DNA of 64,000 nucleotides, from positions 14,687 to 78,686 of the forward strand of contig CALXJY010000001.1 of assembly GCA_944388755.1 (NCBI GenBank). The letters run 5' to 3'. The position numbers were made by a program, and so were the translations under genes. Below are positions 1-64,000 of the stretch, piece after piece. Source of the stretch: an uncultured Clostridia bacterium. GTDB lineage: Bacteria > Bacillota > Clostridia > TANB77 > CAG-508. Below the pieces are notes generated by a model, which searched no databases, was not told the origin of the DNA, and worked only from the letters and a program-made list of their open reading frames with translations. Each line of letters opens with the position of its first letter. Position 1 is the first letter of the stretch.

Positions 1-570
1 ATGAAATTTTACATTTGCGACCTCATTAAAGTTTGTTGCAACAGGACCAGGACATAGTATTGATATTTTTACATTTGATTTCCTATGTTTTAATTCTTCT
101 CTTATTCCCTCAGAAATTCTTACTATATATGCTTTTGTTGCATAATATGTACTCATTAATGGTCCAGGCATAAAACCAGCTATTGACGCCACATTTAATA
201 TTGTACCACTATCTTTTTTAACAAAATCTTTTAGATATAATTTCATTAAAATATGATATGCTATAACATTTGTTTCTATCATTTTTATTTCTTTATCTAA
301 ATCTGTTTTAGTAAATTCTCCACAATCTCCAAATCCTGCATTATTTACTAATAAATCTATATTAGGTTCTTGTTCATATAAATTTTTACAGGCTTGCTCA
401 TCTGTTAAATCTAGAGATATTATCTTTACATTTCCATTTATCTCTTTTGCTACTTTTTCTAGTTTTTGTTTATCTCTTGAGACTAGAACAAGATCATATC
501 CCTTTTTACTTAAATTTTTTGCAATATCTCTGCCTATTCCTGATGAAGCCCCTGTTACCAATGCTCTCAT
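1..570 (-). CDS. SDR family oxidoreductase (C-terminal end cut by window edge)
   Basis: The open frame runs off the window, so it is absent from the ORF track. Translation from ATG (568-570, minus) gives MRALVTGASSGIGRDIAKNLSKKGYDLVLVSRD...NNAG...YYATK. This has the TGxxxGIG Rossmann motif, NNAG and the YxxxK catalytic motif. GGAGG RBS at 579-583. Confidence 0.8.
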   Translation of the reverse strand, partial: MRALVTGASSGIGRDIAKNLSKKGYDLVLVSRDKQKLEKVAKEINGNVKIISLDLTDEQACKNLYEQEPNIDLLVNNAGFGDCGEFTKTDLDKEIKMIETNVIAYHILMKLYLKDFVKKDSGTILNVASIAGFMPGPLMSTYYATKAYIVRISEGIREELKHRKSNVKISILCPGPVATNFNEVANVKFH

Positions 571-587
571 AGAATTATCCTCCTTTT

Positions 588-637
588 TATGTAACCGCGT
601 TTTTTATCGGTTTAATATAGCCAAAATTGTAATTATT
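588..637. repeat. Intergenic repeat family B, copy 1 (TATGTAACCGCGTTTT...GCCAAAATTGTAATTATT)
   Basis: Shares both ends (TATGTAACCGCGTTTT and GCCAAAATTGTAATTATT) with the copy at 719-769. The 3' half also matches 19309-19343. Confidence 0.7.
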
Positions 638-718
638 ACCTTTCACTTTGTACGTTGGAAAAGAATTAAATTTTGGCAAGGAAAGCCTTATTTAAAAGGC
701 AAGGGCGCATACTCTTTG

Positions 719-769
719 TATGTAACCGCGTTTTAAATGAGGTTTGACGTAGCCAAAATTGTAATTATT
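719..769. repeat. Intergenic repeat family B, copy 2
   Basis: TATGTAACCGCGTTTTAAATGAGGTTTGACGTAGCCAAAATTGTAATTATT. Direct repeat of 588-637, 131 bp away. AAATGAGGTTTGACGTAGCCAAAATTGTAATTATT closely matches 19309-19343. Confidence 0.7.
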
Positions 770-826
770 TTTCAACTTAAAGAAGATGGCTATACTAAAA
801 ACCATCCCCCTTAAACATATACCATT

Positions 827-2068
827 CTATGCTTTTTTGTCAACAATTTTTTGTACTAACATTGAAGACACCGTATCTCCTACAACATTAAGCATTGTAG
901 CTGGTGCATCTATAATTGTTGCTATTATTGTTAATATTGGTAGTGCTGCTACAGGATATCCCATCATTGTGATTATTAACATCTCAGAAATTGTGCCACC
1001 ACCTATTGGTACAGCTGTTACTAATAAATTTGCAAGTAATGCAACTCCTAGTATTTTCATTACATCTCCTGTAGTTGCAATTGTTGTACCAAATAAACAT
1101 ACTAAAAACATTATTTTAAATACTGATCCTAATATTGACCCATCTTTATGAAAACTAGTACCTAATGGTATGGTAGTTTCAGCAATATCATCTGCAACCC
1201 CCATCTTTTTACTACATTCTATATTTACTGGTATACATGCTGCACTTGAACATGTAGCAAGTGAGGTTAATGTTGATGGTAAAACATTTTTCCAAAATAG
1301 TTTTACTCCATTTTTTCCTTGTGCTATAAATGCATAAATAGTATAGATTATAAAGTAATATGCAACTGAAACCACCAAATATATTATAAATGTTTTTAAA
1401 TATCCAACTGCTATTTGACTTCCATAGCTTCCTATTAATGATGCAAAATAGCAACCTAACCCTATTGGTGCATAATACATAATAATCTTTACAATGTTTT
1501 GAACCACTTCATTTGCTGATTCTAATAATTTCTTTACTGGTTCAGCTTTTTCCCCTGACATATTAATAGCTATCCCACATATTATTGAAAATATCAATAA
1601 TGCTATTAAATTATCTTTTGATAAAAGTTTTGAAAAATCATCTACTGTTAATAACTGTACAGTTCTATCTGCTATTGTTAATTCTTCCTCAGATTCTTCT
1701 TTTTCCTCTTCTTGAACTGTTTCTAGTCCTTGTTTAATTTGTTCACCATCTTCTGTGTCTACCAGTTTTACAAAACTTATACTTGCAAAACCAATTATTA
1801 CTGCAATTATTGATGTAATAAGAAAAACTATAATTATTGAAACCATTATTTTTCCAAGTCTTTTTGGGGATTTCATTTTTGAAATTGATGTTGTGATTGT
1901 TAAAAATACGAGTGGGATTATTACTACCAGTAATAGATTTAAAAAAATGTCTCCTAGTGGTTTTAAAATAGTTGCTTTTTCTTGAAATACAATTCCAATG
2001 ATTGAACCAGCAATTACTGCAACTAAAAGTATAATTGCTGTCTTGTAAGTTGATAAAAATTTTTTCAT
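827..2068 (-). CDS. dicarboxylate/amino acid:cation symporter (DAACS / GltP-SstT type)
   Basis: 413 aa and polytopic. The C-terminal region (TCSSAACIPV...IPLGTSFHKDG...VVGDT) has the family pattern of sodium:dicarboxylate symporters. AGAGG RBS upstream of the ATG. Confidence 0.85.
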   Translation of the reverse strand: MKKFLSTYKTAIILLVAVIAGSIIGIVFQEKATILKPLGDIFLNLLLVVIIPLVFLTITTSISKMKSPKRLGKIMVSIIIVFLITSIIAVIIGFASISFVKLVDTEDGEQIKQGLETVQEEEKEESEEELTIADRTVQLLTVDDFSKLLSKDNLIALLIFSIICGIAINMSGEKAEPVKKLLESANEVVQNIVKIIMYYAPIGLGCYFASLIGSYGSQIAVGYLKTFIIYLVVSVAYYFIIYTIYAFIAQGKNGVKLFWKNVLPSTLTSLATCSSAACIPVNIECSKKMGVADDIAETTIPLGTSFHKDGSILGSVFKIMFLVCLFGTTIATTGDVMKILGVALLANLLVTAVPIGGGTISEMLIITMMGYPVAALPILTIIATIIDAPATMLNVVGDTVSSMLVQKIVDKKA

Positions 2069-2162
2069 ATAATACTACCTCTTTTCTCTTAATAAATATT
2101 ATAAGAATTTATAATATTAAAAAGGCAACTAGAAATATATTTATATCTCTAGGATTTTTCTT

Positions 2163-2191
2163 ATTATATAAGTTTAATCTGTTTTTGTCAA
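2163..2191 (-). promoter_or_regulatory. sigma-A type promoter for the symporter gene
   Basis: The minus strand reads TTGACA (2191-2186), an exact 17-nt spacer, then TATAAT (2168-2163). Both hexamers match the consensus exactly, ~95 nt upstream of the ATG. Confidence 0.6.
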
Positions 2192-2194
2192 TAG

Positions 2195-2221
2195 AAAAAA
2201 ATGTAGGTTTTCCTACATTTT
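2195..2221 (-). terminator. rho-independent terminator after the 991-aa gene
   Basis: Minus RNA reads AAAAUGUAGG-AAAA-CCUACAUUUU followed by a U-run. It begins 15 nt after the stop codon at 2237. Confidence 0.75.
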
Positions 2222-2236
2222 CTATCCCAAAATATT

Positions 2237-5212
2237 TTACATTCCTGGCAATTTTTCATTATCATCTGATATTTCTTCTTCAGTTCCTTGAGATTTTATT
2301 TTTTCCTGTTCATCACGCCATTTAGCCATTCTTTCATCTATTTGTTTTAAAGTTTCTTCATCTACCTTAATTTCTCCAGTATATAGTTCATCATCATTTG
2401 GTATTCTATCAGTATGAATTTCTTGTGCTGTAGAGTTTGAAACTACATCATCATTTTCTTCTTCATCAACATAATCATGATCTTCTCCACTTCCTAATAA
2501 TTCAACATTTCCTAAACCATCTTTCAATTTTGCAAATAGTCCTCGTTTTGGAGAATCCATTACAAGCTTACCAATGCCAAGATCTTGGGCATTATTCGCT
2601 ACAATATTTAATCTTTTCTTTTGACCATTTGATAATTGCCCTCCAAATAATGATGATATTCTTCTAAATAAACCTTTTTTATTTAAATCACTAATATTAT
2701 ACATAACATTACAAGCATTTATAGGTTTTTCACCATCTAAAATATAAGCACAATCATCTATATATTCTTTTATCATATTTTCTTTGTCTATTGGATCCAT
2801 TTTAGAACGTGCAATTGCTGTAATTACAAGTGGATCCATCTTTTCCTGTTCTACCAAATCTTTTATTAAATCTCTTGTATGCTTATCATTAAATTTAATC
2901 TCGTTTTCTTCACAAATTCTTTCTAAAGAGCAATACCTTAATTTTTTATTTCTTAATTCCTTCATACATTTTTTTATTGTACGTTTACTTACTTTATATG
3001 TCTTTCCTGAAACACTTGAACATGAAATCTTCGCATCTCTACCTATAATAATAGAATATTTGCTTGGTTTTCTCTCAGAAGCTACTGGCTTACTTCCATC
3101 TTTATTATCCTTGCCATTCTTTACACCTCTTTCATGCACCAATGCTTTTAATCTTTCTTTTATGTCCTTTATATTTTTCTTTACACCCTCATAATAAGAT
3201 TCACTTACAATTCCTTTTACATTTTCTAGTTCAGTATTCAAACCTAGTAACATATTTTTTAGTTCTTCCGCATCACTATATTTAACTCCATTCTTGCTTC
3301 CTTTTTCAATTGCTAAATACTTGTTTCTTAAAGAGATCTCTTTACTTGTAATTCTTTGCATTGCTTCTTTCTTTTCAGACTCTGCATTTTCTTGTGAATT
3401 TTCATGTGCTTTACCATTATTTCCACTGTTTCTCCTATTATATTCATCTATACTTGGATCATAGTTTTTATTTAATATTTCATCCTTTAATTTTTTTAAT
3501 CCTAAATCAGTATTTCCAATTCTTTTTCTTGCATTATCATAAAATTCGTTACCAACTACAGTTTTATAAAATTCTAATTCTGATTTAACTTTATCAAGAT
3601 CTTTAATTACATCTTCTATATCATTTAATTTTATTGTCTCTCCATTAGTAAATTCAGAATATAAATCAACATAACTTCTCCATAAATATTCTAATCTTTC
3701 ATTAAGTACTTTCTTTACTCTACTAGATATACTATTTTTAGAGTTATTATCTGTTTGTGAATACTCCTCATTTTGTGTATTAGGTCTACTTTTTTGTAAT
3801 TTTTCTAATCTTGGTGTTATTTCTTCTTCAAGATATTCTATAGCTTCATTTCGTGTATCAGTATAAATTTTACCATTTAGATATGCTAAGTTCAAATCTG
3901 TTTCCCAGTTTTTTATCATATCATTAATTTCATTTTTTTCTTGCTCTGTCATATTTCCACGCATATCTATAAGCTCAATTCTTTTAGCGATTATTCCTAT
4001 TTTTTCTACTAAATCCTCTAATACACTTTCATCTTCCCCTTTTTGTACATTTTCCTCTTCATTATTTTGTTCTTGATTTGTTTCTGAACTATTTTCTGTT
4101 CTGCCTTCTAGATCTGCTTCTACTTCTCCTATATTTTTAGATATATCTAGAATAATATTACTGTATGTTTTAAATTGAGCTTTAGTAATTTTATCCTTTT
4201 GATACAAGTCATTAATTCCATTAGATAATCTACTAAAATACACTTTAAATTTTTCAAACTCATCTACATTTAAATCGTTGGCATCTAAGTCAGAAGCATC
4301 ACCAAATTCATTACTAACATGCATAAATGTATTTAATATAACTAGTACAGTCTTTCCATCAAGCTTATCTTCAGGATGTTCTATTAAATCTATAAATTTT
4401 TCTAAAGCTTTGAATTTATTTTCATTATCATCTTGTTCTTGCTCATCATTTGTTCCCTGATTATCACCTTCAAAATTTTCCTGTTCTTCCTCATTCTGTC
4501 CATTATCTGTCTCTTGATCTACATAATTTTCACCACTATCTTCTTCATGTTGTTCATCATCTATAGTTTCCTCAGATTCTTGAGTATTTTCTTCAATAAT
4601 ATAATTGTCTATATCTTGAATTTTATATCCTTGTATTTCTTTAATTGCTTCATTATACTCTTTAATATTTTCCATTATAGAACTTTGGTCTTTTAATATA
4701 TCTAATTCATTTTCCATATTAGACAATTGATTTAAAAATTCAGTTCTTCTTTGTTCTGCACCTAGAGATAATTGAACTTTATTTTTACTGTTTTGTTCTA
4801 ATCTTTGGATTCCATCTAATCTTTGTCTATATTCAGCGATTTGACTTTCAAGACTTACAATTCTATCATTTCTATTTTTCATTTCATCATTTAATGCTTC
4901 CTTTTTATTTGTCATTACATCTATTAATTCTTTTTTATATGTCTCAAAATCACTTAAATTTTGTCCTTCCAACTCATGATATCTACTATTTTTTTCATCT
5001 ATTTCTCTTTGTTTATTCTTTATTTGCTCTTCAATAATACCATATGGCACATCAGTAGTAGTATAATTTTGTAGTTCATTTTGCAAACTTTCTCTTTCAT
5101 TTACTAAATTATCAAGTTCATCATGTAAGTTTTGAAATTCTACTATCCTTTCTTTCAAATTCATAAAATCAGCTTTTCTGTTTAATAATTCCTCTTTTAT
5201 TTTTTCTTCCAT
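2237..5212 (-). CDS. hypothetical 991-aa acidic coiled-coil protein with a distinct C-terminal globular region
   Basis: Long uninterrupted ORF with AGGAAA RBS. E/K/N/D/Q-rich heptad-like sequence runs through ~residue 700, including acidic low-complexity tracts (e.g. ETDNGQNEEEQENFEGDNQGTNDEQEQDDNE). The last ~280 aa are Cys-containing and not low complexity. I recognise no family motif. Confidence 0.65.
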   Translation of the reverse strand: MEEKIKEELLNRKADFMNLKERIVEFQNLHDELDNLVNERESLQNELQNYTTTDVPYGIIEEQIKNKQREIDEKNSRYHELEGQNLSDFETYKKELIDVMTNKKEALNDEMKNRNDRIVSLESQIAEYRQRLDGIQRLEQNSKNKVQLSLGAEQRRTEFLNQLSNMENELDILKDQSSIMENIKEYNEAIKEIQGYKIQDIDNYIIEENTQESEETIDDEQHEEDSGENYVDQETDNGQNEEEQENFEGDNQGTNDEQEQDDNENKFKALEKFIDLIEHPEDKLDGKTVLVILNTFMHVSNEFGDASDLDANDLNVDEFEKFKVYFSRLSNGINDLYQKDKITKAQFKTYSNIILDISKNIGEVEADLEGRTENSSETNQEQNNEEENVQKGEDESVLEDLVEKIGIIAKRIELIDMRGNMTEQEKNEINDMIKNWETDLNLAYLNGKIYTDTRNEAIEYLEEEITPRLEKLQKSRPNTQNEEYSQTDNNSKNSISSRVKKVLNERLEYLWRSYVDLYSEFTNGETIKLNDIEDVIKDLDKVKSELEFYKTVVGNEFYDNARKRIGNTDLGLKKLKDEILNKNYDPSIDEYNRRNSGNNGKAHENSQENAESEKKEAMQRITSKEISLRNKYLAIEKGSKNGVKYSDAEELKNMLLGLNTELENVKGIVSESYYEGVKKNIKDIKERLKALVHERGVKNGKDNKDGSKPVASERKPSKYSIIIGRDAKISCSSVSGKTYKVSKRTIKKCMKELRNKKLRYCSLERICEENEIKFNDKHTRDLIKDLVEQEKMDPLVITAIARSKMDPIDKENMIKEYIDDCAYILDGEKPINACNVMYNISDLNKKGLFRRISSLFGGQLSNGQKKRLNIVANNAQDLGIGKLVMDSPKRGLFAKLKDGLGNVELLGSGEDHDYVDEEENDDVVSNSTAQEIHTDRIPNDDELYTGEIKVDEETLKQIDERMAKWRDEQEKIKSQGTEEEISDDNEKLPGM

Positions 5213-5372
5213 ATTTTATTTCCTTTCTGAAGGCATAAATCAAATTGGAATTCATAAAACTGTTATCCCTTCAATAAATTTCCTAGTAGATTTATTTTTT
5301 CACGCTTTATCACTAAATAATATTATAACAAAATTTGACAAAAAACACAATAGTTTTATGTAAATTTATATT

Positions 5373-6740
5373 CTAAAATTCCTGTAGACTTCTCTGTGCA
5401 AGTTTCATATATCTTTCTTTTTTATCTTTAATTCTTTTACCCTCTAATTCAGGTAAAATTCCGAAGTTTGCATTCATTGGAGCGAAATTATCACTGTCAG
5501 TAGAAATATATTTAGCCAATGCACCAATAACAGTATTTTCAGAAAATATAATTTTTCTACAATTTTCACCATTTTTAAATTGTTCTATTGCATTTAATCC
5601 TGCAACCATGCCTGAAGAAATAGATTCAACATAACCTTCAACACCTGTAATTTGACCAGCAAAATATAAATTGTGATTATTTCTAAATCTATATGTTTCA
5701 TCTAAAAGTTTTGGAGAATTTAAATATGTATTTCTATGCATAACACCATATTTTACAAATTCTGCATTTTTTAAGCCAGGTATCATAGAAAATACTCGTT
5801 TTTGTTCACCAAATTTCAAATTAGTTTGAAATCCAACTAAATTATATAAGCTTGCCTTTTTATTGTCTTGTCGTAATTGTACAACAGCATATGGTCTCTT
5901 ACCTGTTCTTGGATCATCAAAACCCACTGGTTTAAGAGGTCCAAAGCGTAATGTATCTATTCCTCTTTTAGCCATAATTTCTATTGGCATACACCCTTCA
6001 AAAATTTCTCTTTTCTCAAAATCATGTAATGTAACTACCTCTGCATCTATTAATTCTTTACAAAAATCCTCATATTCTTGTTTGCTAAAAGGCAAATTTA
6101 TATAACTATTTTCTGAACAATTATTAATTCTTTGCTTCCATTGTTCAATTGTCTCATCTTTTTTCTTTTCTTGTACATATCTATCTCCATAAAAAGCAAT
6201 ATCAAAATCTATACTATCTTTTAAAACAATAGGTGCTACCGCATCATAAAAATATAATTTATTTTGTCCTGTTATTTCTTGTATTTCTTTTGCAAGCTCA
6301 TCAGATGTTAAAGGTCCAGTACATATAATTGTAATATTGTTCTTTATTAAATCTTTTACCCTTACATCTTCTCCAACATTACATTCTATTACATCTATAT
6401 ATTCATTTTTTCTAATTTCTTCTGTTACCTTTTTTGCAAAAATATCTCTATCAACTGCTAAAGCTTGCCCTGCAGGTACACTTGTCTCATCTGCAGTTTT
6501 TATAAGTAATGAATCTAATCTCCTTAGTTCTTCTTTTAATAATCCACATGCATTTGTAAGTAAATTTGATTTTAGTGAATTACTACATACAATTTCTGCA
6601 AAATTAGGATTTGAATGTGCAGGCGAATATTTAGTGGGTTTCATTTCATATAATTTTACATTTATTTTTTGTTTTGCAATTTGATATGCTACTTCTGATC
6701 CAGCCAAACCAGCCCCAATAACATTTATATGTTTTTCCAT
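5373..6740 (-). CDS. trmFO: methylenetetrahydrofolate--tRNA-(uracil54-C5)-methyltransferase TrmFO
   Basis: N-terminal FAD-binding motif INVIGAGLAGSEVA, length ~455 aa, and family-typical FAGQITGVEGYVES. The start is most likely the ATG at 6740 (MEKHINV); the ORF-track start at 6752 is a GTG. Confidence 0.9.
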   Translation of the reverse strand: MEKHINVIGAGLAGSEVAYQIAKQKINVKLYEMKPTKYSPAHSNPNFAEIVCSNSLKSNLLTNACGLLKEELRRLDSLLIKTADETSVPAGQALAVDRDIFAKKVTEEIRKNEYIDVIECNVGEDVRVKDLIKNNITIICTGPLTSDELAKEIQEITGQNKLYFYDAVAPIVLKDSIDFDIAFYGDRYVQEKKKDETIEQWKQRINNCSENSYINLPFSKQEYEDFCKELIDAEVVTLHDFEKREIFEGCMPIEIMAKRGIDTLRFGPLKPVGFDDPRTGKRPYAVVQLRQDNKKASLYNLVGFQTNLKFGEQKRVFSMIPGLKNAEFVKYGVMHRNTYLNSPKLLDETYRFRNNHNLYFAGQITGVEGYVESISSGMVAGLNAIEQFKNGENCRKIIFSENTVIGALAKYISTDSDNFAPMNANFGILPELEGKRIKDKKERYMKLAQRSLQEF

Positions 6741-6774
6741 TAATACTCTCACACCTTTCCAGTTGTTTTTTCAT

Positions 6775-6819
6775 AACGTGTTTTCTCTATTAGAAAAGTC
6801 AGCATGACTTTCCTAATAG
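6775..6819. repeat. Palindromic repeat family A, short form (AACGTGTTTTCT-CTATTAGAAAAGTCA-GCA-TGACTTTCCTAATAG)
   Basis: 15-bp inverted arms with one A.C mismatch (G.U in the minus transcript). The core is identical to 39253-39285. Sits between the SNF2 stop and the trmFO start. Confidence 0.8.
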
Positions 6820-6845
6820 GGAAGAAAATAATGCACTTAATTCAT

Positions 6846-9800
6846 CTAACTAAATAATTTCATAATATCTTCCTTTGATAATTTATTTACAAATGTTGTT
6901 TTTGTACTAAGCATATTTTGAGCAAGTTCTGATTTTCTCTTTTGCAACTCATAAATTTTTTCTTCAATCGAATTTTTTGTAATAAGTTTATATACTTGTA
7001 CATTATTTTTTTGTCCAATCCTGTATGCCCTATCTGTAGCCTGGTTTTCTGCAGATAAATTCCACCAAGGATCATAATGTATAACCATATCTGCACCTGT
7101 TAAATTAAGACCTGTTCCTCCTGCTTTTAAAGAAATTAAAAAGACTTTTGCATTATTTGTTTCATTAAATTCATCTACCATTTTTATTCTTTCATCAACT
7201 TTTGTACTTCCTGTAAGTTTAAAATAATTAATATTTCTAGCTCCTAATTCTTTTTCCAATAAATCAAACATAGATGTATATGTAGAAAAGATTAATATTT
7301 TATGTCCCGCTTCTGTTGCATCTTCCACGATTTCCATACATTGATCTAATTTACTGCTATGTCCTTTATAGTTTTCTATAAACAATTTTGGATGACAACA
7401 TATCTGTCTAAGCCTTGTAAGTAATGCCAATATTTTGATTTGACTTTTTTCAAATCCATTATTTTCTATTTCATCTGCTAATTCTTCTTTTGCCTGTGCT
7501 AAATAAGTTAAATACAACTTTTCTTGTTCTTCATCCATCTCATTATTTAAAACAGTAACTGTCTTTTCAGGTAACTCTGTTAATACTTCCTTTTTAGTCC
7601 TTCTTAATATAAAAGGTTCTATAAGCATTTTTAATTTTTTTAAAGATTTTTCATCTTCATCTTTTACAATAGGTGTCTCATATTTTGTTTTAAAATCTTT
7701 GTAATTAAACAAATATCCTGGCATTATAAAATCAAAAATTGACCATAATTCTGCAAGTGAATTTTCAATAGGTGTACCTGTTAATGCAAATCTAGACATA
7801 GATTTTATCTGTTTTATGACTTTTGCATTTTGTGTAGTACTATTTTTTAAGTATTGTGCTTCATCTGCTATCGCATATCTAAAGCTATATTCCTTATAAT
7901 ATTGGATATCTCTTTTTAATAAATCATATGATGTAATTATTAAATCATATTTATCGATATTTTCAATTAATCTTTTTCTTTCTGCTGAAGTTCCCCTAAT
8001 TACTTGTACTTTCAAATTAGGAGCAAACTTCTTTGCTTCATTAAGCCAATTAAGAGTTAGAGAACTTGGAGATACTACAATACTAGTTTTACTATCATTA
8101 CTCTCTTCAATATATGATAATATCACAGATAAAATTTGAACTGTTTTACCAAGTCCCATGTCATCTGCTAAAATACCACCAAAATGGTAAGCATCTAATG
8201 TTCTAATCCAATTATAGCCAGTTTTTTGATAGTAGCGCAATTTAGCATTTAATGTTTTTGGCAAATCATATTCATCTTCCAACATATCCTGGTTTAAATT
8301 ATTTATTATATTTTTATATTCCTGATTTTTTATTATTTCTGTACCTTTAATACCTTGTAACAATTGGTTTAAATATAAACTTCTATTAACAGGTAATTTA
8401 ATCTCACCTTCTTCTAAATCTTTGTAGTCTAGACCCATTCCTCCTACTAATTTGTCAAAAAAAGCTATTTCTTTATTATCTTCTAAATCCAAAAATGTTC
8501 CATTCTTTAACCTGTGATACTTCTTTTTTAATTTATATTTTGACATTATATCTTTTAATTCTTTAATATCAAACTCTATCTTACTTAAATCTATTGTTAA
8601 TAAATCATTCTCTACCTTTACTCCTAAACTACCTATCTTAGGTTTTACAACCTCTTTAGATTTAAAATTATCTGTTACTAATACCTCAAATTTTTGCATA
8701 TAATATGTAATATCATTTGTTAGAAAATTATAAATCTTATCATCATCAGGTAATATAAACCTTAAGTTCTTTACATCAAACATAAATCCTGTTTTTCTAA
8801 AAATATTAAAACTTTGAGTTTCCTTTACAATATCTCTTGGTACACTTGGCTTATTTTTTTCATCTAATGGATTAAATTCGTAATTTCCATAGCAAAATCT
8901 TACATCTGCAATAATATAATCATTTTTATCAAAATCCAAAAATAATTTAACCTGCAAATTTTCTGGTGTATACTTTTTTATTAATTTATCATCTATATTC
9001 CCCATAATAATTGCATTTTTTACTTTTGGTATAACAATAGAAAATAATAATGATAAATCACTTTCTTTTAAATGTAATTCAGTTACATAATTCTGTCTAA
9101 AACTTTGTAATAACTTTAAATTAGTATTTTCAAATTCTTTTGTTAATCTACAAAGTCTGTCTTGTTGTAGAATATATTTATATCTTCTCCCTTTTAGTAA
9201 ATTACATTTAAATACATCTTGATTTGGTACAATTACATAATCTACTTCATCTTTATTTAATATAAATTCTAAATTTGGATTTCCATCTACAAATTCTATA
9301 TATTCTTCTGTATAATCTCTTTGAAATTTAACTTCTCTTCCTTTTAAAATTTCAAACAAATCATCTAGACCAGTATTACTAACTATAATTGTGTTATCAC
9401 TTAGGGCGTTTCCATAATATCTATAATTACTATTTGAATTTGAATTTGCATATTTAATTATCTCTGCATATTTTAATATAAAGTCTAACAATGGCCTATC
9501 TTTTTCCACAAATGATTCTCTAGTGTGAATAAATTGCAACTTATCCCCATAATGATAAAAACCTTTATTTAACATTCTATCATAAAATTCTGATAAAGAT
9601 TTCAATTTATATAATCTCTTATCTCCAATTTTAAATTCAATCTTCATGTCATTAGTAAATTTATCATATATAATTTTAGGTTCTATATTTATAGTTCCTT
9701 TTGATTTTACAATCTCTTCTTTATCATCATCTATAGTTTCTACTTCCTCATTATAGAAATTATTTACAATTTGTCTAAAGCTCCTATATTTCACTTCTTG

Positions 9801-10157
9801 ACTTTCTAAATCCATGGCTTGTTTTTCTTCTTTATCTATTTTATTTTTTATTTCATCTTCTTCTAGTTTATTAAAGGCTATAACTGTTGCCAAAGAATGT
9901 TTACAAACCCCATAATGTTTTTTGTAATCAGGACATGTACATGAAATATCTTCTATCTCACCTCTTTGAACAGATACAAAAGTAACATATTTTTCTGTAC
10001 CATTAACATTTGCTTTTAATTCAAAATTATTCTTGTCATTATATTCAGTATTTAGAAATTCCACTTTTCTTGAATTAACATATTTTATTGCTCTTATTGT
10101 CCTTTCTGTTCCTGCATCTTCTTTTAATTCCAACAAAATATTAGGATTTATTTGCAT
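6846..10157 (-). CDS. SWIM zinc-finger / SNF2-family helicase (YwqA-like)
   Basis: SWIM motif CTCPDYKKHYGVCKHSLA near the N-terminus. SNF2 motifs LADDMGLGKT (I) and DEAQYLKN (II), with a C-terminal helicase domain (LISLKAGGTGLNLTGAD, QATDRAYRIGQ). The start is most likely the ATG at 10157 (MQINPNIL), preceded by AAAGGAGAG. Confidence 0.9.
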   Translation of the reverse strand: MQINPNILLELKEDAGTERTIRAIKYVNSRKVEFLNTEYNDKNNFELKANVNGTEKYVTFVSVQRGEIEDISCTCPDYKKHYGVCKHSLATVIAFNKLEEDEIKNKIDKEEKQAMDLESQEVKYRSFRQIVNNFYNEEVETIDDDKEEIVKSKGTINIEPKIIYDKFTNDMKIEFKIGDKRLYKLKSLSEFYDRMLNKGFYHYGDKLQFIHTRESFVEKDRPLLDFILKYAEIIKYANSNSNSNYRYYGNALSDNTIIVSNTGLDDLFEILKGREVKFQRDYTEEYIEFVDGNPNLEFILNKDEVDYVIVPNQDVFKCNLLKGRRYKYILQQDRLCRLTKEFENTNLKLLQSFRQNYVTELHLKESDLSLLFSIVIPKVKNAIIMGNIDDKLIKKYTPENLQVKLFLDFDKNDYIIADVRFCYGNYEFNPLDEKNKPSVPRDIVKETQSFNIFRKTGFMFDVKNLRFILPDDDKIYNFLTNDITYYMQKFEVLVTDNFKSKEVVKPKIGSLGVKVENDLLTIDLSKIEFDIKELKDIMSKYKLKKKYHRLKNGTFLDLEDNKEIAFFDKLVGGMGLDYKDLEEGEIKLPVNRSLYLNQLLQGIKGTEIIKNQEYKNIINNLNQDMLEDEYDLPKTLNAKLRYYQKTGYNWIRTLDAYHFGGILADDMGLGKTVQILSVILSYIEESNDSKTSIVVSPSSLTLNWLNEAKKFAPNLKVQVIRGTSAERKRLIENIDKYDLIITSYDLLKRDIQYYKEYSFRYAIADEAQYLKNSTTQNAKVIKQIKSMSRFALTGTPIENSLAELWSIFDFIMPGYLFNYKDFKTKYETPIVKDEDEKSLKKLKMLIEPFILRRTKKEVLTELPEKTVTVLNNEMDEEQEKLYLTYLAQAKEELADEIENNGFEKSQIKILALLTRLRQICCHPKLFIENYKGHSSKLDQCMEIVEDATEAGHKILIFSTYTSMFDLLEKELGARNINYFKLTGSTKVDERIKMVDEFNETNNAKVFLISLKAGGTGLNLTGADMVIHYDPWWNLSAENQATDRAYRIGQKNNVQVYKLITKNSIEEKIYELQKRKSELAQNMLSTKTTFVNKLSKEDIMKLFS

Positions 10158-10263
10158 AAATAACTCTCCTTTACGGCTAATTATTATACTATAAATCCTA
10201 ATATTTTTCAAGAGCTTTTAAAACTATTTCATAAATTGTTAAACCCTTTGTATTACATAAGTT

Positions 10264-10404
10264 TTAAGAATCGACTCTACTGTAGTATTCTGCAATAAGC
10301 TCGTCCAATTCTACACTAAGTTTGTAAATGATGTCATAGTCTTCGCCATCTTCAATGCTTTTGTTCAATTTATCTCTTAATTTACAAATTTCATCATTTA
10401 ACAT
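10264..10404 (-). CDS. Spo0E-family aspartyl-phosphate phosphatase-like small protein (46 aa)
   Basis: Below the ORF-track size cutoff. Translation: MLNDEICKLRDKLNKSIEDGEDYDIIYKLSVELDELIAEYYSRVDS. It matches the Spo0E family pattern (I..LR..L ... S.ELD.LI..YY). AAGGAGAG RBS is 8 nt upstream of the ATG. Confidence 0.65.
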   Translation of the reverse strand: MLNDEICKLRDKLNKSIEDGEDYDIIYKLSVELDELIAEYYSRVDS

Positions 10405-10447
10405 ATATATCTCTCCTTTTTATATTTTTTCTCTCACCTATAAATAT

Positions 10448-10476
10448 AAATTACCATATTTTTCCTTTTTAGTCAA
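10448..10476 (-). promoter_or_regulatory. candidate promoter of the Spo0E-like gene
   Basis: The minus strand reads TTGACT (10476-10471), a 17-nt spacer, then TAATTT (10453-10448), with TG at the extended -10 position (TATGGTAATTT). Confidence 0.4.
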
Positions 10477-10516
10477 GTAATTTTTTTCTTTTTCCACAAC
10501 TTTCGTATGCAAAAAA

Positions 10517-10533
10517 TCGACATATTTCGACAT
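10517..10533 (-). promoter_or_regulatory. tandem Spo0A-box-like sites (ATGTCGAAATATGTCGA on the gene strand)
   Basis: The gene strand carries a perfect 0A-box consensus TGTCGAA (10532-10526) and a 6/7 copy TGTCGAT (10522-10516). They are head-to-tail with 10-bp periodicity, ~40 nt upstream of the candidate -35. Confidence 0.4.
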
Positions 10534-10640
10534 AAAATATAAAAAAACAACGGCAGAAATTATAATATATAATTTAAACCGTGTTTTCCACAAACTTTTT
10601 ATTCTATTATTTTAGCAAATAATTTGTTATTTTCCACTTT

Positions 10641-11912
10641 CTAATTCTTAATAACTGACAAAACCATTTTATTTTCATCAAAAACTTCCTTTAAAACCTG
10701 TTCAGCATATTCTTTATTTACAGTATCTATTAGTTCTATATAATCAAAACTATTTATTCCCTTTAAATAATCTGCTAAAAACATTCTTGCTATATTTGTA
10801 ATATCATTATATTCTTTTATATAATCACCATATATCGTTTTTCTAATCCTGTCAAAATCTTTTTCATCTATCCCATTTTCTTTTACTTTTTTTACTTGTT
10901 CTTTAAAGCTATCATACAATAAATTAGAATCATTTGATTGTCCTGCTATTAATATGTGAGAATACCCTCTTGAAAATTCATAATCCATATTAGGAGCAGA
11001 AGAAATATTCCCTTCATCATATAATTTCTTATATAATTCTGAGCTCTCACCAAATATAAGATTTAATAATATTTCAATTGCTATATGTTTTTTTACTATA
11101 GTTTCTTTATTCATTGGTATGTCTTTAATCCCAATAGTATATAATGGTCGACTTACTTCCATTTTTTGTTCAACATTTTCTTTTACAATTGTTTCAGGTT
11201 CTTCAGGATAGATTCTTTTTATTTCTCCACTAGCCTTTATATCTACTAATCTTTTTTTAATCTCTTCTAACATCTTATTTGGCTCAAAATCTCCTGCAAC
11301 AACCATTACCATATTAGATGGATTATAAAATGTGTTATAACATTTATATAAAATTTCTTTATTTATTCTACTAATACTATCTATTGTACCTACAACATCT
11401 ATCTTGATTGGAAAATTATGATACATTACCTGCATAGCATTTAAATATACTTTCCATTCAGGATAATCATCATACATCATTATTTCCTGTCCGATTATAC
11501 CTTTTTCTTTTTCTACATTTTGATCTGTAAAATAAGGATGTTGTACATAATCCATAAATTCGTCTAAAGCTTCATAAAAATTATCTGTAGCCTCATATAA
11601 ATAAGCTGTGTGATCATTTGTTGTATATGCATTAGCCTCTACTCCTATCTCAGTTAATACATCTAAACTATTTCTACCACTTTCTTGTTCAAATAATTTG
11701 TGTTCTAAAAAATGAGCAACTCCATCAGGAACTTTTGTAATTTCTTTTTCACCTGGAACTATAAATTCACTATCATTAGAGCCATAATTTGTTCCCCATA
11801 ATATATATTTTTTTTGAATTCCTTGCTTAGGTATAATCATAACAGTTAATCCATTTTCCAGTTTTCCCATAAAAACTTTTTCTTTAACCTTTAAATTTTC
11901 TATAATCTGCAT
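10641..11912 (-). CDS. M16 (pitrilysin/insulinase) family zinc peptidase, active-site subunit
   Basis: 423 aa with the inverted zinc motif HFLEHKLF (HxxEH). Paired with a second M16-fold gene immediately upstream, as in the YmfF/YmfH-type arrangement. Confidence 0.85.
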   Translation of the reverse strand: MQIIENLKVKEKVFMGKLENGLTVMIIPKQGIQKKYILWGTNYGSNDSEFIVPGEKEITKVPDGVAHFLEHKLFEQESGRNSLDVLTEIGVEANAYTTNDHTAYLYEATDNFYEALDEFMDYVQHPYFTDQNVEKEKGIIGQEIMMYDDYPEWKVYLNAMQVMYHNFPIKIDVVGTIDSISRINKEILYKCYNTFYNPSNMVMVVAGDFEPNKMLEEIKKRLVDIKASGEIKRIYPEEPETIVKENVEQKMEVSRPLYTIGIKDIPMNKETIVKKHIAIEILLNLIFGESSELYKKLYDEGNISSAPNMDYEFSRGYSHILIAGQSNDSNLLYDSFKEQVKKVKENGIDEKDFDRIRKTIYGDYIKEYNDITNIARMFLADYLKGINSFDYIELIDTVNKEYAEQVLKEVFDENKMVLSVIKN

Positions 11913-11941
11913 ATTATATTTTACACTCCCTTTACAATATT

Positions 11942-13228
11942 TTATTTTTTGTCATTTAAAAAGTAAATTGTATCTATCTTTATATTTTGTGCTATATTTA
12001 ATACATCTTGCTTTGTCACACTTTGTATTTTTTCAATATATTGATTAATATCTAGTTTAGTTTTATAAAATTCTTGTCCATAAAAATACATTATTTCTGT
12101 GTCTTGTTCATCATCTATTATCTTTATATTAGACACCAAGCATTTTTTTGCAGTATCTATGTCATTTTCTGAAAAATTCCCATTTTTTAATTCTTCTAAT
12201 TGTTCTCTAACTAATTTTAAAGTTTTATCATAATTTTTTATTTCTATTCCACAATTTATTATTATATTATTTTTTATTTTTACATAACTTGAACTTGCAA
12301 CATATGCTAAGCTTGCCTTTTCTCTAACATTTTGGAACAACCTTGAATTTGCACTTCCACCTAATATTTCATTATATACTAGTGCAACATATTGCATATT
12401 TTCATCTTTAGTATCCAAATTCAATCCCAAAACAAGTTTTCCTTGAGTAACATCCATAGCTTCATTTATAATTTGCTCATTATTATTTATATTTTCTTGC
12501 AGATTTGACATATTAAATATGGCATTTCTATCATTTAAATTTTGAATTTCAGGCATTTTACATATCCTATCACTTATTTGCTCATCTATTATTCCTGAAA
12601 CAAATATATCAATTTTACATGTGTTTAATAGTTCTTTATAATATTTATATAAAGATTTTTCATCTATATTATCTAAATCTTCTTTATAACCATATTTATA
12701 TAAAGAATATGGTTTATTCCTATACATTTCTTCTATACATCTATCTACAGCATATCTTGCCTTATTATCCATTTTTCCATCTATTAATTGTGCTACATTG
12801 ACCTTTTCTTGTTCAACATATGTTTTTAAAAATGCATTATCTTCTATTAATGGATTAAATACAATTTCTAAAAGATTTGCTATAGTTTCATCTAAAATAT
12901 TTTCTGCATCTTGTGGTAAAAACTTTGAATTTATGGCTTCAATATAAAATTTTAATACTTGATTATCTCCTCTTTTATCTATACCACAGTTAAAAGAAGC
13001 TCCATACATTTCTTCTAATTTTGTACTTATATCTTCTTGTGTTGGCATATTTTTAGATCCTCTTCTTAAAACTGCTGGTATTAATGAGTTTTTAGTTATA
13101 TTTTCTCTGTTTAGTTCTGTCGTTAAAAAAACTGAAACTAAATTAGTTTTAAACTTTTCATTTCTAATTAAATGTAATTTAACTCCATTTTTTATTTCTT
13201 TAACTTTATATTCCATAATAAATTTCAT
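11942..13228 (-). CDS. M16 family peptidase-like protein lacking HxxEH (probable non-catalytic partner)
   Basis: 428 aa, the same length class and layout as the adjacent M16 protein, but with no HxxEH. The two are 29 nt apart. The start could be M1 or M5. Confidence 0.75.
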   Translation of the reverse strand: MKFIMEYKVKEIKNGVKLHLIRNEKFKTNLVSVFLTTELNRENITKNSLIPAVLRRGSKNMPTQEDISTKLEEMYGASFNCGIDKRGDNQVLKFYIEAINSKFLPQDAENILDETIANLLEIVFNPLIEDNAFLKTYVEQEKVNVAQLIDGKMDNKARYAVDRCIEEMYRNKPYSLYKYGYKEDLDNIDEKSLYKYYKELLNTCKIDIFVSGIIDEQISDRICKMPEIQNLNDRNAIFNMSNLQENINNNEQIINEAMDVTQGKLVLGLNLDTKDENMQYVALVYNEILGGSANSRLFQNVREKASLAYVASSSYVKIKNNIIINCGIEIKNYDKTLKLVREQLEELKNGNFSENDIDTAKKCLVSNIKIIDDEQDTEIMYFYGQEFYKTKLDINQYIEKIQSVTKQDVLNIAQNIKIDTIYFLNDKK

Positions 13229-13338
13229 TCCTTTCCTGTTTTACTATATTAAAGTAATCTTTCTAAAACTGAATCTCTTATCAAAAATATATAATTATTG
13301 TTTACGGTTTTTTCTAATTTTATTCATATAGGTAATTT

Positions 13339-13377
13339 AAAAGAGAAGTAAAGTTAAACACTTAGTACTTCCCCTCT
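13339..13377 (-). terminator. probable terminator after rpsU
   Basis: Minus RNA reads AGAGGGGAAGUA-loop-UACUUCUCUUUU, a 12-bp stem including G.U pairs with a U-rich 3' side. It starts 10 nt after the rpsU stop. Confidence 0.5.
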
Positions 13378-13387
13378 AATTTTATTT

Positions 13388-13558
13388 TTAAAATTTTCTC
13401 TTTCTTGCAGCCTCTGATTTTTTCTTTCTTCTTACACTAGGTTTTTCATAGTGTTCTCTTTTACGTACTTCTTGTATAACACCATTTCTAGCACATTGTC
13501 TTTTAAACCTTCTTAAGGCATCTTCTATATTTCCATTTACTTTAATTTCTGATGACAT
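13388..13558 (-). CDS. rpsU: 30S ribosomal protein S21
   Basis: Below the ORF-track cutoff (56 aa). Translation: [56 protein letters not shown], with the unmistakable S21 pattern (ALRRFKR...[10 protein letters not shown]). GGAGGGGG RBS. Confidence 0.92.
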
Positions 13559-13621
13559 TTTTATTCCCCCTCCTTCCAGCCATATGGACCTGTATGTGGG
13601 ATAACCCTTTTAACAGTATAC

Positions 13622-13650
13622 ATTATACATTAAAGATTTTATATTGTCAA
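13622..13650 (-). promoter_or_regulatory. sigma-A type promoter of rpsU
   Basis: The minus strand reads TTGACA (13650-13645), an exact 17-nt spacer, then TATAAT (13627-13622). Both hexamers match the consensus exactly. Confidence 0.65.
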
Positions 13651-13735
13651 TAGTCAAACCCTTATGTTATAGGAATTTTATGAAATATAATATATAATTC
13701 ATTTTTAATATATTTTATAACTGTAAATAAATATA

Positions 13736-14362
13736 TTACATTCCAAAAAACTTACCTATAAAATTAAACACAGGATTTTCGAATAAAAGTTCATTCATCC
13801 AATCTCTAGTAAAAGGGAGGCTGAATAATAAAATACCTACTGCTATAACTACTAAAATTGTTAAGACAAGTGCTAATAAATCCTTTTTTGTCATTTCTTT
13901 AAATTCTTGCCTCTTAGGTCTACTTTTATATAATGTTTTTAAAAGATCCATAACTCCATTTATAGTACCTAAGTTTTGATTCAGTCTTCTTTTTTCCTCT
14001 TTCTCATCATCTAATAGTGAATTATCATTATTAGATTCTTTTTTTGAATTGTTAGTGGTTGTAGCTTTGTAATTACTAAAGTCTTTTCTTTCAGATTCAT
14101 ATGATTTTTCACCATATTTTTTTCTATACAATTCCTCTTTTTCCCTTTTAAATTCAAAATCATACTGTTCTCTTAAAAATTCGTCTGAAAGCACATCATA
14201 TGCTTCATTAATTTCTTTTAATTTTTGCTCAGATATACTTTTATTTTTTTCATTTTTTTGTAAGTCTGGATGATACCTTTTTACCAAAACCTTATATGCT
14301 TTTTCTATTATTTCTACTGATGCTTTTTCATCTACTTGTAATATCTGATAATAATTTTTCAT
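13736..14362 (-). CDS. J-domain (DnaJ-like) protein with C-terminal membrane anchor
   Basis: N-terminal J domain NYYQILQVDEKAS...AYKVLVKRYHPDLQ with the HPD tripeptide. One hydrophobic helix near the C-terminus (LLALVLTILVVIAVGILLFSL). Confidence 0.8.
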   Translation of the reverse strand: MKNYYQILQVDEKASVEIIEKAYKVLVKRYHPDLQKNEKNKSISEQKLKEINEAYDVLSDEFLREQYDFEFKREKEELYRKKYGEKSYESERKDFSNYKATTTNNSKKESNNDNSLLDDEKEEKRRLNQNLGTINGVMDLLKTLYKSRPKRQEFKEMTKKDLLALVLTILVVIAVGILLFSLPFTRDWMNELLFENPVFNFIGKFFGM

Positions 14363-14377
14363 GGTAACTCCTACATT

Positions 14378-16183
14378 TTAAGAAAAAATAGCTTCAAATT
14401 CATCTGATTCAATTTTTTCTTTTTCTAATAAAATCTGTGCAACTGCATGTAATTTATCCACATGCTCAGTCAAAATTTGTCTAGCTCTATTATATCCTTT
14501 ATCAACAATATTTTTTACTTCTTCATCGATTATAGCTGCAGTTTCTTCTGAATATTCTTTAGATTGTGCTAAATCTCTACCTAAAAATACTTCATTTTGG
14601 CTAGAACCTAGAGTTATTGTTCCAATTCTATCACTCATTCCATATTTTGTAACCATGCACCTTGCAATCTGTGTAGCTCTTTCAATATCATTGCTTGCAC
14701 CTGTTGAAATATCATTTAAGATAAGTGCTTCTGCTACCCTTCCACCAAGTAGAGATACAATATTTTCCTCCATTTCTGTTTTTGACATAAAGTTTTTATC
14801 TTCTGTTGGACGATACATTGTATATCCTCCAGCCATTCCTCTTGGAACAATTGATATTTGATGTACAGGATCTTGAGTCTCCAAATAGTGACTTACAACT
14901 GCATGACCTGCTTCATGATAAGATACCAATTTATTTTCTTTATCACTTCTGACTCTAGTCTTTTTTTCAGGTCCCATAGTTACTTTAACCATGGCATCTT
15001 CTATTTCTTTCATTCCTATTTGTGGTAAACCTCTTCTTGCTGCTAATAATGCTGCCTCATTTAATACATTTTCAAGATCTGCTCCTGCAAAGCCTGATGT
15101 ATTTTTAGCGATTACTTTTAAGTCTACATCATCAGCTAATTTTTTCTTTCTTGCATGTACTTCCAAAATTTGTTCTCTAGCTTTTACATCAGGTGCACCT
15201 ACTACAATTTGTCTATCAAATCTACCTGCACGTAATAATGCTTTATCAAGTACATCAGGTCTATTTGTAGCTGCTAGTACTATAACACCTTCATTTTCAG
15301 AGAATCCATCCATTTCAACTAATAATTGATTTAAAGTTTGTTCTCTTTCGTCATGTCCACCACCAAGTCCAGCACCTCTTTGACGTCCAACTGCATCAAT
15401 TTCATCTATAAATACAATACATGGTGCATTTCTTTTAGCCTCATCAAATAAATCTCTAACCCTTGAAGCACCAACACCGACAAACATTTCAACAAAATCA
15501 GAACCACTTATAATAAAAAATGGTACTCCTGCTTCTCCTGCTACTGCCTTTGCTAAAAGAGTTTTACCTGTACCTGGTTGACCTACTAATAAAACTCCTT
15601 TCGGTATTCTTGCTCCCATATCTGTGAATTTTTTTGGATTTTTTAAGAATTCTACTATTTCTTGTAATTCTTCTTTTTCCTCATCAACACCTGCTACATC
15701 ATCAAAAGATATTTTATTTCTGTCTGCTGGAGTCATCATCTTTGCCTTACTTTTACCAAAAGATAATGTTTTTCCTCCTCCTTGTGCTCCATTTGCTCCA
15801 CCCATCATTAAGAACCAAAATATAAAGAAAATTATTAGTAATCCAAATGGAGTTAAGAAACTAAGAATTGTTACAAAAATAGATTGAGACTTTTCTTCTA
15901 ATGTAAATGATCCATTTTTTATAAAATCTTGTGTATAATTCATAAAGTTTTCCATATTTGGAATATTAACTTGTTTTATAACTTTGTCATCTGTTAATTC
16001 TACATTTGCTGTTTTACCATCTGATTCAATTTGGATTGCCTCTACTTTTCCTTCATTAATATTTGTAATTAATTCAGAGTATTTCATCTTTTTGTTTGAG
16101 TTTTCCATTACAGATGATAATACAATTATAAAAATAACACCTATTATTAGCCACATTGCTAATGTCTTTATATTATTTTTCAA
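14378..16183 (-). CDS. ftsH: ATP-dependent zinc metalloprotease FtsH
   Basis: Two N-terminal TM segments, AAA+ Walker [15 protein letters not shown] region, and zinc motif [11 protein letters not shown] start with GGAGG RBS. Confidence 0.95.
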
Positions 16184-16298
16184 AATAATTCCTCCTTCTA
16201 GTTAATGCAATGTTTTTTTCACTTGAATTTATAACATATAAATGTGTGTTTTTCAAGTGTTTTTTTGTGTCTTTTTTGTGACAATCTTATGTACTTTT

Positions 16299-17318
16299 CT
16301 AACTTTCTACGGATACTTGCCTTTGGTCTATAAAATAAATTTGTCCATTTTTTACTAAAACTTTTAAATTTTTATTTGGCATTAAATATTTATTACCAAT
16401 ATTATTACTACATAGTTTTATTAAATCTTCTATATGTATTTTTTCTATACCTTTACTATCTCCAAAAATCTTTGTAATAGTATATAACAGAATTTTTGAT
16501 TTTATGACTTTATCTTGGTAATTAAATTGTTTTAAGTTAAGAATTATTTTTGATTTACTTTCACATATACATATTTCCCTATATATTTTTTTTACTTGTT
16601 TTGTTATATACAATTCTTCTTCTTTAACAAGATCTGATAATCTGTCTAATGTTTCTATAATGTTTGGATTAAACTCTTGTTTTACATAGGGAATTACTAT
16701 ATTCCTGATTTTATTTCTTGTATATGTATTATCAAAATTTGTTTTATCAATTTTTGGATTTAAATTATTTTTTTCACAATATTCTTCAATTTCCTGTCTA
16801 GAACATTCTAATAAAGGTCTAATATATTTATTGTTTTTTATAGGTTCTAAACCTATTAATCCATTTAATCCTGTTCCTCTTAATAAATGCATTATAATTG
16901 TTTCTATTTTATCATTTTTATTATGTGCAATTGCAATCTTATTTCCACTAAGTTCTTGCATAATTTCATCAAAAAAATTATATCTTTCCATTCTTCCTGT
17001 TTCTTCTATTCCCATTTTATTATTATATGCTATTTTCTTTACATCTATACTTTTAGAAAAAAATGGAATATTTAGCTTATCACACAATTCTTGTACATAT
17101 GTTTCATCTGATTTTGCTTCTTCTCTTATCATATGATTAACATGTGCTACATAAATTTGAAATCTTAAATTTTCTTTTTCCTCTAATTTTATTTTTAAAT
17201 TAAATAAACAATTTAGCATTGCAATAGAGTCAGGCCCACCTGAAACTGCTAAAATTATTTTGTCATTATTTTGTATTAAATTGTACTTTTTTATAGTTTG
17301 TAATACTTTTTCTTCCAT
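16299..17318 (-). CDS. tilS: tRNA(Ile)-lysidine synthase TilS
   Basis: PP-loop motif AVSGGPDS near the N-terminus. Sits directly upstream of ftsH, which is conserved firmicute synteny. Confidence 0.9.
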   Translation of the reverse strand: MEEKVLQTIKKYNLIQNNDKIILAVSGGPDSIAMLNCLFNLKIKLEEKENLRFQIYVAHVNHMIREEAKSDETYVQELCDKLNIPFFSKSIDVKKIAYNNKMGIEETGRMERYNFFDEIMQELSGNKIAIAHNKNDKIETIIMHLLRGTGLNGLIGLEPIKNNKYIRPLLECSRQEIEEYCEKNNLNPKIDKTNFDNTYTRNKIRNIVIPYVKQEFNPNIIETLDRLSDLVKEEELYITKQVKKIYREICICESKSKIILNLKQFNYQDKVIKSKILLYTITKIFGDSKGIEKIHIEDLIKLCSNNIGNKYLMPNKNLKVLVKNGQIYFIDQRQVSVES

Positions 17319-17366
17319 ACATATTCACATTCCTTAGCATAAATTCATTGTAACTATTATTAAGTC

Positions 17367-18711
17367 TTATTCAAATCTTTTTTCCAAATTAACAAATTTT
17401 GTATATGTACCAAACCATCCTAAATCAATTGTTCCTGTAGATCCGCCTCTATGTTTTGCAATTATTACTTCTGCAATGTTTTTCTTTTCACTATCTTCAT
17501 TATAATAATCATCACGATACAAAAACATAACTATATCTGCATCTTGCTCAATCGCTCCAGATTCACGTAAATCTGAAAGCATAGGTCTATGGTCAGGTCT
17601 TTGTTCAACAGCTCTAGATAATTGTGATAAAGCTATTACTGGTACATCTAATTCTTTTGCTAATATTTTTAAAGAACGGCTAATTTCAGAAATTTCTTGC
17701 TCACGACTTCCATTCCTTTTATTAGATCCTTGAATCAACTGTAAATAGTCAATTACAACCATTCCTATGTCTTTTTCCAATTTTAGTTTTCTACATTTTG
17801 CTCTAATTTCAGTAATTGATATTCCGTGGTGTATCATCAATAAATATTTGTGCTTCTGACAATGGTCCAATAGTTTCTGCAAGTTTTGCCCAATCTTCTT
17901 CTTCTAATTTTCCTGTCCTTACTTTATTACTATCAACCATTGCTTCACTACATAAGATTCTATTTACCATTTGTTCCTTTGACATCTCTAAACTAAATAT
18001 TGCAACTGGTTTTTTTGCTCTAACAGCTACATGTGTCGCAATATTTAAAGCAAATGCTGATTTTCCCATTGCTGGTCTTGCAGCTATTAGAATAAGTTCT
18101 GAACCATGGAAACCTGCTGTTCTATAATCCAAATCTGCAAATCCACTTGGTATACCTGTTATATGTTGTTTTCTATTATACAATTCCTCTAATTGTGTAA
18201 AACTATCTACTAAAACATCTTTAAGCTGTGCATATCCTTTTTGATTTTTATCTTGCATTAGATTAAAAATTTTCTTTTCTGCACCTTCCATAATATCATC
18301 TAATTCTTGTGTTGGGTCATATCCAAGTTCTATTATTTCATTTGCTGTTTTTATCAAATTCCTTAATATTGATTTTTCTTCTACAATTTTAATATATTTA
18401 TTTGCATTTGCTGTTGTTGGAACTTTTTCAGGTAATTCTGCTATATATTCTATTCCGCCTACCTGGTCAAACTTTCCCATGGATTCTAGTTCTGATTTTA
18501 CTGTTATTAAATCTATTGGCTCTGCTCTATTATATAAGTTAACCATTGCTGTATATATTATTTTGTTATCCTCTCTATAAAAATCTTCAGGCTTTAATAC
18601 CTCTATACTAGAAATTACAGCATCATTATCTGTAATCATACTTCCAATAACTGCCTGCTCCGCTTCTAAGTCATGTGGTGGTACTTTTCCTACTTCCATT
18701 TTAGGTTTCAT
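17367..18711 (-). pseudogene. dnaB: replicative DNA helicase DnaB (DnaC in Bacillus nomenclature), reading frame broken by a 1-nt frameshift near 17824-17829
   Basis: Two overlapping ORFs (17809-18711 and 17367-17882) together give a colinear ~445-aa DnaB. It has the N-terminal domain PPHDLEAEQAVIG, Walker A ARPAMGKSAF, then ...IFIDDTP | [15 protein letters not shown]...DYLQLI. The frames switch inside ACACCACGGAATATC. Confidence 0.85.
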
Positions 18712-18730
18712 TCCTTCCCTTAATTAGTTT

Positions 18731-18796
18731 AAAAAAACAATAACAGACTTTTTTACTTGTATTATCCGCAATATTTAAAAGTCTTTGTCATTGTTT
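18731..18796 (-). terminator. hairpin plus U-tract between rplI and dnaB
   Basis: Minus RNA reads AAACAAUGACAAAGACUUUU-loop-AAAAGUCUGUUAUUGUUU followed by UUUUAAAC, an ~18-bp imperfect stem. Confidence 0.5.
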
Positions 18797-18812
18797 ATGT
18801 AACAATCTATTT

Positions 18813-19259
18813 TTAACCTTTAACTACATTAATCTTTAATTTAGCAATTACACCTTCATATAACTTTATTTCTACAGTTTTTGTTCCTAATTCTTTTATT
18901 GTTTCTTTTAAATCTATTTTCTTTTTATCTACAATAATATTGTGTGTTTTTTGCAATAATTCTGCTATTTCTTTTGAGGATACACCTCCAAATATTTTAC
19001 CATTTTCTCCAGCTTTTACTGGAATAGTTAGCATTATCTTTTTTATATGTTCAGCTTGTTTTCTTGCTTCTTGTTTTTCTTGATCTTTTCTATAAGCATT
19101 TGAATCTTGCTTTGCTTTTAAGTTTGCCATATTTTGAGCATTTGCTTCTACAGCTAGTCCTTTTGGAAATAAAAAATTTCGTGCATATCCATCTGAAGCA
19201 TTTATTATTTCATCTTTTTTTCCTACTCCTTTTATATCTTGTTTTAATATTACCTTCAT
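18813..19259 (-). CDS. rplI: 50S ribosomal protein L9
   Basis: [39 protein letters not shown] is a canonical L9 N-terminus. The start is most likely the ATG at 19259; the ORF-track start at 19268 is a GTG. Confidence 0.92.
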
Positions 19260-19308
19260 ATTATTCACAATCCTTTCTCATATATGAGTTGTACGTTGAT
19301 TAAATTTT

Positions 19309-19343
19309 AAATGCAGTTTGACGACGCCAAAATTGTAATTATT
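19309..19343. repeat. Intergenic repeat family B, copy 3
   Basis: AAATGCAGTTTGACGACGCCAAAATTGTAATTATT compared with AAATGAGGTTTGACGTAGCCAAAATTGTAATTATT at 735-769. Lies between the gdpP stop and the rplI start. Confidence 0.65.
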
Positions 19344-19345
19344 TT

Positions 19346-21364
19346 TTAACTAAAATAGTCATTAATACAATTAACTAACTCCTCTCTAACTTCCTCCATG
19401 CTTTTTCCTTCAACCTGTGCACCTGCTAATGTAATATGTCCGCCACCGCCTAGCTTTTCTAGGATTAATTGTACATTGATATCTCCTAATGATCTACCAC
19501 TTATACAAATTTTGTCACCCATATCTCCTAATACGAAAGAAGCTGTGATATTACTAATTGTTAAAAGCTCATCTGCAGCTTTTGCACATACTACACTGAC
19601 ATCTTTTTCTTTTTGATTATTCATTGCAATTGCGATACTTTGATTTACAATTTCAGCAGACTTAACAATATCTGCTATTTTGTTAAAATTAGATAAATCA
19701 CTTTGGAACCATTTTTTTACTCTAATAATATCAACACCACATCTACGTAAATAAGCTGCTGCTTCAAATGTTCTTACACCTGTTTTAAATGTAAAGTTTT
19801 TTGTATCCATCATTATTCCGGCATATAAACTTTCTGCTTCTATTGTTTTTAATTCAACATTTACTTCTGTATATTGCATAAGTTCTGTAACTAGTTCTGC
19901 AGTTGAAGAAGCATATACTTCTTGGAATGTAAGTATAGAATTTTCTATATAATCCTCACTTCTCCTATGGTGGTCAATTATAACTATTTTCTCGACTTTA
20001 TCTATTAATTGTGGCTCTTCTACATAATTTTTTTTATGAGTATCTACTACAACTAATAATGTGTTTTCTTCTATATTTTCCATAGCAACTTCTTTACCTA
20101 TAAATAAATCTTCATATTCTTCGTTTTTATCTAGTTCTTTTTTAAATGTATCTAAAGCATAACTTTGCCCATTATACACAATATATGCATTTTTATTTAA
20201 ACTTTTTGCTAGACGGTAAATTCCCATTGCTGAACCCATTGCATCAATATCAGGATTTTGATGTCCCATTATTAACACCTTATCTGATTCTTTAATCAAG
20301 TTCTCTAATGCATGTGCTACAACACGAGCTTTTACTTTAGTACGCTTTTCTACTTCTTGAGCTCTTCCACCGAAAAAACGATATATTTCATTTTCTCTGA
20401 CAACTGCCTGGTCTCCACCTCTACCTAAAACTAAGTCCATTGCTACTTGTGCTGATTTATATTTATCTTTATCTGTATCTCCTTCATTTGATACAGCTAT
20501 ACTTAAAGTAAATTGGAATTTTTCTCCTGTATTTATTTCCTTTATCTTATCTAATATACTAAATTTGTCTTCCTTTACTTCTTCTAGATATCTTTGTTCA
20601 AAAATATAAACATATCTATCACGGTCTGTTTTTATTAAGATTCCATTTGATTCATTTGTCCATTCAAATATTGCTTTATCTATTTCTGCAATAATTTGCG
20701 CTTTTTCTTCACTATCTATTAATTGCATATTTTCCTCATAATTATCTACCATAATTATCTCTACACATGAGCGAGAATCTTTATATTTTTGCTGTAATGT
20801 TCTATTTTCTGTTACATCTATAAAATATAATATTACCATATATTCTTTTGCTGTTTTTTTATCTTTATTACGAGAGCTAACATATCTTCCCACTATTTTA
20901 TAGATTTTATCTTGTATTGCAATTTCTCTTTCAATACATGATTGAAATTTTTGTTTTTGTATATCTTTTTGTTTTTCTATATCATTTTTTATTTCAAATA
21001 TCATATCATCTATGTATGAATTTATATCTACTTTTTCAAACTCTGAAACAAATGTTGAACTACGCCATATTATTTTTCCATTTGTCTCTAAAACAATTAA
21101 TGGAAAAGGAGAATTTATTAATGTACTCTTTGCGGCAGTATCTACATTTAACATCAAATCTTGCAATGTTTCAGATATCTCATTTTTTCTCTTATTATTT
21201 GCAAAATACGTATACCCTAATATTAATAAATACATAATAACTGATGGAAATATCATATTATTATTATATATACTAATAATTATCAATAAGAATAATATAA
21301 TTATTAAGTATATTTTAGTTTTTGATATTATATAATCAAAAACTTTTCTATTTGTGTTTTGCAT
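19346..21364 (-). CDS. gdpP: cyclic-di-AMP phosphodiesterase GdpP (YybT-type DHH/DHHA1 protein)
   Basis: Two N-terminal TM helices and a central PAS/degenerate-GGDEF-sized region. DHH motifs (IMGHQNPDIDAMGS, VVDTH, IIDHHRR) and DHHA1 GGGH. Shows the conserved yybT-rplI-dnaB synteny. Confidence 0.85.
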   Translation of the reverse strand: MQNTNRKVFDYIISKTKIYLIIILFLLIIISIYNNNMIFPSVIMYLLILGYTYFANNKRKNEISETLQDLMLNVDTAAKSTLINSPFPLIVLETNGKIIWRSSTFVSEFEKVDINSYIDDMIFEIKNDIEKQKDIQKQKFQSCIEREIAIQDKIYKIVGRYVSSRNKDKKTAKEYMVILYFIDVTENRTLQQKYKDSRSCVEIIMVDNYEENMQLIDSEEKAQIIAEIDKAIFEWTNESNGILIKTDRDRYVYIFEQRYLEEVKEDKFSILDKIKEINTGEKFQFTLSIAVSNEGDTDKDKYKSAQVAMDLVLGRGGDQAVVRENEIYRFFGGRAQEVEKRTKVKARVVAHALENLIKESDKVLIMGHQNPDIDAMGSAMGIYRLAKSLNKNAYIVYNGQSYALDTFKKELDKNEEYEDLFIGKEVAMENIEENTLLVVVDTHKKNYVEEPQLIDKVEKIVIIDHHRRSEDYIENSILTFQEVYASSTAELVTELMQYTEVNVELKTIEAESLYAGIMMDTKNFTFKTGVRTFEAAAYLRRCGVDIIRVKKWFQSDLSNFNKIADIVKSAEIVNQSIAIAMNNQKEKDVSVVCAKAADELLTISNITASFVLGDMGDKICISGRSLGDINVQLILEKLGGGGHITLAGAQVEGKSMEEVREELVNCINDYFS

Positions 21365-21491
21365 TTTTTAATACAATCCTTTCTAGTTGAAAAAACACAA
21401 TCACTTTTTCAACAATTATTTCTTTTTAGTTACATTTTATTTTACATAGATATAATATTATAACTATGTAAAATTTTAAATTAATACTACT

Positions 21492-21520
21492 ATTTTACCT
21501 TATTTTTGAGGATTTGTCAA
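21492..21520 (-). promoter_or_regulatory. sigma-A type promoter of gdpP
   Basis: The minus strand reads TTGACA (21520-21515), a 17-nt spacer, then TAAAAT (21497-21492). Confidence 0.5.
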
Positions 21521-21530
21521 TTTTAACACC

Positions 21531-21737
21531 TTATTTAATCGCATTTAAATATGCTTCTGTCATCTCGTCATCTGTTACATTATATTCTTCTTGTATTAAT
21601 TCTATCTCTTTACTTTGAGAATTAGTTGTATTTCCAGCCCATAAAAATAAATTTACTAGAACTATTAAAATAAATAAAATACTTGCAATTACTAAAATTG
21701 TTATTGAACCTTTTTGATTTTTTATTAAATTCTTCAT
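21531..21737 (-). CDS. hypothetical 68-aa single-pass membrane protein
   Basis: MKNLIKNQKGSITILVIASILFILIVLVNLFLWAG... has one hydrophobic helix and an acidic tail. AAGGAAG RBS and its own consensus promoter. No family recognised. Confidence 0.5.
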   Translation of the reverse strand: MKNLIKNQKGSITILVIASILFILIVLVNLFLWAGNTTNSQSKEIELIQEEYNVTDDEMTEAYLNAIK

Positions 21738-21783
21738 ATATATTCTTCCTTTTTCAATTATTTAATGATTTTATTATGTGTAA

Positions 21784-21812
21784 ATTATATCAATAATATT
21801 GACTTTTTTCAA
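21784..21812 (-). promoter_or_regulatory. sigma-A type promoter of the 68-aa ORF
   Basis: The minus strand reads TTGAAA (21812-21807), an exact 17-nt spacer, then TATAAT (21789-21784). Confidence 0.55.
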
Positions 21813-21852
21813 TTAATTTTTTTAATTTTTAAAGAACTTTAAGGATTACTCC

Positions 21853-24800
21853 CTAAAGTTCTTCTTTTTCTGCTAATTCAGTATTTATTTTTATGTCTTG
21901 GTATTTTTTCATTCCAGTACCTGCTGGAATTAATTTACCAATTATAACATTTTCTTTAAGTCCTACTAAATCATCAACTTTTCCTTTAACTGCTGCATCT
22001 GTAAGTACTCTTGTTGTTTCTTGGAATGATGCTGCAGATAAGAAACTATCTGTTGCAAGAGATGCTTTTGTAATTCCAAGTAAAACTCTTTTACCTGTTG
22101 CAGGACGTTTACCTTCTTTAATTGCCTCATTATTTTTATCTTCAAACTCATACATGTCAATTAAAGCACCTGGGAACATATCTGTATCTCCATTATCATC
22201 AATTCTTACTTTCTTAAGCATTTGTCTACCTATAACTTCAATATGTTTATCATTTATATCAACACCTTGGTTTCTATAAACTTTTTGTACTTCCGAAATT
22301 AAATATTCATATACACCTTTTGGTCCTTTAATTGCTAAAAGTTCGCTTGGGTTTACTGATCCCTCAATTAATGGTTGAGCTACTTCTACCATATCTCCAT
22401 TATTTACTTTCATTTTTGATCCAAATGGAATTGTATATGTTCTAGAATCATCTTTACTTGTTACTATTACCTCTTTTTTCTTCTTTGTCTCTTTTATTTT
22501 TACCTTTCCCGCTATTTCAGAAATAATAGCTAATCCTTTTGGTTTTCTAGCTTCAAATAATTCTTCAACTCTAGGAAGACCTTGTGTTATATCTGCAACA
22601 CCTGCAACACCACCAGAGTGTATTGTTCTCATTGTAAGCTGTGTTCCTGGTTCTCCAATTGATTGTGCTGCAATAATTCCAACTGATTCACCAATTGATA
22701 CTAAATCTCTTCTTGCTAAGCCCATACCATAACATTTTTGACAAACTCCATGTTTTGAATGGCAACCTAATACAGAACGTACTTCTAATTTTTCAATTCC
22801 AGCCTCAACTATTTTATCTGCAATTGGTTCTGTTATCATTGTATCTTTGTCTACAATAACTTCATTTGTTTTTGGATCAATAACATCTTGTAATGCAAAT
22901 CTTCCAACTAGTCTTTCTTGCATTTTTTCTATTATTTGATTTCCATCTTTTATATCATATACTAATATTCCTTCTTCTGTACCACAATCAGCTTCTCTTA
23001 CAATAATATCTTGTGATACATCAACTAATCTTCTTGTTAAATATCCAGAATCCGCTGTTCTTAATGCTGTATCTGAAAGTCCTTTTCTTGCTCCATGTGC
23101 AGATATAAAGTATTCCAATGCATCTAATCCATCTGCAAATGATGATTTTATTGGTATCTCAACAGCTTTACCTGTTGTACTTGCCATTAATCCTCTCATA
23201 CCTGCAATCTGACGTAATTGGTTCATATTACCACGGGCTCCTGATTTAACCATCATGTATATAGGATTTAAATCATCAAAATTTTCTTCCATTGCTTTAC
23301 TAACTTCATTTGTAGTATTTTCCCAAACTTTAATAACTGCGTTATAACGCTCTTCATTTGTAATAAGACCTCTTGCATATTGCTTACGTATATTTTCTAT
23401 TTGTTTATCCGCTTCTTCAAGTAATTGTTTTTTAGCTGGTGGTACTTCAACATCACTCATAGAGAATGTAATACCTGCAAGTGTAGAATATTTAAATCCT
23501 AATGCTTTGATATAATCAATTACTTCTGCAGATTCTGTTAATCCATGTAATCTTATTACTCTTTCTATTATTGTTCCCATAGATTTTTTCATTACTGGGA
23601 AATTTATCTCATATTGGAAAGGATCTTCTTTTCTATCTACAAATCCTAAATCTTGAGGAATTCCTTGGTTAAATATAATTCTTCCAACACTTGTTTCTAT
23701 TTTTTTAGTTTTAATCTCCCCATCAATTTCTTTTGTTATTCTAACAAAAATTTTAGCATGTATATCAACATCATTATTTTCAAATGCCATGATGGCTTCA
23801 TCAGGATCACGGAAATAAGTTCCTTCTCCTTTTTCTCCATCAAGAGTCATTGTTAAATAATAACTTCCTAAAATCATGTCTAGTCTAGGTACAGCAACTG
23901 GTTTACCATCCTGTGGTTTAAGTAAATTATTTGTTGATAACATTAGATATCTTGATTCTGCTTGTGCTTCAGGTGATAATGGTAAGTGTATAGCCATTTG
24001 GTCTCCATCAAAGTCTGCATTAAATGCTTCACAAACAAGTGGGTGTAATTTTATAGCTCTACCCTCTACTAAAACTGGTTCAAATGCTTGAATTCCAAGT
24101 CTGTGTAATGTTGGAGCTCTGTTTAGCATAACTGGATGATCTTTTATAACATCTTCCAATATTCCCCAAACCTCAGGGTTTAATCTTTCTACCATTCTTT
24201 TAGCATTTTTAATGTTTTGTGCTAAATTTCTCCCAACTAGTTCTTTCATAACAAATGGTTTAAATAATTCAATTGCCATCTCTTTTGGAAGTCCACATTG
24301 ATATATTTTAAGTTCAGGTCCAACAACAATAACTGAACGTCCTGAATAATCCACACGTTTTCCAAGCAAGTTTTGACGGAAACGTCCTTGTTTACCTTTT
24401 AACATATCTGATAAAGATTTTAAAGGTCTATTTCCAGCTCCTGTTACAGGTCTACCACGTCTACCATTATCTATTAATGCATCAACAGATTCTTGTAACA
24501 TACGTTTCTCATTACGTACAATAATTTCTGGTGCACCTAACTCTAATAATCTTTTTAATCTATTATTTCTATTTATAACTCTACGATATAAGTCATTTAA
24601 ATCTGATGTTGCAAATCTACCACCATCTAGTTGAACCATTGGTCTTAATTCAGGTGGAATAACAGGTACAACACCCATTACCATCCATTCAGGTCTGTTT
24701 CCTGAAATTCTAAAAGCTTCGACTGTATCTAATCTTTTTACTAATTTTGTTTTTTTCTGTTCGCTAGCTTTTTCAATTTCCTTTTTTATAGAAGCTGATA

Positions 24801-25362
24801 ATTTATCCAAATCAATTCCTTCTAGCAATGTACGTATTGCTTCTGCTCCCATTTGTGCTTTAAATGATCCTCTTCCAAATTTTTCTTCAGCTTCATGATA
24901 TTCTTTTTCATTTAAAACTTGGCATTTTTCCAAATCTGTTGTACCTTTATCTATAACAATATATGAAGCAAAATATATAACTTTCTCCAAATTTCTTGGT
25001 GATACATCTAGCATTAATGCAATTCTACTAGGTATTCCTTTAAAATACCATATATGTGCCACAGGTGCTGCAAGTTCAATATGTCCCATTCTTTCACGTC
25101 TAACTTTTGCTTTTGTTACTTCTACACCACAACGGTCACAAACTATCCCTTTATATCTTACTCTTTTATATTTACCACAATGACATTCCCAGTCTTTTGT
25201 TGGTCCAAATATTCTCTCACAAAATAAACCATCCTTTTCAGGTTTTAATGTTCTATAATTAATAGTTTCAGGTTTTTTTACTTCACCTTTTGACCATTCC
25301 CTTACTTTTTCATCTGATGCAATACCTATTTTTAATTTATTAAAAATATCCAATTCGTCCAC
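21853..25362 (-). CDS. rpoC: DNA-directed RNA polymerase subunit beta'
   Basis: 1169 aa with zinc-binding [23 protein letters not shown] and catalytic [12 protein letters not shown] start with AGGGGGA RBS. Confidence 0.97.
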
Positions 25363-25476
25363 GTTCTATTTCCCCCTATAACTTTTTTATTTGGGTAATT
25401 TTAGAACAATTTAAAAGCTATCCACTGCTCGAACAATTCCATCCTGTCGCTTTTAAACTTTCTAAAATTTATTTAA

Positions 25477-28400
25477 TTAAATATTATCTTCATCATTATC
25501 TATATTATCATTTGCTAAATCAGAATCAAATATATCTTCTTCTCCTTCATCATCTAGACCATCAAATAGTTCATCACTTTCATCTTCAATCATGTCATCG
25601 TCTTCCAAAGATTCGTCAATATATCCATCTTCTAAATCATCTGCTTCTATAACTTCTTCTTCAGATAATAGTTTTTTGTCTTGTTCAGGATCATATTCAA
25701 TACCATCTTCTATATTTTCTTTAAGTTCTAATTCTTGATTATCTTCTGAATATAATCTTACATCTAATCCTAATGATTGTAATTCTTTTACTAAAACTTT
25801 AAAGCTTTCTGGTACACCTGGTTCAGGTATATTTTCTCCTTTAACAATTGCTTCATATGTTTTAACACGTCCAACAACATCATCTGATTTTACAGTAAGC
25901 ATTTCTTGTAATGTATATGCTGCTCCATATGCCTCTAATGCCCAAACTTCCATCTCTCCAAAACGTTGTCCACCAAATTGTGCTTTACCTCCAAGTGGTT
26001 GTTGTGTAACTAGTGAGTATGGACCTGTTGAACGAGCATGAATTTTGTCATCTACTAAGTGATGTAATTTTAACATATACATAACACCAACTGTTACTGG
26101 TTTAGCAAAAGGATCTCCTGTTCTACCATCATATAATATTGTCTTTCCATCTGGTGACATTCCAGCTTCTTTTAATATTTCTTCTACATCTTCTTGTGTT
26201 GCACCATCAAATACAGGTGTTGATACATGCCATCCTAAAGCTTTTGCAGCTCCTCCCAAATGTACTTCTAAGATTTGTCCTAGATTCATACGAGAAGGTA
26301 CACCAAGTGGGTTAAGTAAAATATCTATTGGTGTTCCATCAGGCATAAATGGCATATCTTCTTCTGGTAATACTCTTGATATAACACCTTTATTACCATG
26401 ACGTCCAGCCATCTTGTCTCCAACTGATATTTTTCTTTTTGTTGCAATATAACATCTAATTATTTGATTAACACCTGGACCTAATTCATCTGAATTATCT
26501 CTAGTAAAGATTTTTACATCAACAATTGTTCCAGCTTCTCCATGTGGTACACGTAGTGATGTATCTCTAACCTCTCTAGCCTTTTCTCCAAATATTGCTC
26601 TTAACAATCTTTCTTCTGCTGTTAATTCTGTTTCACCTTTTGGTGTAACTTTTCCAACCAAAATATCTCCTGGTCTTACCTCTGCACCAATTCTAATAAT
26701 ACCATTTTCGTCTAAATCTTTTAGTACATCATCACCAACATTTGGTATATCTCTTGTTATTTCTTCAGGTCCTAATTTTGTATCTCTACATTCACAATCA
26801 TATTCTTCTATATGTATTGATGTAAATACATCTTCTTTAACTAATCTTTCATTTAGTAATATAGCATCTTCGTAATTATATCCTTCCCATGTAGAGAAAG
26901 CAACTAATACATTTTTTCCAAGTGACATTTCTCCATCTTTAGTTGATGGTCCATCTGCAATACTGTCTCCTTTTTTTACTATCTCGCCTTTTTTTACTAT
27001 TGGTTTTTGATTTATACATGTTCCACCATTTGTTCTTTTAAATTTACGTAATTTATGTACAACCGTTTTTCCATTATTGTATTTTACAGTAATACTATCT
27101 CCTGTAACTTTTTCTACAACACCATCATCTTCAGCTAATACTAATATTCCTGAATCTTTAGCTGCTCTATATTCAATACCTGTTCCTACAATTGGTCTTT
27201 CTGTAATCATTAATGGAACTGCTTGACGTTGCATGTTTGCTCCCATAAGTGATCTTTTTGCATCATCATGTTCTAAAAATGGTATCATTGCTGCAGCTAT
27301 AGAAACTAATTGTTTTGGTGACACGTCAACATATTGAACTTGATTTTTATCAACTTCTATTATGTCATTTTTAAATCTTACTCTAATTCTATTATTAATA
27401 AATTCACCTTTTTCATTCATTGGTTCAGATGCTTGTGCAATAATATAATTATCTTCCACATCTGCACTCATATATTCGACAATATCAGTTGCTCTATGTG
27501 TTTCAGGGTCTATTTTTCTATAAGGTGTTTCTATAAATCCATATTCATTAATATTTGCAAATGATGAAAGTGCAGATATTAATCCTATGTTTGGTCCTTC
27601 AGGTGACTCTATTGGACATAATCTACCATAATGTGTATAGTGAACATCACGTACTTCAAATCCTGCTCTTTCCCTTGTTAATCCTCCTGGTCCTAATGCT
27701 GATATTCTTCTTTTATGTGTTAATTCTGAAAGAGGGTTTGTTTGATCCATAAATTGTGATAATTGTGAACTTCCAAAGAATTCACGTATTGCTGATGTAA
27801 TAGGTTTTGTATTTATTAATGTTTGTGGTGTTACTACATCTAAATCTTGTATTGTCATTCTTTCACGTACTACTCTTTCAAGTCTAGCTAAACCAATTCT
27901 AAATTGATTTTGCAAAAGTTCTCCTACACAACGAATTCTACGATTTGATAAATGGTCTATATCATCTTTTTTACCTAATCCATGTGATAAATTAAGTAAA
28001 AGATTAATAGAAGCTATCATATCTTCTGTTGTGATATGTTTTGGCACTAATTCATCATATCTCTCTTTTAAAATCTTTAATAAATCTTTTTCTTCTGTAT
28101 TATCTAATATGTTTTTAAGTACATCATAATTAACATTTTCCTTAAAATGTAATGTGCTTAAATCTACATTTGGTAATATTTTGTAGATATTAACTGTACT
28201 ATTACCAATAATTCTTACTTTTCTTTCTCCTTGCATAATATCTACAATATTTATTCCTGAATTTTGAATATTTTCTGCTACTTCTTCTGAAATTACTTCT
28301 CCTGCTTGAACAAAAACTTCTCCAGTTTCTGTATCTACAATATCTTCAGCTGAAACTTTACCTTTTATTCTACCTGCTAGTCCTAATTTTTGGTTAAATT

Positions 28401-29223
28401 TATATCTTCCAACTTTTGCTAAGTCATATCTTCTATTATCATAAAATAATCCATTAAATAAATTTCTAGCAGCATCTACTGTTGGTAATTCACCTGGTCT
28501 TAATTTTTTATATATTTCAATTAAAGCATCTTCTTGTGTTTTAATTGGATCTTTTGCTATTGTGGCTGTAAGCATTTCTTCTTCTCCAAATAAATCTCTT
28601 ATTTGGTCATCTGAAATAATTCCAATTGCTCTTAATAATGTTGTAACTGGAACTTTTCTTGTTCTATCTACACGCACCCAAAAAATATCATTTCCATCTG
28701 TTTCATATTCAAGCCATGCTCCTCTTAGTGGCATAACTGTAGATGTATATGTCTTTTTACCTGTTTTTGTATCAAATATTTCGTCATAATAACATCCTGG
28801 TGAACGTACTAATTGGCTTACTACAACCCTTTCTGCACCATTTATAATAAATGTTCCACTATCTGTCATTAAAGGGAAATCACCTAAATAAATTTCTTGT
28901 TCTTTAATTTCTCCTGTCTCACGGTTAATTAATCTTACTTTTACATGTAATCTTGTTGAATATGTAGCATCTCTTTCTTTTGCTTCTTCTAATGTGTATT
29001 TTGTTTTTTCTTCCATGAAATAATCAAAAAACTCAAGAACAAGATTACCTGAATAGTCTTCTATTGGTGATATATCTTTTAATACTTCTCCTAATCCTTC
29101 TTCTACAAACCAATCATATGAATCTTTTTGTACTTTAATTAGGTTTGGCATTTCGATAAAATCTCCAACTTTGGCAAAATCTTTTCTTGAGGCTTTTTCG
29201 TATTGAATTTCTTTTAGTTTCAA
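25477..29223 (-). CDS. rpoB: DNA-directed RNA polymerase subunit beta
   Basis: 1248 aa with conserved blocks ([28 protein letters not shown]). TTG start with AAGGAG RBS. Has an acidic C-terminal tail. Confidence 0.97.
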
Positions 29224-29463
29224 AAAAAATCACTCCTTAAATAAAATTAAAGCAGAATAATTTATTTGATTTTAGGAAAAGTCCCTCTTAGAATATAGCT
29301 CTTACAAAAGCTTAAAACGCCTGCTTTACATTTTAAGTTATTTTGCAGTTTTCTATATTTAATTCCTCTTTTCTTAAAATTGGAAACATTTGATTTAAAT
29401 TGTTTTGATCTATTATTTTTTCATTTGATTTTAATTTTTTAAAGTGTAAAAATTCATATGGTA

Positions 29464-29493
29464 TTATATCAGATTCCAAGCTTATTTGTCAAT
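29464..29493 (-). promoter_or_regulatory. sigma-A type promoter of rpoB (long ~235-nt leader)
   Basis: The minus strand reads TTGACA (29493-29488), an 18-nt spacer, then TATAAT (29469-29464). Confidence 0.55.
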
Positions 29494-29550
29494 AGATTTT
29501 CTGTGATTTTTTAATTTTTGGTTACAACTACCTATAATCATAAAATGTAA

Positions 29551-29579
29551 CAAAAAATTAGGAGAAAAACCTCCTAATT
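29551..29579 (-). terminator. rho-independent terminator closing the T7SS-like operon
   Basis: Minus RNA reads AAUUAGGAG-GUUUUU-CUCCUAAUU followed by UUUUUG. It starts 2 nt after the yukD-like stop codon. Confidence 0.8.
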
Positions 29580-29580
29580 T

Positions 29581-29838
29581 CTATATTAATATTATTTCTG
29601 CTCCATTTCTCATGTTACAGTTTTTTATGCTCAAATTTATATCATATGGCATACCAGTTAATTTATCATATAAAATTGGTATTTTACTAGGTTTATAATA
29701 TCCTCCTGTAATCTCATATATAGCTTTCATAAGGAGATTAATTATATTATAAACCTTTTGATTTAATGGTAGCCATACATCATATTGTTCTTCTATAATA
29801 GGAACATACAATTTTACTAAAACTTTATCCATTATCAT
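29581..29838 (-). CDS. esaB: YukD/EsaB-like ubiquitin-fold T7SS accessory protein
   Basis: ~85 aa. Its start overlaps the essC 3' end, suggesting translational coupling. The pattern VLVKLYVP...YDVWLPLNQKVYNII...PILYDKLTGMPYDINLSIKNCNMRNGAEIILI fits the small beta-grasp YukD family. Candidate starts are 29841 (GTG), 29838 and 29832. Confidence 0.65.
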   Translation of the reverse strand: MIMDKVLVKLYVPIIEEQYDVWLPLNQKVYNIINLLMKAIYEITGGYYKPSKIPILYDKLTGMPYDINLSIKNCNMRNGAEIILI

Positions 29839-32800
29839 CACTACTTTCTCTCATACCTAACAATTTTATAAGTGTTGGAATACCCTGTCTTACAATATAT
29901 CCATAGCTTCTTCCACAATTATTTACCAAATCTTGCCTATCATCTATACTAATAAGATATTGATCATCAATTCCGTTTCCAACATATATTCCAAAATCAT
30001 TTGATACATATGATTTATACCAATTATCATATTCATGGTTTTTTAATTTATTTACAGTTTCTACTATTATAAAATTATATAACCCTATTTCTTCAGCTGT
30101 TTTTAAAACTTCATTAAATTCTGTATCTTCTACAAATTCATTTATAAATTTATCAATTCCTATTATTATACATAACGTATTTTGTTTATTTTTTTCAAAG
30201 TTTTTCACAAAATTTTGATATTCTATTTTTGTTTTTTCTTTTTGTCCTACAGATGGTATTTCTGCATTTAATATAACTATATTCAAATTTTGTAATTTTT
30301 TTATTTCTTCAATAACATAATATAAAAATTCTACAGCATCATTTAAATTTTTAGATACAATAATATTCATAAGTCTTTTTGTAAAATCATATGTAGCTAT
30401 TTTTAGTTGTTTTTTTGTTAAGCCAATTGGTAATGTTTGTATATCTTTTAAATTTGGTTCAAAATCTTTCAGTGTTATTTTATCAGGAATAATTGGAATA
30501 CTTGGTGCAGATGGTTGCTCTGTAGTATCCAATGTATTAATAATTTCCTGCACATATGCATTATATTCTGCTTGTTCACATATTTTAGCAGTTTGGAATT
30601 CATAAATTTCATCACTATCTATAGTTATCAATCCTCTTCCAAAAATATGTGATGGTCTTTTCTTTCCTATTTTATCAAATATATTAAAATAATCATCTTC
30701 ATTATTTAATTGTAATACTATTTTCTTTTTAAAATTTTGTGTTAATCTATATCTCATCGCATTATAGACACTAACTGTAGTAATAAATATTATCCCACAT
30801 TTAGCACCTTCTCTTGTAATTGTTAAAAATATATCTTCATATTCCTCTTGAGTAATTTCTGAAAATGCTTCATAATTATTTAAAATAACTACCATCATCG
30901 GCATTGGCTTATTGCCTGTTTTTACAAATAATTGATAATCTCCATTATAATTTGATAAAATTTCTTTTCTATCTTTTATTTCATTTTGTATCATATCAAA
31001 AAATCTAGAAATTTTTTCATTTTCATTTGCTAAAACCACATCTCCAACTTGTGGTGCATTTCTATATATTTTTAATGCCTCACTTCCAAAGTCAAGTGCA
31101 TATATAATAACTTTTGTTGCATCATATGATGTAATTAGATTGTAAATTATTGTTCCCAATAATGTTTCTTTTCCACTTTCTGCATTTCCATATACAACTA
31201 TATTTCCCACATTTAAAAGATTTAAATTAACTAGACCTTGTCTTTGATTATATGGGTCATCATATTCACCAAGTATAACATTTATCCCATCTTTTAAATC
31301 TTTAACATGATATTTTTTCTTTAAATCTTCTACAAATATAGTCTCAGGTATACTATCTAACCATAAATTATGTGTTTGAATTTGTTCTTGCTTTGCTAAG
31401 TGATATATATATTTAACAATATTTGTTAATTGTTCACCCTTACTACTTATTACTTTTTGCGATGGATCTGCTACTTCTTTTATAGGTGCTCCTATATTAG
31501 AAATAAACTGTATTGAATTATCAATTTTCCTTTTTGCCATATCAGATGGATAATATGGTGCTCCTGACCATGCTGATTGTCCTAATACAAAATAATCGTC
31601 ATTACCAACTTGCATATAAAATTGTCCAGCTCCTCTTAAACTTGCAGCATCTGGTTTTTTTATAACATCCATACTGTCTTCTCTATCTTGCACTTTTAAA
31701 CATATAGCAAATTTGCTATTACTTCTAATTTGATCATTTACAATTCCAGCAGGTTTTTGTGTTGCTAATATCAAGTGAACACCTAAGCTTCTACCTATTC
31801 TTGAAACACTTATTAATTCATCCATAAATTCTTCTTGTTGTTGCTTTAATTCAGCAAACTCATCACAAATTATTAACAAATGAGGTATTGGCTCTTTTAT
31901 TATACCCTCATGATATAATTTTTGATATTTATAGATATCTATTGTTCCTTCATCTATCATGTTTCTAGCTTCATTAAATTTTATTTGTCTTCTTTTTAAT
32001 TCACTTTGTATTGATGCCAAAGACCTTTGTAACCCTATTGTATCAATATTTGTAATAGTTCCTACTAGATGAGGTAATTTTATCTGCCCTTTTGAAAAAG
32101 CTCCTGCTAATCCTCCACCTTTATAATCTATTAATAAAAATGTAACATCATCAGGCTGATAATTAATTGCCAAAGATAAAATATATGTTATTATAAATTC
32201 ACTCTTACCAGAACCTGTACTACCTGCAATAAGTCCATGTGGACCATGCATTTTTTCGTGAATATCTAAAACAATTGGCATCCCTGATGAATCTATCCCT
32301 ATTGGTGCTTTTAATGATAATGTAGAATCATTTTTTCTCCATCTTTCTAAAACATTTAACTGTTCTATTAATCCCACATCATACATTTCTAAAAATGTAT
32401 ATGTATTTGGCAACAGTCCACTACCTGTTCTCATATATCTAATCGGTATATTTGATATTGTTTGACATATTTTCTCAAAGAAGATTGTAAATGATGTATC
32501 AAATGTGATTTTTCTTTGGTTATTTGATGACATTTCACTATCAAATATAACTCCTGTATTATTTTCTAATGTTATAAATGTTTTACATTCATTTGGAAGT
32601 TGTGTCATATCTTCTGTGATACACAAAAGACTAAATCCCAGATTCTTTTTTGATTTCAACATTTCTGTTATTATTCTCAAATTTTCTATTTTAGTGTAAT
32701 CATCTGTTATTATTAAATAATATGGACTAAATGCTCTATAATCCATGTTTTCATCATATTGCATTCTTTCTTTCATTTCATCTTCAAGATATTTAGATAC

Positions 32801-34414
32801 TTCTTTCATATCTTCATAATTATCAGCATAAAATCTTATTTGTTTTGTATTGTTCCAAACATGTGGCAACATTTTTACATAATCCCAATAATTATCATTA
32901 TCTTTTTTTAATAAAAATACAAGTTTTAAATCTTCATAACTATGAAATGCTATTAATTGTACAATAAGAGATTGCATAAACTTTTTAAATGTTTCATTAT
33001 TTTTTACTACTAATGCTACTACATCTTTTTCAATTAATGATGTGACTATTGGTGCATCTTTTAATGTTTTTGATTTTTCTGCAATATCATTTAATATATC
33101 TACTAAATTATCATCCTCCATAGCAAAAGATTCTTCAGGATATTGTATTTCGATTTTTAGTGGCACATCACCTATTCCTAGTCTAACTTGTAAAAAGTCA
33201 TAATCTTCAATTTTCCTTTCCCAAAGTCTTGGCCCTTTTTCTAATATTATTTTTGTACATTCTTCTGCAGATACATAATTTTCAAAAAGAATTGCCTTTT
33301 GTTTAGACATAATTTTTTCTATTACTTTTCTCTTTTTATTCAAATATTCAGTATATCTTTTTTGACGTTTCTCTTCGTAACGCTTTTTTCTCCTTTTATC
33401 ATATTTAACATTCAAAATCGGAAATACAATTATACTTATAAGCATTGCCACTGCCATAGCCAATGAAAAAGCCGTATCTTTTGCAGTAGCTGTACCACTT
33501 ATTCTTCCATCTATAGTAGTTATAATTGAAATCATCATCATTAATCCCATTGCTAATGTTGATCCTAATACTAATATAGCAGGTGTATCTTCTTTATCTT
33601 GAATTTGTGGTGGAGCATCTATTTTGACCTTTTCAGTTTCTATTATATTTTTTATTCTTGGTGCTCTAGAAAAATACTCTTTATCAGAATATAACTCTAT
33701 ATTTTCCTGTATATCTTCACTAGACTGAGTTTTATCTATTACATATTTACTCTTATCTAGTTCAAAATATTTACTATTATATCTAACCGCATTTTGGGGA
33801 TTATTTATAAAGATACTATTTCCCATCATTATTACTTTAAGTCCCATAATAAAAATAACGTCGCCATTAAACAAAATTTTTGTTTCCCCAAAGATAGGCA
33901 TATTATTTACAAATGTTCCAAATCTGTTATCCAAATTCTCTATTACCCATCTTCCTGAATCTTTATAGATTCTTGCATGCGTATTTTTTACTAAGATATT
34001 ATTATATTCAATATGGTTTTGATTATTACTTCCTATATATATTTCTTTCGTATTTTTTATATTAAGATGTTCAAAACTATTTTCATAAACAGGAGAGCAA
34101 TATAAGATGTATAATTCTTCTAAGTTTCCAATACATATGCCATACATACTATATTCTTGTAATATAACTCTTTCTGTAACCTTTTCTCTACTTGGAATTA
34201 CAGAGATACTATTATTTGTAACATTTATAAATTTTGAGTTTATCACTTTTACATAATTATTACTTACCACTTGCCATTTTCCTGCTTTTCCCTCTATATT
34301 AACAAGTTTTTTTTCTTTTTCTTCTGTTTTATCTGTTATCCAATAATTTCCTACTGTAGTCTGTGGTAAAACTATTTTATGTATTGATTTTTTGCCTATT
34401 AATGTTACTAACAA
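29825..34414 (-). CDS. essC: type VII secretion system ATPase EssC/YukB (FtsK/SpoIIIE family)
   Basis: 1529 aa. Two FHA-like modules at the N-terminus (second: HARIYKDSGRWVIENLDNRFGTFVNN...LFNGDVIFIMG). TM pair at ~residues 278-336. Three P-loop-sized modules, with Walker A GSTGSGKSE and GNAESGKET visible. TTG start with GGGAGGGA RBS. Confidence 0.9.
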   Translation of the reverse strand: MLVTLIGKKSIHKIVLPQTTVGNYWITDKTEEKEKKLVNIEGKAGKWQVVSNNYVKVINSKFINVTNNSISVIPSREKVTERVILQEYSMYGICIGNLEELYILYCSPVYENSFEHLNIKNTKEIYIGSNNQNHIEYNNILVKNTHARIYKDSGRWVIENLDNRFGTFVNNMPIFGETKILFNGDVIFIMGLKVIMMGNSIFINNPQNAVRYNSKYFELDKSKYVIDKTQSSEDIQENIELYSDKEYFSRAPRIKNIIETEKVKIDAPPQIQDKEDTPAILVLGSTLAMGLMMMISIITTIDGRISGTATAKDTAFSLAMAVAMLISIIVFPILNVKYDKRRKKRYEEKRQKRYTEYLNKKRKVIEKIMSKQKAILFENYVSAEECTKIILEKGPRLWERKIEDYDFLQVRLGIGDVPLKIEIQYPEESFAMEDDNLVDILNDIAEKSKTLKDAPIVTSLIEKDVVALVVKNNETFKKFMQSLIVQLIAFHSYEDLKLVFLLKKDNDNYWDYVKMLPHVWNNTKQIRFYADNYEDMKEVSKYLEDEMKERMQYDENMDYRAFSPYYLIITDDYTKIENLRIITEMLKSKKNLGFSLLCITEDMTQLPNECKTFITLENNTGVIFDSEMSSNNQRKITFDTSFTIFFEKICQTISNIPIRYMRTGSGLLPNTYTFLEMYDVGLIEQLNVLERWRKNDSTLSLKAPIGIDSSGMPIVLDIHEKMHGPHGLIAGSTGSGKSEFIITYILSLAINYQPDDVTFLLIDYKGGGLAGAFSKGQIKLPHLVGTITNIDTIGLQRSLASIQSELKRRQIKFNEARNMIDEGTIDIYKYQKLYHEGIIKEPIPHLLIICDEFAELKQQQEEFMDELISVSRIGRSLGVHLILATQKPAGIVNDQIRSNSKFAICLKVQDREDSMDVIKKPDAASLRGAGQFYMQVGNDDYFVLGQSAWSGAPYYPSDMAKRKIDNSIQFISNIGAPIKEVADPSQKVISSKGEQLTNIVKYIYHLAKQEQIQTHNLWLDSIPETIFVEDLKKKYHVKDLKDGINVILGEYDDPYNQRQGLVNLNLLNVGNIVVYGNAESGKETLLGTIIYNLITSYDATKVIIYALDFGSEALKIYRNAPQVGDVVLANENEKISRFFDMIQNEIKDRKEILSNYNGDYQLFVKTGNKPMPMMVVILNNYEAFSEITQEEYEDIFLTITREGAKCGIIFITTVSVYNAMRYRLTQNFKKKIVLQLNNEDDYFNIFDKIGKKRPSHIFGRGLITIDSDEIYEFQTAKICEQAEYNAYVQEIINTLDTTEQPSAPSIPIIPDKITLKDFEPNLKDIQTLPIGLTKKQLKIATYDFTKRLMNIIVSKNLNDAVEFLYYVIEEIKKLQNLNIVILNAEIPSVGQKEKTKIEYQNFVKNFEKNKQNTLCIIIGIDKFINEFVEDTEFNEVLKTAEEIGLYNFIIVETVNKLKNHEYDNWYKSYVSNDFGIYVGNGIDDQYLISIDDRQDLVNNCGRSYGYIVRQGIPTLIKLLGMRESSDDNG

Positions 34415-34475
34415 TTATTCTCCCTCCCTTTTCTATCGTGTATTATTTTTTATTCTTTAGCTTAAATATATTTAT

Positions 34476-35753
34476 TTAAATTTTCTTATCCTTTTTATTA
34501 TCAATAATATCTTTAGCCTTATCTATAATAACTTTCTCTTTCTCTTCTATAGTTTTATTTATATCCTCACTATTTTCTGATTTGTTTGTCACATTACTTA
34601 ATCGACCTGATATGTTACTTGAACTTTTTGAAGATTTTGCACTTACAAATCCACCGGTAAATGCCATTAATATTTGGCTATTTGACATATTATTTTTTTT
34701 CATCAATTCAATTAAACTATCCATTCTTTTATTAAGTTTAATATTTATTGACTTAGAATCACTAATTTCAGTAATAATATCTGTTTTACTTTTCAATTTT
34801 TTGTTAATTATCTGTACTAACTCCTCTTTTGTTATATCTTGTTTCTGTAGTAATTCTACTAATTCGTTTACTTTCGCTTGAATTGATGCTTTATCAACTT
34901 TTTGAGTTTTGTCTGTTCCATTTACTACTACTGAACTTGTTCCTGATAATCCACCAGTTGAAGATGTTCCCGCAGATGAATTTGAATGTATGTTATTTCC
35001 ACCTGTAGAACCTGAATTTATATTAGCTTGCGAATCTTCACTCTTATTTGAATCATCAAATATTTTTTCACTTTTAGATTCTAATTCTGATACAAAATCT
35101 TTAGAAACATCTGTTATCTTATCACCAAGTCCTTTTATATCATCAAGTTTACTATTCAATTCTTTTTCAGTTATATCATTAACTTTAGAAGCAAGACCTT
35201 GTGCTTCACTATATATATTTTTTCCTCCGGAAACAATTTTTTCAATAAAATCTCCTGTAGAATCTATTCCCTTTTGCACATTTTCTTTAAAATTTTTTAT
35301 TTTTTGTTCTTTTGAAATTTCTCTTAATTTTGAAATTTTTGCCTGTGCCTCACCTCTAATATCAGTCAATTTTTCATAATTACTTTTTATTCCAGTTATT
35401 TTTTTAGAAATTGTATCTTTTGCAGAATTAACTAATGGATTATCTTGTTCCATAAGATTAGGTATTCCTCCTAGTGCCATATTACTTAACATAGCAGTAA
35501 TAGCTTGATTTCTAGCTTCTGCTTCATTTATCTTAGCAACATATCCACCTACTCCTGAATCTATACCTCCTAAACTACTTTCTATACCTGCTATTGTATT
35601 TGAAATACTTCTAAGTTCCCTTGCTTTTGGAAAATCAGATGGTGATTCTATTGAGTCTACTACACTTTTAGCACTTCTTAAATATCTTTCAGCTTGTTTA
35701 ATTCTTGATCTAACTCCACTCTGTAATCCAGTTGTATCAACTTTAAGTCCCAT
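34476..35753 (-). CDS. T7SS-associated helical / low-complexity protein (candidate substrate; LXG-like N-terminus without recognisable toxin domain)
   Basis: 425 aa from the ATG at 35753, with AAAGGAATGGG RBS. The N-terminus MGLKVDTTGLQSGVRSRIKQAERYL... is helical. It has a central S/G/T/N-rich tract and a K/S/N-rich helical C-terminus. No signal peptide and no TM segment. Confidence 0.55.
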   Translation of the reverse strand: MGLKVDTTGLQSGVRSRIKQAERYLRSAKSVVDSIESPSDFPKARELRSISNTIAGIESSLGGIDSGVGGYVAKINEAEARNQAITAMLSNMALGGIPNLMEQDNPLVNSAKDTISKKITGIKSNYEKLTDIRGEAQAKISKLREISKEQKIKNFKENVQKGIDSTGDFIEKIVSGGKNIYSEAQGLASKVNDITEKELNSKLDDIKGLGDKITDVSKDFVSELESKSEKIFDDSNKSEDSQANINSGSTGGNNIHSNSSAGTSSTGGLSGTSSVVVNGTDKTQKVDKASIQAKVNELVELLQKQDITKEELVQIINKKLKSKTDIITEISDSKSINIKLNKRMDSLIELMKKNNMSNSQILMAFTGGFVSAKSSKSSSNISGRLSNVTNKSENSEDINKTIEEKEKVIIDKAKDIIDNKKDKKI

Positions 35754-35805
35754 AATAATCCCATTCCTTTCTTTTAAAAGCAAAATTTGTTATATAAAAC
35801 CCATA

Positions 35806-36231
35806 TTATAACATATAGAATTGCTGTTGTAATTGGGCAATTGAAACTTTTGCATTTTTTATCCAATTATCTAGTTGTTCAATTTTTACTTCTAATTTTT
35901 TTATTTGCCTGCTAGCTTCACCTGAAACTCCGCTTAGTCGTGAAACAACTCCATCAATAGATGTCATTTTTTCAGACACCTCTCCTGCAAATTTTTTTAT
36001 AGAAAAACCTGAATAATTATTTAAAATAAAACTAGCTCTAGATAATTGAGCTTTTGCTGTTCTTAATTTACTCTGAGCAGAACTTATTTCAGTTTTCATA
36101 GCAATATATCTTCTCTTTTTTTCCATTGCTTCTTTTCGATCCGGCTCCCAAATAGCTAAAGAAGCATTTAGATTATCTATATCTGCTTGAATTCTTGCCT
36201 TAGCCTCTGCTCTTTCAAGTATACTACTCAT
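35806..36231 (-). CDS. T7SS-associated 141-aa all-helical protein (Lap/DUF5082-like by architecture)
   Basis: The start is most likely the ATG at 36231 (MSSILERAEAKARIQADIDNL...), preceded by AGGGGGG. Coiled-coil heptads run throughout, and it lies between the WXG100 gene and the 425-aa gene. Confidence 0.5.
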   Translation of the reverse strand: MSSILERAEAKARIQADIDNLNASLAIWEPDRKEAMEKKRRYIAMKTEISSAQSKLRTAKAQLSRASFILNNYSGFSIKKFAGEVSEKMTSIDGVVSRLSGVSGEASRQIKKLEVKIEQLDNWIKNAKVSIAQLQQQFYML

Positions 36232-36311
36232 AAAAACCCCCCTAAATATATTTTTATAAATATTTTCCTTGATAACTGAATATACAGTTACCAAAGAAAG
36301 TATTTATACTT

Positions 36312-36926
36312 TTAATTAACTGTATTTGCATTTTCTGTTGCTTGAATATCTTGCAATGTTTGTTGCATAGATTTTGTAAATGATGCATTAAATTCATCAA
36401 AAAATGTAGTTATGTTTTTCTTTAATTGCATAAATCTAGCTCTAAATTGAGTAGCTGCATCACTTACCCATTCAACTTTTGAATAAATTGTTTGAATTTG
36501 ATCCATTTTTTCTTTTGCATTTGTGAAATTTGCTGATACCTTTTTTTGTACATTAGCAACTTCATCAGACATAAATTTTAAGCCTTCTTCTGTACTTGGT
36601 GTTATAGCATTAATTTTTTTAGGTTCTGTTCTTGCAGCACTTGTTATTTTTCCAACACCATCTGCTGAAGAATAGTTATTTGCAATTGTTTCTAATGCAA
36701 ATGGAAGTTGTGCAACAACAAATTCTAATAGTTCTGACATTTGTGGTATCATATTATTAAATTGTTGTAACAAAGAATTATATCTTTTTCCATACCAAAC
36801 TGAATGCATATTAGCTATATTTGTATATGCTTCTATAAGTGCTTGGTTTAATTCTTGTCCTGCTGATCTCATTTGCTTTGCATATGATGGCATTGTTTCA
36901 TATTGTGCCTTAGGAATTCTTGCCAT
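36312..36926 (-). CDS. tandem (duplicated) WXG100/EsxA-like protein
   Basis: 204 aa from the ATG at 36926, with GGGGAGGTGAG RBS. The first half carries HSVWYGKRYNSLLQQF (W-x-G turn). The second half carries KVEWVSDAATQFRARF (a degenerate W-x-S turn). Each is flanked by ~40-aa helices, so the protein is two ~100-aa helical hairpins in one polypeptide. Confidence 0.6.
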   Translation of the reverse strand: MARIPKAQYETMPSYAKQMRSAGQELNQALIEAYTNIANMHSVWYGKRYNSLLQQFNNMIPQMSELLEFVVAQLPFALETIANNYSSADGVGKITSAARTEPKKINAITPSTEEGLKFMSDEVANVQKKVSANFTNAKEKMDQIQTIYSKVEWVSDAATQFRARFMQLKKNITTFFDEFNASFTKSMQQTLQDIQATENANTVN

Positions 36927-37131
36927 ATTACTCACCTCCCCATATATTATTATTAAGCATAAAACTTAATAAAAAGTATTACATCTAAAATATAACATAC
37001 CAACTTAAAATAGGCAATAGCAAATTCAACAAATTCTGAAAATAAAATCCATAAAATTTAGCTAACTCTTTTATATGTAAAATTTCATCGTATTTTTTTG
37101 TTTTATACTAATTATTGATTTTAACATATTT

Positions 37132-37170
37132 AATCTATTAGAAAAGTCAACATGACTTTTCTAATAGATT
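37132..37170. repeat. Palindromic repeat family A, short form (perfect 18-bp arms)
   Basis: AATCTATTAGAAAAGTCA-ACA-TGACTTTTCTAATAGATT. The core matches the copies at 6787-6819 and 39253-39285 with 2 substitutions. Confidence 0.8.
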
Positions 37171-37171
37171 A

Positions 37172-37216
37172 AAAAATAGAGATTGATAAATTTAAATTTT
37201 TCAAATCTCTATTTTT
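37172..37216 (-). terminator. rho-independent terminator after the AI-2E transporter gene
   Basis: Minus RNA reads AAAAAUAGAGAUU-loop-AAUCUCUAUUUUU, 13-bp arms ending in a U-run. It starts 8 nt after the stop at 37224. Confidence 0.7.
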
Positions 37217-37223
37217 ACTAAAG

Positions 37224-38336
37224 TTATGCTCTTAAAAAATCTTCCATTATAAGTTTAACAACAGCTGCAACAGGTACAGCTAAAAACATTCCCATAACAC
37301 CAAAATATGCTCCTCCAAGAGTTACAGCAAATATAACCAATAATGGACTTATTTTCAACGAATTTCCTATTATTTTAGGATTTATAATATTTGCATCTAT
37401 TTGTTGTAATACAATTACTACAATAATCATAACTATTGCTTGGGCTAACCCTCCTGTTATCAATGTTATGATTCCTGCTATTACAACAGCAATTATTGCT
37501 CCAAAATATGGTATTATATTAAATAACCCAATCATAAATCCTAATAATGGAGCATATTTTACTCCTATTATACTCATTGCAATTGTTACTAAAATTCCAA
37601 CTATAAATGCATCCATTATTTGGCTTCCTATAAATCTAAAAAACATTTCATTTGCTTTTCCAAAATATTTATCTAAATGCTCATAAGTTTCTTTGCTAAA
37701 TACCTTTTTTGATAATCTTTTTAAGAAATTTATTATTGAATCTCTTTGTAATAATATATATACAGATACAACTATTGCTACAAATACATCAAATATACTC
37801 GAAAATAATCCAAATACATTTTGTACATATCCCATTATCCTTTCATTATTTAAACTAAGCAATTGTTTAACATCAGTATTTTGAATTTGACTAACTAAAT
37901 CTTTTACAATTTGACTTTTAAAAAATGAATCTTCAGGTAATTCATCAAATTTATGTATTGCAGTTTCATAATATCCTTGAATATTACCAAATAACTCTAT
38001 AATACTATCTTTTAAAATTGGGAAAATAAAATTAATTATTATAATAAGTATTAATAAAGCTATAATGTAAGTAGTAAGAACACCAAATGCTCTAGCTCTT
38101 TTAGATAAAAATTTAATTTTACTTTTTTTGTAGGCATTTTCTATCTTTCTGCATGGCAAAATTAAAATATATGCTATAAATATTCCAATTAAAAATGGAC
38201 TCAATGTACTAAATAAAGTTCCAAACCAATTTTGTACATTACCAAAATTATCAAGAATTTTATATACTATAATTATACTAACTGCTAATAAAAACCACGA
38301 AATCCACTTTTTCCAATTACTTTTTAATTCATTCAT
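37224..38336 (-). CDS. AI-2E family transporter (PerM/UPF0118)
   Basis: 370 aa and polytopic, with the family-typical segment LFNIIPYFGAIIAVVIAG and the C-terminal LAVPVAAVVK. GGAGG RBS. Confidence 0.85.
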   Translation of the reverse strand: MNELKSNWKKWISWFLLAVSIIIVYKILDNFGNVQNWFGTLFSTLSPFLIGIFIAYILILPCRKIENAYKKSKIKFLSKRARAFGVLTTYIIALLILIIIINFIFPILKDSIIELFGNIQGYYETAIHKFDELPEDSFFKSQIVKDLVSQIQNTDVKQLLSLNNERIMGYVQNVFGLFSSIFDVFVAIVVSVYILLQRDSIINFLKRLSKKVFSKETYEHLDKYFGKANEMFFRFIGSQIMDAFIVGILVTIAMSIIGVKYAPLLGFMIGLFNIIPYFGAIIAVVIAGIITLITGGLAQAIVMIIVVIVLQQIDANIINPKIIGNSLKISPLLVIFAVTLGGAYFGVMGMFLAVPVAAVVKLIMEDFLRA

Positions 38337-38350
38337 AATAAAACATCCTC

Positions 38351-39106
38351 CTAAATATCAATTTCTAATCCAATTGGACAATGGTCACTTCCATATATTT
38401 CAGGATAAATTGTAGCTTCTTGTATTTTATCTTTAATTTTATCTGATACAATAAAATAATCTATTCTCCAACCAATATTTTTTTCTCTAGCTTTTCCCAT
38501 ATATGACCACCAACTATAACTATCTGTTTTATTCGGATATAAATATCTAAAAGTATCTACAAAGCCAACTTTTAAAAGTTCTGTCATTTTTTCTCTTTCC
38601 TCATCTGTAAATCCTGCATTACCCCTATTTGTTTTAGGATTTTTTAAATCAATTTCTTGATGTGCTACATTTAAATCTCCACACATTATCACTGGCTTTC
38701 TACTATCTAATTCTAATAAATATTTTCTAATTTCATCTTCCCAAATTTGTCTATATTCTAATCTTTCTAATTCTCTTTTAGAATTTGGAGTATATATTGT
38801 AACAACATAACAATTTTCAAACTCAAGTGTTATAACTCTTCCTTCTTTGTCATGTTCTTCAATACCAATTCCAAAAGTTACATTTAATGGTTCTTTTTTA
38901 GTATATATAGCTGTTCCTGAATATCCTTTTCTTTCTGCACTATTATAATATGATTTATATCCTTCAAATTTTAAGTCAATTTGCTCAGGTTGACACTTTG
39001 TTTCTTGTATACAAAAAATATCTGCATCTATATTTTTAAAAAAGTCTTCAAAACCTTTATTTATACATGCTCTAATTCCATTTACATTCCATGATATTAG
39101 TTTCAT
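38351..39106 (-). CDS. xth: exodeoxyribonuclease III
   Basis: 251 aa. MKLISWNVNGIRA...DIFCIQETK...GDLNVAH...SDHCPI are the ExoIII/AP-endonuclease family motifs. Confidence 0.92.
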   Translation of the reverse strand: MKLISWNVNGIRACINKGFEDFFKNIDADIFCIQETKCQPEQIDLKFEGYKSYYNSAERKGYSGTAIYTKKEPLNVTFGIGIEEHDKEGRVITLEFENCYVVTIYTPNSKRELERLEYRQIWEDEIRKYLLELDSRKPVIMCGDLNVAHQEIDLKNPKTNRGNAGFTDEEREKMTELLKVGFVDTFRYLYPNKTDSYSWWSYMGKAREKNIGWRIDYFIVSDKIKDKIQEATIYPEIYGSDHCPIGLEIDI

Positions 39107-39183
39107 TTTATTATTTCCTCTCTTTACTACTCTATTTAATTATTTATTATCTTAAAACACTTAATTCTAATTGCGTTATATTA

Positions 39184-39212
39184 TTATATAAAGTAAAACA
39201 CTATTTGTCAAC
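39184..39212 (-). promoter_or_regulatory. sigma-A type promoter of xth
   Basis: The minus strand reads TTGACA (39212-39207), an exact 17-nt spacer, then TATAAT (39189-39184). Confidence 0.6.
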
Positions 39213-39240
39213 ATTTTTTGGTTTTCCGTAATTTGTGTGC

Positions 39241-39285
39241 AACGTATTTTCTCTATTAGAAAAGTCAGCATGACTTTCCTAATAG
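39241..39285. repeat. Palindromic repeat family A, short form
   Basis: AACGTATTTTCT-CTATTAGAAAAGTCAGCATGACTTTCCTAATAG. The core is identical to 6787-6819 and the left flank is shared with 6775 and 57991. Confidence 0.8.
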
Positions 39286-39312
39286 AAGAAAAAATAAGAG
39301 CCTTAAGGCTCT
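39286..39312 (-). terminator. rho-independent terminator after the yabE-like gene
   Basis: Minus RNA reads AGAGCC-UUAA-GGCUCU followed by UAUUUUUUCUU. It starts 5 nt after the stop at 39318. Confidence 0.65.
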
Positions 39313-39317
39313 AGTTT

Positions 39318-40328
39318 TTAAAAATATACATTTCCTCCAATATATGTTCCTGAATGTGTTCCAGCTGCTCTAAATGATAAATAATTATGGTTTCTTTTTC
39401 CATTTAATGCATCTGTAACAGCTTGTTTTACATATGATGGATAATTTCCATTTAGTTTTTTCTTCCAATGACTATCAATTGAATAACAGAATTGTCCTTT
39501 TGCTTTATATTGGCTTAATGGATCTTTTCCATTTCTTCTCCATTTACTGCTTTCTGCTCTATTACATGCAGTTGTAATTACTGCTAAAGCTCCTGTATAA
39601 CTTGAACCTGACTCTTGTGCTGTAATAGCACATAATAAATCTAAATCACTTGCAGAATATGACCATTTACCTCCGCCATATGATACTGCAGATGTTCTTG
39701 ATTTTGAACTTCCTCTAGATGTTACAACTTTTTTATTTACTTGTACAATCTTATCTACAGGTTCTTTAATAATTGTTTCTGATAATACAGTTTTTTCAAT
39801 CTCTACATCATTTTGGTATTTTACTTTATAAGTTACTTCTTTTAGTCCTTCTTGACCTTCTTGTAATACTTTGTTTTCAACATTTGAATCTGTTCCTGCT
39901 GTATTTTTTGTTACAGTTTCAAATGGTATTGCAACTTGTTCTACTATTATTTTTTCTGTAATTGGTGAATAATTTTCCATTAATTCATCCAAAGATGTTT
40001 GTACACCTTGTTCAGATACTTCAGCAATTTTAACTTCATTATATGATTTATCTGTAATTTTAATTACTGAACCTGATGATATTTTTTCATCAAGACCAAC
40101 TGATGTCTTTTGTGTATCTTCTAAAACGATATGATTTTCATCTAACACTTCTCTTACTGTTTGTTTTGATGTTAATGCTGTAAGTTCATAACCATTTTGT
40201 AATATAATTCTTACATCTGTTAAGTTTGTATTAACCGCTAAAACACTAATTCCTGATATCAATATTAAGATAATTGCAACACATATAATCTTAATAATAG
40301 ACAGTGAAGCGTTTTCTTTGTTTTTCAT
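39318..40328 (-). CDS. YabE-like membrane-anchored cell-wall protein: DUF348 + G5 + SleB/CwlJ-type (Hydrolase_2) domain
   Basis: N-terminal TM anchor and a DUF348-like module (VRIILQNGYELTALTSKQTVREVL). G5-like module (VEQVAIPFETV...VLQEGQEGLKEVTYKVKYQNDVEI). The C-terminus DLDLLCAITAQESGSSYTGALAVITTACNR...GQF fits the SleB-type hydrolase pattern. Sits downstream of tatD as in firmicute yabD-yabE synteny. Confidence 0.7.
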   Translation of the reverse strand: MKNKENASLSIIKIICVAIILILISGISVLAVNTNLTDVRIILQNGYELTALTSKQTVREVLDENHIVLEDTQKTSVGLDEKISSGSVIKITDKSYNEVKIAEVSEQGVQTSLDELMENYSPITEKIIVEQVAIPFETVTKNTAGTDSNVENKVLQEGQEGLKEVTYKVKYQNDVEIEKTVLSETIIKEPVDKIVQVNKKVVTSRGSSKSRTSAVSYGGGKWSYSASDLDLLCAITAQESGSSYTGALAVITTACNRAESSKWRRNGKDPLSQYKAKGQFCYSIDSHWKKKLNGNYPSYVKQAVTDALNGKRNHNYLSFRAAGTHSGTYIGGNVYF

Positions 40329-40471
40329 ATTATTTTCTTACCTCCTTTGGCAATACGTACCTATTATACCATTTTTATCTTATTTTGTCAAATTTTGAGT
40401 TTTTATGGCTTGTATTCATCTTGTCCGTAGGCTTCTAATAATATTATATGATTTAGATATTTAAAATATGA

Positions 40472-41275
40472 CTACATATTTATTTCAAAAATTCTACAAG
40501 TATTCTCAAATGTAATATTTGCTATCTCTTCTATAGTCATATTTTTAACATTTGCAATTTTTTGCGCAATATATTTAACATTTCTAGGATCATTTCTTGT
40601 ACCACGTACTGGTTCAGGTGCTAAATAAGGACTATCTGTTTCTATTAAAATTTTATCATTTGGAACTAAATTTATAATTTCCTCTGCATTTTTTGAATTT
40701 TTAAATGTAATAGGTCCTGCAAATGATATGTAAAATCCTAGCTTTAAACCTTCCTTTATAAGTTCTCTATTTTGTGGACAACAATGGAAAACCCCTTTTT
40801 TATGTACATCATACTTTTTTAATATTTCTAATGTATCCATAACTGCATCTCTTGTATGTATTACAATAGGCAATTCTAGCTTATTTGCCAACTCTATTTG
40901 ACTAATAAAAGCTTCTCTTTGCAGTTTTCTCATATCCTCATTTTTTTCCCAATAATAATCTAACCCAATTTCTCCTATTGCAACAATTTTTTTAGGACTA
41001 TCCTTTTCTATAATTTTCTCAATTTCATGGATATCTTTCCACAATTCCTCCTCTTTTTGTGGATTATCAGGCATATCATTTGGAGATATTCCAACAATAG
41101 CATAAATAAACTGATATTCTTTAGCAAGTTTCACAGCTGATTTTGAGCTTTCTAAATTATAACCTGCAGTAATAAAATGTGTAACATCTGTTTTACTTAT
41201 TTCATCTATCAACTTTTTTCTATCAATATTAAATTTTTCATCATTTAAATGTGAATGGCTGTCAAAAAACCTCAT
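40472..41275 (-). CDS. tatD: TatD family metal-dependent hydrolase (YabD)
   Basis: MRFFDSHSHLND..., with EIGLDYYW, HTRDA, FHCC and ETDSPYL motifs. The start is most likely the ATG at 41275, preceded by GAAAGG. Confidence 0.9.
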   Translation of the reverse strand: MRFFDSHSHLNDEKFNIDRKKLIDEISKTDVTHFITAGYNLESSKSAVKLAKEYQFIYAIVGISPNDMPDNPQKEEELWKDIHEIEKIIEKDSPKKIVAIGEIGLDYYWEKNEDMRKLQREAFISQIELANKLELPIVIHTRDAVMDTLEILKKYDVHKKGVFHCCPQNRELIKEGLKLGFYISFAGPITFKNSKNAEEIINLVPNDKILIETDSPYLAPEPVRGTRNDPRNVKYIAQKIANVKNMTIEEIANITFENTCRIFEINM

Positions 41276-41298
41276 CTTAATCTTTACCTTTCTTTTTA

Positions 41299-41682
41299 TT
41301 ACCACAATTCATTTTGTAATATTACTACATTTGCTGTTGCATATTTTTTACAATGAGATATACTTATATCTATACTTTCAAATAATTCTTGATTTATCCC
41401 ATATAAGTTTATATATGGCTTACCTTGCTCATTATTACATACCTCAATATCTTTCCATGTAATTGAATATTTATCTTTTAAATTTGATGATACTGCCTTA
41501 AATACCGCTTCTTTTGCTGTAAATCTAGCAGCATAATGTTGATATTTTTGATTATTTTTACTTTCGCAATACTTAATCTCATTTTCAGTAAAAACCCTAT
41601 TTAAAAAAGCATCTCCAAGATTTTCTATAGACTGTTTTATTCTATCAATTTCAATTATATCTGTTCCACAACTTATTTTCAT
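41299..41682 (-). CDS. acpS: holo-[acyl-carrier-protein] synthase
   Basis: MKISCGTDIIEIDRI...FTENEIKYC...ARFTAKEAVFKA...SISHC. AcpS-family motifs, ~127 aa from the ATG at 41682. Confidence 0.85.
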   Translation of the reverse strand: MKISCGTDIIEIDRIKQSIENLGDAFLNRVFTENEIKYCESKNNQKYQHYAARFTAKEAVFKAVSSNLKDKYSITWKDIEVCNNEQGKPYINLYGINQELFESIDISISHCKKYATANVVILQNELW

Positions 41683-41705
41683 TTCTAAAATCATTCCCTT
41701 CAAAA

Positions 41706-42929
41706 TTATAAAATTCTAAAATAATTCAGAACATTAAATATTAATGCAAGTGTAAGTACACATATTAGACATATCATAATCTTAGAGTTAACTTCAATTT
41801 TCATTTCTTTATATAAAACATCATATTGGTTTTTAACTTCCATATATAGATGATCAATATCTAATTTTTTAAAAATTTGATAATCAAGCCAAGAACCGAC
41901 CTCATCATCAGTAGTCTCTTGTGTCCATACCTCTTTCGTAAATTGTGCAAACTTTTTTCTAGCACTAGACCAATCCTGAAGTCTTGAAAAATCTAGACTT
42001 AGTTTCTTTAAATAAATTTTTTTATATAAATTTAAAATATATGTATATAAATAAATTGTCTCAAAATTATTTGGCAAAATAGTATAATTATACATATCTG
42101 CATCAGATGTAAATAATACAACACCTTGTTTTGATACTCCAAGTCTTGCATATTTCCACTTTGAACATGTAAATACTTCATCTGTCTTGTATTCAACACT
42201 ATTATCTGCAGAAAAAAAATTTGAAAATTTAATATACATATTTTCTACATTTTCAAAATTTTTGTTTGTTCCCCATGTTTGTTGATCTATACAAACATAT
42301 GAATAACTCAAAAATCTCTGAGTATCTAAGTCTAATTTCATGGCCTCTATCTTTGAAGAAGTTATATTTTCTATAAAATCAGTTAATTCAGTAACACTCG
42401 AAAATAAATCTGTTTGCAAATGAATATTTTTATAATCTGTAACAAATTCATTATCTCTTTGTATATCTCTAAACCTGTAATTAAAATTTAGTACATCTGC
42501 AAATTCATCTGTATTCTCCACATTTGTCTTCATAAGTAAAAAACAAATTCCTGTTTTAAAACAAACTAACTCAATTTTTTGTATTTTAAAAAATATACTA
42601 TTTTCAATAGCTTTTCCCTGTACATCTTTAGGCATACAATATTCAAAAATTGTGCAAGGATATTCACTTAAAATCGCAGACTTTGTTTCTATTGGCAAAC
42701 TTTCTAATTTGTTTAACTTATTTGTTGAAAAATCAAAACTAGAAAATAAGAATTTACTTACCTTTGGCAAAAAATATTGATATAACCCCAAGTCTTTTTC
42801 TTTTTGAAATATCTTTAGAGAAATCTTGTCATTTCTTAGCAATTTCATAATATATTTTTTATATTTTTCTTCTTTAACAATAAACGGATGTATAAAATAC
42901 GAATATTGATATTTTATCTTTTGTCCCAT
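41706..42929 (-). CDS. hypothetical 407-aa protein with C-terminal TM helix
   Basis: Intact ORF with RBS, tightly packed between the WG-repeat gene (20-nt gap) and acpS. One C-terminal hydrophobic helix (IMICLICVLTLALIFNVLNYF). No family motif recognised. Confidence 0.55.
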   Translation of the reverse strand: MGQKIKYQYSYFIHPFIVKEEKYKKYIMKLLRNDKISLKIFQKEKDLGLYQYFLPKVSKFLFSSFDFSTNKLNKLESLPIETKSAILSEYPCTIFEYCMPKDVQGKAIENSIFFKIQKIELVCFKTGICFLLMKTNVENTDEFADVLNFNYRFRDIQRDNEFVTDYKNIHLQTDLFSSVTELTDFIENITSSKIEAMKLDLDTQRFLSYSYVCIDQQTWGTNKNFENVENMYIKFSNFFSADNSVEYKTDEVFTCSKWKYARLGVSKQGVVLFTSDADMYNYTILPNNFETIYLYTYILNLYKKIYLKKLSLDFSRLQDWSSARKKFAQFTKEVWTQETTDDEVGSWLDYQIFKKLDIDHLYMEVKNQYDVLYKEMKIEVNSKIMICLICVLTLALIFNVLNYFRIL

Positions 42930-42949
42930 ATTACCACTCTTTCTACAAA

Positions 42950-44476
42950 TTATATTTGATTATAATAATTCATATAAATATCTTCTCCTAAGTGCCATCT
43001 TCCAATAAAGTCAACTATTAAATAATTTTCTAAATCATATACTGGTTCTTGAATAACTTTACCTGTACTATCTATTACTCCCCATCTTCCATCTTTTTTT
43101 ATTCCTGCAAATCCATAAGAATTTTGCTCTGTCACATCATCATATTCACATTTAACTATCTCTTTACCATCTTTATCAACAAATCCATATTTTCCATCTT
43201 GTTTATTAATAAATAATGTATTATTTGTAAATATATCTGATTCTTTCTTTTCTTCAAAATTAAAATTATAATATTTATTTTGATCATCTATTTTCATTTT
43301 TATATATGTTTTATCTACATTAAAATCAAGTAGAATTCCTGACAATTTTACCTCATAATTTCCATTCAAAATATCTGTCTCAAAATTCTCTTTTTCAGCT
43401 ATGTACATATCTGCAGTTTCTTGATATAAAATATCTATATAATCTTGATTAATTTTTTTATTTCCTTGCATATCAATTATAGAATATTTATTATCTTTTT
43501 TACTTATTAATATATCTGTTTTTGCTTCTTTTAAATCATCATATTCAGGTTTTAGTACTATCTCTCCAGTTAAACTCATTACTCCATACTTATTTTTTAA
43601 TTTAAAGATTACACCTGCATCTTGTGATTTCAATATCGATGTAATTTCGTCAAATCCGGTAGATATAAGTGTTTCTCCATCTTTATTTATAAGCTTGTCT
43701 GTATTTGATTCTTTTACAACATATCTATCATTACCATAAACTTTATAAATTTCATCATATTTACACTCTAGCACATTCTTTGCTGAATAGTCTACTATTC
43801 CATATTTTCCTGATTCATCTCTTACTATATAACCTGATTTGTTATCTTCTCCTAAGTTTGTAATATCTACATATTTAGGTTCTATAATTATTTTACCATC
43901 ATTTCCAGCTATTCCATATTTTCCATCTTTTTTAATCCTTAAAGCATTCTTTATGCCTAATATTGGCACTATTTCTTCGTATTCTATATTTAATAATTGT
44001 TTTCCTGTTAAATCTATAGTTCCATATTTTCCATCTTTTTGTATTTTTAATACATTTTCTTCATACCATAAACTATTATTATCTTTATTTTGAATAGCCT
44101 CTATATTATCATATTGTGTAAATATTTCTTCGTTTTTACTATTTAATGCCTTAGTTTTATACTCTCCTGTTTCATAATTAACATCATATGTACATAGAAA
44201 AACGTCTGTTTTTTCATCAGGCACAATTATCATTTCTTGATATGATGGGTCTATTACTGTATCACCATTTGAATCTATTACACCCCATTTATTATCTTTA
44301 TAAGATGCAAAATAATTTTTTACTGTTAATTTATTTGATGTTTTATCTTTTGAGGAAAATGCTCCTGTTATTATATAAATAAACATTATAATAACTATTA
44401 AAGCAATTATTACTGCAAATACTTTTTTCATGTTTAATTTAGGCTGTGTTGCCTCATATCTTTTTCCCTTGCTCAT
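42950..44476 (-). CDS. membrane-anchored WG-repeat (KWG) protein
   Basis: N-terminal TM anchor followed by ~9 repeats of the form KDGKYG(I/V/F)(I/V)D..GK.(I/V)(I/L)...Y(D/E)(D/E)I, e.g. KDNKWGVIDSNGDTVIDPSYQEM and KDGKYGTIDLTGKQLLNIEYEEI. GGAGG RBS. Confidence 0.8.
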   Translation of the reverse strand: MSKGKRYEATQPKLNMKKVFAVIIALIVIIMFIYIITGAFSSKDKTSNKLTVKNYFASYKDNKWGVIDSNGDTVIDPSYQEMIIVPDEKTDVFLCTYDVNYETGEYKTKALNSKNEEIFTQYDNIEAIQNKDNNSLWYEENVLKIQKDGKYGTIDLTGKQLLNIEYEEIVPILGIKNALRIKKDGKYGIAGNDGKIIIEPKYVDITNLGEDNKSGYIVRDESGKYGIVDYSAKNVLECKYDEIYKVYGNDRYVVKESNTDKLINKDGETLISTGFDEITSILKSQDAGVIFKLKNKYGVMSLTGEIVLKPEYDDLKEAKTDILISKKDNKYSIIDMQGNKKINQDYIDILYQETADMYIAEKENFETDILNGNYEVKLSGILLDFNVDKTYIKMKIDDQNKYYNFNFEEKKESDIFTNNTLFINKQDGKYGFVDKDGKEIVKCEYDDVTEQNSYGFAGIKKDGRWGVIDSTGKVIQEPVYDLENYLIVDFIGRWHLGEDIYMNYYNQI

Positions 44477-44553
44477 TTTATCCTCCTAATTTTTAATATG
44501 TTAATATTTTACTACATTTATTGATTTTTTGCAACCGAATTTTTTACTTAAAA

Positions 44554-44805
44554 ATTACAGTTCACATGTAATTTTAAATTATATTAAAAAAGAATTATAT
44601 ATTATATTGAATAAATTTGGAGTTTGATTGGAGTTTATTTAGAATTTCTTAAAGAATTTTACGGAAAGTGTTCAATATGAAATATTGGAAGGGAGCCGTA
44701 AAATTCTTGTTAGAAATTCTTAATAAATGTATTGAAACCGGAAAATTTATGAAATATAATATATAATTCTTTTAAGTAACTAATATTATACATGTGAACT
44801 GTAAT
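44554..44805. repeat. 252-bp long imperfect inverted repeat (~110-bp arms, ~30-nt loop) in the WG-repeat/spoIIE divergent intergenic region
   Basis: The left arm ATTACAGTTCACATGTAAT...AAGAATTATATATTATATT...TTAGAATTTCTTAAAGAATTTTACGG pairs with the right arm CCGTAAAATTCTTGTTAGAAATTCTTAA...AATATAATATATAATTCTT...ATTATACATGTGAACTGTAAT. The termini are 17/18-nt near-perfect inverted repeats. Confidence 0.8.
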
Positions 44806-45023
44806 ATGTATCTTACAAAAATCATCAAATTTCTTGCTTTTTTTTTAATTTTATAATACAATAAAAAAAATAAAAAGTAGAATGAAAAAAAATAAAAGGA
44901 AAAATATAAATTAATCATCACTTTTTGTAAAAAACTTTTTTAAAATAGCCTACTAGAAAAGACAAAAAATACATAAGACAAGTAGTAAAATAACACTGAA
45001 AAAAAGTTTTAGAGGTGGTAAGG

Positions 45024-47444
45024 ATGTTTCAAAATATAAGTGAGGAATATATAAAACAAAATACTGTAGCAAGAGAAAAGAAAAATAAGAAAATAAATAT
45101 CTTTTCAAATGTATTTTCATTACAATATGTTTTTTTATACATTGTTTCTTTTATGATATCAATGGTTGGAATAGATGGACAAGTCTCACCTTTTAGTATT
45201 AGTATGATGTCAGCATGTATGGGTAACTCAATTCCAATTTTAGGAATTATTATCACAGGTTGTATAGGAAATGCAATAAGTTTTGGAATAGAAGGTATTT
45301 TAACATATTTACTTATTTCTTTAGTTCTTGTAACTATAGTATTTTTAATTAAGCCTATTTATCAAGGAGAAGAAAAAAACGAAAAAATACGTTTATCAAA
45401 ACATGTATTTTTTGCAACAATCATCATCCAGTTAGCTAGAATTGGATTAGGTGGATTTACAATATATGATATATTATCAATAATTTCATTTGCGATGATT
45501 GCAGTAGTTTTTTATAAAATATTTGTGAATTCAATAAATGTATTTTTAGGAATAGGTGAAAATAGAGCATTTTCAATAGAAGAAGTTTTAGGAGCAAGTA
45601 TTCTTTTGGCAATCAGTATAAACTGTTTTGGAAATTTGCAAATTTTTGGATTTTCAATTAGAAACATATTGTGTATTTTAATAGTACTTATATTAGGATG
45701 GAAAAACGGAGTTTTAGTTGGAACAACAGCAGGTGTTACAATTGGAGTAGTAATAGGTGTAATAACTTCATCAGATCCACTAATGGTTGGTACATATGCA
45801 ATATCAGGTATGCTTGCTGGAATATTGAATCGTTTTGGCAAACTAGGTGTAGTAATAGGATTTTGTTTAGGAAATGTTTTACTTGCATATGTGTCTAATG
45901 GTTATACAGTAGAACTTATATATTTTAAAGAAATATTAATTGCATCAATCGGTTTATTTGCAGTACCTAAATCTATTCAAATAAATATAGAAGAATTTAT
46001 GGGAAATTCAAAATTATTGCCTTCATATCAAGATAGAGCTTTAAACCAAACTAAAGAGACTGCTGAAAAATTAAATAATGTTTCAGACACAATAGTCCAA
46101 ATGGCAAATGCTTATGATGAGCAAGTTGATGAAGAAACTGCAAAAGAAAATAATAAGCAAATATTTATAACTGAATTATTAGACAATTTAAGAGGCTATG
46201 AACAAAATATGTTATATGACGATTTAGCTGATTCAAATGGTAAAATTGATGATGAAATTTTTAATACATTACTTGATAAACAAAAAATAGAAAGACAAGA
46301 TTTATTAAAAATATTTGCTAATTGTAATAGTTATATTATTGGCTTTGAAGATAGACAGATAAGCGAATTTTTAGAAGAAAACATAACACAAATGTTAAGA
46401 GTTATAAACATGTCTTATAAAATTAGTAAATCTAGTTTTATATGGCAAAAAAAGATGGAAGAAAAAAACAAAAATATGAAACGTCAATTAAATGGTGTTT
46501 CAAAAGCAATATCAAATTTGGCTAATGACATACAAAATGATGTATTATCTAATAAAGAATATGACAAGCAAAAAACTGAAATAATAGAGTTATTAAAGCA
46601 AAAAGAAATTGAATTGCAAGAAATTTCAATAAAAAAACAGGAAAGATTTTTAATTGAAATTTACCTAGAAAATATGTATAAAAATAAAATTGAGACTATT
46701 GAGAAAATATTATCAGATGTATTAGAAGAAAAAATAGTTCTTAATGATGAAATTAGTTTAGGAAACAGACTTCAATTTTTATCAGATGATAAATATGTAA
46801 TGGCAATAGGCACAGCAGAAAGTACTAAAAGCAAAAGTAGCATTTCAGGAGATAGTGTATTAAACATTAGATTAAAAGATGGAAAATATCTTATAGCTAT
46901 TAGTGATGGTATGGGTTCAGGTAAAGATGCCAAAGCAAGCAGTATGTCTGCATTAAAAATGCTTGAAAATTTATTACTTTCAGGTTTTAATAAGCAAGAA
47001 TCTTTAGAACTAATAAATACAAGTTTATTAAATCGCAATAAAGAAGTTTTTGCAACTTTAGATATTGCAATAATTGATTTATATAAAGGAACAATTGAAT
47101 TTATAAAAAGTGGTGCATGTCCTACATATATAAAAAATGGAAATAAGGTTCAGATTATTAAAGCAAATTCATTACCTACTGGAATTGTTCCAAATAGTTT
47201 AGTACAAGTATATGATAAAGATATTAATAGTTCAGATATAATGCTTATGTGCTCAGATGGAGTATTAGATTCTAATGTAGAATATAAAAACAAAGAATTA
47301 TGGCTACGCTATATTTTAGAAGATATAGAAACTACAAATACTAAAAAAATTGCTGATTTAATCTTAAATGAAGCTATTGATAATAATTTTGGTATTTCCA
47401 AAGATGATATGAGTATAATCGTATGTAAATTCATGAAAAAATAA
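45024..47444 (+). CDS. spoIIE: stage II sporulation protein E (membrane PP2C phosphatase)
   Basis: ~320-aa N-terminal region with ~10 hydrophobic segments and a central linker. C-terminal PP2C/SpoIIE domain (ISGDSVLNIRLKDGKYLIAISDGMGSGKDA...MCSDGVLD...DDMSIIV). The ATG at 45024 follows AGAGGTGG; the ORF-track start at 45015 is a GTG. Confidence 0.9.
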   Translation: MFQNISEEYIKQNTVAREKKNKKINIFSNVFSLQYVFLYIVSFMISMVGIDGQVSPFSISMMSACMGNSIPILGIIITGCIGNAISFGIEGILTYLLISLVLVTIVFLIKPIYQGEEKNEKIRLSKHVFFATIIIQLARIGLGGFTIYDILSIISFAMIAVVFYKIFVNSINVFLGIGENRAFSIEEVLGASILLAISINCFGNLQIFGFSIRNILCILIVLILGWKNGVLVGTTAGVTIGVVIGVITSSDPLMVGTYAISGMLAGILNRFGKLGVVIGFCLGNVLLAYVSNGYTVELIYFKEILIASIGLFAVPKSIQINIEEFMGNSKLLPSYQDRALNQTKETAEKLNNVSDTIVQMANAYDEQVDEETAKENNKQIFITELLDNLRGYEQNMLYDDLADSNGKIDDEIFNTLLDKQKIERQDLLKIFANCNSYIIGFEDRQISEFLEENITQMLRVINMSYKISKSSFIWQKKMEEKNKNMKRQLNGVSKAISNLANDIQNDVLSNKEYDKQKTEIIELLKQKEIELQEISIKKQERFLIEIYLENMYKNKIETIEKILSDVLEEKIVLNDEISLGNRLQFLSDDKYVMAIGTAESTKSKSSISGDSVLNIRLKDGKYLIAISDGMGSGKDAKASSMSALKMLENLLLSGFNKQESLELINTSLLNRNKEVFATLDIAIIDLYKGTIEFIKSGACPTYIKNGNKVQIIKANSLPTGIVPNSLVQVYDKDINSSDIMLMCSDGVLDSNVEYKNKELWLRYILEDIETTNTKKIADLILNEAIDNNFGISKDDMSIIVCKFMKK

Positions 47445-47448
47445 GTAA

Positions 47449-47540
47449 ATTAAGAAAATCAGTATGACTTTCTTTTGAAAATAAAATTTTATTTTCACAT
47501 TACGTTGTGTAACTTAAAGTTTCATATTATTTCCTAATAG
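47449..47540. repeat. Palindromic repeat family A, long form (core split by a ~60-bp insert), copy 1
   Basis: ATTAAGAAAATCAGTATGACTTTC-[TTTTGAAAATAAAATTTTATTTTCACATTACGTTGTGTAACTTAAAGTTTCATATTATTT]-CCTAATAG. By hand count, ~7 mismatches to 57999-58095 over ~95 nt. Begins 5 nt after the spoIIE stop. Confidence 0.8.
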
Positions 47541-47549
47541 ATAAAATAC

Positions 47550-47594
47550 AAATAGGGATTTTTGATAATCACATGATTTCAAAAATCCCTATTT
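47550..47594. terminator. perfect 16-bp hairpin between convergent spoIIE and the adhesin operon (terminator, best for the minus transcript)
   Basis: AAATAGGGATTTTTGA-13-nt loop-TCAAAAATCCCTATTT. The minus-strand RNA continues UUUGUAUUUUA. Confidence 0.65.
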
Positions 47595-47680
47595 GAGTTG
47601 TTAAACCTATTGTATCCAGTGTCTATACTGGAAAGCTATATCAGCTTTCCCAATATAGAACTTATACATTTTTAATTATA

Positions 47681-50600
47681 CTATGATGCTTTTTTCTTGA
47701 TGAAATATATTCCTACTCCAAGTATTACTAGTGCTAATAATCCAATAGATCCTATAATTATGTAATTTCTGTTAGCACCTGTACTTGGTGTTATAATAAC
47801 TTCTTCTGCAGTTGAGTCATCTGTCTCATATGTTGTAGAATCTGATGGGTCATAGTTACCTGGTATTGTTGTAATTTTACTTCCTCCTGGTTTATCACAT
47901 AACACAACCTCTGTATCATTTGAGAAGTTTGCATCTTGACCTGAAGATAATTGTTTTTCTACAACCATCTCTACAGTTCCTGTTCCTGCTGTAGTTGCAG
48001 TCGTTGTTTTTGGTTTGATTTTAGAGTCTTTTAAGTATTCTGTAACATATATAGCTGAATTTGTTATTTCTTCAGAATCTGTTACTGAACTTAAAACAAT
48101 TTCTGCTGATTTTAAGTCATCTATTGTTGCTTGTTGCCATCCATATTTCTCATTTGTTTCATCATTAACTTTAAATGTAACATCTTTATCTAAGTAATCT
48201 ACAATCTTAGATGGAGATATTGTTATAAGGTCATTTGCTTTTTGCGTTTCTCCTGCTGATCCCATTGATGTGTAATATCCATTACCAAAATTATAGAATC
48301 CTTGTGATGCATAATCTGCTTCTCCTGTATTTGTTACAGTAAAATCATATTTAATTTCTACATGTGCATTTTGCATTATTTCTGCATCTAGTTCTGCTTT
48401 TACAAATCCCCCTGCAGTTGCTGTTGGTTTCATATATGTTAAGTAATTTGTTTGTCCTGATAATGTACCATCTGCATTAATATCTGCATCTATAATTGTT
48501 CTACCATCTGGGTATTTTATACTTATATGACTTACTCTCTTTTCAAATGATATACTTTGCACAGCTCTTCTTATTATACCAAAGTCAATTCCATCTACAT
48601 CAAATTTTAGATCTCCTGTTATTTCTTCATATGTTAAACTATCTAAATCTTTATCATCAAGTTCTACATTAAATTGCATAACTGGTGTTGTTGATGTAAT
48701 AGTATCGATTGTTACTTCTGTTTTATGGTTATATCCATTATTTGTTCCACCATCATGGCTATTTAATTGAGTATCTATTTGTTGTCTTACTGTATAATCA
48801 TCAATAGCATGTGATAAATGTTGTCCTCTTGCTGTCTGATAATAATATGGATCTGACATTTCTTGGTTATATCTTGCTTGATCTATTACTGTAGCTTTAT
48901 AATTTTCTAAAACATCTACATACTCTGTTCCATCAACTGAGATTCCATCTCCCCAAGTATATCTTAATACATATTTACCTGGTAAAAATCCTGTTATCGT
49001 ATATGTTCCATCTGTAGTCTCTGTTTCACATTTAGCATCTTTCCATGTTCCTGACAATTCGTCATATACTTGTGCTACTTCATCAGTAACATTTCCTGAG
49101 TCATCTACAACCATTAACTGAACTGTTACACCTGATATTAATTTTTCTCTTGAAGAATCATATTTTCCATCACCTTCACGTATATTGTCACTTGCAAGTA
49201 ATGAATCAATAATTTCATCTTCAAATACAACTCCACCTGCCTGTCTAGCATTTGCAATTGTTAGTCCTACACTTGGTGCTGATTTTGTATCATCTTCATA
49301 TTCTGCTTTGTTTCCAACTTCTACGTTATCTATTACAGAATCTATGTCAACTGAAGCATAATATTTTGAGTCTTTATATGATGTATATGATGTTATTTCT
49401 GCTAAATTCTCTAAGTTTTCATCTGAATCTGCTTTATTTAATAAGTTTAATACATTTTGTCTTGATAATTCAAACTGTACATATACATATTTTATTTGTT
49501 GTGGGCTTAATGTCTCATTAAGAGTAATATCTACACTACTATATTTGCCAACACTTGATCCACCTTGTGTACCATATTTTCCACCATCTGATATCTGTCC
49601 ATTTCCATCTACAGTTGAACCAACAGTACTTAATGTATACCTACTATCATAATAATCTGTAATACTATTTATTCTTGCATCTACAGATGATTCATTTCTT
49701 AATGCAATTTTATATGTTAAATATACCTTTAAGTTATTATCTGGATTTGTTGGATCATTATATTCTGCATCTGCTCTATAAATAGGTCTTAAATATGTTT
49801 GATCTCCATATTTATTTATAAAGTTTACACCAACATTCCATGCATCTTCTTCAGGTTGTCCTCCTGAGAATCTAGATTCATATTTATATACGTGGCTACT
49901 TCCCTTTATACTTACTTTAACATTATCTAAGTCATGTGTTAATGCTAAATCTACTTGTGGTCTTCTATATATACCTAAGTTAATGTTCATGATTTCTAGA
50001 CGTTTTAAATCTTCATCGTCAGGTTCTAATGAGAATTGTGCATTTGAAGTACTTGCAATTATTGGATAGTCTGATATATTTTCAATTACATCTGCTCTAG
50101 CTTCTGATCTATTTAAACTGTATTTAACTTCATAAGTATTATTTCCTGATGAATCTTTAGCTTGTACAGATGATTCTGTTTTTGGATCTATTCTTGCAAA
50201 TTTGTTATTAAATGAATCTCTATTAGATCCTTCTGAAGCTTTTGAACCATTATCTTTATTGATATTAGTTCCAACATTTTCGTATATTAATCCATTATAT
50301 TCAAATTCAATATGGTAATTTGGTAAATCTGCAATCTTTACTCTTTCAAATCTATATTCTCCATCACCATTTGTTGTAGTTTCTCTAATTGTATTTCCTG
50401 AACTATCTTTCAAATATACTTTTACACCTTGTACTCTAACATCTTTATCATCTGAATCATTATCCCTGTATAAATCATTTCTTAAAGACATTTTTGTACT
50501 TTGGATATCTTCCCAAACATATCCTGATAAATGTATATATACTGGAGTATTTTCAAGTATATGCTCTTTATCGTCTACTGGTACTTCATATTCTGCACCT

Positions 50601-52195
50601 GCCTCATACATATTATTTGGGTTTGATACCTCTATTAATGTATATGTATCAATCGGAATTTCGTTTATTTCTAGAATTCCGTTTTGGTCTGTTGTAAATT
50701 TCATAGCTTTTGATGAATCTGAAGTATATGTTATATTTTTACCTGATAATGTTGCTATATATTGTTTTTTAGTATGTGCATAAGCTATAAATTGTACTCC
50801 TGGTAACACTGTTTGGTTATTATATGCATCTACTTTCTTGATTATTAAGTCTCCTGTATACCTTTTATTTGTTACTTTTATATATCCTGTTGAACTATTA
50901 AATACTGTTGTTGGATTAATAGTTTGTGATTTTAGACTTCCACCATTATCTTCATATCCAAAATTTGGATTTTTTGTTTCTATAAATTGATATGGTCCTG
51001 GTGCTAATCCTCCAACATATATTTTACCATTACTATCTGTTTTAAATATTGTAGCCTGACTTTCACTAACATATGTTATTGTTGATGATGAATCACGTCT
51101 TACAAATTTACCAGTAGCTGTATTTTTTAGCTTAAACTCAACATTTGCTAACTTAATATTAGAATCTGATTCATCAACTTTTTGTATTCCTAAACCAGCT
51201 GATATACTATAACTTACTGTAAATGATTTATTACCTGTGTTTGGTTGGCTACTTGGGTTATAGAATAATAAGTTTTGTTTGCTACTACTTGAAGCTCTTA
51301 AAAACCATAATTCTGCAGTATATATTTTTCCACCTGATACTGTAAGTGTTGGTACTAACTTAATACCTGTTGCACATTCATCTGCATCAAATTTAACATA
51401 AAATGATGTGTTACTTTTAATTTTGCTAACACCAATTGATGTTTCTTTTCCACCTGATACAGTTACAAAAGATGCTGATGTAATTGTACCTCCATTTTGA
51501 TTTTGTACAGCAAGTGATGATAATGTACCAGTATAACTAAATTTAAATGGTCCTACCCTAATTTTATTTCCAGAATAAGTTACAGTTGGTTTATTACTTG
51601 AACTATAATTATATTGATCTGTAAATTTAATATCACTTGTATCTACTTTTCCAATACTACTAGCATAGTTTGCAGCAGCATTTTTAATTTTTACTCCATC
51701 ACTATAATTAGGATATCCAGGATTTAGCTGTCCATTATTAGATGAGTTTGTCCAGTTAACTCCTATCGATTGTCCAACAGTTGTAAACCAATTGTTAATC
51801 ATGTCATATAAGGCAAGTTGAGCTCCACTATAGTTTGGGAATGAATCTCCATATCCATCTTTTTGAGCTAATATATATGCAAGTCTTCCATTATATCCAC
51901 TTGTTTTCGTTCTGCCTGTGTCATTTTTTGCAGTGTTTCCTGCTATACGTACATATCTTGCAATTGTATAAGTATCTTCTCCCATTTCTGAACCATGTTG
52001 TACACAAAATAGTCTCCAGTTTTTCTTTAAGATATTCCAAGTAAGTTTAACAGTTCCTCCAACCGCATCATCTTGATCTGCTATAACATCCTTAAAGCTT
52101 ATATAATGTTTCGCATTTGATATATTGGGTATTAATATAAGGAAGAACATAAATATAGTCATTATCATTAAAACTGTTTTTATTAATTTATTCAT
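47681..52195 (-). CDS. giant cell-surface protein 2 (1504 aa): signal peptide, Cna-B/SpaA-type and SdrD-B-like Ig-fold repeats, C-terminal sorting-signal-like anchor
   Basis: N-terminal signal peptide (LMIMTIFMFFLILIPNISNA). Cna-B-like modules (KVDESDSNIKLANVEFKLKN...TDSNGKIYVGGLAPGPYQFIETKNPNFGY; KKVDAYNNQTVLPGVQF...TDQNGILEINEIPIDTYTLIEV). SdrD-B-like modules (LSGYVWEDI...VQGVKVYLKDSSGNTIRETTTNGDGEYRFERV). The C-terminus EEVIITPSTGAN is followed by a hydrophobic helix and KKKAS. Confidence 0.8.
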   Translation of the reverse strand: MNKLIKTVLMIMTIFMFFLILIPNISNAKHYISFKDVIADQDDAVGGTVKLTWNILKKNWRLFCVQHGSEMGEDTYTIARYVRIAGNTAKNDTGRTKTSGYNGRLAYILAQKDGYGDSFPNYSGAQLALYDMINNWFTTVGQSIGVNWTNSSNNGQLNPGYPNYSDGVKIKNAAANYASSIGKVDTSDIKFTDQYNYSSSNKPTVTYSGNKIRVGPFKFSYTGTLSSLAVQNQNGGTITSASFVTVSGGKETSIGVSKIKSNTSFYVKFDADECATGIKLVPTLTVSGGKIYTAELWFLRASSSSKQNLLFYNPSSQPNTGNKSFTVSYSISAGLGIQKVDESDSNIKLANVEFKLKNTATGKFVRRDSSSTITYVSESQATIFKTDSNGKIYVGGLAPGPYQFIETKNPNFGYEDNGGSLKSQTINPTTVFNSSTGYIKVTNKRYTGDLIIKKVDAYNNQTVLPGVQFIAYAHTKKQYIATLSGKNITYTSDSSKAMKFTTDQNGILEINEIPIDTYTLIEVSNPNNMYEAGAEYEVPVDDKEHILENTPVYIHLSGYVWEDIQSTKMSLRNDLYRDNDSDDKDVRVQGVKVYLKDSSGNTIRETTTNGDGEYRFERVKIADLPNYHIEFEYNGLIYENVGTNINKDNGSKASEGSNRDSFNNKFARIDPKTESSVQAKDSSGNNTYEVKYSLNRSEARADVIENISDYPIIASTSNAQFSLEPDDEDLKRLEIMNINLGIYRRPQVDLALTHDLDNVKVSIKGSSHVYKYESRFSGGQPEEDAWNVGVNFINKYGDQTYLRPIYRADAEYNDPTNPDNNLKVYLTYKIALRNESSVDARINSITDYYDSRYTLSTVGSTVDGNGQISDGGKYGTQGGSSVGKYSSVDITLNETLSPQQIKYVYVQFELSRQNVLNLLNKADSDENLENLAEITSYTSYKDSKYYASVDIDSVIDNVEVGNKAEYEDDTKSAPSVGLTIANARQAGGVVFEDEIIDSLLASDNIREGDGKYDSSREKLISGVTVQLMVVDDSGNVTDEVAQVYDELSGTWKDAKCETETTDGTYTITGFLPGKYVLRYTWGDGISVDGTEYVDVLENYKATVIDQARYNQEMSDPYYYQTARGQHLSHAIDDYTVRQQIDTQLNSHDGGTNNGYNHKTEVTIDTITSTTPVMQFNVELDDKDLDSLTYEEITGDLKFDVDGIDFGIIRRAVQSISFEKRVSHISIKYPDGRTIIDADINADGTLSGQTNYLTYMKPTATAGGFVKAELDAEIMQNAHVEIKYDFTVTNTGEADYASQGFYNFGNGYYTSMGSAGETQKANDLITISPSKIVDYLDKDVTFKVNDETNEKYGWQQATIDDLKSAEIVLSSVTDSEEITNSAIYVTEYLKDSKIKPKTTTATTAGTGTVEMVVEKQLSSGQDANFSNDTEVVLCDKPGGSKITTIPGNYDPSDSTTYETDDSTAEEVIITPSTGANRNYIIIGSIGLLALVILGVGIYFIKKKAS

Positions 52196-52214
52196 TTTAA
52201 ACCTCTCCTTTCTA

Positions 52215-55200
52215 TTATACCTCTTTATTAATAAACTTTCTTACTATTATATAAGCTCCTGCTCCAATTATAGCTATTGTTGTTAATACAACAAGTACTG
52301 TTGCAACAACCTGTCCTGTTTTTATACTTAAGATAACATCTGCTGATCCCATATCATCTTCTCCTTTTGCTCTATTTCCTTCTGCTGAATCTGCATCTGA
52401 TAATCCATTTTCATTAAATGTTTCTACTATTTCAGCTGTATTGTTTACTAAACCTGTATTATTGTTTGACATTTGTTTAGTAAGTATTAATGTTAATTCT
52501 TTACTTTCTCCTGGCTCAATTTTTTCATTTGCTAAGCTATCATTATATAGTACTGAATCTGATTGATACCAGTCTTTATTAAGTTCTGAACTAAATTTGT
52601 AATCTGCTGATATATAATCTGCTATTTTTCTTACATATCCTGCAATTTCGCCTTCATTTGTAACTTTAATTTTATATTCAACTACAACACTTGTTCCATT
52701 TAATAGTTTTGAATCAATTTCTGCTTTTGCAAGTGTGGCATCTTGATATTCTGTAGCTTGTGTACCTTTTGAATTTTGAACTACAATTCTAGTTATAGTC
52801 TTATCTAGTTTCATATCAAATCTTTTACGTTCTTTTAATCCAATATTTATATAAGAAATATTATCATTTTCAACATTTATAATTTCTGTTGTATCTACAT
52901 TTACTGTGTTTCCATCTATTGTAATATCTTTATTTAATACTTTTGAATTGACATCTTCTTCTGCTCCTTCAGATTCATATGATGTTAAAACATATTTGTT
53001 TTTGTCATATTCAAATATTATAATATATTTTCCTTGTGGTACACTTAATGTATATAATCCACTTTCATTAGTTGTCGCTTTTATTTCTTCCCCTTTTGAA
53101 TTTGTTTGATATGTATTTGTCTCTACATTAAATAATTTAACTGTTATTCCTTGTAATGTTTGCTCATCTTTGTCATATTTACCATTTTCATTTTGGTCTA
53201 ACCATGCTGTTCCAGAAATTAATCTATTTGATTGATTATTATCTGTATTACCATTATTATTGCTATCATTATTGCCATCATTATTGTTTCCATTATTATT
53301 ATCTCCATTATCTGTTCCATCATCAGGACTTCCTGGATTTACATCTCCACCTGGATCATCTGTATCAACTAAATCATCTTGATCTTCTTCTGATGAATTA
53401 GGTTCTAATAAATGTTTAACAGATGCATTTCCTGTTTCTATAGAATATACTGATACTCTTGCCGTATTATTAATTTCTCTTACTTCTGTAAAAGCTGGTA
53501 AATATTCTTCTACATATGTCTTTATTGTATATGTTTTAGTTTGTCCTGCTGATAAAGAATCTTCAATAGTTATATAATTTCCTGTTCCTTCTAAATCTTC
53601 TTCAAGCATATATTGTTCTTCTGTTAAAGTAACTCCATCAGCTTGTACACTATCTAATACCAAATACTCTGATAATAAATCTGTTACTGTTACAGATGGT
53701 GCATCTACACTACTATTATTTGTTACAGTAATTTGATATGTAATTTCATCTCCTAATTTTACATATTGACTTTCATTTAAAGATTTATTAGTTATATCAA
53801 CTAACATTCTTCTAGCTTTCATAACTTTTTGATTTGAATAATAGTCTGTATTATCTACTGTTCCTGTTACACTTAATTTTACATCTTTAAATTCTGCATC
53901 AGTAAATGGTTCTACAGTTGCACTAAAATATATTTTTGCATAAGAATCTTTAGCTATTTCAGGAATTGTGTATTCAGTTTGTCCTTCAATAAGTATAGGC
54001 TCATTTTGGTCATTAATATAAGAAATAGCATCAATTGTTACATTTTCATAATTAACTTTTACTTTAACATTTTTCAAATCTTTACCAGATATATTCTTTA
54101 TTAATGCTCCATATCTATAATATGATCCTACGTCTAATACTGGATCTAAAACCTCATAAAAATTGTCCGCAATTAACATTTCAAGTGAAATATCAGCTTT
54201 TTCAATTTTTGTTTCAACAGTATTAGATGTTTTTACAGCTTCTCCATAATTAGCTTGAACTTGGTTTTGTATATTTTCTATAGTATCTGCTATTCCTGTA
54301 TTTACTCTAACTAAATATGTCTTTGTTACTTTTTCTCCTGGTTGTAATTTTATGTCTGTGAATTCAACTGTTTTTTGATCAGGATATGTATCATATCCTT
54401 CTTCCATATTAACTCCTACTTGAGGTTGTTTTTCTGTAACATATGTTGTTCCTTCAGGTACATTACCTACAAGTTTTAAGCCTGTAACTTCTTCAGATCC
54501 TGTATTTTCTGCTGTTATTTCATATGTTATTGCTTCTCCTTCATGTACTACATCTACGTTTTGTCCATTAAGTTTAGAATTTAATGTAACATCTACAATA
54601 GGTCCTGCACCAGTTTCAAGTTTTAAGTCTTTAGCTTGCATTGTTTCTTCAACAGATGCTTCATTTATATAATATACTGTATATCCTTCTTGTAATGATT
54701 CATTATATTCCAAATTAGATGGAATTGCTAAATTATAACTTACACTTAATGCTTCTGAATCAGATAACTGATCTATAACAATCATATATTTTTTAACATT
54801 TATTCCACTGTCTAATGTATCTTCCCAACCATTTGTAACATTTTGTAAATCTACAGTTGCATTTTCATTTTCTGTATAGTAGATTTTTATTCTTGAATTA
54901 TCTATTCCAGAAACTTGTATACTATCTACAGCAGTTCTTAATGTATTTGTGTCAACAGCATTTTCTGTTGGGAATGTTCCAATTATTCTAACATTTGTTA
55001 TTGTTGCTTCTTTATTATTAATAATCTCAGAAGATACTGTCGCTTTTTTACTTTCTGTTGCCAATTGTAATTTTGCTGTATCTGTTCCTTCATTATTAAT
55101 TGTCTCTAAATTATATTCTTCTATTTTATTTGTAGTAATTAATCCTGCATATGATACTATTTTTATAGGTTTTGTTTCTTGTCCACTTGTTCCACCATTT

Positions 55201-57188
55201 GCAAAATTAACTGCTTTTTCGTTTGTATATGTTAATGTAAATTGTGTATCTAGATTTTTTTGTTTTCTACTTGTTGTTAGATTTGCTGTAATTATAATTG
55301 TTGCACCATCTATTGCTGTTTCTTTATATGAAGTTTGTTCTCCTTCTAAATCAAGATTTATTACATTTCCCTCTATTCTTGCTGTTTCAGGATTAATTTT
55401 TAACTCATCTTCATATACTAAATTAATTGAAGTTATTTCTACTTTTTCAAATTCTTGTGGTATAGTAATTTGAATATGTGGATTTTTATATAGTTCATAT
55501 TTTTCATTATTACCATTTAACACTACTCTAAATTCCACATTTTCATTTGTTGTCATTGTAGAATATTCATCTTTATTAACTTGTAATGTTGCAGTAGTTT
55601 GTGTTTCCAATAATTTTATTGATGTTGTAGCTCCTTGTTTACTTGTTTCAGTTTCTCCTATTTTATATGTAGTCTCTAAACCATATTTCATTTCTTGAAC
55701 AGCTTTTACTGTATCTCTATCATTAGCTTTTATAACTTTTGTTGTAGTCATTTCTATTGTTCCTGTTTTTTCAGGTTTACTCGTTAAAATAACTATTTCT
55801 GCTATTCCATCAGGTATATTAAATATTATATTTCCATCAGATTGTTCCGTGTCTTTATTTATTTTTGTTAATTCCTGATTATTAGATTTATTTAATATGG
55901 TTATAGTTCCTTCTTCACCTAAAACTGAAAGCATATTATCACGATTTATCACTATGTTTTTTGTATACACATTTGATAATCCTAATCCAGAAAAGTCTTC
56001 TCTTAATATTATTTGCTCAGCAATATTATTCAAATTTACTTGCAGTGTTATTTTTTCAGTAAATTCTCTATCTATTCCTTCATATATCTTTCCTTTATAT
56101 ATTTCACTTTCTGAATTTTCTACATTTGTTTCTATAATAGCATCTAATTCTTGTGAAGGCATTGTTGTTTCTTTTTCCATCGAAATAACAGTGTTCTCTT
56201 CATCATATAATGATATTTTTGAAGTTGCTTTTATATTTTCTTCTACAGGTAATTCTGTACTATCAAATACATATGTAATAATATATTTATCTGAACCAGA
56301 CTTATTCCATACAACTTTTCCATCTTGTTCTTCATTTTTTATAGTTATTATTGTTTTACCTGTCTCAGAATCATATTTATAATCTTCATCTGATATTGAT
56401 TTTCCATTTGTTACTAATGTTTCAGGAGTTTGAACAATTGCTGTTATTGGGTATTTTCCATCTGTAAGTTTTGGAGCATTTAATTCAATTTCAGAAGTTT
56501 TAATAGGATATAAGTTTCTATCTAAAGTTGATTCTACCTGTAATTGTACTATTCTATAACTTCCATCTTGATAATTAAATACCTTATTTGTTAGTATTTT
56601 TTGTTCTAAACCTATACCATTATTTTCTTCATTATATGGACTTGTAATTTTTAAATTTACTGTTCTTGTTCCTGTTACAGTAATATCTTTTTCTGTACTA
56701 TCTTTATATGTTCCTGTAAGTTCTAGTTTACTTTCCGCATTTAATAAAGATATATCATAAGATGTATCTGTTACAAGTTCAATACCAACTGGTATTTCAA
56801 CTATATCTCCTGCATTTATTTGATTTAATGTAATTGTATCTTCTGTGATATTTTGAATTCTTTCATTTTCAGTATCTGTTTTAAATTTGAAATTAGAATC
56901 TTTCAAAGTTATTTTTCCATCAAAATATCCTTCTTGTTTTACATTTACATTAAAATATAGTTTTAAATCAGTTTTCTCTGTTGTAGTAGAACTCTCCATA
57001 GTCTCATTTTGTGAATCATCTTTAAAATACGCCATAAATTCGATATTTTTATGACTTGTATCTTTATCTTCACTTAGTTTTTCTACAGCATAAGAAATAC
57101 TATTAAAACCAATTAAAATAAAGTTAGCTGATGTTAATGTAATTATTAACAATATTGCTACAAATATTTTTAAAACTTTAGCTTTCAT
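52215..57188 (-). CDS. giant cell-surface protein 1 (1657 aa): signal peptide, DUF11-type and SdrD-B-like repeats, N/D/G-rich linker, C-terminal sorting-signal-like anchor
   Basis: The ATG at 57188 follows GGGAGG. Signal peptide present. DUF11/TIGR01451-like modules (ITYEITAENTGSEEVTGLKLVGNVPEGTTYV; ITYQITVTNNSSVDAPSVTVTDLL). SdrD-B-like module (ISGTAWLDQNENGKYDKDEQTLQGITVKLF...TTNESGLYTLSVPQGKY). The C-terminus ADVILSIKTGQ is followed by a hydrophobic helix and RKFINKEV. It is 19 nt upstream of protein 2, so the two probably form an operon. Confidence 0.8.
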   Translation of the reverse strand: MKAKVLKIFVAILLIITLTSANFILIGFNSISYAVEKLSEDKDTSHKNIEFMAYFKDDSQNETMESSTTTEKTDLKLYFNVNVKQEGYFDGKITLKDSNFKFKTDTENERIQNITEDTITLNQINAGDIVEIPVGIELVTDTSYDISLLNAESKLELTGTYKDSTEKDITVTGTRTVNLKITSPYNEENNGIGLEQKILTNKVFNYQDGSYRIVQLQVESTLDRNLYPIKTSEIELNAPKLTDGKYPITAIVQTPETLVTNGKSISDEDYKYDSETGKTIITIKNEEQDGKVVWNKSGSDKYIITYVFDSTELPVEENIKATSKISLYDEENTVISMEKETTMPSQELDAIIETNVENSESEIYKGKIYEGIDREFTEKITLQVNLNNIAEQIILREDFSGLGLSNVYTKNIVINRDNMLSVLGEEGTITILNKSNNQELTKINKDTEQSDGNIIFNIPDGIAEIVILTSKPEKTGTIEMTTTKVIKANDRDTVKAVQEMKYGLETTYKIGETETSKQGATTSIKLLETQTTATLQVNKDEYSTMTTNENVEFRVVLNGNNEKYELYKNPHIQITIPQEFEKVEITSINLVYEDELKINPETARIEGNVINLDLEGEQTSYKETAIDGATIIITANLTTSRKQKNLDTQFTLTYTNEKAVNFANGGTSGQETKPIKIVSYAGLITTNKIEEYNLETINNEGTDTAKLQLATESKKATVSSEIINNKEATITNVRIIGTFPTENAVDTNTLRTAVDSIQVSGIDNSRIKIYYTENENATVDLQNVTNGWEDTLDSGINVKKYMIVIDQLSDSEALSVSYNLAIPSNLEYNESLQEGYTVYYINEASVEETMQAKDLKLETGAGPIVDVTLNSKLNGQNVDVVHEGEAITYEITAENTGSEEVTGLKLVGNVPEGTTYVTEKQPQVGVNMEEGYDTYPDQKTVEFTDIKLQPGEKVTKTYLVRVNTGIADTIENIQNQVQANYGEAVKTSNTVETKIEKADISLEMLIADNFYEVLDPVLDVGSYYRYGALIKNISGKDLKNVKVKVNYENVTIDAISYINDQNEPILIEGQTEYTIPEIAKDSYAKIYFSATVEPFTDAEFKDVKLSVTGTVDNTDYYSNQKVMKARRMLVDITNKSLNESQYVKLGDEITYQITVTNNSSVDAPSVTVTDLLSEYLVLDSVQADGVTLTEEQYMLEEDLEGTGNYITIEDSLSAGQTKTYTIKTYVEEYLPAFTEVREINNTARVSVYSIETGNASVKHLLEPNSSEEDQDDLVDTDDPGGDVNPGSPDDGTDNGDNNNGNNNDGNNDSNNNGNTDNNQSNRLISGTAWLDQNENGKYDKDEQTLQGITVKLFNVETNTYQTNSKGEEIKATTNESGLYTLSVPQGKYIIIFEYDKNKYVLTSYESEGAEEDVNSKVLNKDITIDGNTVNVDTTEIINVENDNISYINIGLKERKRFDMKLDKTITRIVVQNSKGTQATEYQDATLAKAEIDSKLLNGTSVVVEYKIKVTNEGEIAGYVRKIADYISADYKFSSELNKDWYQSDSVLYNDSLANEKIEPGESKELTLILTKQMSNNNTGLVNNTAEIVETFNENGLSDADSAEGNRAKGEDDMGSADVILSIKTGQVVATVLVVLTTIAIIGAGAYIIVRKFINKEV

Positions 57189-57231
57189 GGTGAAACCTCC
57201 CACTTATATTTTTATACAATCTCTACTATAT

Positions 57232-57260
57232 ATTATACATTCATTTTTAGCATTTTTCAA
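57232..57260 (-). promoter_or_regulatory. sigma-A type promoter of the adhesin operon
   Basis: The minus strand reads TTGAAA (57260-57255), an exact 17-nt spacer, then TATAAT (57237-57232), ~40 nt upstream of the ATG. Confidence 0.55.
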
Positions 57261-57545
57261 TCTTTTTTTATTATTTTTTAAGTATTTATGTAAATTTTTT
57301 TGTTTTTTTGTCTACGGAAATTCTTTTTTGGAATTTTATAATAAAAATATTAAGTTTTTATTACAAAATATACCTATTATTCCTCCTTTTGTTGGGGATA
57401 GAAGATTTTAGACACATTTTTATTCATCAAAAACAAAAATATAATTTTCTAGTATTTTTTGTATCAGTATAATTCTTTATAAAAATTTTGTTCATCTTTT
57501 TTAATATATTGCATATTATAATAAAAAGAAAGGAATGATTTTATA

Positions 57546-57989
57546 TTGGAAAACATAGATCAAAATACTATTAATAACATAAAAAATATGGTTGATAATG
57601 GTAATATAAATGAGGCTATTTCTCAAATTTCTCCTGAAATGATTCAAAATTTTTCAAAAATGTTTTCACAATCAAATAACTCAAACAATAATCAAAATTC
57701 AAATAGTCAAAATAACAACTTTGAATCACAAGAAAATAAAGGCAATCAAAATAATAATTTTGATTTTAGCAATATTGATATGGCTTCTATTATGAAAATG
57801 GCTTCAACTTTCAATAAAAATAGTAATGATCCTAGAAGCAATCTTCTTAATTCTTTAAAGCCATATATGAGAAATAGTAGGAAAGAAAAAATAGATAACT
57901 ATATAAATCTAATGAACATGAGTAAAATTGCTGAATTGTTAAATAATAAAACAAATCAAAAAAATGAATCTAATAAGGAGGAAACTTAG
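57546..57989 (+). CDS. hypothetical N/Q-rich 147-aa protein with conserved-looking C-terminal helix region
   Basis: TTG start after AAAGGAA. Central tract NNSNNNQNSNSQNNNFESQENKGNQNNN. The C-terminal DPRSNLLNSLKPYMRNSRKEKIDNYINLMNMSKIAELL is not low complexity. No family name recalled. Confidence 0.5.
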   Translation: MENIDQNTINNIKNMVDNGNINEAISQISPEMIQNFSKMFSQSNNSNNNQNSNSQNNNFESQENKGNQNNNFDFSNIDMASIMKMASTFNKNSNDPRSNLLNSLKPYMRNSRKEKIDNYINLMNMSKIAELLNNKTNQKNESNKEET

Positions 57990-57990
57990 A

Positions 57991-58095
57991 ACGTGTTTTC
58001 TCTATTAGAAAAGTCAGTATGACTTTCTTTTGAAAATAAAATTTTATTTTCACTTTAAGTTGTGCAACTTAAAATTTCATATTATTTCCTAATAG
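57991..58095. repeat. Palindromic repeat family A, long form, copy 2
   Basis: ACGTGTTTTCT-CTATTAGAAAAGTCAGTATGACTTTC-[TTTTGAAAATAAAATTTTATTTTCACTTTAAGTTGTGCAACTTAAAATTTCATATTATTT]-CCTAATAG. Starts 2 nt after the stop of the N/Q-rich ORF, in the same orientation as 47449-47540. Confidence 0.85.
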
Positions 58096-58147
58096 AGAAC
58101 AAATCAATCTAAGTTTCAGATAAAGAGAGAAAGGAATATAGTTTAAA

Positions 58148-58537
58148 ATGCCTCTTTCATTTCCTTTTATGAGATTTCCATACTCAAATTATAACAGATA
58201 TTACCAATATTATAATAATAACTACCATAAACAAAAAAATCATACAAATACCAAACATGAAAAAAATTGTAATGATGATCGCCAAAAAAATAATAGTATT
58301 ACTAAAAACTCTAATAATACTATTTCAAATATTTTCTCTTTTGTTCCAACATCTATTGGACCACTAACTTTTCATCCAGAAGGTTTTAATAATATAGAAA
58401 GTCCTTTATTTGATTTGTTTGGTATTAAGTTATTTCTAGATGACATTATTATTATTGGATTATTAATTTTTCTATACACAGAACAAGTAGATGATCAACT
58501 TTTGTACATTGCTCTCTTTCTTTTATTATTTTATTAA
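58148..58537 (+). CDS. hypothetical 129-aa protein, N/Y/K-rich N-terminus and hydrophobic C-terminal segment
   Basis: ATG preceded by AGAGAGAAAGGAA. The C-terminal LFDLFGIKLFLDDIIIIGLLIFLYTEQVDDQLLYIALFLLLFY suggests a membrane hairpin. No family recognised. Confidence 0.45.
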   Translation: MPLSFPFMRFPYSNYNRYYQYYNNNYHKQKNHTNTKHEKNCNDDRQKNNSITKNSNNTISNIFSFVPTSIGPLTFHPEGFNNIESPLFDLFGIKLFLDDIIIIGLLIFLYTEQVDDQLLYIALFLLLFY

Positions 58538-58604
58538 GAACAAATCGGAAAGCCTTATAATTTGCAATAATTTAACTTCTCTTTGGCTTTCCGCTAATTT
58601 GTTC
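58538..58604. terminator. bulged hairpin between convergent 129-aa ORF and minC (candidate bidirectional terminator)
   Basis: GAACAAATCGGAAAGCC ... GGCTTTCCGCTAATTTGTTC. An 8-bp and a 9-bp helix are separated by a 3-nt bulge, with a ~30-nt loop. Confidence 0.4.
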
Positions 58605-58641
58605 TGCGCCAAATTCATGAAATAAATTTGTGTGCAATTAA

Positions 58642-59253
58642 TTATTCTATTTCTATTTTGTCATCTAGAACATAAACATATGCTTGTTTATGTAAAGGTT
58701 CTTCATCTCTATCTATTTCTTTAATTATATTTGCTATACGAATTTGAACTGTATCTAATATTCCTGCCCCAATTATTGCCTGTTTATTTCCTTTTGCACC
58801 TGCATGTGCTAATCCTCTTAAACTGCCTAATACAACTATATTTTCAGATGCTATAACTTCTGCTCCTGAATTAACATCTCCTAATACTACTATACTTCCT
58901 TCTAACTCTAACTTCTGTCCTGATCGAAGAGATCCACGATGAAATGTTGTTTCTGAAACAATTGTAGCTTGTTCAAATGTCCTTTTTATACTAGATAATC
59001 CCAATGTTTTTGGCATGTCGAAATCAATATCTACATCTATTTTTTCTTTTATTAATTTTTGTATCTCATCAATTTCTTTATTTTTTAACACTTTTCCTGT
59101 TACCTTAATAGGAATTTTTTCATTTTTATATATCTTTTTTAACTCTAGCAATTTTTTTCTTAATACCTGCATTATTTCTCTCTGTTCTGCGCCTTGTGCA
59201 ATCTTTAAAACTGTTTCCCCTTTTTTTAATTGTATACTTATTATATTTCTCAT
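58642..59253 (-). CDS. minC: septum site-determining protein MinC
   Basis: 203 aa. The C-terminal beta-helix repeat pattern VVLGDVNSGAEVIASENIVVLGSLRGLAHAGAKGN is typical of MinC. It follows the mre-PBP2 genes as in the firmicute mre-min operon. Confidence 0.85.
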   Translation of the reverse strand: MRNIISIQLKKGETVLKIAQGAEQREIMQVLRKKLLELKKIYKNEKIPIKVTGKVLKNKEIDEIQKLIKEKIDVDIDFDMPKTLGLSSIKRTFEQATIVSETTFHRGSLRSGQKLELEGSIVVLGDVNSGAEVIASENIVVLGSLRGLAHAGAKGNKQAIIGAGILDTVQIRIANIIKEIDRDEEPLHKQAYVYVLDDKIEIE

Positions 59254-59281
59254 TTATACATCCTATCCTTTCTACATGAGA

Positions 59282-61408
59282 TTATCGCAAACTCTCTGTA
59301 TATGAATATGCTGTTACATCTTCTGTTACATCTTCTAAATTCATTCCAAAATATTCTCTCATAATTTGTTTTACCGCATCTGCTGTATAATATCCATGTC
59401 CTCCATTTTCTGCCATAACGACAACCGCAATTTCAGGATCATCAAATGGTGCAAAACCTGCAAACCATGCATTTACTTTATTTCCTGGAGCCTCTGCGGA
59501 ACCAGTTTTTCCACCTACAGCAATTTCAAAGTCTCTAAATATACTTGCAGCTGTTCCTTCTTCTGTAACTGACCTCATTCCTTCCAAAACTGTTTTTAAA
59601 TTTTGAGGATTTATTGTTACATCTTGATCTTGTTCATCTTCTAATCCTAATTTTTGTTTAATAAATTTATTTATATTGTCTCTTGATTCTTCTGTTCCAT
59701 CTGAATTTCTAATTGTTTTTACAATACTTACATCTATTTTATTTCCTCCATTTGCAAGCATACTAATATATTTTGCCATTTGTAAAGGACTAAATTCATT
59801 ATCTCCTTGACCTATTGCTGCATTTAGTGTATCTCCTGGTCCCCATGTACTTTCATTAGGATGTAACTTTGCTTTTGTTTCGGGATTTGCTAAAACACCT
59901 GAGGTTTCATCTTGTAATTCTACTCCTGTTTTTGTACCTAGTCCAAAATATTTAGCATATTTTACAAGTGTATCTATTCCCATTCTATCTGCTGTTTCAT
60001 AAAAGAAATAGTTACAAGATTTTTCAATAGCTCCTACCACATTTAACCATCCATGTCCTCTATGGTAATCAGTATAGTACCAACAATTCATTCTTGTTCC
60101 ATATCTTTCATATTTTGTATATACCCCTGTGTCATTTATTTGCGTATTCGCATTAATAACTCCTGACTCCAAACCCGCTATTGCTGTTACCATTTTAAAG
60201 ATTGAACCTGGTGAATATGAAGCCTGTATTGCTTTATTTACTAGTGGTTTTGATTCGTCATTTATATATTTATTCCAATTTTCTGTACTAATACCACCTA
60301 TAAAATCTGAAGGATTATATGTTGGATAACTCACTATTGCGAGTATTTCTCCTGTTTTAACATTCATTACAACACAACTCTCTGATGTTACATTATACGC
60401 TTTTCCAAATCCTCCTGTTCTAATTTTTTGCATGTTTTCCGCTAAAGCTTGTTCTGCTACTTGCTGTAAGTTAGCATCTATCGTTAAAATTATATCTGAA
60501 CCAGCTACTGCCTCTTTTGCTGTATATTCAGCAGTTATAGTTCCATCAACTGCCATATCTATTTGTTTTACTCCATCTTGTCCTTTCAAATATTCTTCAA
60601 ACACATATTCAATTCCAGTTTTTCCAATTATATCATCTTGATCATATGTATCTTTTTTTTCTTTATACTCTTCTGCACTTATAGTTGATGTATAGCCTAA
60701 AACATTTGCTGCAAGTGAACCCATCAAATATTTTGTTTCAGGTGTTACAACAATATTTACTCCTGGATATTTACTATTATTTTCTGAAAATTCTGCAACT
60801 GCTTCTCTTGGAATATCTTTAGCTATTGTAAGAGCTCTTGTACTACTATACCCTTTTGTTGTTATTTCATATCTTATACACATTATTTTTCTTGCTTCTA
60901 CTACATCTGTATTTGTAATTTCGTATTTATCTTTAAATTCATTAAATGCCTCTTCTGCTGTTGCATTTTCCTTTATTCCGTAATAATCCAACCAATCTGC
61001 TAATTCTTCTCCTTCTAATTTGAATCCATATGGATTAATTGTAATTGGAAAAGAATCAGGATAATTTATACCGTATTTTTCCAAAACTGCAATAATATTT
61101 AATATAGATTGATTAAGTGTTTCATCATCTATTTTAGTTTTATATAATTCTAATTCAAATTTCATTTCTGAACTCACAAGCACATTACCAGATTTGTCCA
61201 TAATTGTCCCTCTTTGTGCTTCTAAAGTTGTCTCTCTTGTTAGTCTAGTATTAGATTGTTCCCTGTATTCTGCTCCATGTACAATTTGGAGATTAAAAAG
61301 TTGTACAATTAAAATAATTCCGATTATATACATAAATACTGTTAAAACATTAAATCTTAAATTAGTATTTACATTATATACTCTGTTTCTATTTTTTCTT
61401 TTAAACAT
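59282..61408 (-). CDS. mrdA: penicillin-binding protein 2 (class B transpeptidase, MrdA/PBP2 type)
   Basis: N-terminal TM anchor and dimerisation domain. Transpeptidase motifs SIFK (SxxK), SCN (SxN) and KTGSA (KTG). 708 aa. Confidence 0.9.
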   Translation of the reverse strand: MFKRKNRNRVYNVNTNLRFNVLTVFMYIIGIILIVQLFNLQIVHGAEYREQSNTRLTRETTLEAQRGTIMDKSGNVLVSSEMKFELELYKTKIDDETLNQSILNIIAVLEKYGINYPDSFPITINPYGFKLEGEELADWLDYYGIKENATAEEAFNEFKDKYEITNTDVVEARKIMCIRYEITTKGYSSTRALTIAKDIPREAVAEFSENNSKYPGVNIVVTPETKYLMGSLAANVLGYTSTISAEEYKEKKDTYDQDDIIGKTGIEYVFEEYLKGQDGVKQIDMAVDGTITAEYTAKEAVAGSDIILTIDANLQQVAEQALAENMQKIRTGGFGKAYNVTSESCVVMNVKTGEILAIVSYPTYNPSDFIGGISTENWNKYINDESKPLVNKAIQASYSPGSIFKMVTAIAGLESGVINANTQINDTGVYTKYERYGTRMNCWYYTDYHRGHGWLNVVGAIEKSCNYFFYETADRMGIDTLVKYAKYFGLGTKTGVELQDETSGVLANPETKAKLHPNESTWGPGDTLNAAIGQGDNEFSPLQMAKYISMLANGGNKIDVSIVKTIRNSDGTEESRDNINKFIKQKLGLEDEQDQDVTINPQNLKTVLEGMRSVTEEGTAASIFRDFEIAVGGKTGSAEAPGNKVNAWFAGFAPFDDPEIAVVVMAENGGHGYYTADAVKQIMREYFGMNLEDVTEDVTAYSYTESLR

Positions 61409-61431
61409 TTTAACCTCCCATCATATATATT

Positions 61432-61998
61432 TTAGAAATATCTTGTTAAAATCTTATTCCCTTTATATTCATTTTCTACATAATAACCGAACTTTTGCAT
61501 AAGTGGATATAATATTACTGTTAAAATAATATTATAAATTACTTCTATTACCAAAATTTTTGCAAAATTAACAATTTCTATTTGAGTAGAAAACACAATA
61601 TAATTTGCAAAATATAAAGCAATTTCATAAAATGCAGTTAATGATGCAACAATTAACATTATTGTTATTCTACTGTCTTTAGAAAAATTCTTATCAAATA
61701 TCTTAGCTACTAATCCAACTATTCCTAAGGTAATAGCTGTTATACCTACTTTACTTCTAAATAAATAATCTAAGAAAAATCCTATAATTATTCCATATGT
61801 AACTCCCATAAACTTATTTCCAAATAACCCTATCCATATAATTAAAATTACAAATAAATTAGGCATTACCCCTGCTATTGTAAACCAGTTAAAAAAGTTG
61901 CATTGTAAGAAATACGCTATAAAAAATATAAAAATAAATATTATATTTATTAGTACTTTTTTCACACCAAATATCATTCCTTTCTTTCTAATGTACAT
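61432..61998 (-). CDS. mreD: rod shape-determining protein MreD
   Basis: Small polytopic membrane protein directly downstream of mreC. Assigned by position and hydrophobicity; the start codon is uncertain (M1 or M8). Confidence 0.7.
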   Translation of the reverse strand: MYIRKKGMIFGVKKVLINIIFIFIFFIAYFLQCNFFNWFTIAGVMPNLFVILIIWIGLFGNKFMGVTYGIIIGFFLDYLFRSKVGITAITLGIVGLVAKIFDKNFSKDSRITIMLIVASLTAFYEIALYFANYIVFSTQIEIVNFAKILVIEVIYNIILTVILYPLMQKFGYYVENEYKGNKILTRYF

Positions 61999-62043
61999 TA
62001 TCAGTAGAGGCTAAACCTAAGATAATATTTTAATATCTCAATA

Positions 62044-62865
62044 TTAAGAAGTTGCATTATTTATTACAAGTACTGTGTTTAATTTATTAAAATCTACAGC
62101 AGTTTCTATTACTGCATATCGGTCAATCATATTACTTGTATTACTTACACTTTTTACTGTTCCAACATGTATTCCCTTTGGATAAATCCCACCTAAGCCT
62201 GATGTCTCTATACTATCTCCTTGAATAACATCTGCATCTGTTGGGATATACATCCCTTTTAATTGTGAATTATTTTCTAGTGTACCTTTACATACTATAC
62301 TATCTTTATTTGTACTCATCATACAACTAACAGAACTAGATGTATCTATTATAGTTTGTACCTTTGCAGTACTATCTGTTACAGAAATAACATGTCCTAC
62401 TAAACCTTGATCTGCTATTACTGTCATGTTTTCTTGTACTCCATCTTTTGAACCAACATTAATTACTATAGTTTTTGAATAATTACTAATATCTTTATTT
62501 ATTATATATGCCGGTATTGTCTTATACTCTCCATATTTTTCAGTTAATCCTAGATATTCTTTTAATGTCTCATTTTCTGTTTTTATATTTTCTAATTCTC
62601 TTAAAGATTGTTCTAATTCACTATTTTGTTTTTTTAGGTTCTCATTTTCTTCCTTCAATCGGTTAATATCTGTAAAAAAAGTATCATTTCCATTTAGTTT
62701 ATTTTTTAAATAAGTTAATCCATTTTGTACTGGCATTACTAATTTATTTGCAACATTTTCAAAAAATGATGTATTACTCTCTCCATTTGAAAATATAACA
62801 ACTAAGATAAGTAATATAATTGTAATTACAATTCCTAAAATAGCTACTTTTTTATCTCTATACAT
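62044..62865 (-). CDS. mreC: rod shape-determining protein MreC
   Basis: N-terminal TM, a coiled coil (LKEENENLKKQNSELEQSLRELE), then beta-barrel domains with the GLVGHVISV...KVQTIID pattern. Confidence 0.85.
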   Translation of the reverse strand: MYRDKKVAILGIVITIILLILVVIFSNGESNTSFFENVANKLVMPVQNGLTYLKNKLNGNDTFFTDINRLKEENENLKKQNSELEQSLRELENIKTENETLKEYLGLTEKYGEYKTIPAYIINKDISNYSKTIVINVGSKDGVQENMTVIADQGLVGHVISVTDSTAKVQTIIDTSSSVSCMMSTNKDSIVCKGTLENNSQLKGMYIPTDADVIQGDSIETSGLGGIYPKGIHVGTVKSVSNTSNMIDRYAVIETAVDFNKLNTVLVINNATS

Positions 62866-62882
62866 CTATTAACCTTCTTTCT

Positions 62883-63914
62883 TTATTTTCTTCTACGTGC
62901 ATTTACTAAAACTCTTTTTAGATTTTCCAAGTCTTCTAATGTTTTTCCTGTTCCTCTTACTACACAGTCTAATGGTTGTTCAGCAACATATACTGGCATT
63001 CCTGTTTCTATACTTAATAGTTTATCCAAATTTTTGATTAGAGCTCCTCCTCCTGCTAATACTATACCTTTTTCCATTATGTCTGATGCTAATTCAGGTG
63101 GAGTTTTTTCTAATGTTGATTTTACTACTTCAACAATTTTTTGTATAGACTCTGATATAGCTTCTTGAACTTGTACAGAAGTTATCTTTTCATTTCTAGG
63201 AAGCCCATCTGTTAAATCTCTTCCCCTTATTTCCATATCTGTTTCTGTCATTAATGGCATTGCACAACCTATTTGTATCTTTATTTGTTCTGCAGTTGTC
63301 TCTCCTATTGCTAAGTTCATCTCTCTTTTTACATAATTTACTATATCTTCATCTAATTCATCTCCTGCAATTCTTAAAGAATGGCTAACTACTATACCTC
63401 CTAAAGAAATTACAGCAACTTCTGTAGTTCCACCACCAATGTCTACAATAATATTTCCACTAGGTTCTGCTACATCTAATGATGCTCCTATTGCTGCTGC
63501 CATTGGTTCTTCTATTAAATATACTTCTTTCGCACCTGCTTGTAAAACTGATTCCTCTACCGCTCTTTCTTCAACTTCTGTAATACCTGATGGTACGCCC
63601 ACCACAACTCTTGGTCTACCTAAATTATAACGTCTATTTACTTTTTCTATTATATTTTTTAGCATTAGCTGTGTTGCAGTAAAATCAGCTATAACACCAT
63701 CCTTTAGTGGTCTTACAGCTTTTATTTGTTCAGGTGTCCTTCCAAGCATTTCTTTTGCTTCTGTACCAGTTGCCATTATCCTACCAGTTTTCCTATCTAT
63801 TGCAACAACAGAAGGTTCTTTTAATATTATTCCTTTTCCCTTTAGTGTAACTAATAGATTTGCTGTTCCCAAGTCTATACCTATATCTTTTGAGCCAAAT
63901 GTAAATAATTTCAT
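62883..63914 (-). CDS. mreB: rod shape-determining actin homologue MreB
   Basis: IGIDLGTANLLV, DIGGGTTEVAVIS and LAGGGALIKNLD are actin-fold phosphate/adenosine motifs. The ATG at 63914 follows GGAAAGGA; the ORF-track start at 63935 is a TTG. Confidence 0.95.
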   Translation of the reverse strand: MKLFTFGSKDIGIDLGTANLLVTLKGKGIILKEPSVVAIDRKTGRIMATGTEAKEMLGRTPEQIKAVRPLKDGVIADFTATQLMLKNIIEKVNRRYNLGRPRVVVGVPSGITEVEERAVEESVLQAGAKEVYLIEEPMAAAIGASLDVAEPSGNIIVDIGGGTTEVAVISLGGIVVSHSLRIAGDELDEDIVNYVKREMNLAIGETTAEQIKIQIGCAMPLMTETDMEIRGRDLTDGLPRNEKITSVQVQEAISESIQKIVEVVKSTLEKTPPELASDIMEKGIVLAGGGALIKNLDKLLSIETGMPVYVAEQPLDCVVRGTGKTLEDLENLKRVLVNARRRK

Positions 63915-63938
63915 ATAATCACGATTCCTTTCCAAAAT

Positions 63939-64000
63939 TTAATGTTTAGATTTATTCTTCTTTAAATCTTCTATTTGTGTTTGTAGTTGCTCATATATAC
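63939..64000 (-). CDS. 3' end of an unidentified gene (runs off the window)
   Basis: The minus frame is open to the window edge and ends ...IYEQLQTQIEDLKKNKSKH* with TAA at 63941-63939. Only 20 codons are visible, so no identification is possible. Confidence 0.3.
   Translation of the reverse strand, partial: IYEQLQTQIEDLKKNKSKH

What the first reader, a model, noticed from the sequence alone, without database searches (positions are those of the whole stretch)
29551..36926. Pared-down T7SSb-like cluster (tandem WXG100, two helical proteins, EssC, YukD) with no EssB/EsaA/EssA, abutting rpoB
Seen in the sequence: five co-directional minus-strand ORFs are separated by 52-80 nt gaps or overlap.
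- a 204-aa tandem WXG100-like protein
- a 141-aa helical protein
- a 425-aa helical/low-complexity protein
- a 1529-aa EssC with FHA-like N-terminus, TM pair and Walker A GSTGSGKSE / GNAESGKET
- a YukD/EsaB-like ~85-aa protein whose start overlaps the essC stop
The unit ends in a canonical terminator (29551-29579). The predicted rpoB promoter lies 58 bp further on.

Established: firmicute T7SSb machines (S. aureus ess, B. subtilis yuk) require the membrane components EssB/YukC, EsaA/YueB and EssA as well as EssC, and these are normally in the same operon. No ORF here, or anywhere in the window, has those architectures (cytoplasmic pseudokinase plus TM; large polytopic; small bitopic).

Inference: this is either a minimal EssC-centred export apparatus or a satellite ATPase/substrate module that depends on a core locus elsewhere.
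Basis: partly seen in the sequence, partly recalled or inferred. Interest (0 to 1): 0.7.

Follow-up and report, generated by a model that had tools for sequence, protein, structure and literature searches.

The report
Compact three-gene type VII secretion module
This is a real type VII protein-secretion gene cluster from an uncultured gut Clostridia bacterium whose only conserved parts are a fused double WXG100 protein, the EssC motor and a small ubiquitin-like protein, which matters because it may show the smallest gene set that can still run this kind of secretion.

Summary
There are five co-directional minus-strand genes, a terminator, and the rpoB promoter 58 bp beyond it.

Assignments:
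- 1529-aa protein: EssC-type ATPase (NCBIfam EssC equivalog, 980 bits against a cutoff of 778).
- 204-aa protein: two fused WXG100 hairpins.
- 83-aa protein: no sequence match to YukD, but it folds (pLDDT 94.6) as a ubiquitin-like domain nearest EccD-Ubl and YukD.
- 141-aa and 425-aa helical proteins: soluble, variable cargo, not divergent EssA/EssB. They look like a Lap-like partner plus an effector with a conserved ~100-aa N-terminal domain and an orphan C-terminus.

Among 96 related full-length EssC loci, only EssC, the Ubl and WXG gene(s) recur. Flanks differ from locus to locus. No conserved neighbour family and no annotated neighbour matched EssB/YukC, EsaA or EssA.

The arrangement matches none of the published subtypes T7SSa–j. 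I rate it a new variant of a known kind.

Whether it works alone or needs unlinked partners could not be tested, because no whole genome was available.

The parts
36312..36926 (-). Fused tandem WXG100 protein (204 aa): hairpin 1 with W47-Y-G49, a ~30-aa linker, hairpin 2 with invariant W156 (WxS), and a conserved C-terminal tail TE-x-ANTV.
   Evidence: Pfam WXG100 36.6 bits against a cutoff of 27.3, two stretches. A profile search against PDB matches the N-half to S. agalactiae EsxA (3gvm) and the C-half to B. anthracis EsxB and S. aureus EsxA. The AF2 model has pLDDT 92.5, pTM 0.87 and four long helices. The family holds only 91 clusters among 5.8e9 proteins.
36264..36308 (-). Strong intercistronic stem-loop directly after the WXG stop codon. 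Inferred to be a partial terminator or mRNA-stabilising hairpin that uncouples WXG expression from the downstream genes.
   Evidence: dG -23.9 kcal/mol, z -8.4. A hairpin sits at the same place in all 17 loci checked. 16 of 19 consensus pairs show compensatory changes. No Rfam family matches.
35806..36231 (-). 141-aa soluble helical protein. Member of the variable-cassette family 'c4'; a Lap-like partner of the effector.
   Evidence: An HMM of c4 proteins from 14 related loci hits it at E = 1.5e-14. Weak Pfam YwqH-like hit, E = 3e-4, below cutoff. No TM segment.
34476..35753 (-). 425-aa soluble effector candidate: a conserved ~100-aa N-terminal helical hairpin (motif around SPSDF), then an orphan helical and S/G/T-rich C-terminal region.
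   Evidence: An HMM of the N-termini of 'c3' proteins hits it at E = 2.2e-17. Among 1.84e9 representatives, only its own cluster matches over the full length, and 11 others match only the N-terminal portion, mostly about 100 residues. One of those carries a Peptidase_M15_4 C-terminus. No TM segment and no Pfam or NCBIfam family.
29825..34414 (-). EssC/TsxC: N-terminal FHA region, two TM helices, DUF/stalk, ATPase D1 (GSTGSGKS), D2 (GNAESGKET), and a degenerate, least-conserved D3.
   Evidence: TIGR03928 T7_EssCb_Firm 979.9 bits against a cutoff of 778. Pfam FtsK_SpoIIIE E = 2.5e-43 and FHA E = 2.3e-10. Best PDB sequence match is B. subtilis YukB (9qks), E = 1.6e-126, over residues 195-981 only. 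Conservation profile.
29581..29832 (-). 83-aa ubiquitin-like protein (TsxB/YukD/EsaB analogue). Its start overlaps the essC stop by 8 nt.
   Evidence: AF2 pLDDT 94.6, pTM 0.84. Foldseek top hits: EccD5 Ubl (7np7_D2, TM 0.78), 7b7j, 4kv2, and YukD 2bps (TM 0.73/0.77, rmsd 2.2). It lies immediately downstream of EssC in 92 of 95 related loci. No significant sequence hit to YukD.
29553..29582 (-). Intrinsic terminator that ends the unit.
   Evidence: 13-bp stem plus T-run. dG -15.7 kcal/mol, z -5.0.

Best explanation
The region is one copy of a compact type VII secretion module that is widespread in uncultured, low-GC gut Clostridia.

Conserved core: three genes.
- EssC, a membrane FtsK/SpoIIIE-type ATPase with an N-terminal FHA region.
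- A ubiquitin-like protein, translationally coupled to EssC.
- A WXG100 component. Here it is two hairpins fused into one 204-aa chain, an intramolecular EsxA/EsxB-like four-helix bundle.

Between the WXG gene and essC lies a swappable cargo cassette. In this genome it holds a 141-aa Lap-like helical partner and a 425-aa effector with a conserved N-terminal targeting hairpin and a lineage-specific C-terminal region.

Inferred mechanism, by analogy with the B. subtilis YukB/YukD structure:
- EssC hexamerises to form both the channel and the motor.
- The Ubl clamps the FHA and DUF domains of EssC to stabilise assembly.
- The fused WXG protein and the partner-effector helical bundle are recognised by the C-terminal ATPase domains and exported.
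- A conserved hairpin after the WXG gene gives the WXG transcript higher abundance than the rest of the operon.

The module probably works without EssB, EsaA or EssA homologues.

Shown: gene identities, folds, conservation pattern and the variability of the cargo.
Inferred: export, stoichiometry, autonomy and the role of the hairpin.
For: - EssC passes the NCBIfam EssC equivalog cutoff. WXG100 passes the Pfam cutoff. The Ubl fold is modelled with high confidence and sits nearest T7SS Ubl domains.
- In 48 loci with EssC at least 50% identical, the Ubl is adjacent in 47 of 48. A tandem WXG lies upstream in 30 of 30 loci that have enough flank.
- In 48 more distant loci (EssC 40-49% identical), the Ubl is adjacent in 45 of 47. 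Small separate WXG-like genes follow in 29 of 40.
- No other gene family recurs in more than about a third of loci. The recurrent ones that were annotated are cargo (DUF4176 chaperone, effectors, Lap-like) or housekeeping (rpsI/rplM, IleRS, P-type ATPase, HtrA, TraG).
- Flanks differ between loci.
- D1 is 83-97% conserved with an invariant Walker A. The FHA region and D3 are the most variable parts, as expected for a functional motor with variable partner and substrate interfaces.
- The effector N-terminal domain is fused to different C-termini, including a peptidoglycan peptidase. Toxin/immunity-like duplications occur in relatives.
- DUF4176 is a known chaperone family for T7SSb toxins (PMC12478183, PMC12482557).
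- In the YukB structure, YukB is modelled as a hexamer forming the central channel, and YukD binds YukB directly (bioRxiv 10.1101/2025.01.24.634720).
Against: - No complete genome could be searched, so EssB/EsaA/EssA or other partners encoded elsewhere are not excluded.
- EssC keeps an FHA region. In T7SSb that region docks the EssB pseudokinase, so some partner may still exist.
- Every characterised T7SS so far has at least one further membrane component.
- No immunity gene or DUF4176 accompanies the 425-aa protein here, and its C-terminal region has no recognisable activity.
- Some relatives have split essC ORFs (L012, L017, L019), so not every copy need be functional.
- No expression or secretion data exist.
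Confidence: 0.6

Rival explanations
1. Satellite module. The cluster supplies an extra EssC, Ubl, WXG and cargo set that plugs into a canonical T7SSb membrane core (EssB, EsaA, EssA) encoded at another locus in the same genome.
For: EssC is closest in sequence to T7SSb EssC/YukB and retains FHA domains. The source is a MAG and only 64 kb is visible. Clostridial genomes with two T7SS loci are known (PMC11217815).
Against: Of 96 full-length EssC loci from many genomes and contexts, no conserved neighbour family and no annotated neighbour matched EssB/EsaA/EssA within 10 kb. Each locus carries its own complete A/B/C trio rather than substrates alone. The FHA region (residues 1-194) does not align to the FHA domains of YukB that bind YukC, although the 9qks chain contains them.
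Confidence: 0.15
2. The module needs additional, unlinked and so far unrecognised partners that are not homologous to EssB/EsaA/EssA. These could be a membrane protein that binds the FHA region, or a housekeeping kinase/phosphatase pair such as PrkC/Stp. On this view it is a new subtype but not a three-component machine.
For: Every described subtype (a-j) has extra subtype-specific components. FHA domains usually dock a partner. In some loci the module lies a few kb from rlmN-PP2C-PASTA kinase.
Against: T7SS components are normally clustered, and no candidate co-localises consistently in about 110 loci. By reading the sequence, the pThr-binding residues of FHA2 look non-canonical (GS, KxxH and FG where GR, SxxH and NG are expected). 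The PP2C/PASTA-kinase pair is the ordinary housekeeping operon and is adjacent in only a minority of loci.
Confidence: 0.2
3. A decaying remnant of a T7SSb locus that has lost its membrane genes and no longer secretes.
For: Canonical accessory genes are missing. Some relatives have essC split into two ORFs. The cargo here lacks a recognisable toxin domain and an immunity gene.
Against: Hundreds of intact ~1525-aa EssC clusters exist: 874 hits, and the top 120 are all about 1505-1560 aa. Walker A is invariant and D1 is 83-97% conserved. Translational coupling, RBSs, the regulatory hairpin and the terminator are preserved.
Confidence: 0.05

Closest known systems
T7SSb (S. aureus Ess, B. subtilis Yuk/Yue)
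   Same: EssC of the firmicute type with an N-terminal FHA region, two TM helices and three ATPase domains with a degenerate D3. A free-standing ubiquitin-like protein. A WXG100 protein. Cargo organised as a helical partner plus an N-terminal-domain effector, with DUF4176 chaperones in relatives.
   Different: No EssB/YukC, EsaA/YueB or EssA in the cluster, in the 64-kb window, or next to about 110 related loci. The WXG100 is a covalently fused double hairpin, not a homodimer of ~100-aa chains. The FHA region is not alignable to that of YukB. The Ubl and the effector N-terminal domain do not reach the Pfam YukD or LXG thresholds.
T7SSg (Acetivibrio/Paenibacillus; Garrett et al. 2024, PMC11217815)
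   Same: The simplest described subtype. It has two WXG100 hairpins (as TsgA1 and TsgA2), a Ubl and the ATPase, with few other parts.
   Different: TsgC lacks FHA domains, whereas this EssC has them. T7SSg has the DUF5050 beta-propeller TsgL and adjacent Tad pilus genes, and neither is present here. Here the two WXG hairpins are fused into one chain.
T7SSf / T7SSj (Clostridium; PMC11217815)
   Same: Clostridial host. FHA-bearing ATPase closer to T7SSb than to T7SSa. WXG100 plus Ubl.
   Different: No PPM phosphatase (TsxF), no DUF6382-FHA protein (TsxJ), no AAA+/TadZ-like TsfV, no kinase TsjD and no large Ig-like TsjI in the cluster. The only PP2C-type protein in the window is a bona fide SpoIIE on the other strand, about 8 kb away.
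T7SSa EsxA/EsxB heterodimer
   Same: Two non-identical WXG100 hairpins forming one four-helix bundle, only one of them with a canonical WXG turn, and a conserved C-terminal tail on the second hairpin.
   Different: Here the two hairpins are one polypeptide joined by a ~30-aa linker. The rest of the T7SSa machinery (EccB, EccD, EccE, MycP) is absent.

Membership tests
Type VII secretion system (universal TsxA/TsxB/TsxC core, PMC11217815) | Membrane-bound FtsK/SpoIIIE-type multi-domain ATPase (EccC/EssC) | tested here: met
   TIGR03928 979.9 bits, above the 778.4 cutoff. PF01580 E = 2.5e-43. Two TM helices. YukB 9qks E = 1.6e-126.
Type VII secretion system (universal TsxA/TsxB/TsxC core, PMC11217815) | WXG100-family protein encoded in the cluster | tested here: met
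   PF06013 36.6 bits, above the 27.3 cutoff, two stretches. Both halves match PDB WXG100 proteins.
Type VII secretion system (universal TsxA/TsxB/TsxC core, PMC11217815) | Small ubiquitin-like protein without a C-terminal Gly-Gly | tested here: met
   AF2 pLDDT 94.6. Foldseek matches EccD Ubl at TM 0.77-0.78 and YukD at TM 0.73/0.77. The C-terminus is ...EIILI, with no GG.
T7SSb | EssB/YukC (cytoplasmic pseudokinase, one TM, extracellular domain) | tested here: not met
   No PF10140 hit in any window ORF of 100 aa or more. The cluster proteins other than EssC have no TM segment. None was found beside any related locus. The whole genome could not be tested.
T7SSb | EsaA/YueB (large polytopic) and EssA (small bitopic) | tested here: not met
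   Same searches as for EssB. The 991-aa window ORF is a soluble acidic coiled coil. The large ORFs beside outgroup loci are IleRS and a P-type ATPase. The whole genome could not be tested.
T7SSb | Single ~100-aa EsxA that homodimerises | tested here: not met
   The WXG component is a 204-aa fusion of two different hairpins.
T7SSf | PPM phosphatase TsfF, DUF6382-FHA membrane protein TsfJ and AAA+ TsfV in the cluster | tested here: not met
   None of the five genes or their neighbours match these. The SpoIIE at 45015-47444 has the SpoIIE_N sporulation architecture.
T7SSg | ATPase without FHA, DUF5050 beta-propeller TsgL, adjacent Tad pilus genes | tested here: not met
   FHA is present. No DUF5050 or Tad genes in the window.
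YukD (Pfam PF08817), by sequence | Significant match to the YukD profile | tested here: not met
   No hit for the window protein. 2 of 19 orthologues hit at E ~0.09. A profile search against PDB sequences found nothing. Similarity is at fold level only.
LXG polymorphic toxins (Pfam PF04740) | N-terminal LXG domain | tested here: inconclusive
   1 of 18 N-terminal domains hits LXG at E = 0.003, and the window protein does not. The architecture (conserved helical N-terminus, variable C-terminus, helical partner, DUF4176 in relatives) is LXG-like.

The most novel reading that the evidence does not exclude
EssC, one ubiquitin-like protein and one fused double-WXG100 protein form a self-sufficient type VII secretion machine. 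This would be the minimal functional T7SS, needing no accessory membrane protein, and it would be widespread in animal and human gut Clostridia.
Probability: 0.35. Interest if true: 0.75.

Novelty: new variant of a known kind. Interest (0 to 1): 0.55.

Why it matters
T7SS research still lacks a clear view of which components form the channel and which are accessories. Every studied system carries several subtype-specific membrane proteins. A naturally pared-down module would give a tractable minimal system for reconstitution and structure work. It would also test directly whether an EssC hexamer plus the Ubl is sufficient for export.

The covalent WXG fusion fixes the stoichiometry and orientation of the EsxA/EsxB-like pair. 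That could help map how WXG proteins engage the ATPase.

The module is common in gut metagenomes, including human ones, and it carries polymorphic effector cassettes. It is therefore probably a significant and so far uncatalogued route of interbacterial antagonism among gut Clostridia.

Tried and rejected
- Sequence route to YukD for the 83-aa protein. Pfam, NCBIfam and a 19-sequence profile against PDB gave nothing usable. Structure prediction settled it.
- Foldseek on the full tandem WXG model. It returned only generic four-helix bundles (Dps/ferritin, TM ~0.4, no E <= 0.001), which is uninformative because PDB holds WXG100 proteins as separate chains.
- EssC protein search. The 120 listed hits were all in-clade, so it could not show the outgroup.
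- Candidate hidden EssB/EsaA in the window. The 991-aa ORF at 2237-5212 is a soluble acidic coiled coil. The 407-aa ORF at 41706-42929 has only a C-terminal anchor, no Pfam hit even at E = 1, and is not conserved beside other modules. Both rejected.
- Candidate EsaA/EssB-like neighbours in outgroup loci. k52 is a P-type ATPase, k47 is IleRS, k41 is TraG and k13/k16 are rpsI/rplM. Rejected. k56, k14, k18 and k77 have no Pfam hit and are restricted to one sub-group each.
- The idea that the long 'c3' proteins are a structural membrane component. Many have weakly hydrophobic Gly/Ala-rich segments. However, c3 is absent from some loci, varies from about 200 to 1212 aa, is duplicated alongside immunity-like genes, and is soluble here. 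Rejected in favour of effectors.
- LXG membership of the effector N-terminus: inconclusive.
- Rfam and tRNA scans of the window: nothing found.
- Literature search for fused or tandem WXG100 and for this arrangement: nothing found.


Full report
**Observation**

The five minus-strand ORFs are present. I refined the start sites from ribosome-binding sites and orthologue N-termini.

| Gene | Coordinates | Length |
|---|---|---|
| Tandem WXG | 36312-36926 | 204 aa |
| Helical protein | 35806-36231 | 141 aa |
| Helical/low-complexity protein | 34476-35753 | 425 aa |
| EssC | 29825-34414 | 1529 aa |
| Small protein | 29581-29832 | 83 aa |

- The gaps between genes are 80, 52 and 61 nt. The last gene overlaps the essC stop by 8 nt.
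- The unit ends in a hairpin plus T-run at 29553-29582.
- A perfect extended -10 promoter sits at 29492-29463, 58 bp further on, ahead of rpoB.
- The window has about 27% GC. It is 98.6–99.5% identical at protein level across the five cluster genes (95–100% over all shared genes) to a contig of an uncultured Clostridia MAG (L001, CALXHD010000002).

**Identity of the parts**

*EssC*
- It passes the NCBIfam EssC equivalog, TIGR03928, at 979.9 bits against a cutoff of 778.4.
- It has Pfam FtsK_SpoIIIE and FHA domains and two TM helices.
- Its best solved relative is B. subtilis YukB (9qks, E = 1.6e-126), well ahead of T. curvata EccC (E = 1.8e-58).
- That alignment starts at residue 195. The FHA region is therefore not alignable to that of YukB, although the chain contains it.
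- Across the clade, D1 is the most conserved part (83-97% column identity, invariant GSTGSGKS). The FHA region and D3 are the least conserved.
- By reading the sequence, FHA2 lacks the canonical pThr-binding residues.

*204-aa WXG protein*
- It passes the Pfam WXG100 threshold with two stretches.
- A profile of 37 family members matches PDB WXG100 proteins with both halves. The N-half matches SAG1039/EsxA and the C-half matches B. anthracis EsxB and S. aureus EsxA.
- AlphaFold gives four long helices in two hairpins joined by a ~30-residue linker (pLDDT 92.5, pTM 0.87).
- Only hairpin 1 has a WXG turn (W47-Y-G49). Hairpin 2 has an invariant W156 in a WxS turn. The C-terminal tail TE-x-ANTV is conserved.

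*83-aa protein*
- It has no usable sequence match to YukD.
- It is modelled with high confidence (pLDDT 94.6) as a beta-grasp fold.
- Its nearest solved structures include the EccD ubiquitin-like domains of ESX systems (TM 0.77-0.78) and YukD itself (TM 0.73/0.77, rmsd 2.2 Å).

**Comparative genomics**

I collected about 110 related loci from three sources:
- a scan of species-representative genomes;
- look-ups of encoding contigs;
- a scan of JGI metagenomes.

They come from rabbit, sheep, sloth, human and other gut samples. I called ORFs and clustered them.

| Feature | EssC ≥50% identical (48 full-length loci) | EssC 40-49% identical (48 loci) |
|---|---|---|
| Ubl gene immediately downstream | 47 of 48 | 45 of 47 |
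| Tandem WXG within 8 kb upstream | 30 of 30 with enough flank | 2 of 27 |
| Small separate WXG-like genes just after the Ubl | not counted | 29 of 40 |

- In the pairs of ~96-104 aa, the first gene scores better against the N-half of the tandem protein. The second scores better against the C-half, in four of five cases. This suggests the 204-aa protein arose by gene fusion.
- No other family is present in more than about a third of loci.
- The recurrent families that were annotated are either cargo or local housekeeping synteny.
  - Cargo: DUF4176, effectors, and Lap-like partners.
  - Housekeeping: rpsI/rplM, IleRS, P-type ATPase, TraG, HtrA, Abi, SpoIID, rlmN-PP2C-PASTA kinase.
- Flanks differ widely. 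The module sits next to rpoB here, radC-mreBCD in L031/32, lysS and ferritin in L029, and ICE genes in L026/27 and L060-69.
- No conserved neighbour family and no annotated neighbour was an EssB/YukC, EsaA or EssA homologue.

**The two helical proteins are cargo, not machine**

- Neither has a hydrophobic segment, so they cannot be divergent EssA or EssB.
- The space between the WXG gene and essC varies. It is empty in L016 and L006 and reaches 6.5 kb elsewhere.
- An HMM of the 110-224-aa 'c4' proteins from relatives hits the 141-aa protein at E = 1.5e-14. An HMM of the N-terminal 130 residues of the 'c3' proteins hits the 425-aa protein at E = 2.2e-17.
- c3 proteins share a ~95-residue helix-(I/V)P(S/D)DF-helix hairpin and then diverge completely.
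- c3 proteins range from about 200 to 1212 aa. They are sometimes duplicated with immunity-like ORFs (L022). They are often followed by DUF4176, a chaperone family for T7SSb toxins (PMC12478183, PMC12482557).
- Among 1.84 billion representatives, the 425-aa protein has full-length relatives only in its own cluster. Eleven further hits share only the N-terminal portion, mostly about 100 residues. One of them ends in a Peptidase_M15_4 cell-wall hydrolase domain.
- This is the architecture of polymorphic T7SS effectors. Pfam LXG is not convincingly matched.
- The copy in this window lacks DUF4176 and any obvious immunity gene. The activity of its C-terminal region is unknown.

**Regulatory detail**

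- A very stable hairpin follows the WXG stop codon (dG -23.9 kcal/mol, z -8.4).
- A hairpin occupies the same position in all 17 loci checked. 16 of 19 consensus pairs show compensatory changes. No Rfam family matches.
- I infer that it acts as a partial terminator or 3' stabiliser that raises WXG transcript levels relative to the downstream genes.

**Comparison with known systems**

[quoted passage not shown] Three of these were tested and not found in cis, and the WXG component differs. The locus should therefore not be filed as T7SSb, although its EssC is T7SSb-like.
- Garrett, Higginson and Palmer (PMC11217815) described subtypes c-j. They share only TsxA, TsxB and TsxC and add subtype-specific parts. 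None of those parts (kinase, PPM phosphatase, vWA, EspG-like, DUF6382-FHA, AAA+/TadZ, DUF5050 propeller, Ig-like giant protein, Tad neighbours) is in this cluster.
- That study used RefSeq. This clade is known here only from MAGs and metagenomes.
- I found no paper describing fused WXG100 proteins or this arrangement.
- The cryo-EM work on YukB/YukC/YukD (bioRxiv 10.1101/2025.01.24.634720) models YukB as the central hexameric channel, with YukD clamping its FHA and DUF domains. This makes an EssC-plus-Ubl core mechanistically plausible.

**Limits**

- No complete genome could be interrogated, so unlinked partners are not excluded.
- The retained FHA region hints that some partner may exist.
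- No functional data are available.
- The placement of this EssC relative to TsbC-TsjC was not done by phylogeny, for lack of labelled reference sequences.

**Verdict**

The locus is a new variant of a known kind: a compact T7SS module with a fused WXG100 and a swappable effector cassette. Its autonomy is plausible but unproven.

Noticed in passing
window 36264-36308 (-), and the same position in L002-L020: A conserved strong stem-loop lies directly after the tandem-WXG stop codon. Many copies share the core TTGATAACTG...CAGTTATCAA. It shows compensatory changes and matches no Rfam family. It could be an attenuator or stabiliser RNA, or a palindromic operator.
   Followed up: partly
L070, L074, L081, L093, L096 (just downstream of EssC-Ubl): In sister clades (EssC 41-46% identical) the fused WXG is replaced by two separate ~96-104-aa WXG-like genes placed after the Ubl. 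The first resembles the N-half and the second the C-half of the fusion. This implies a gene-fusion and relocation event.
   Followed up: partly
window 17367-18711 (-): dnaB is split into two overlapping ORFs (300 aa carrying DnaB_N plus the start of DnaB_C, and 171 aa carrying the rest of DnaB_C). This is a frameshift, a pseudogene or an assembly error.
   Followed up: no
window 18813-29492 (-): Unusual gene order. rpoB-rpoC are not preceded by rplKAJL and are followed by gdpP-rplI-dnaB. rpoB has a ~240-nt leader after a perfect extended -10 promoter, and a C-terminal tail of about 100 aa (roughly residues 1150-1248) rich in acidic residues.
   Followed up: no
window 2237-5212 (-) and 41706-42929 (-): A 991-aa highly acidic coiled-coil protein and a 407-aa tail-anchored protein have no Pfam match even at E = 1. 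Neither is conserved beside other T7SS modules.
   Followed up: partly
window 47681-57203 (-): Two adjacent giant surface proteins (1504 and 1662 aa) carry SpaA, SdrD_B and DUF11 domains. The same 1662-aa type lies near the T7SS module in L032.
   Followed up: no
L026/L027 1-9200; L060, L063, L069, L089 upstream of EssC: In several relatives the module abuts conjugative-element genes (TraG/VirD4, TrbL, sortase, integrase). Otherwise syntenic genomes carry it at different sites, which suggests that the module moves.
   Followed up: partly
L041, L045, L050 (downstream of the Ubl): A human-gut sub-group carries a ParA/MinD-like ATPase (273 aa, weak CbiA hit), an 86-aa gene, a 550-aa gene and a second tandem WXG gene after the Ubl. 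This may be a sub-variant with extra parts.
   Followed up: no
window 44000-48000: The only GC-skew reversal in the window coincides with the single large plus-strand gene, SpoIIE (45015-47444). It reflects gene orientation, not a replication landmark.
   Followed up: no
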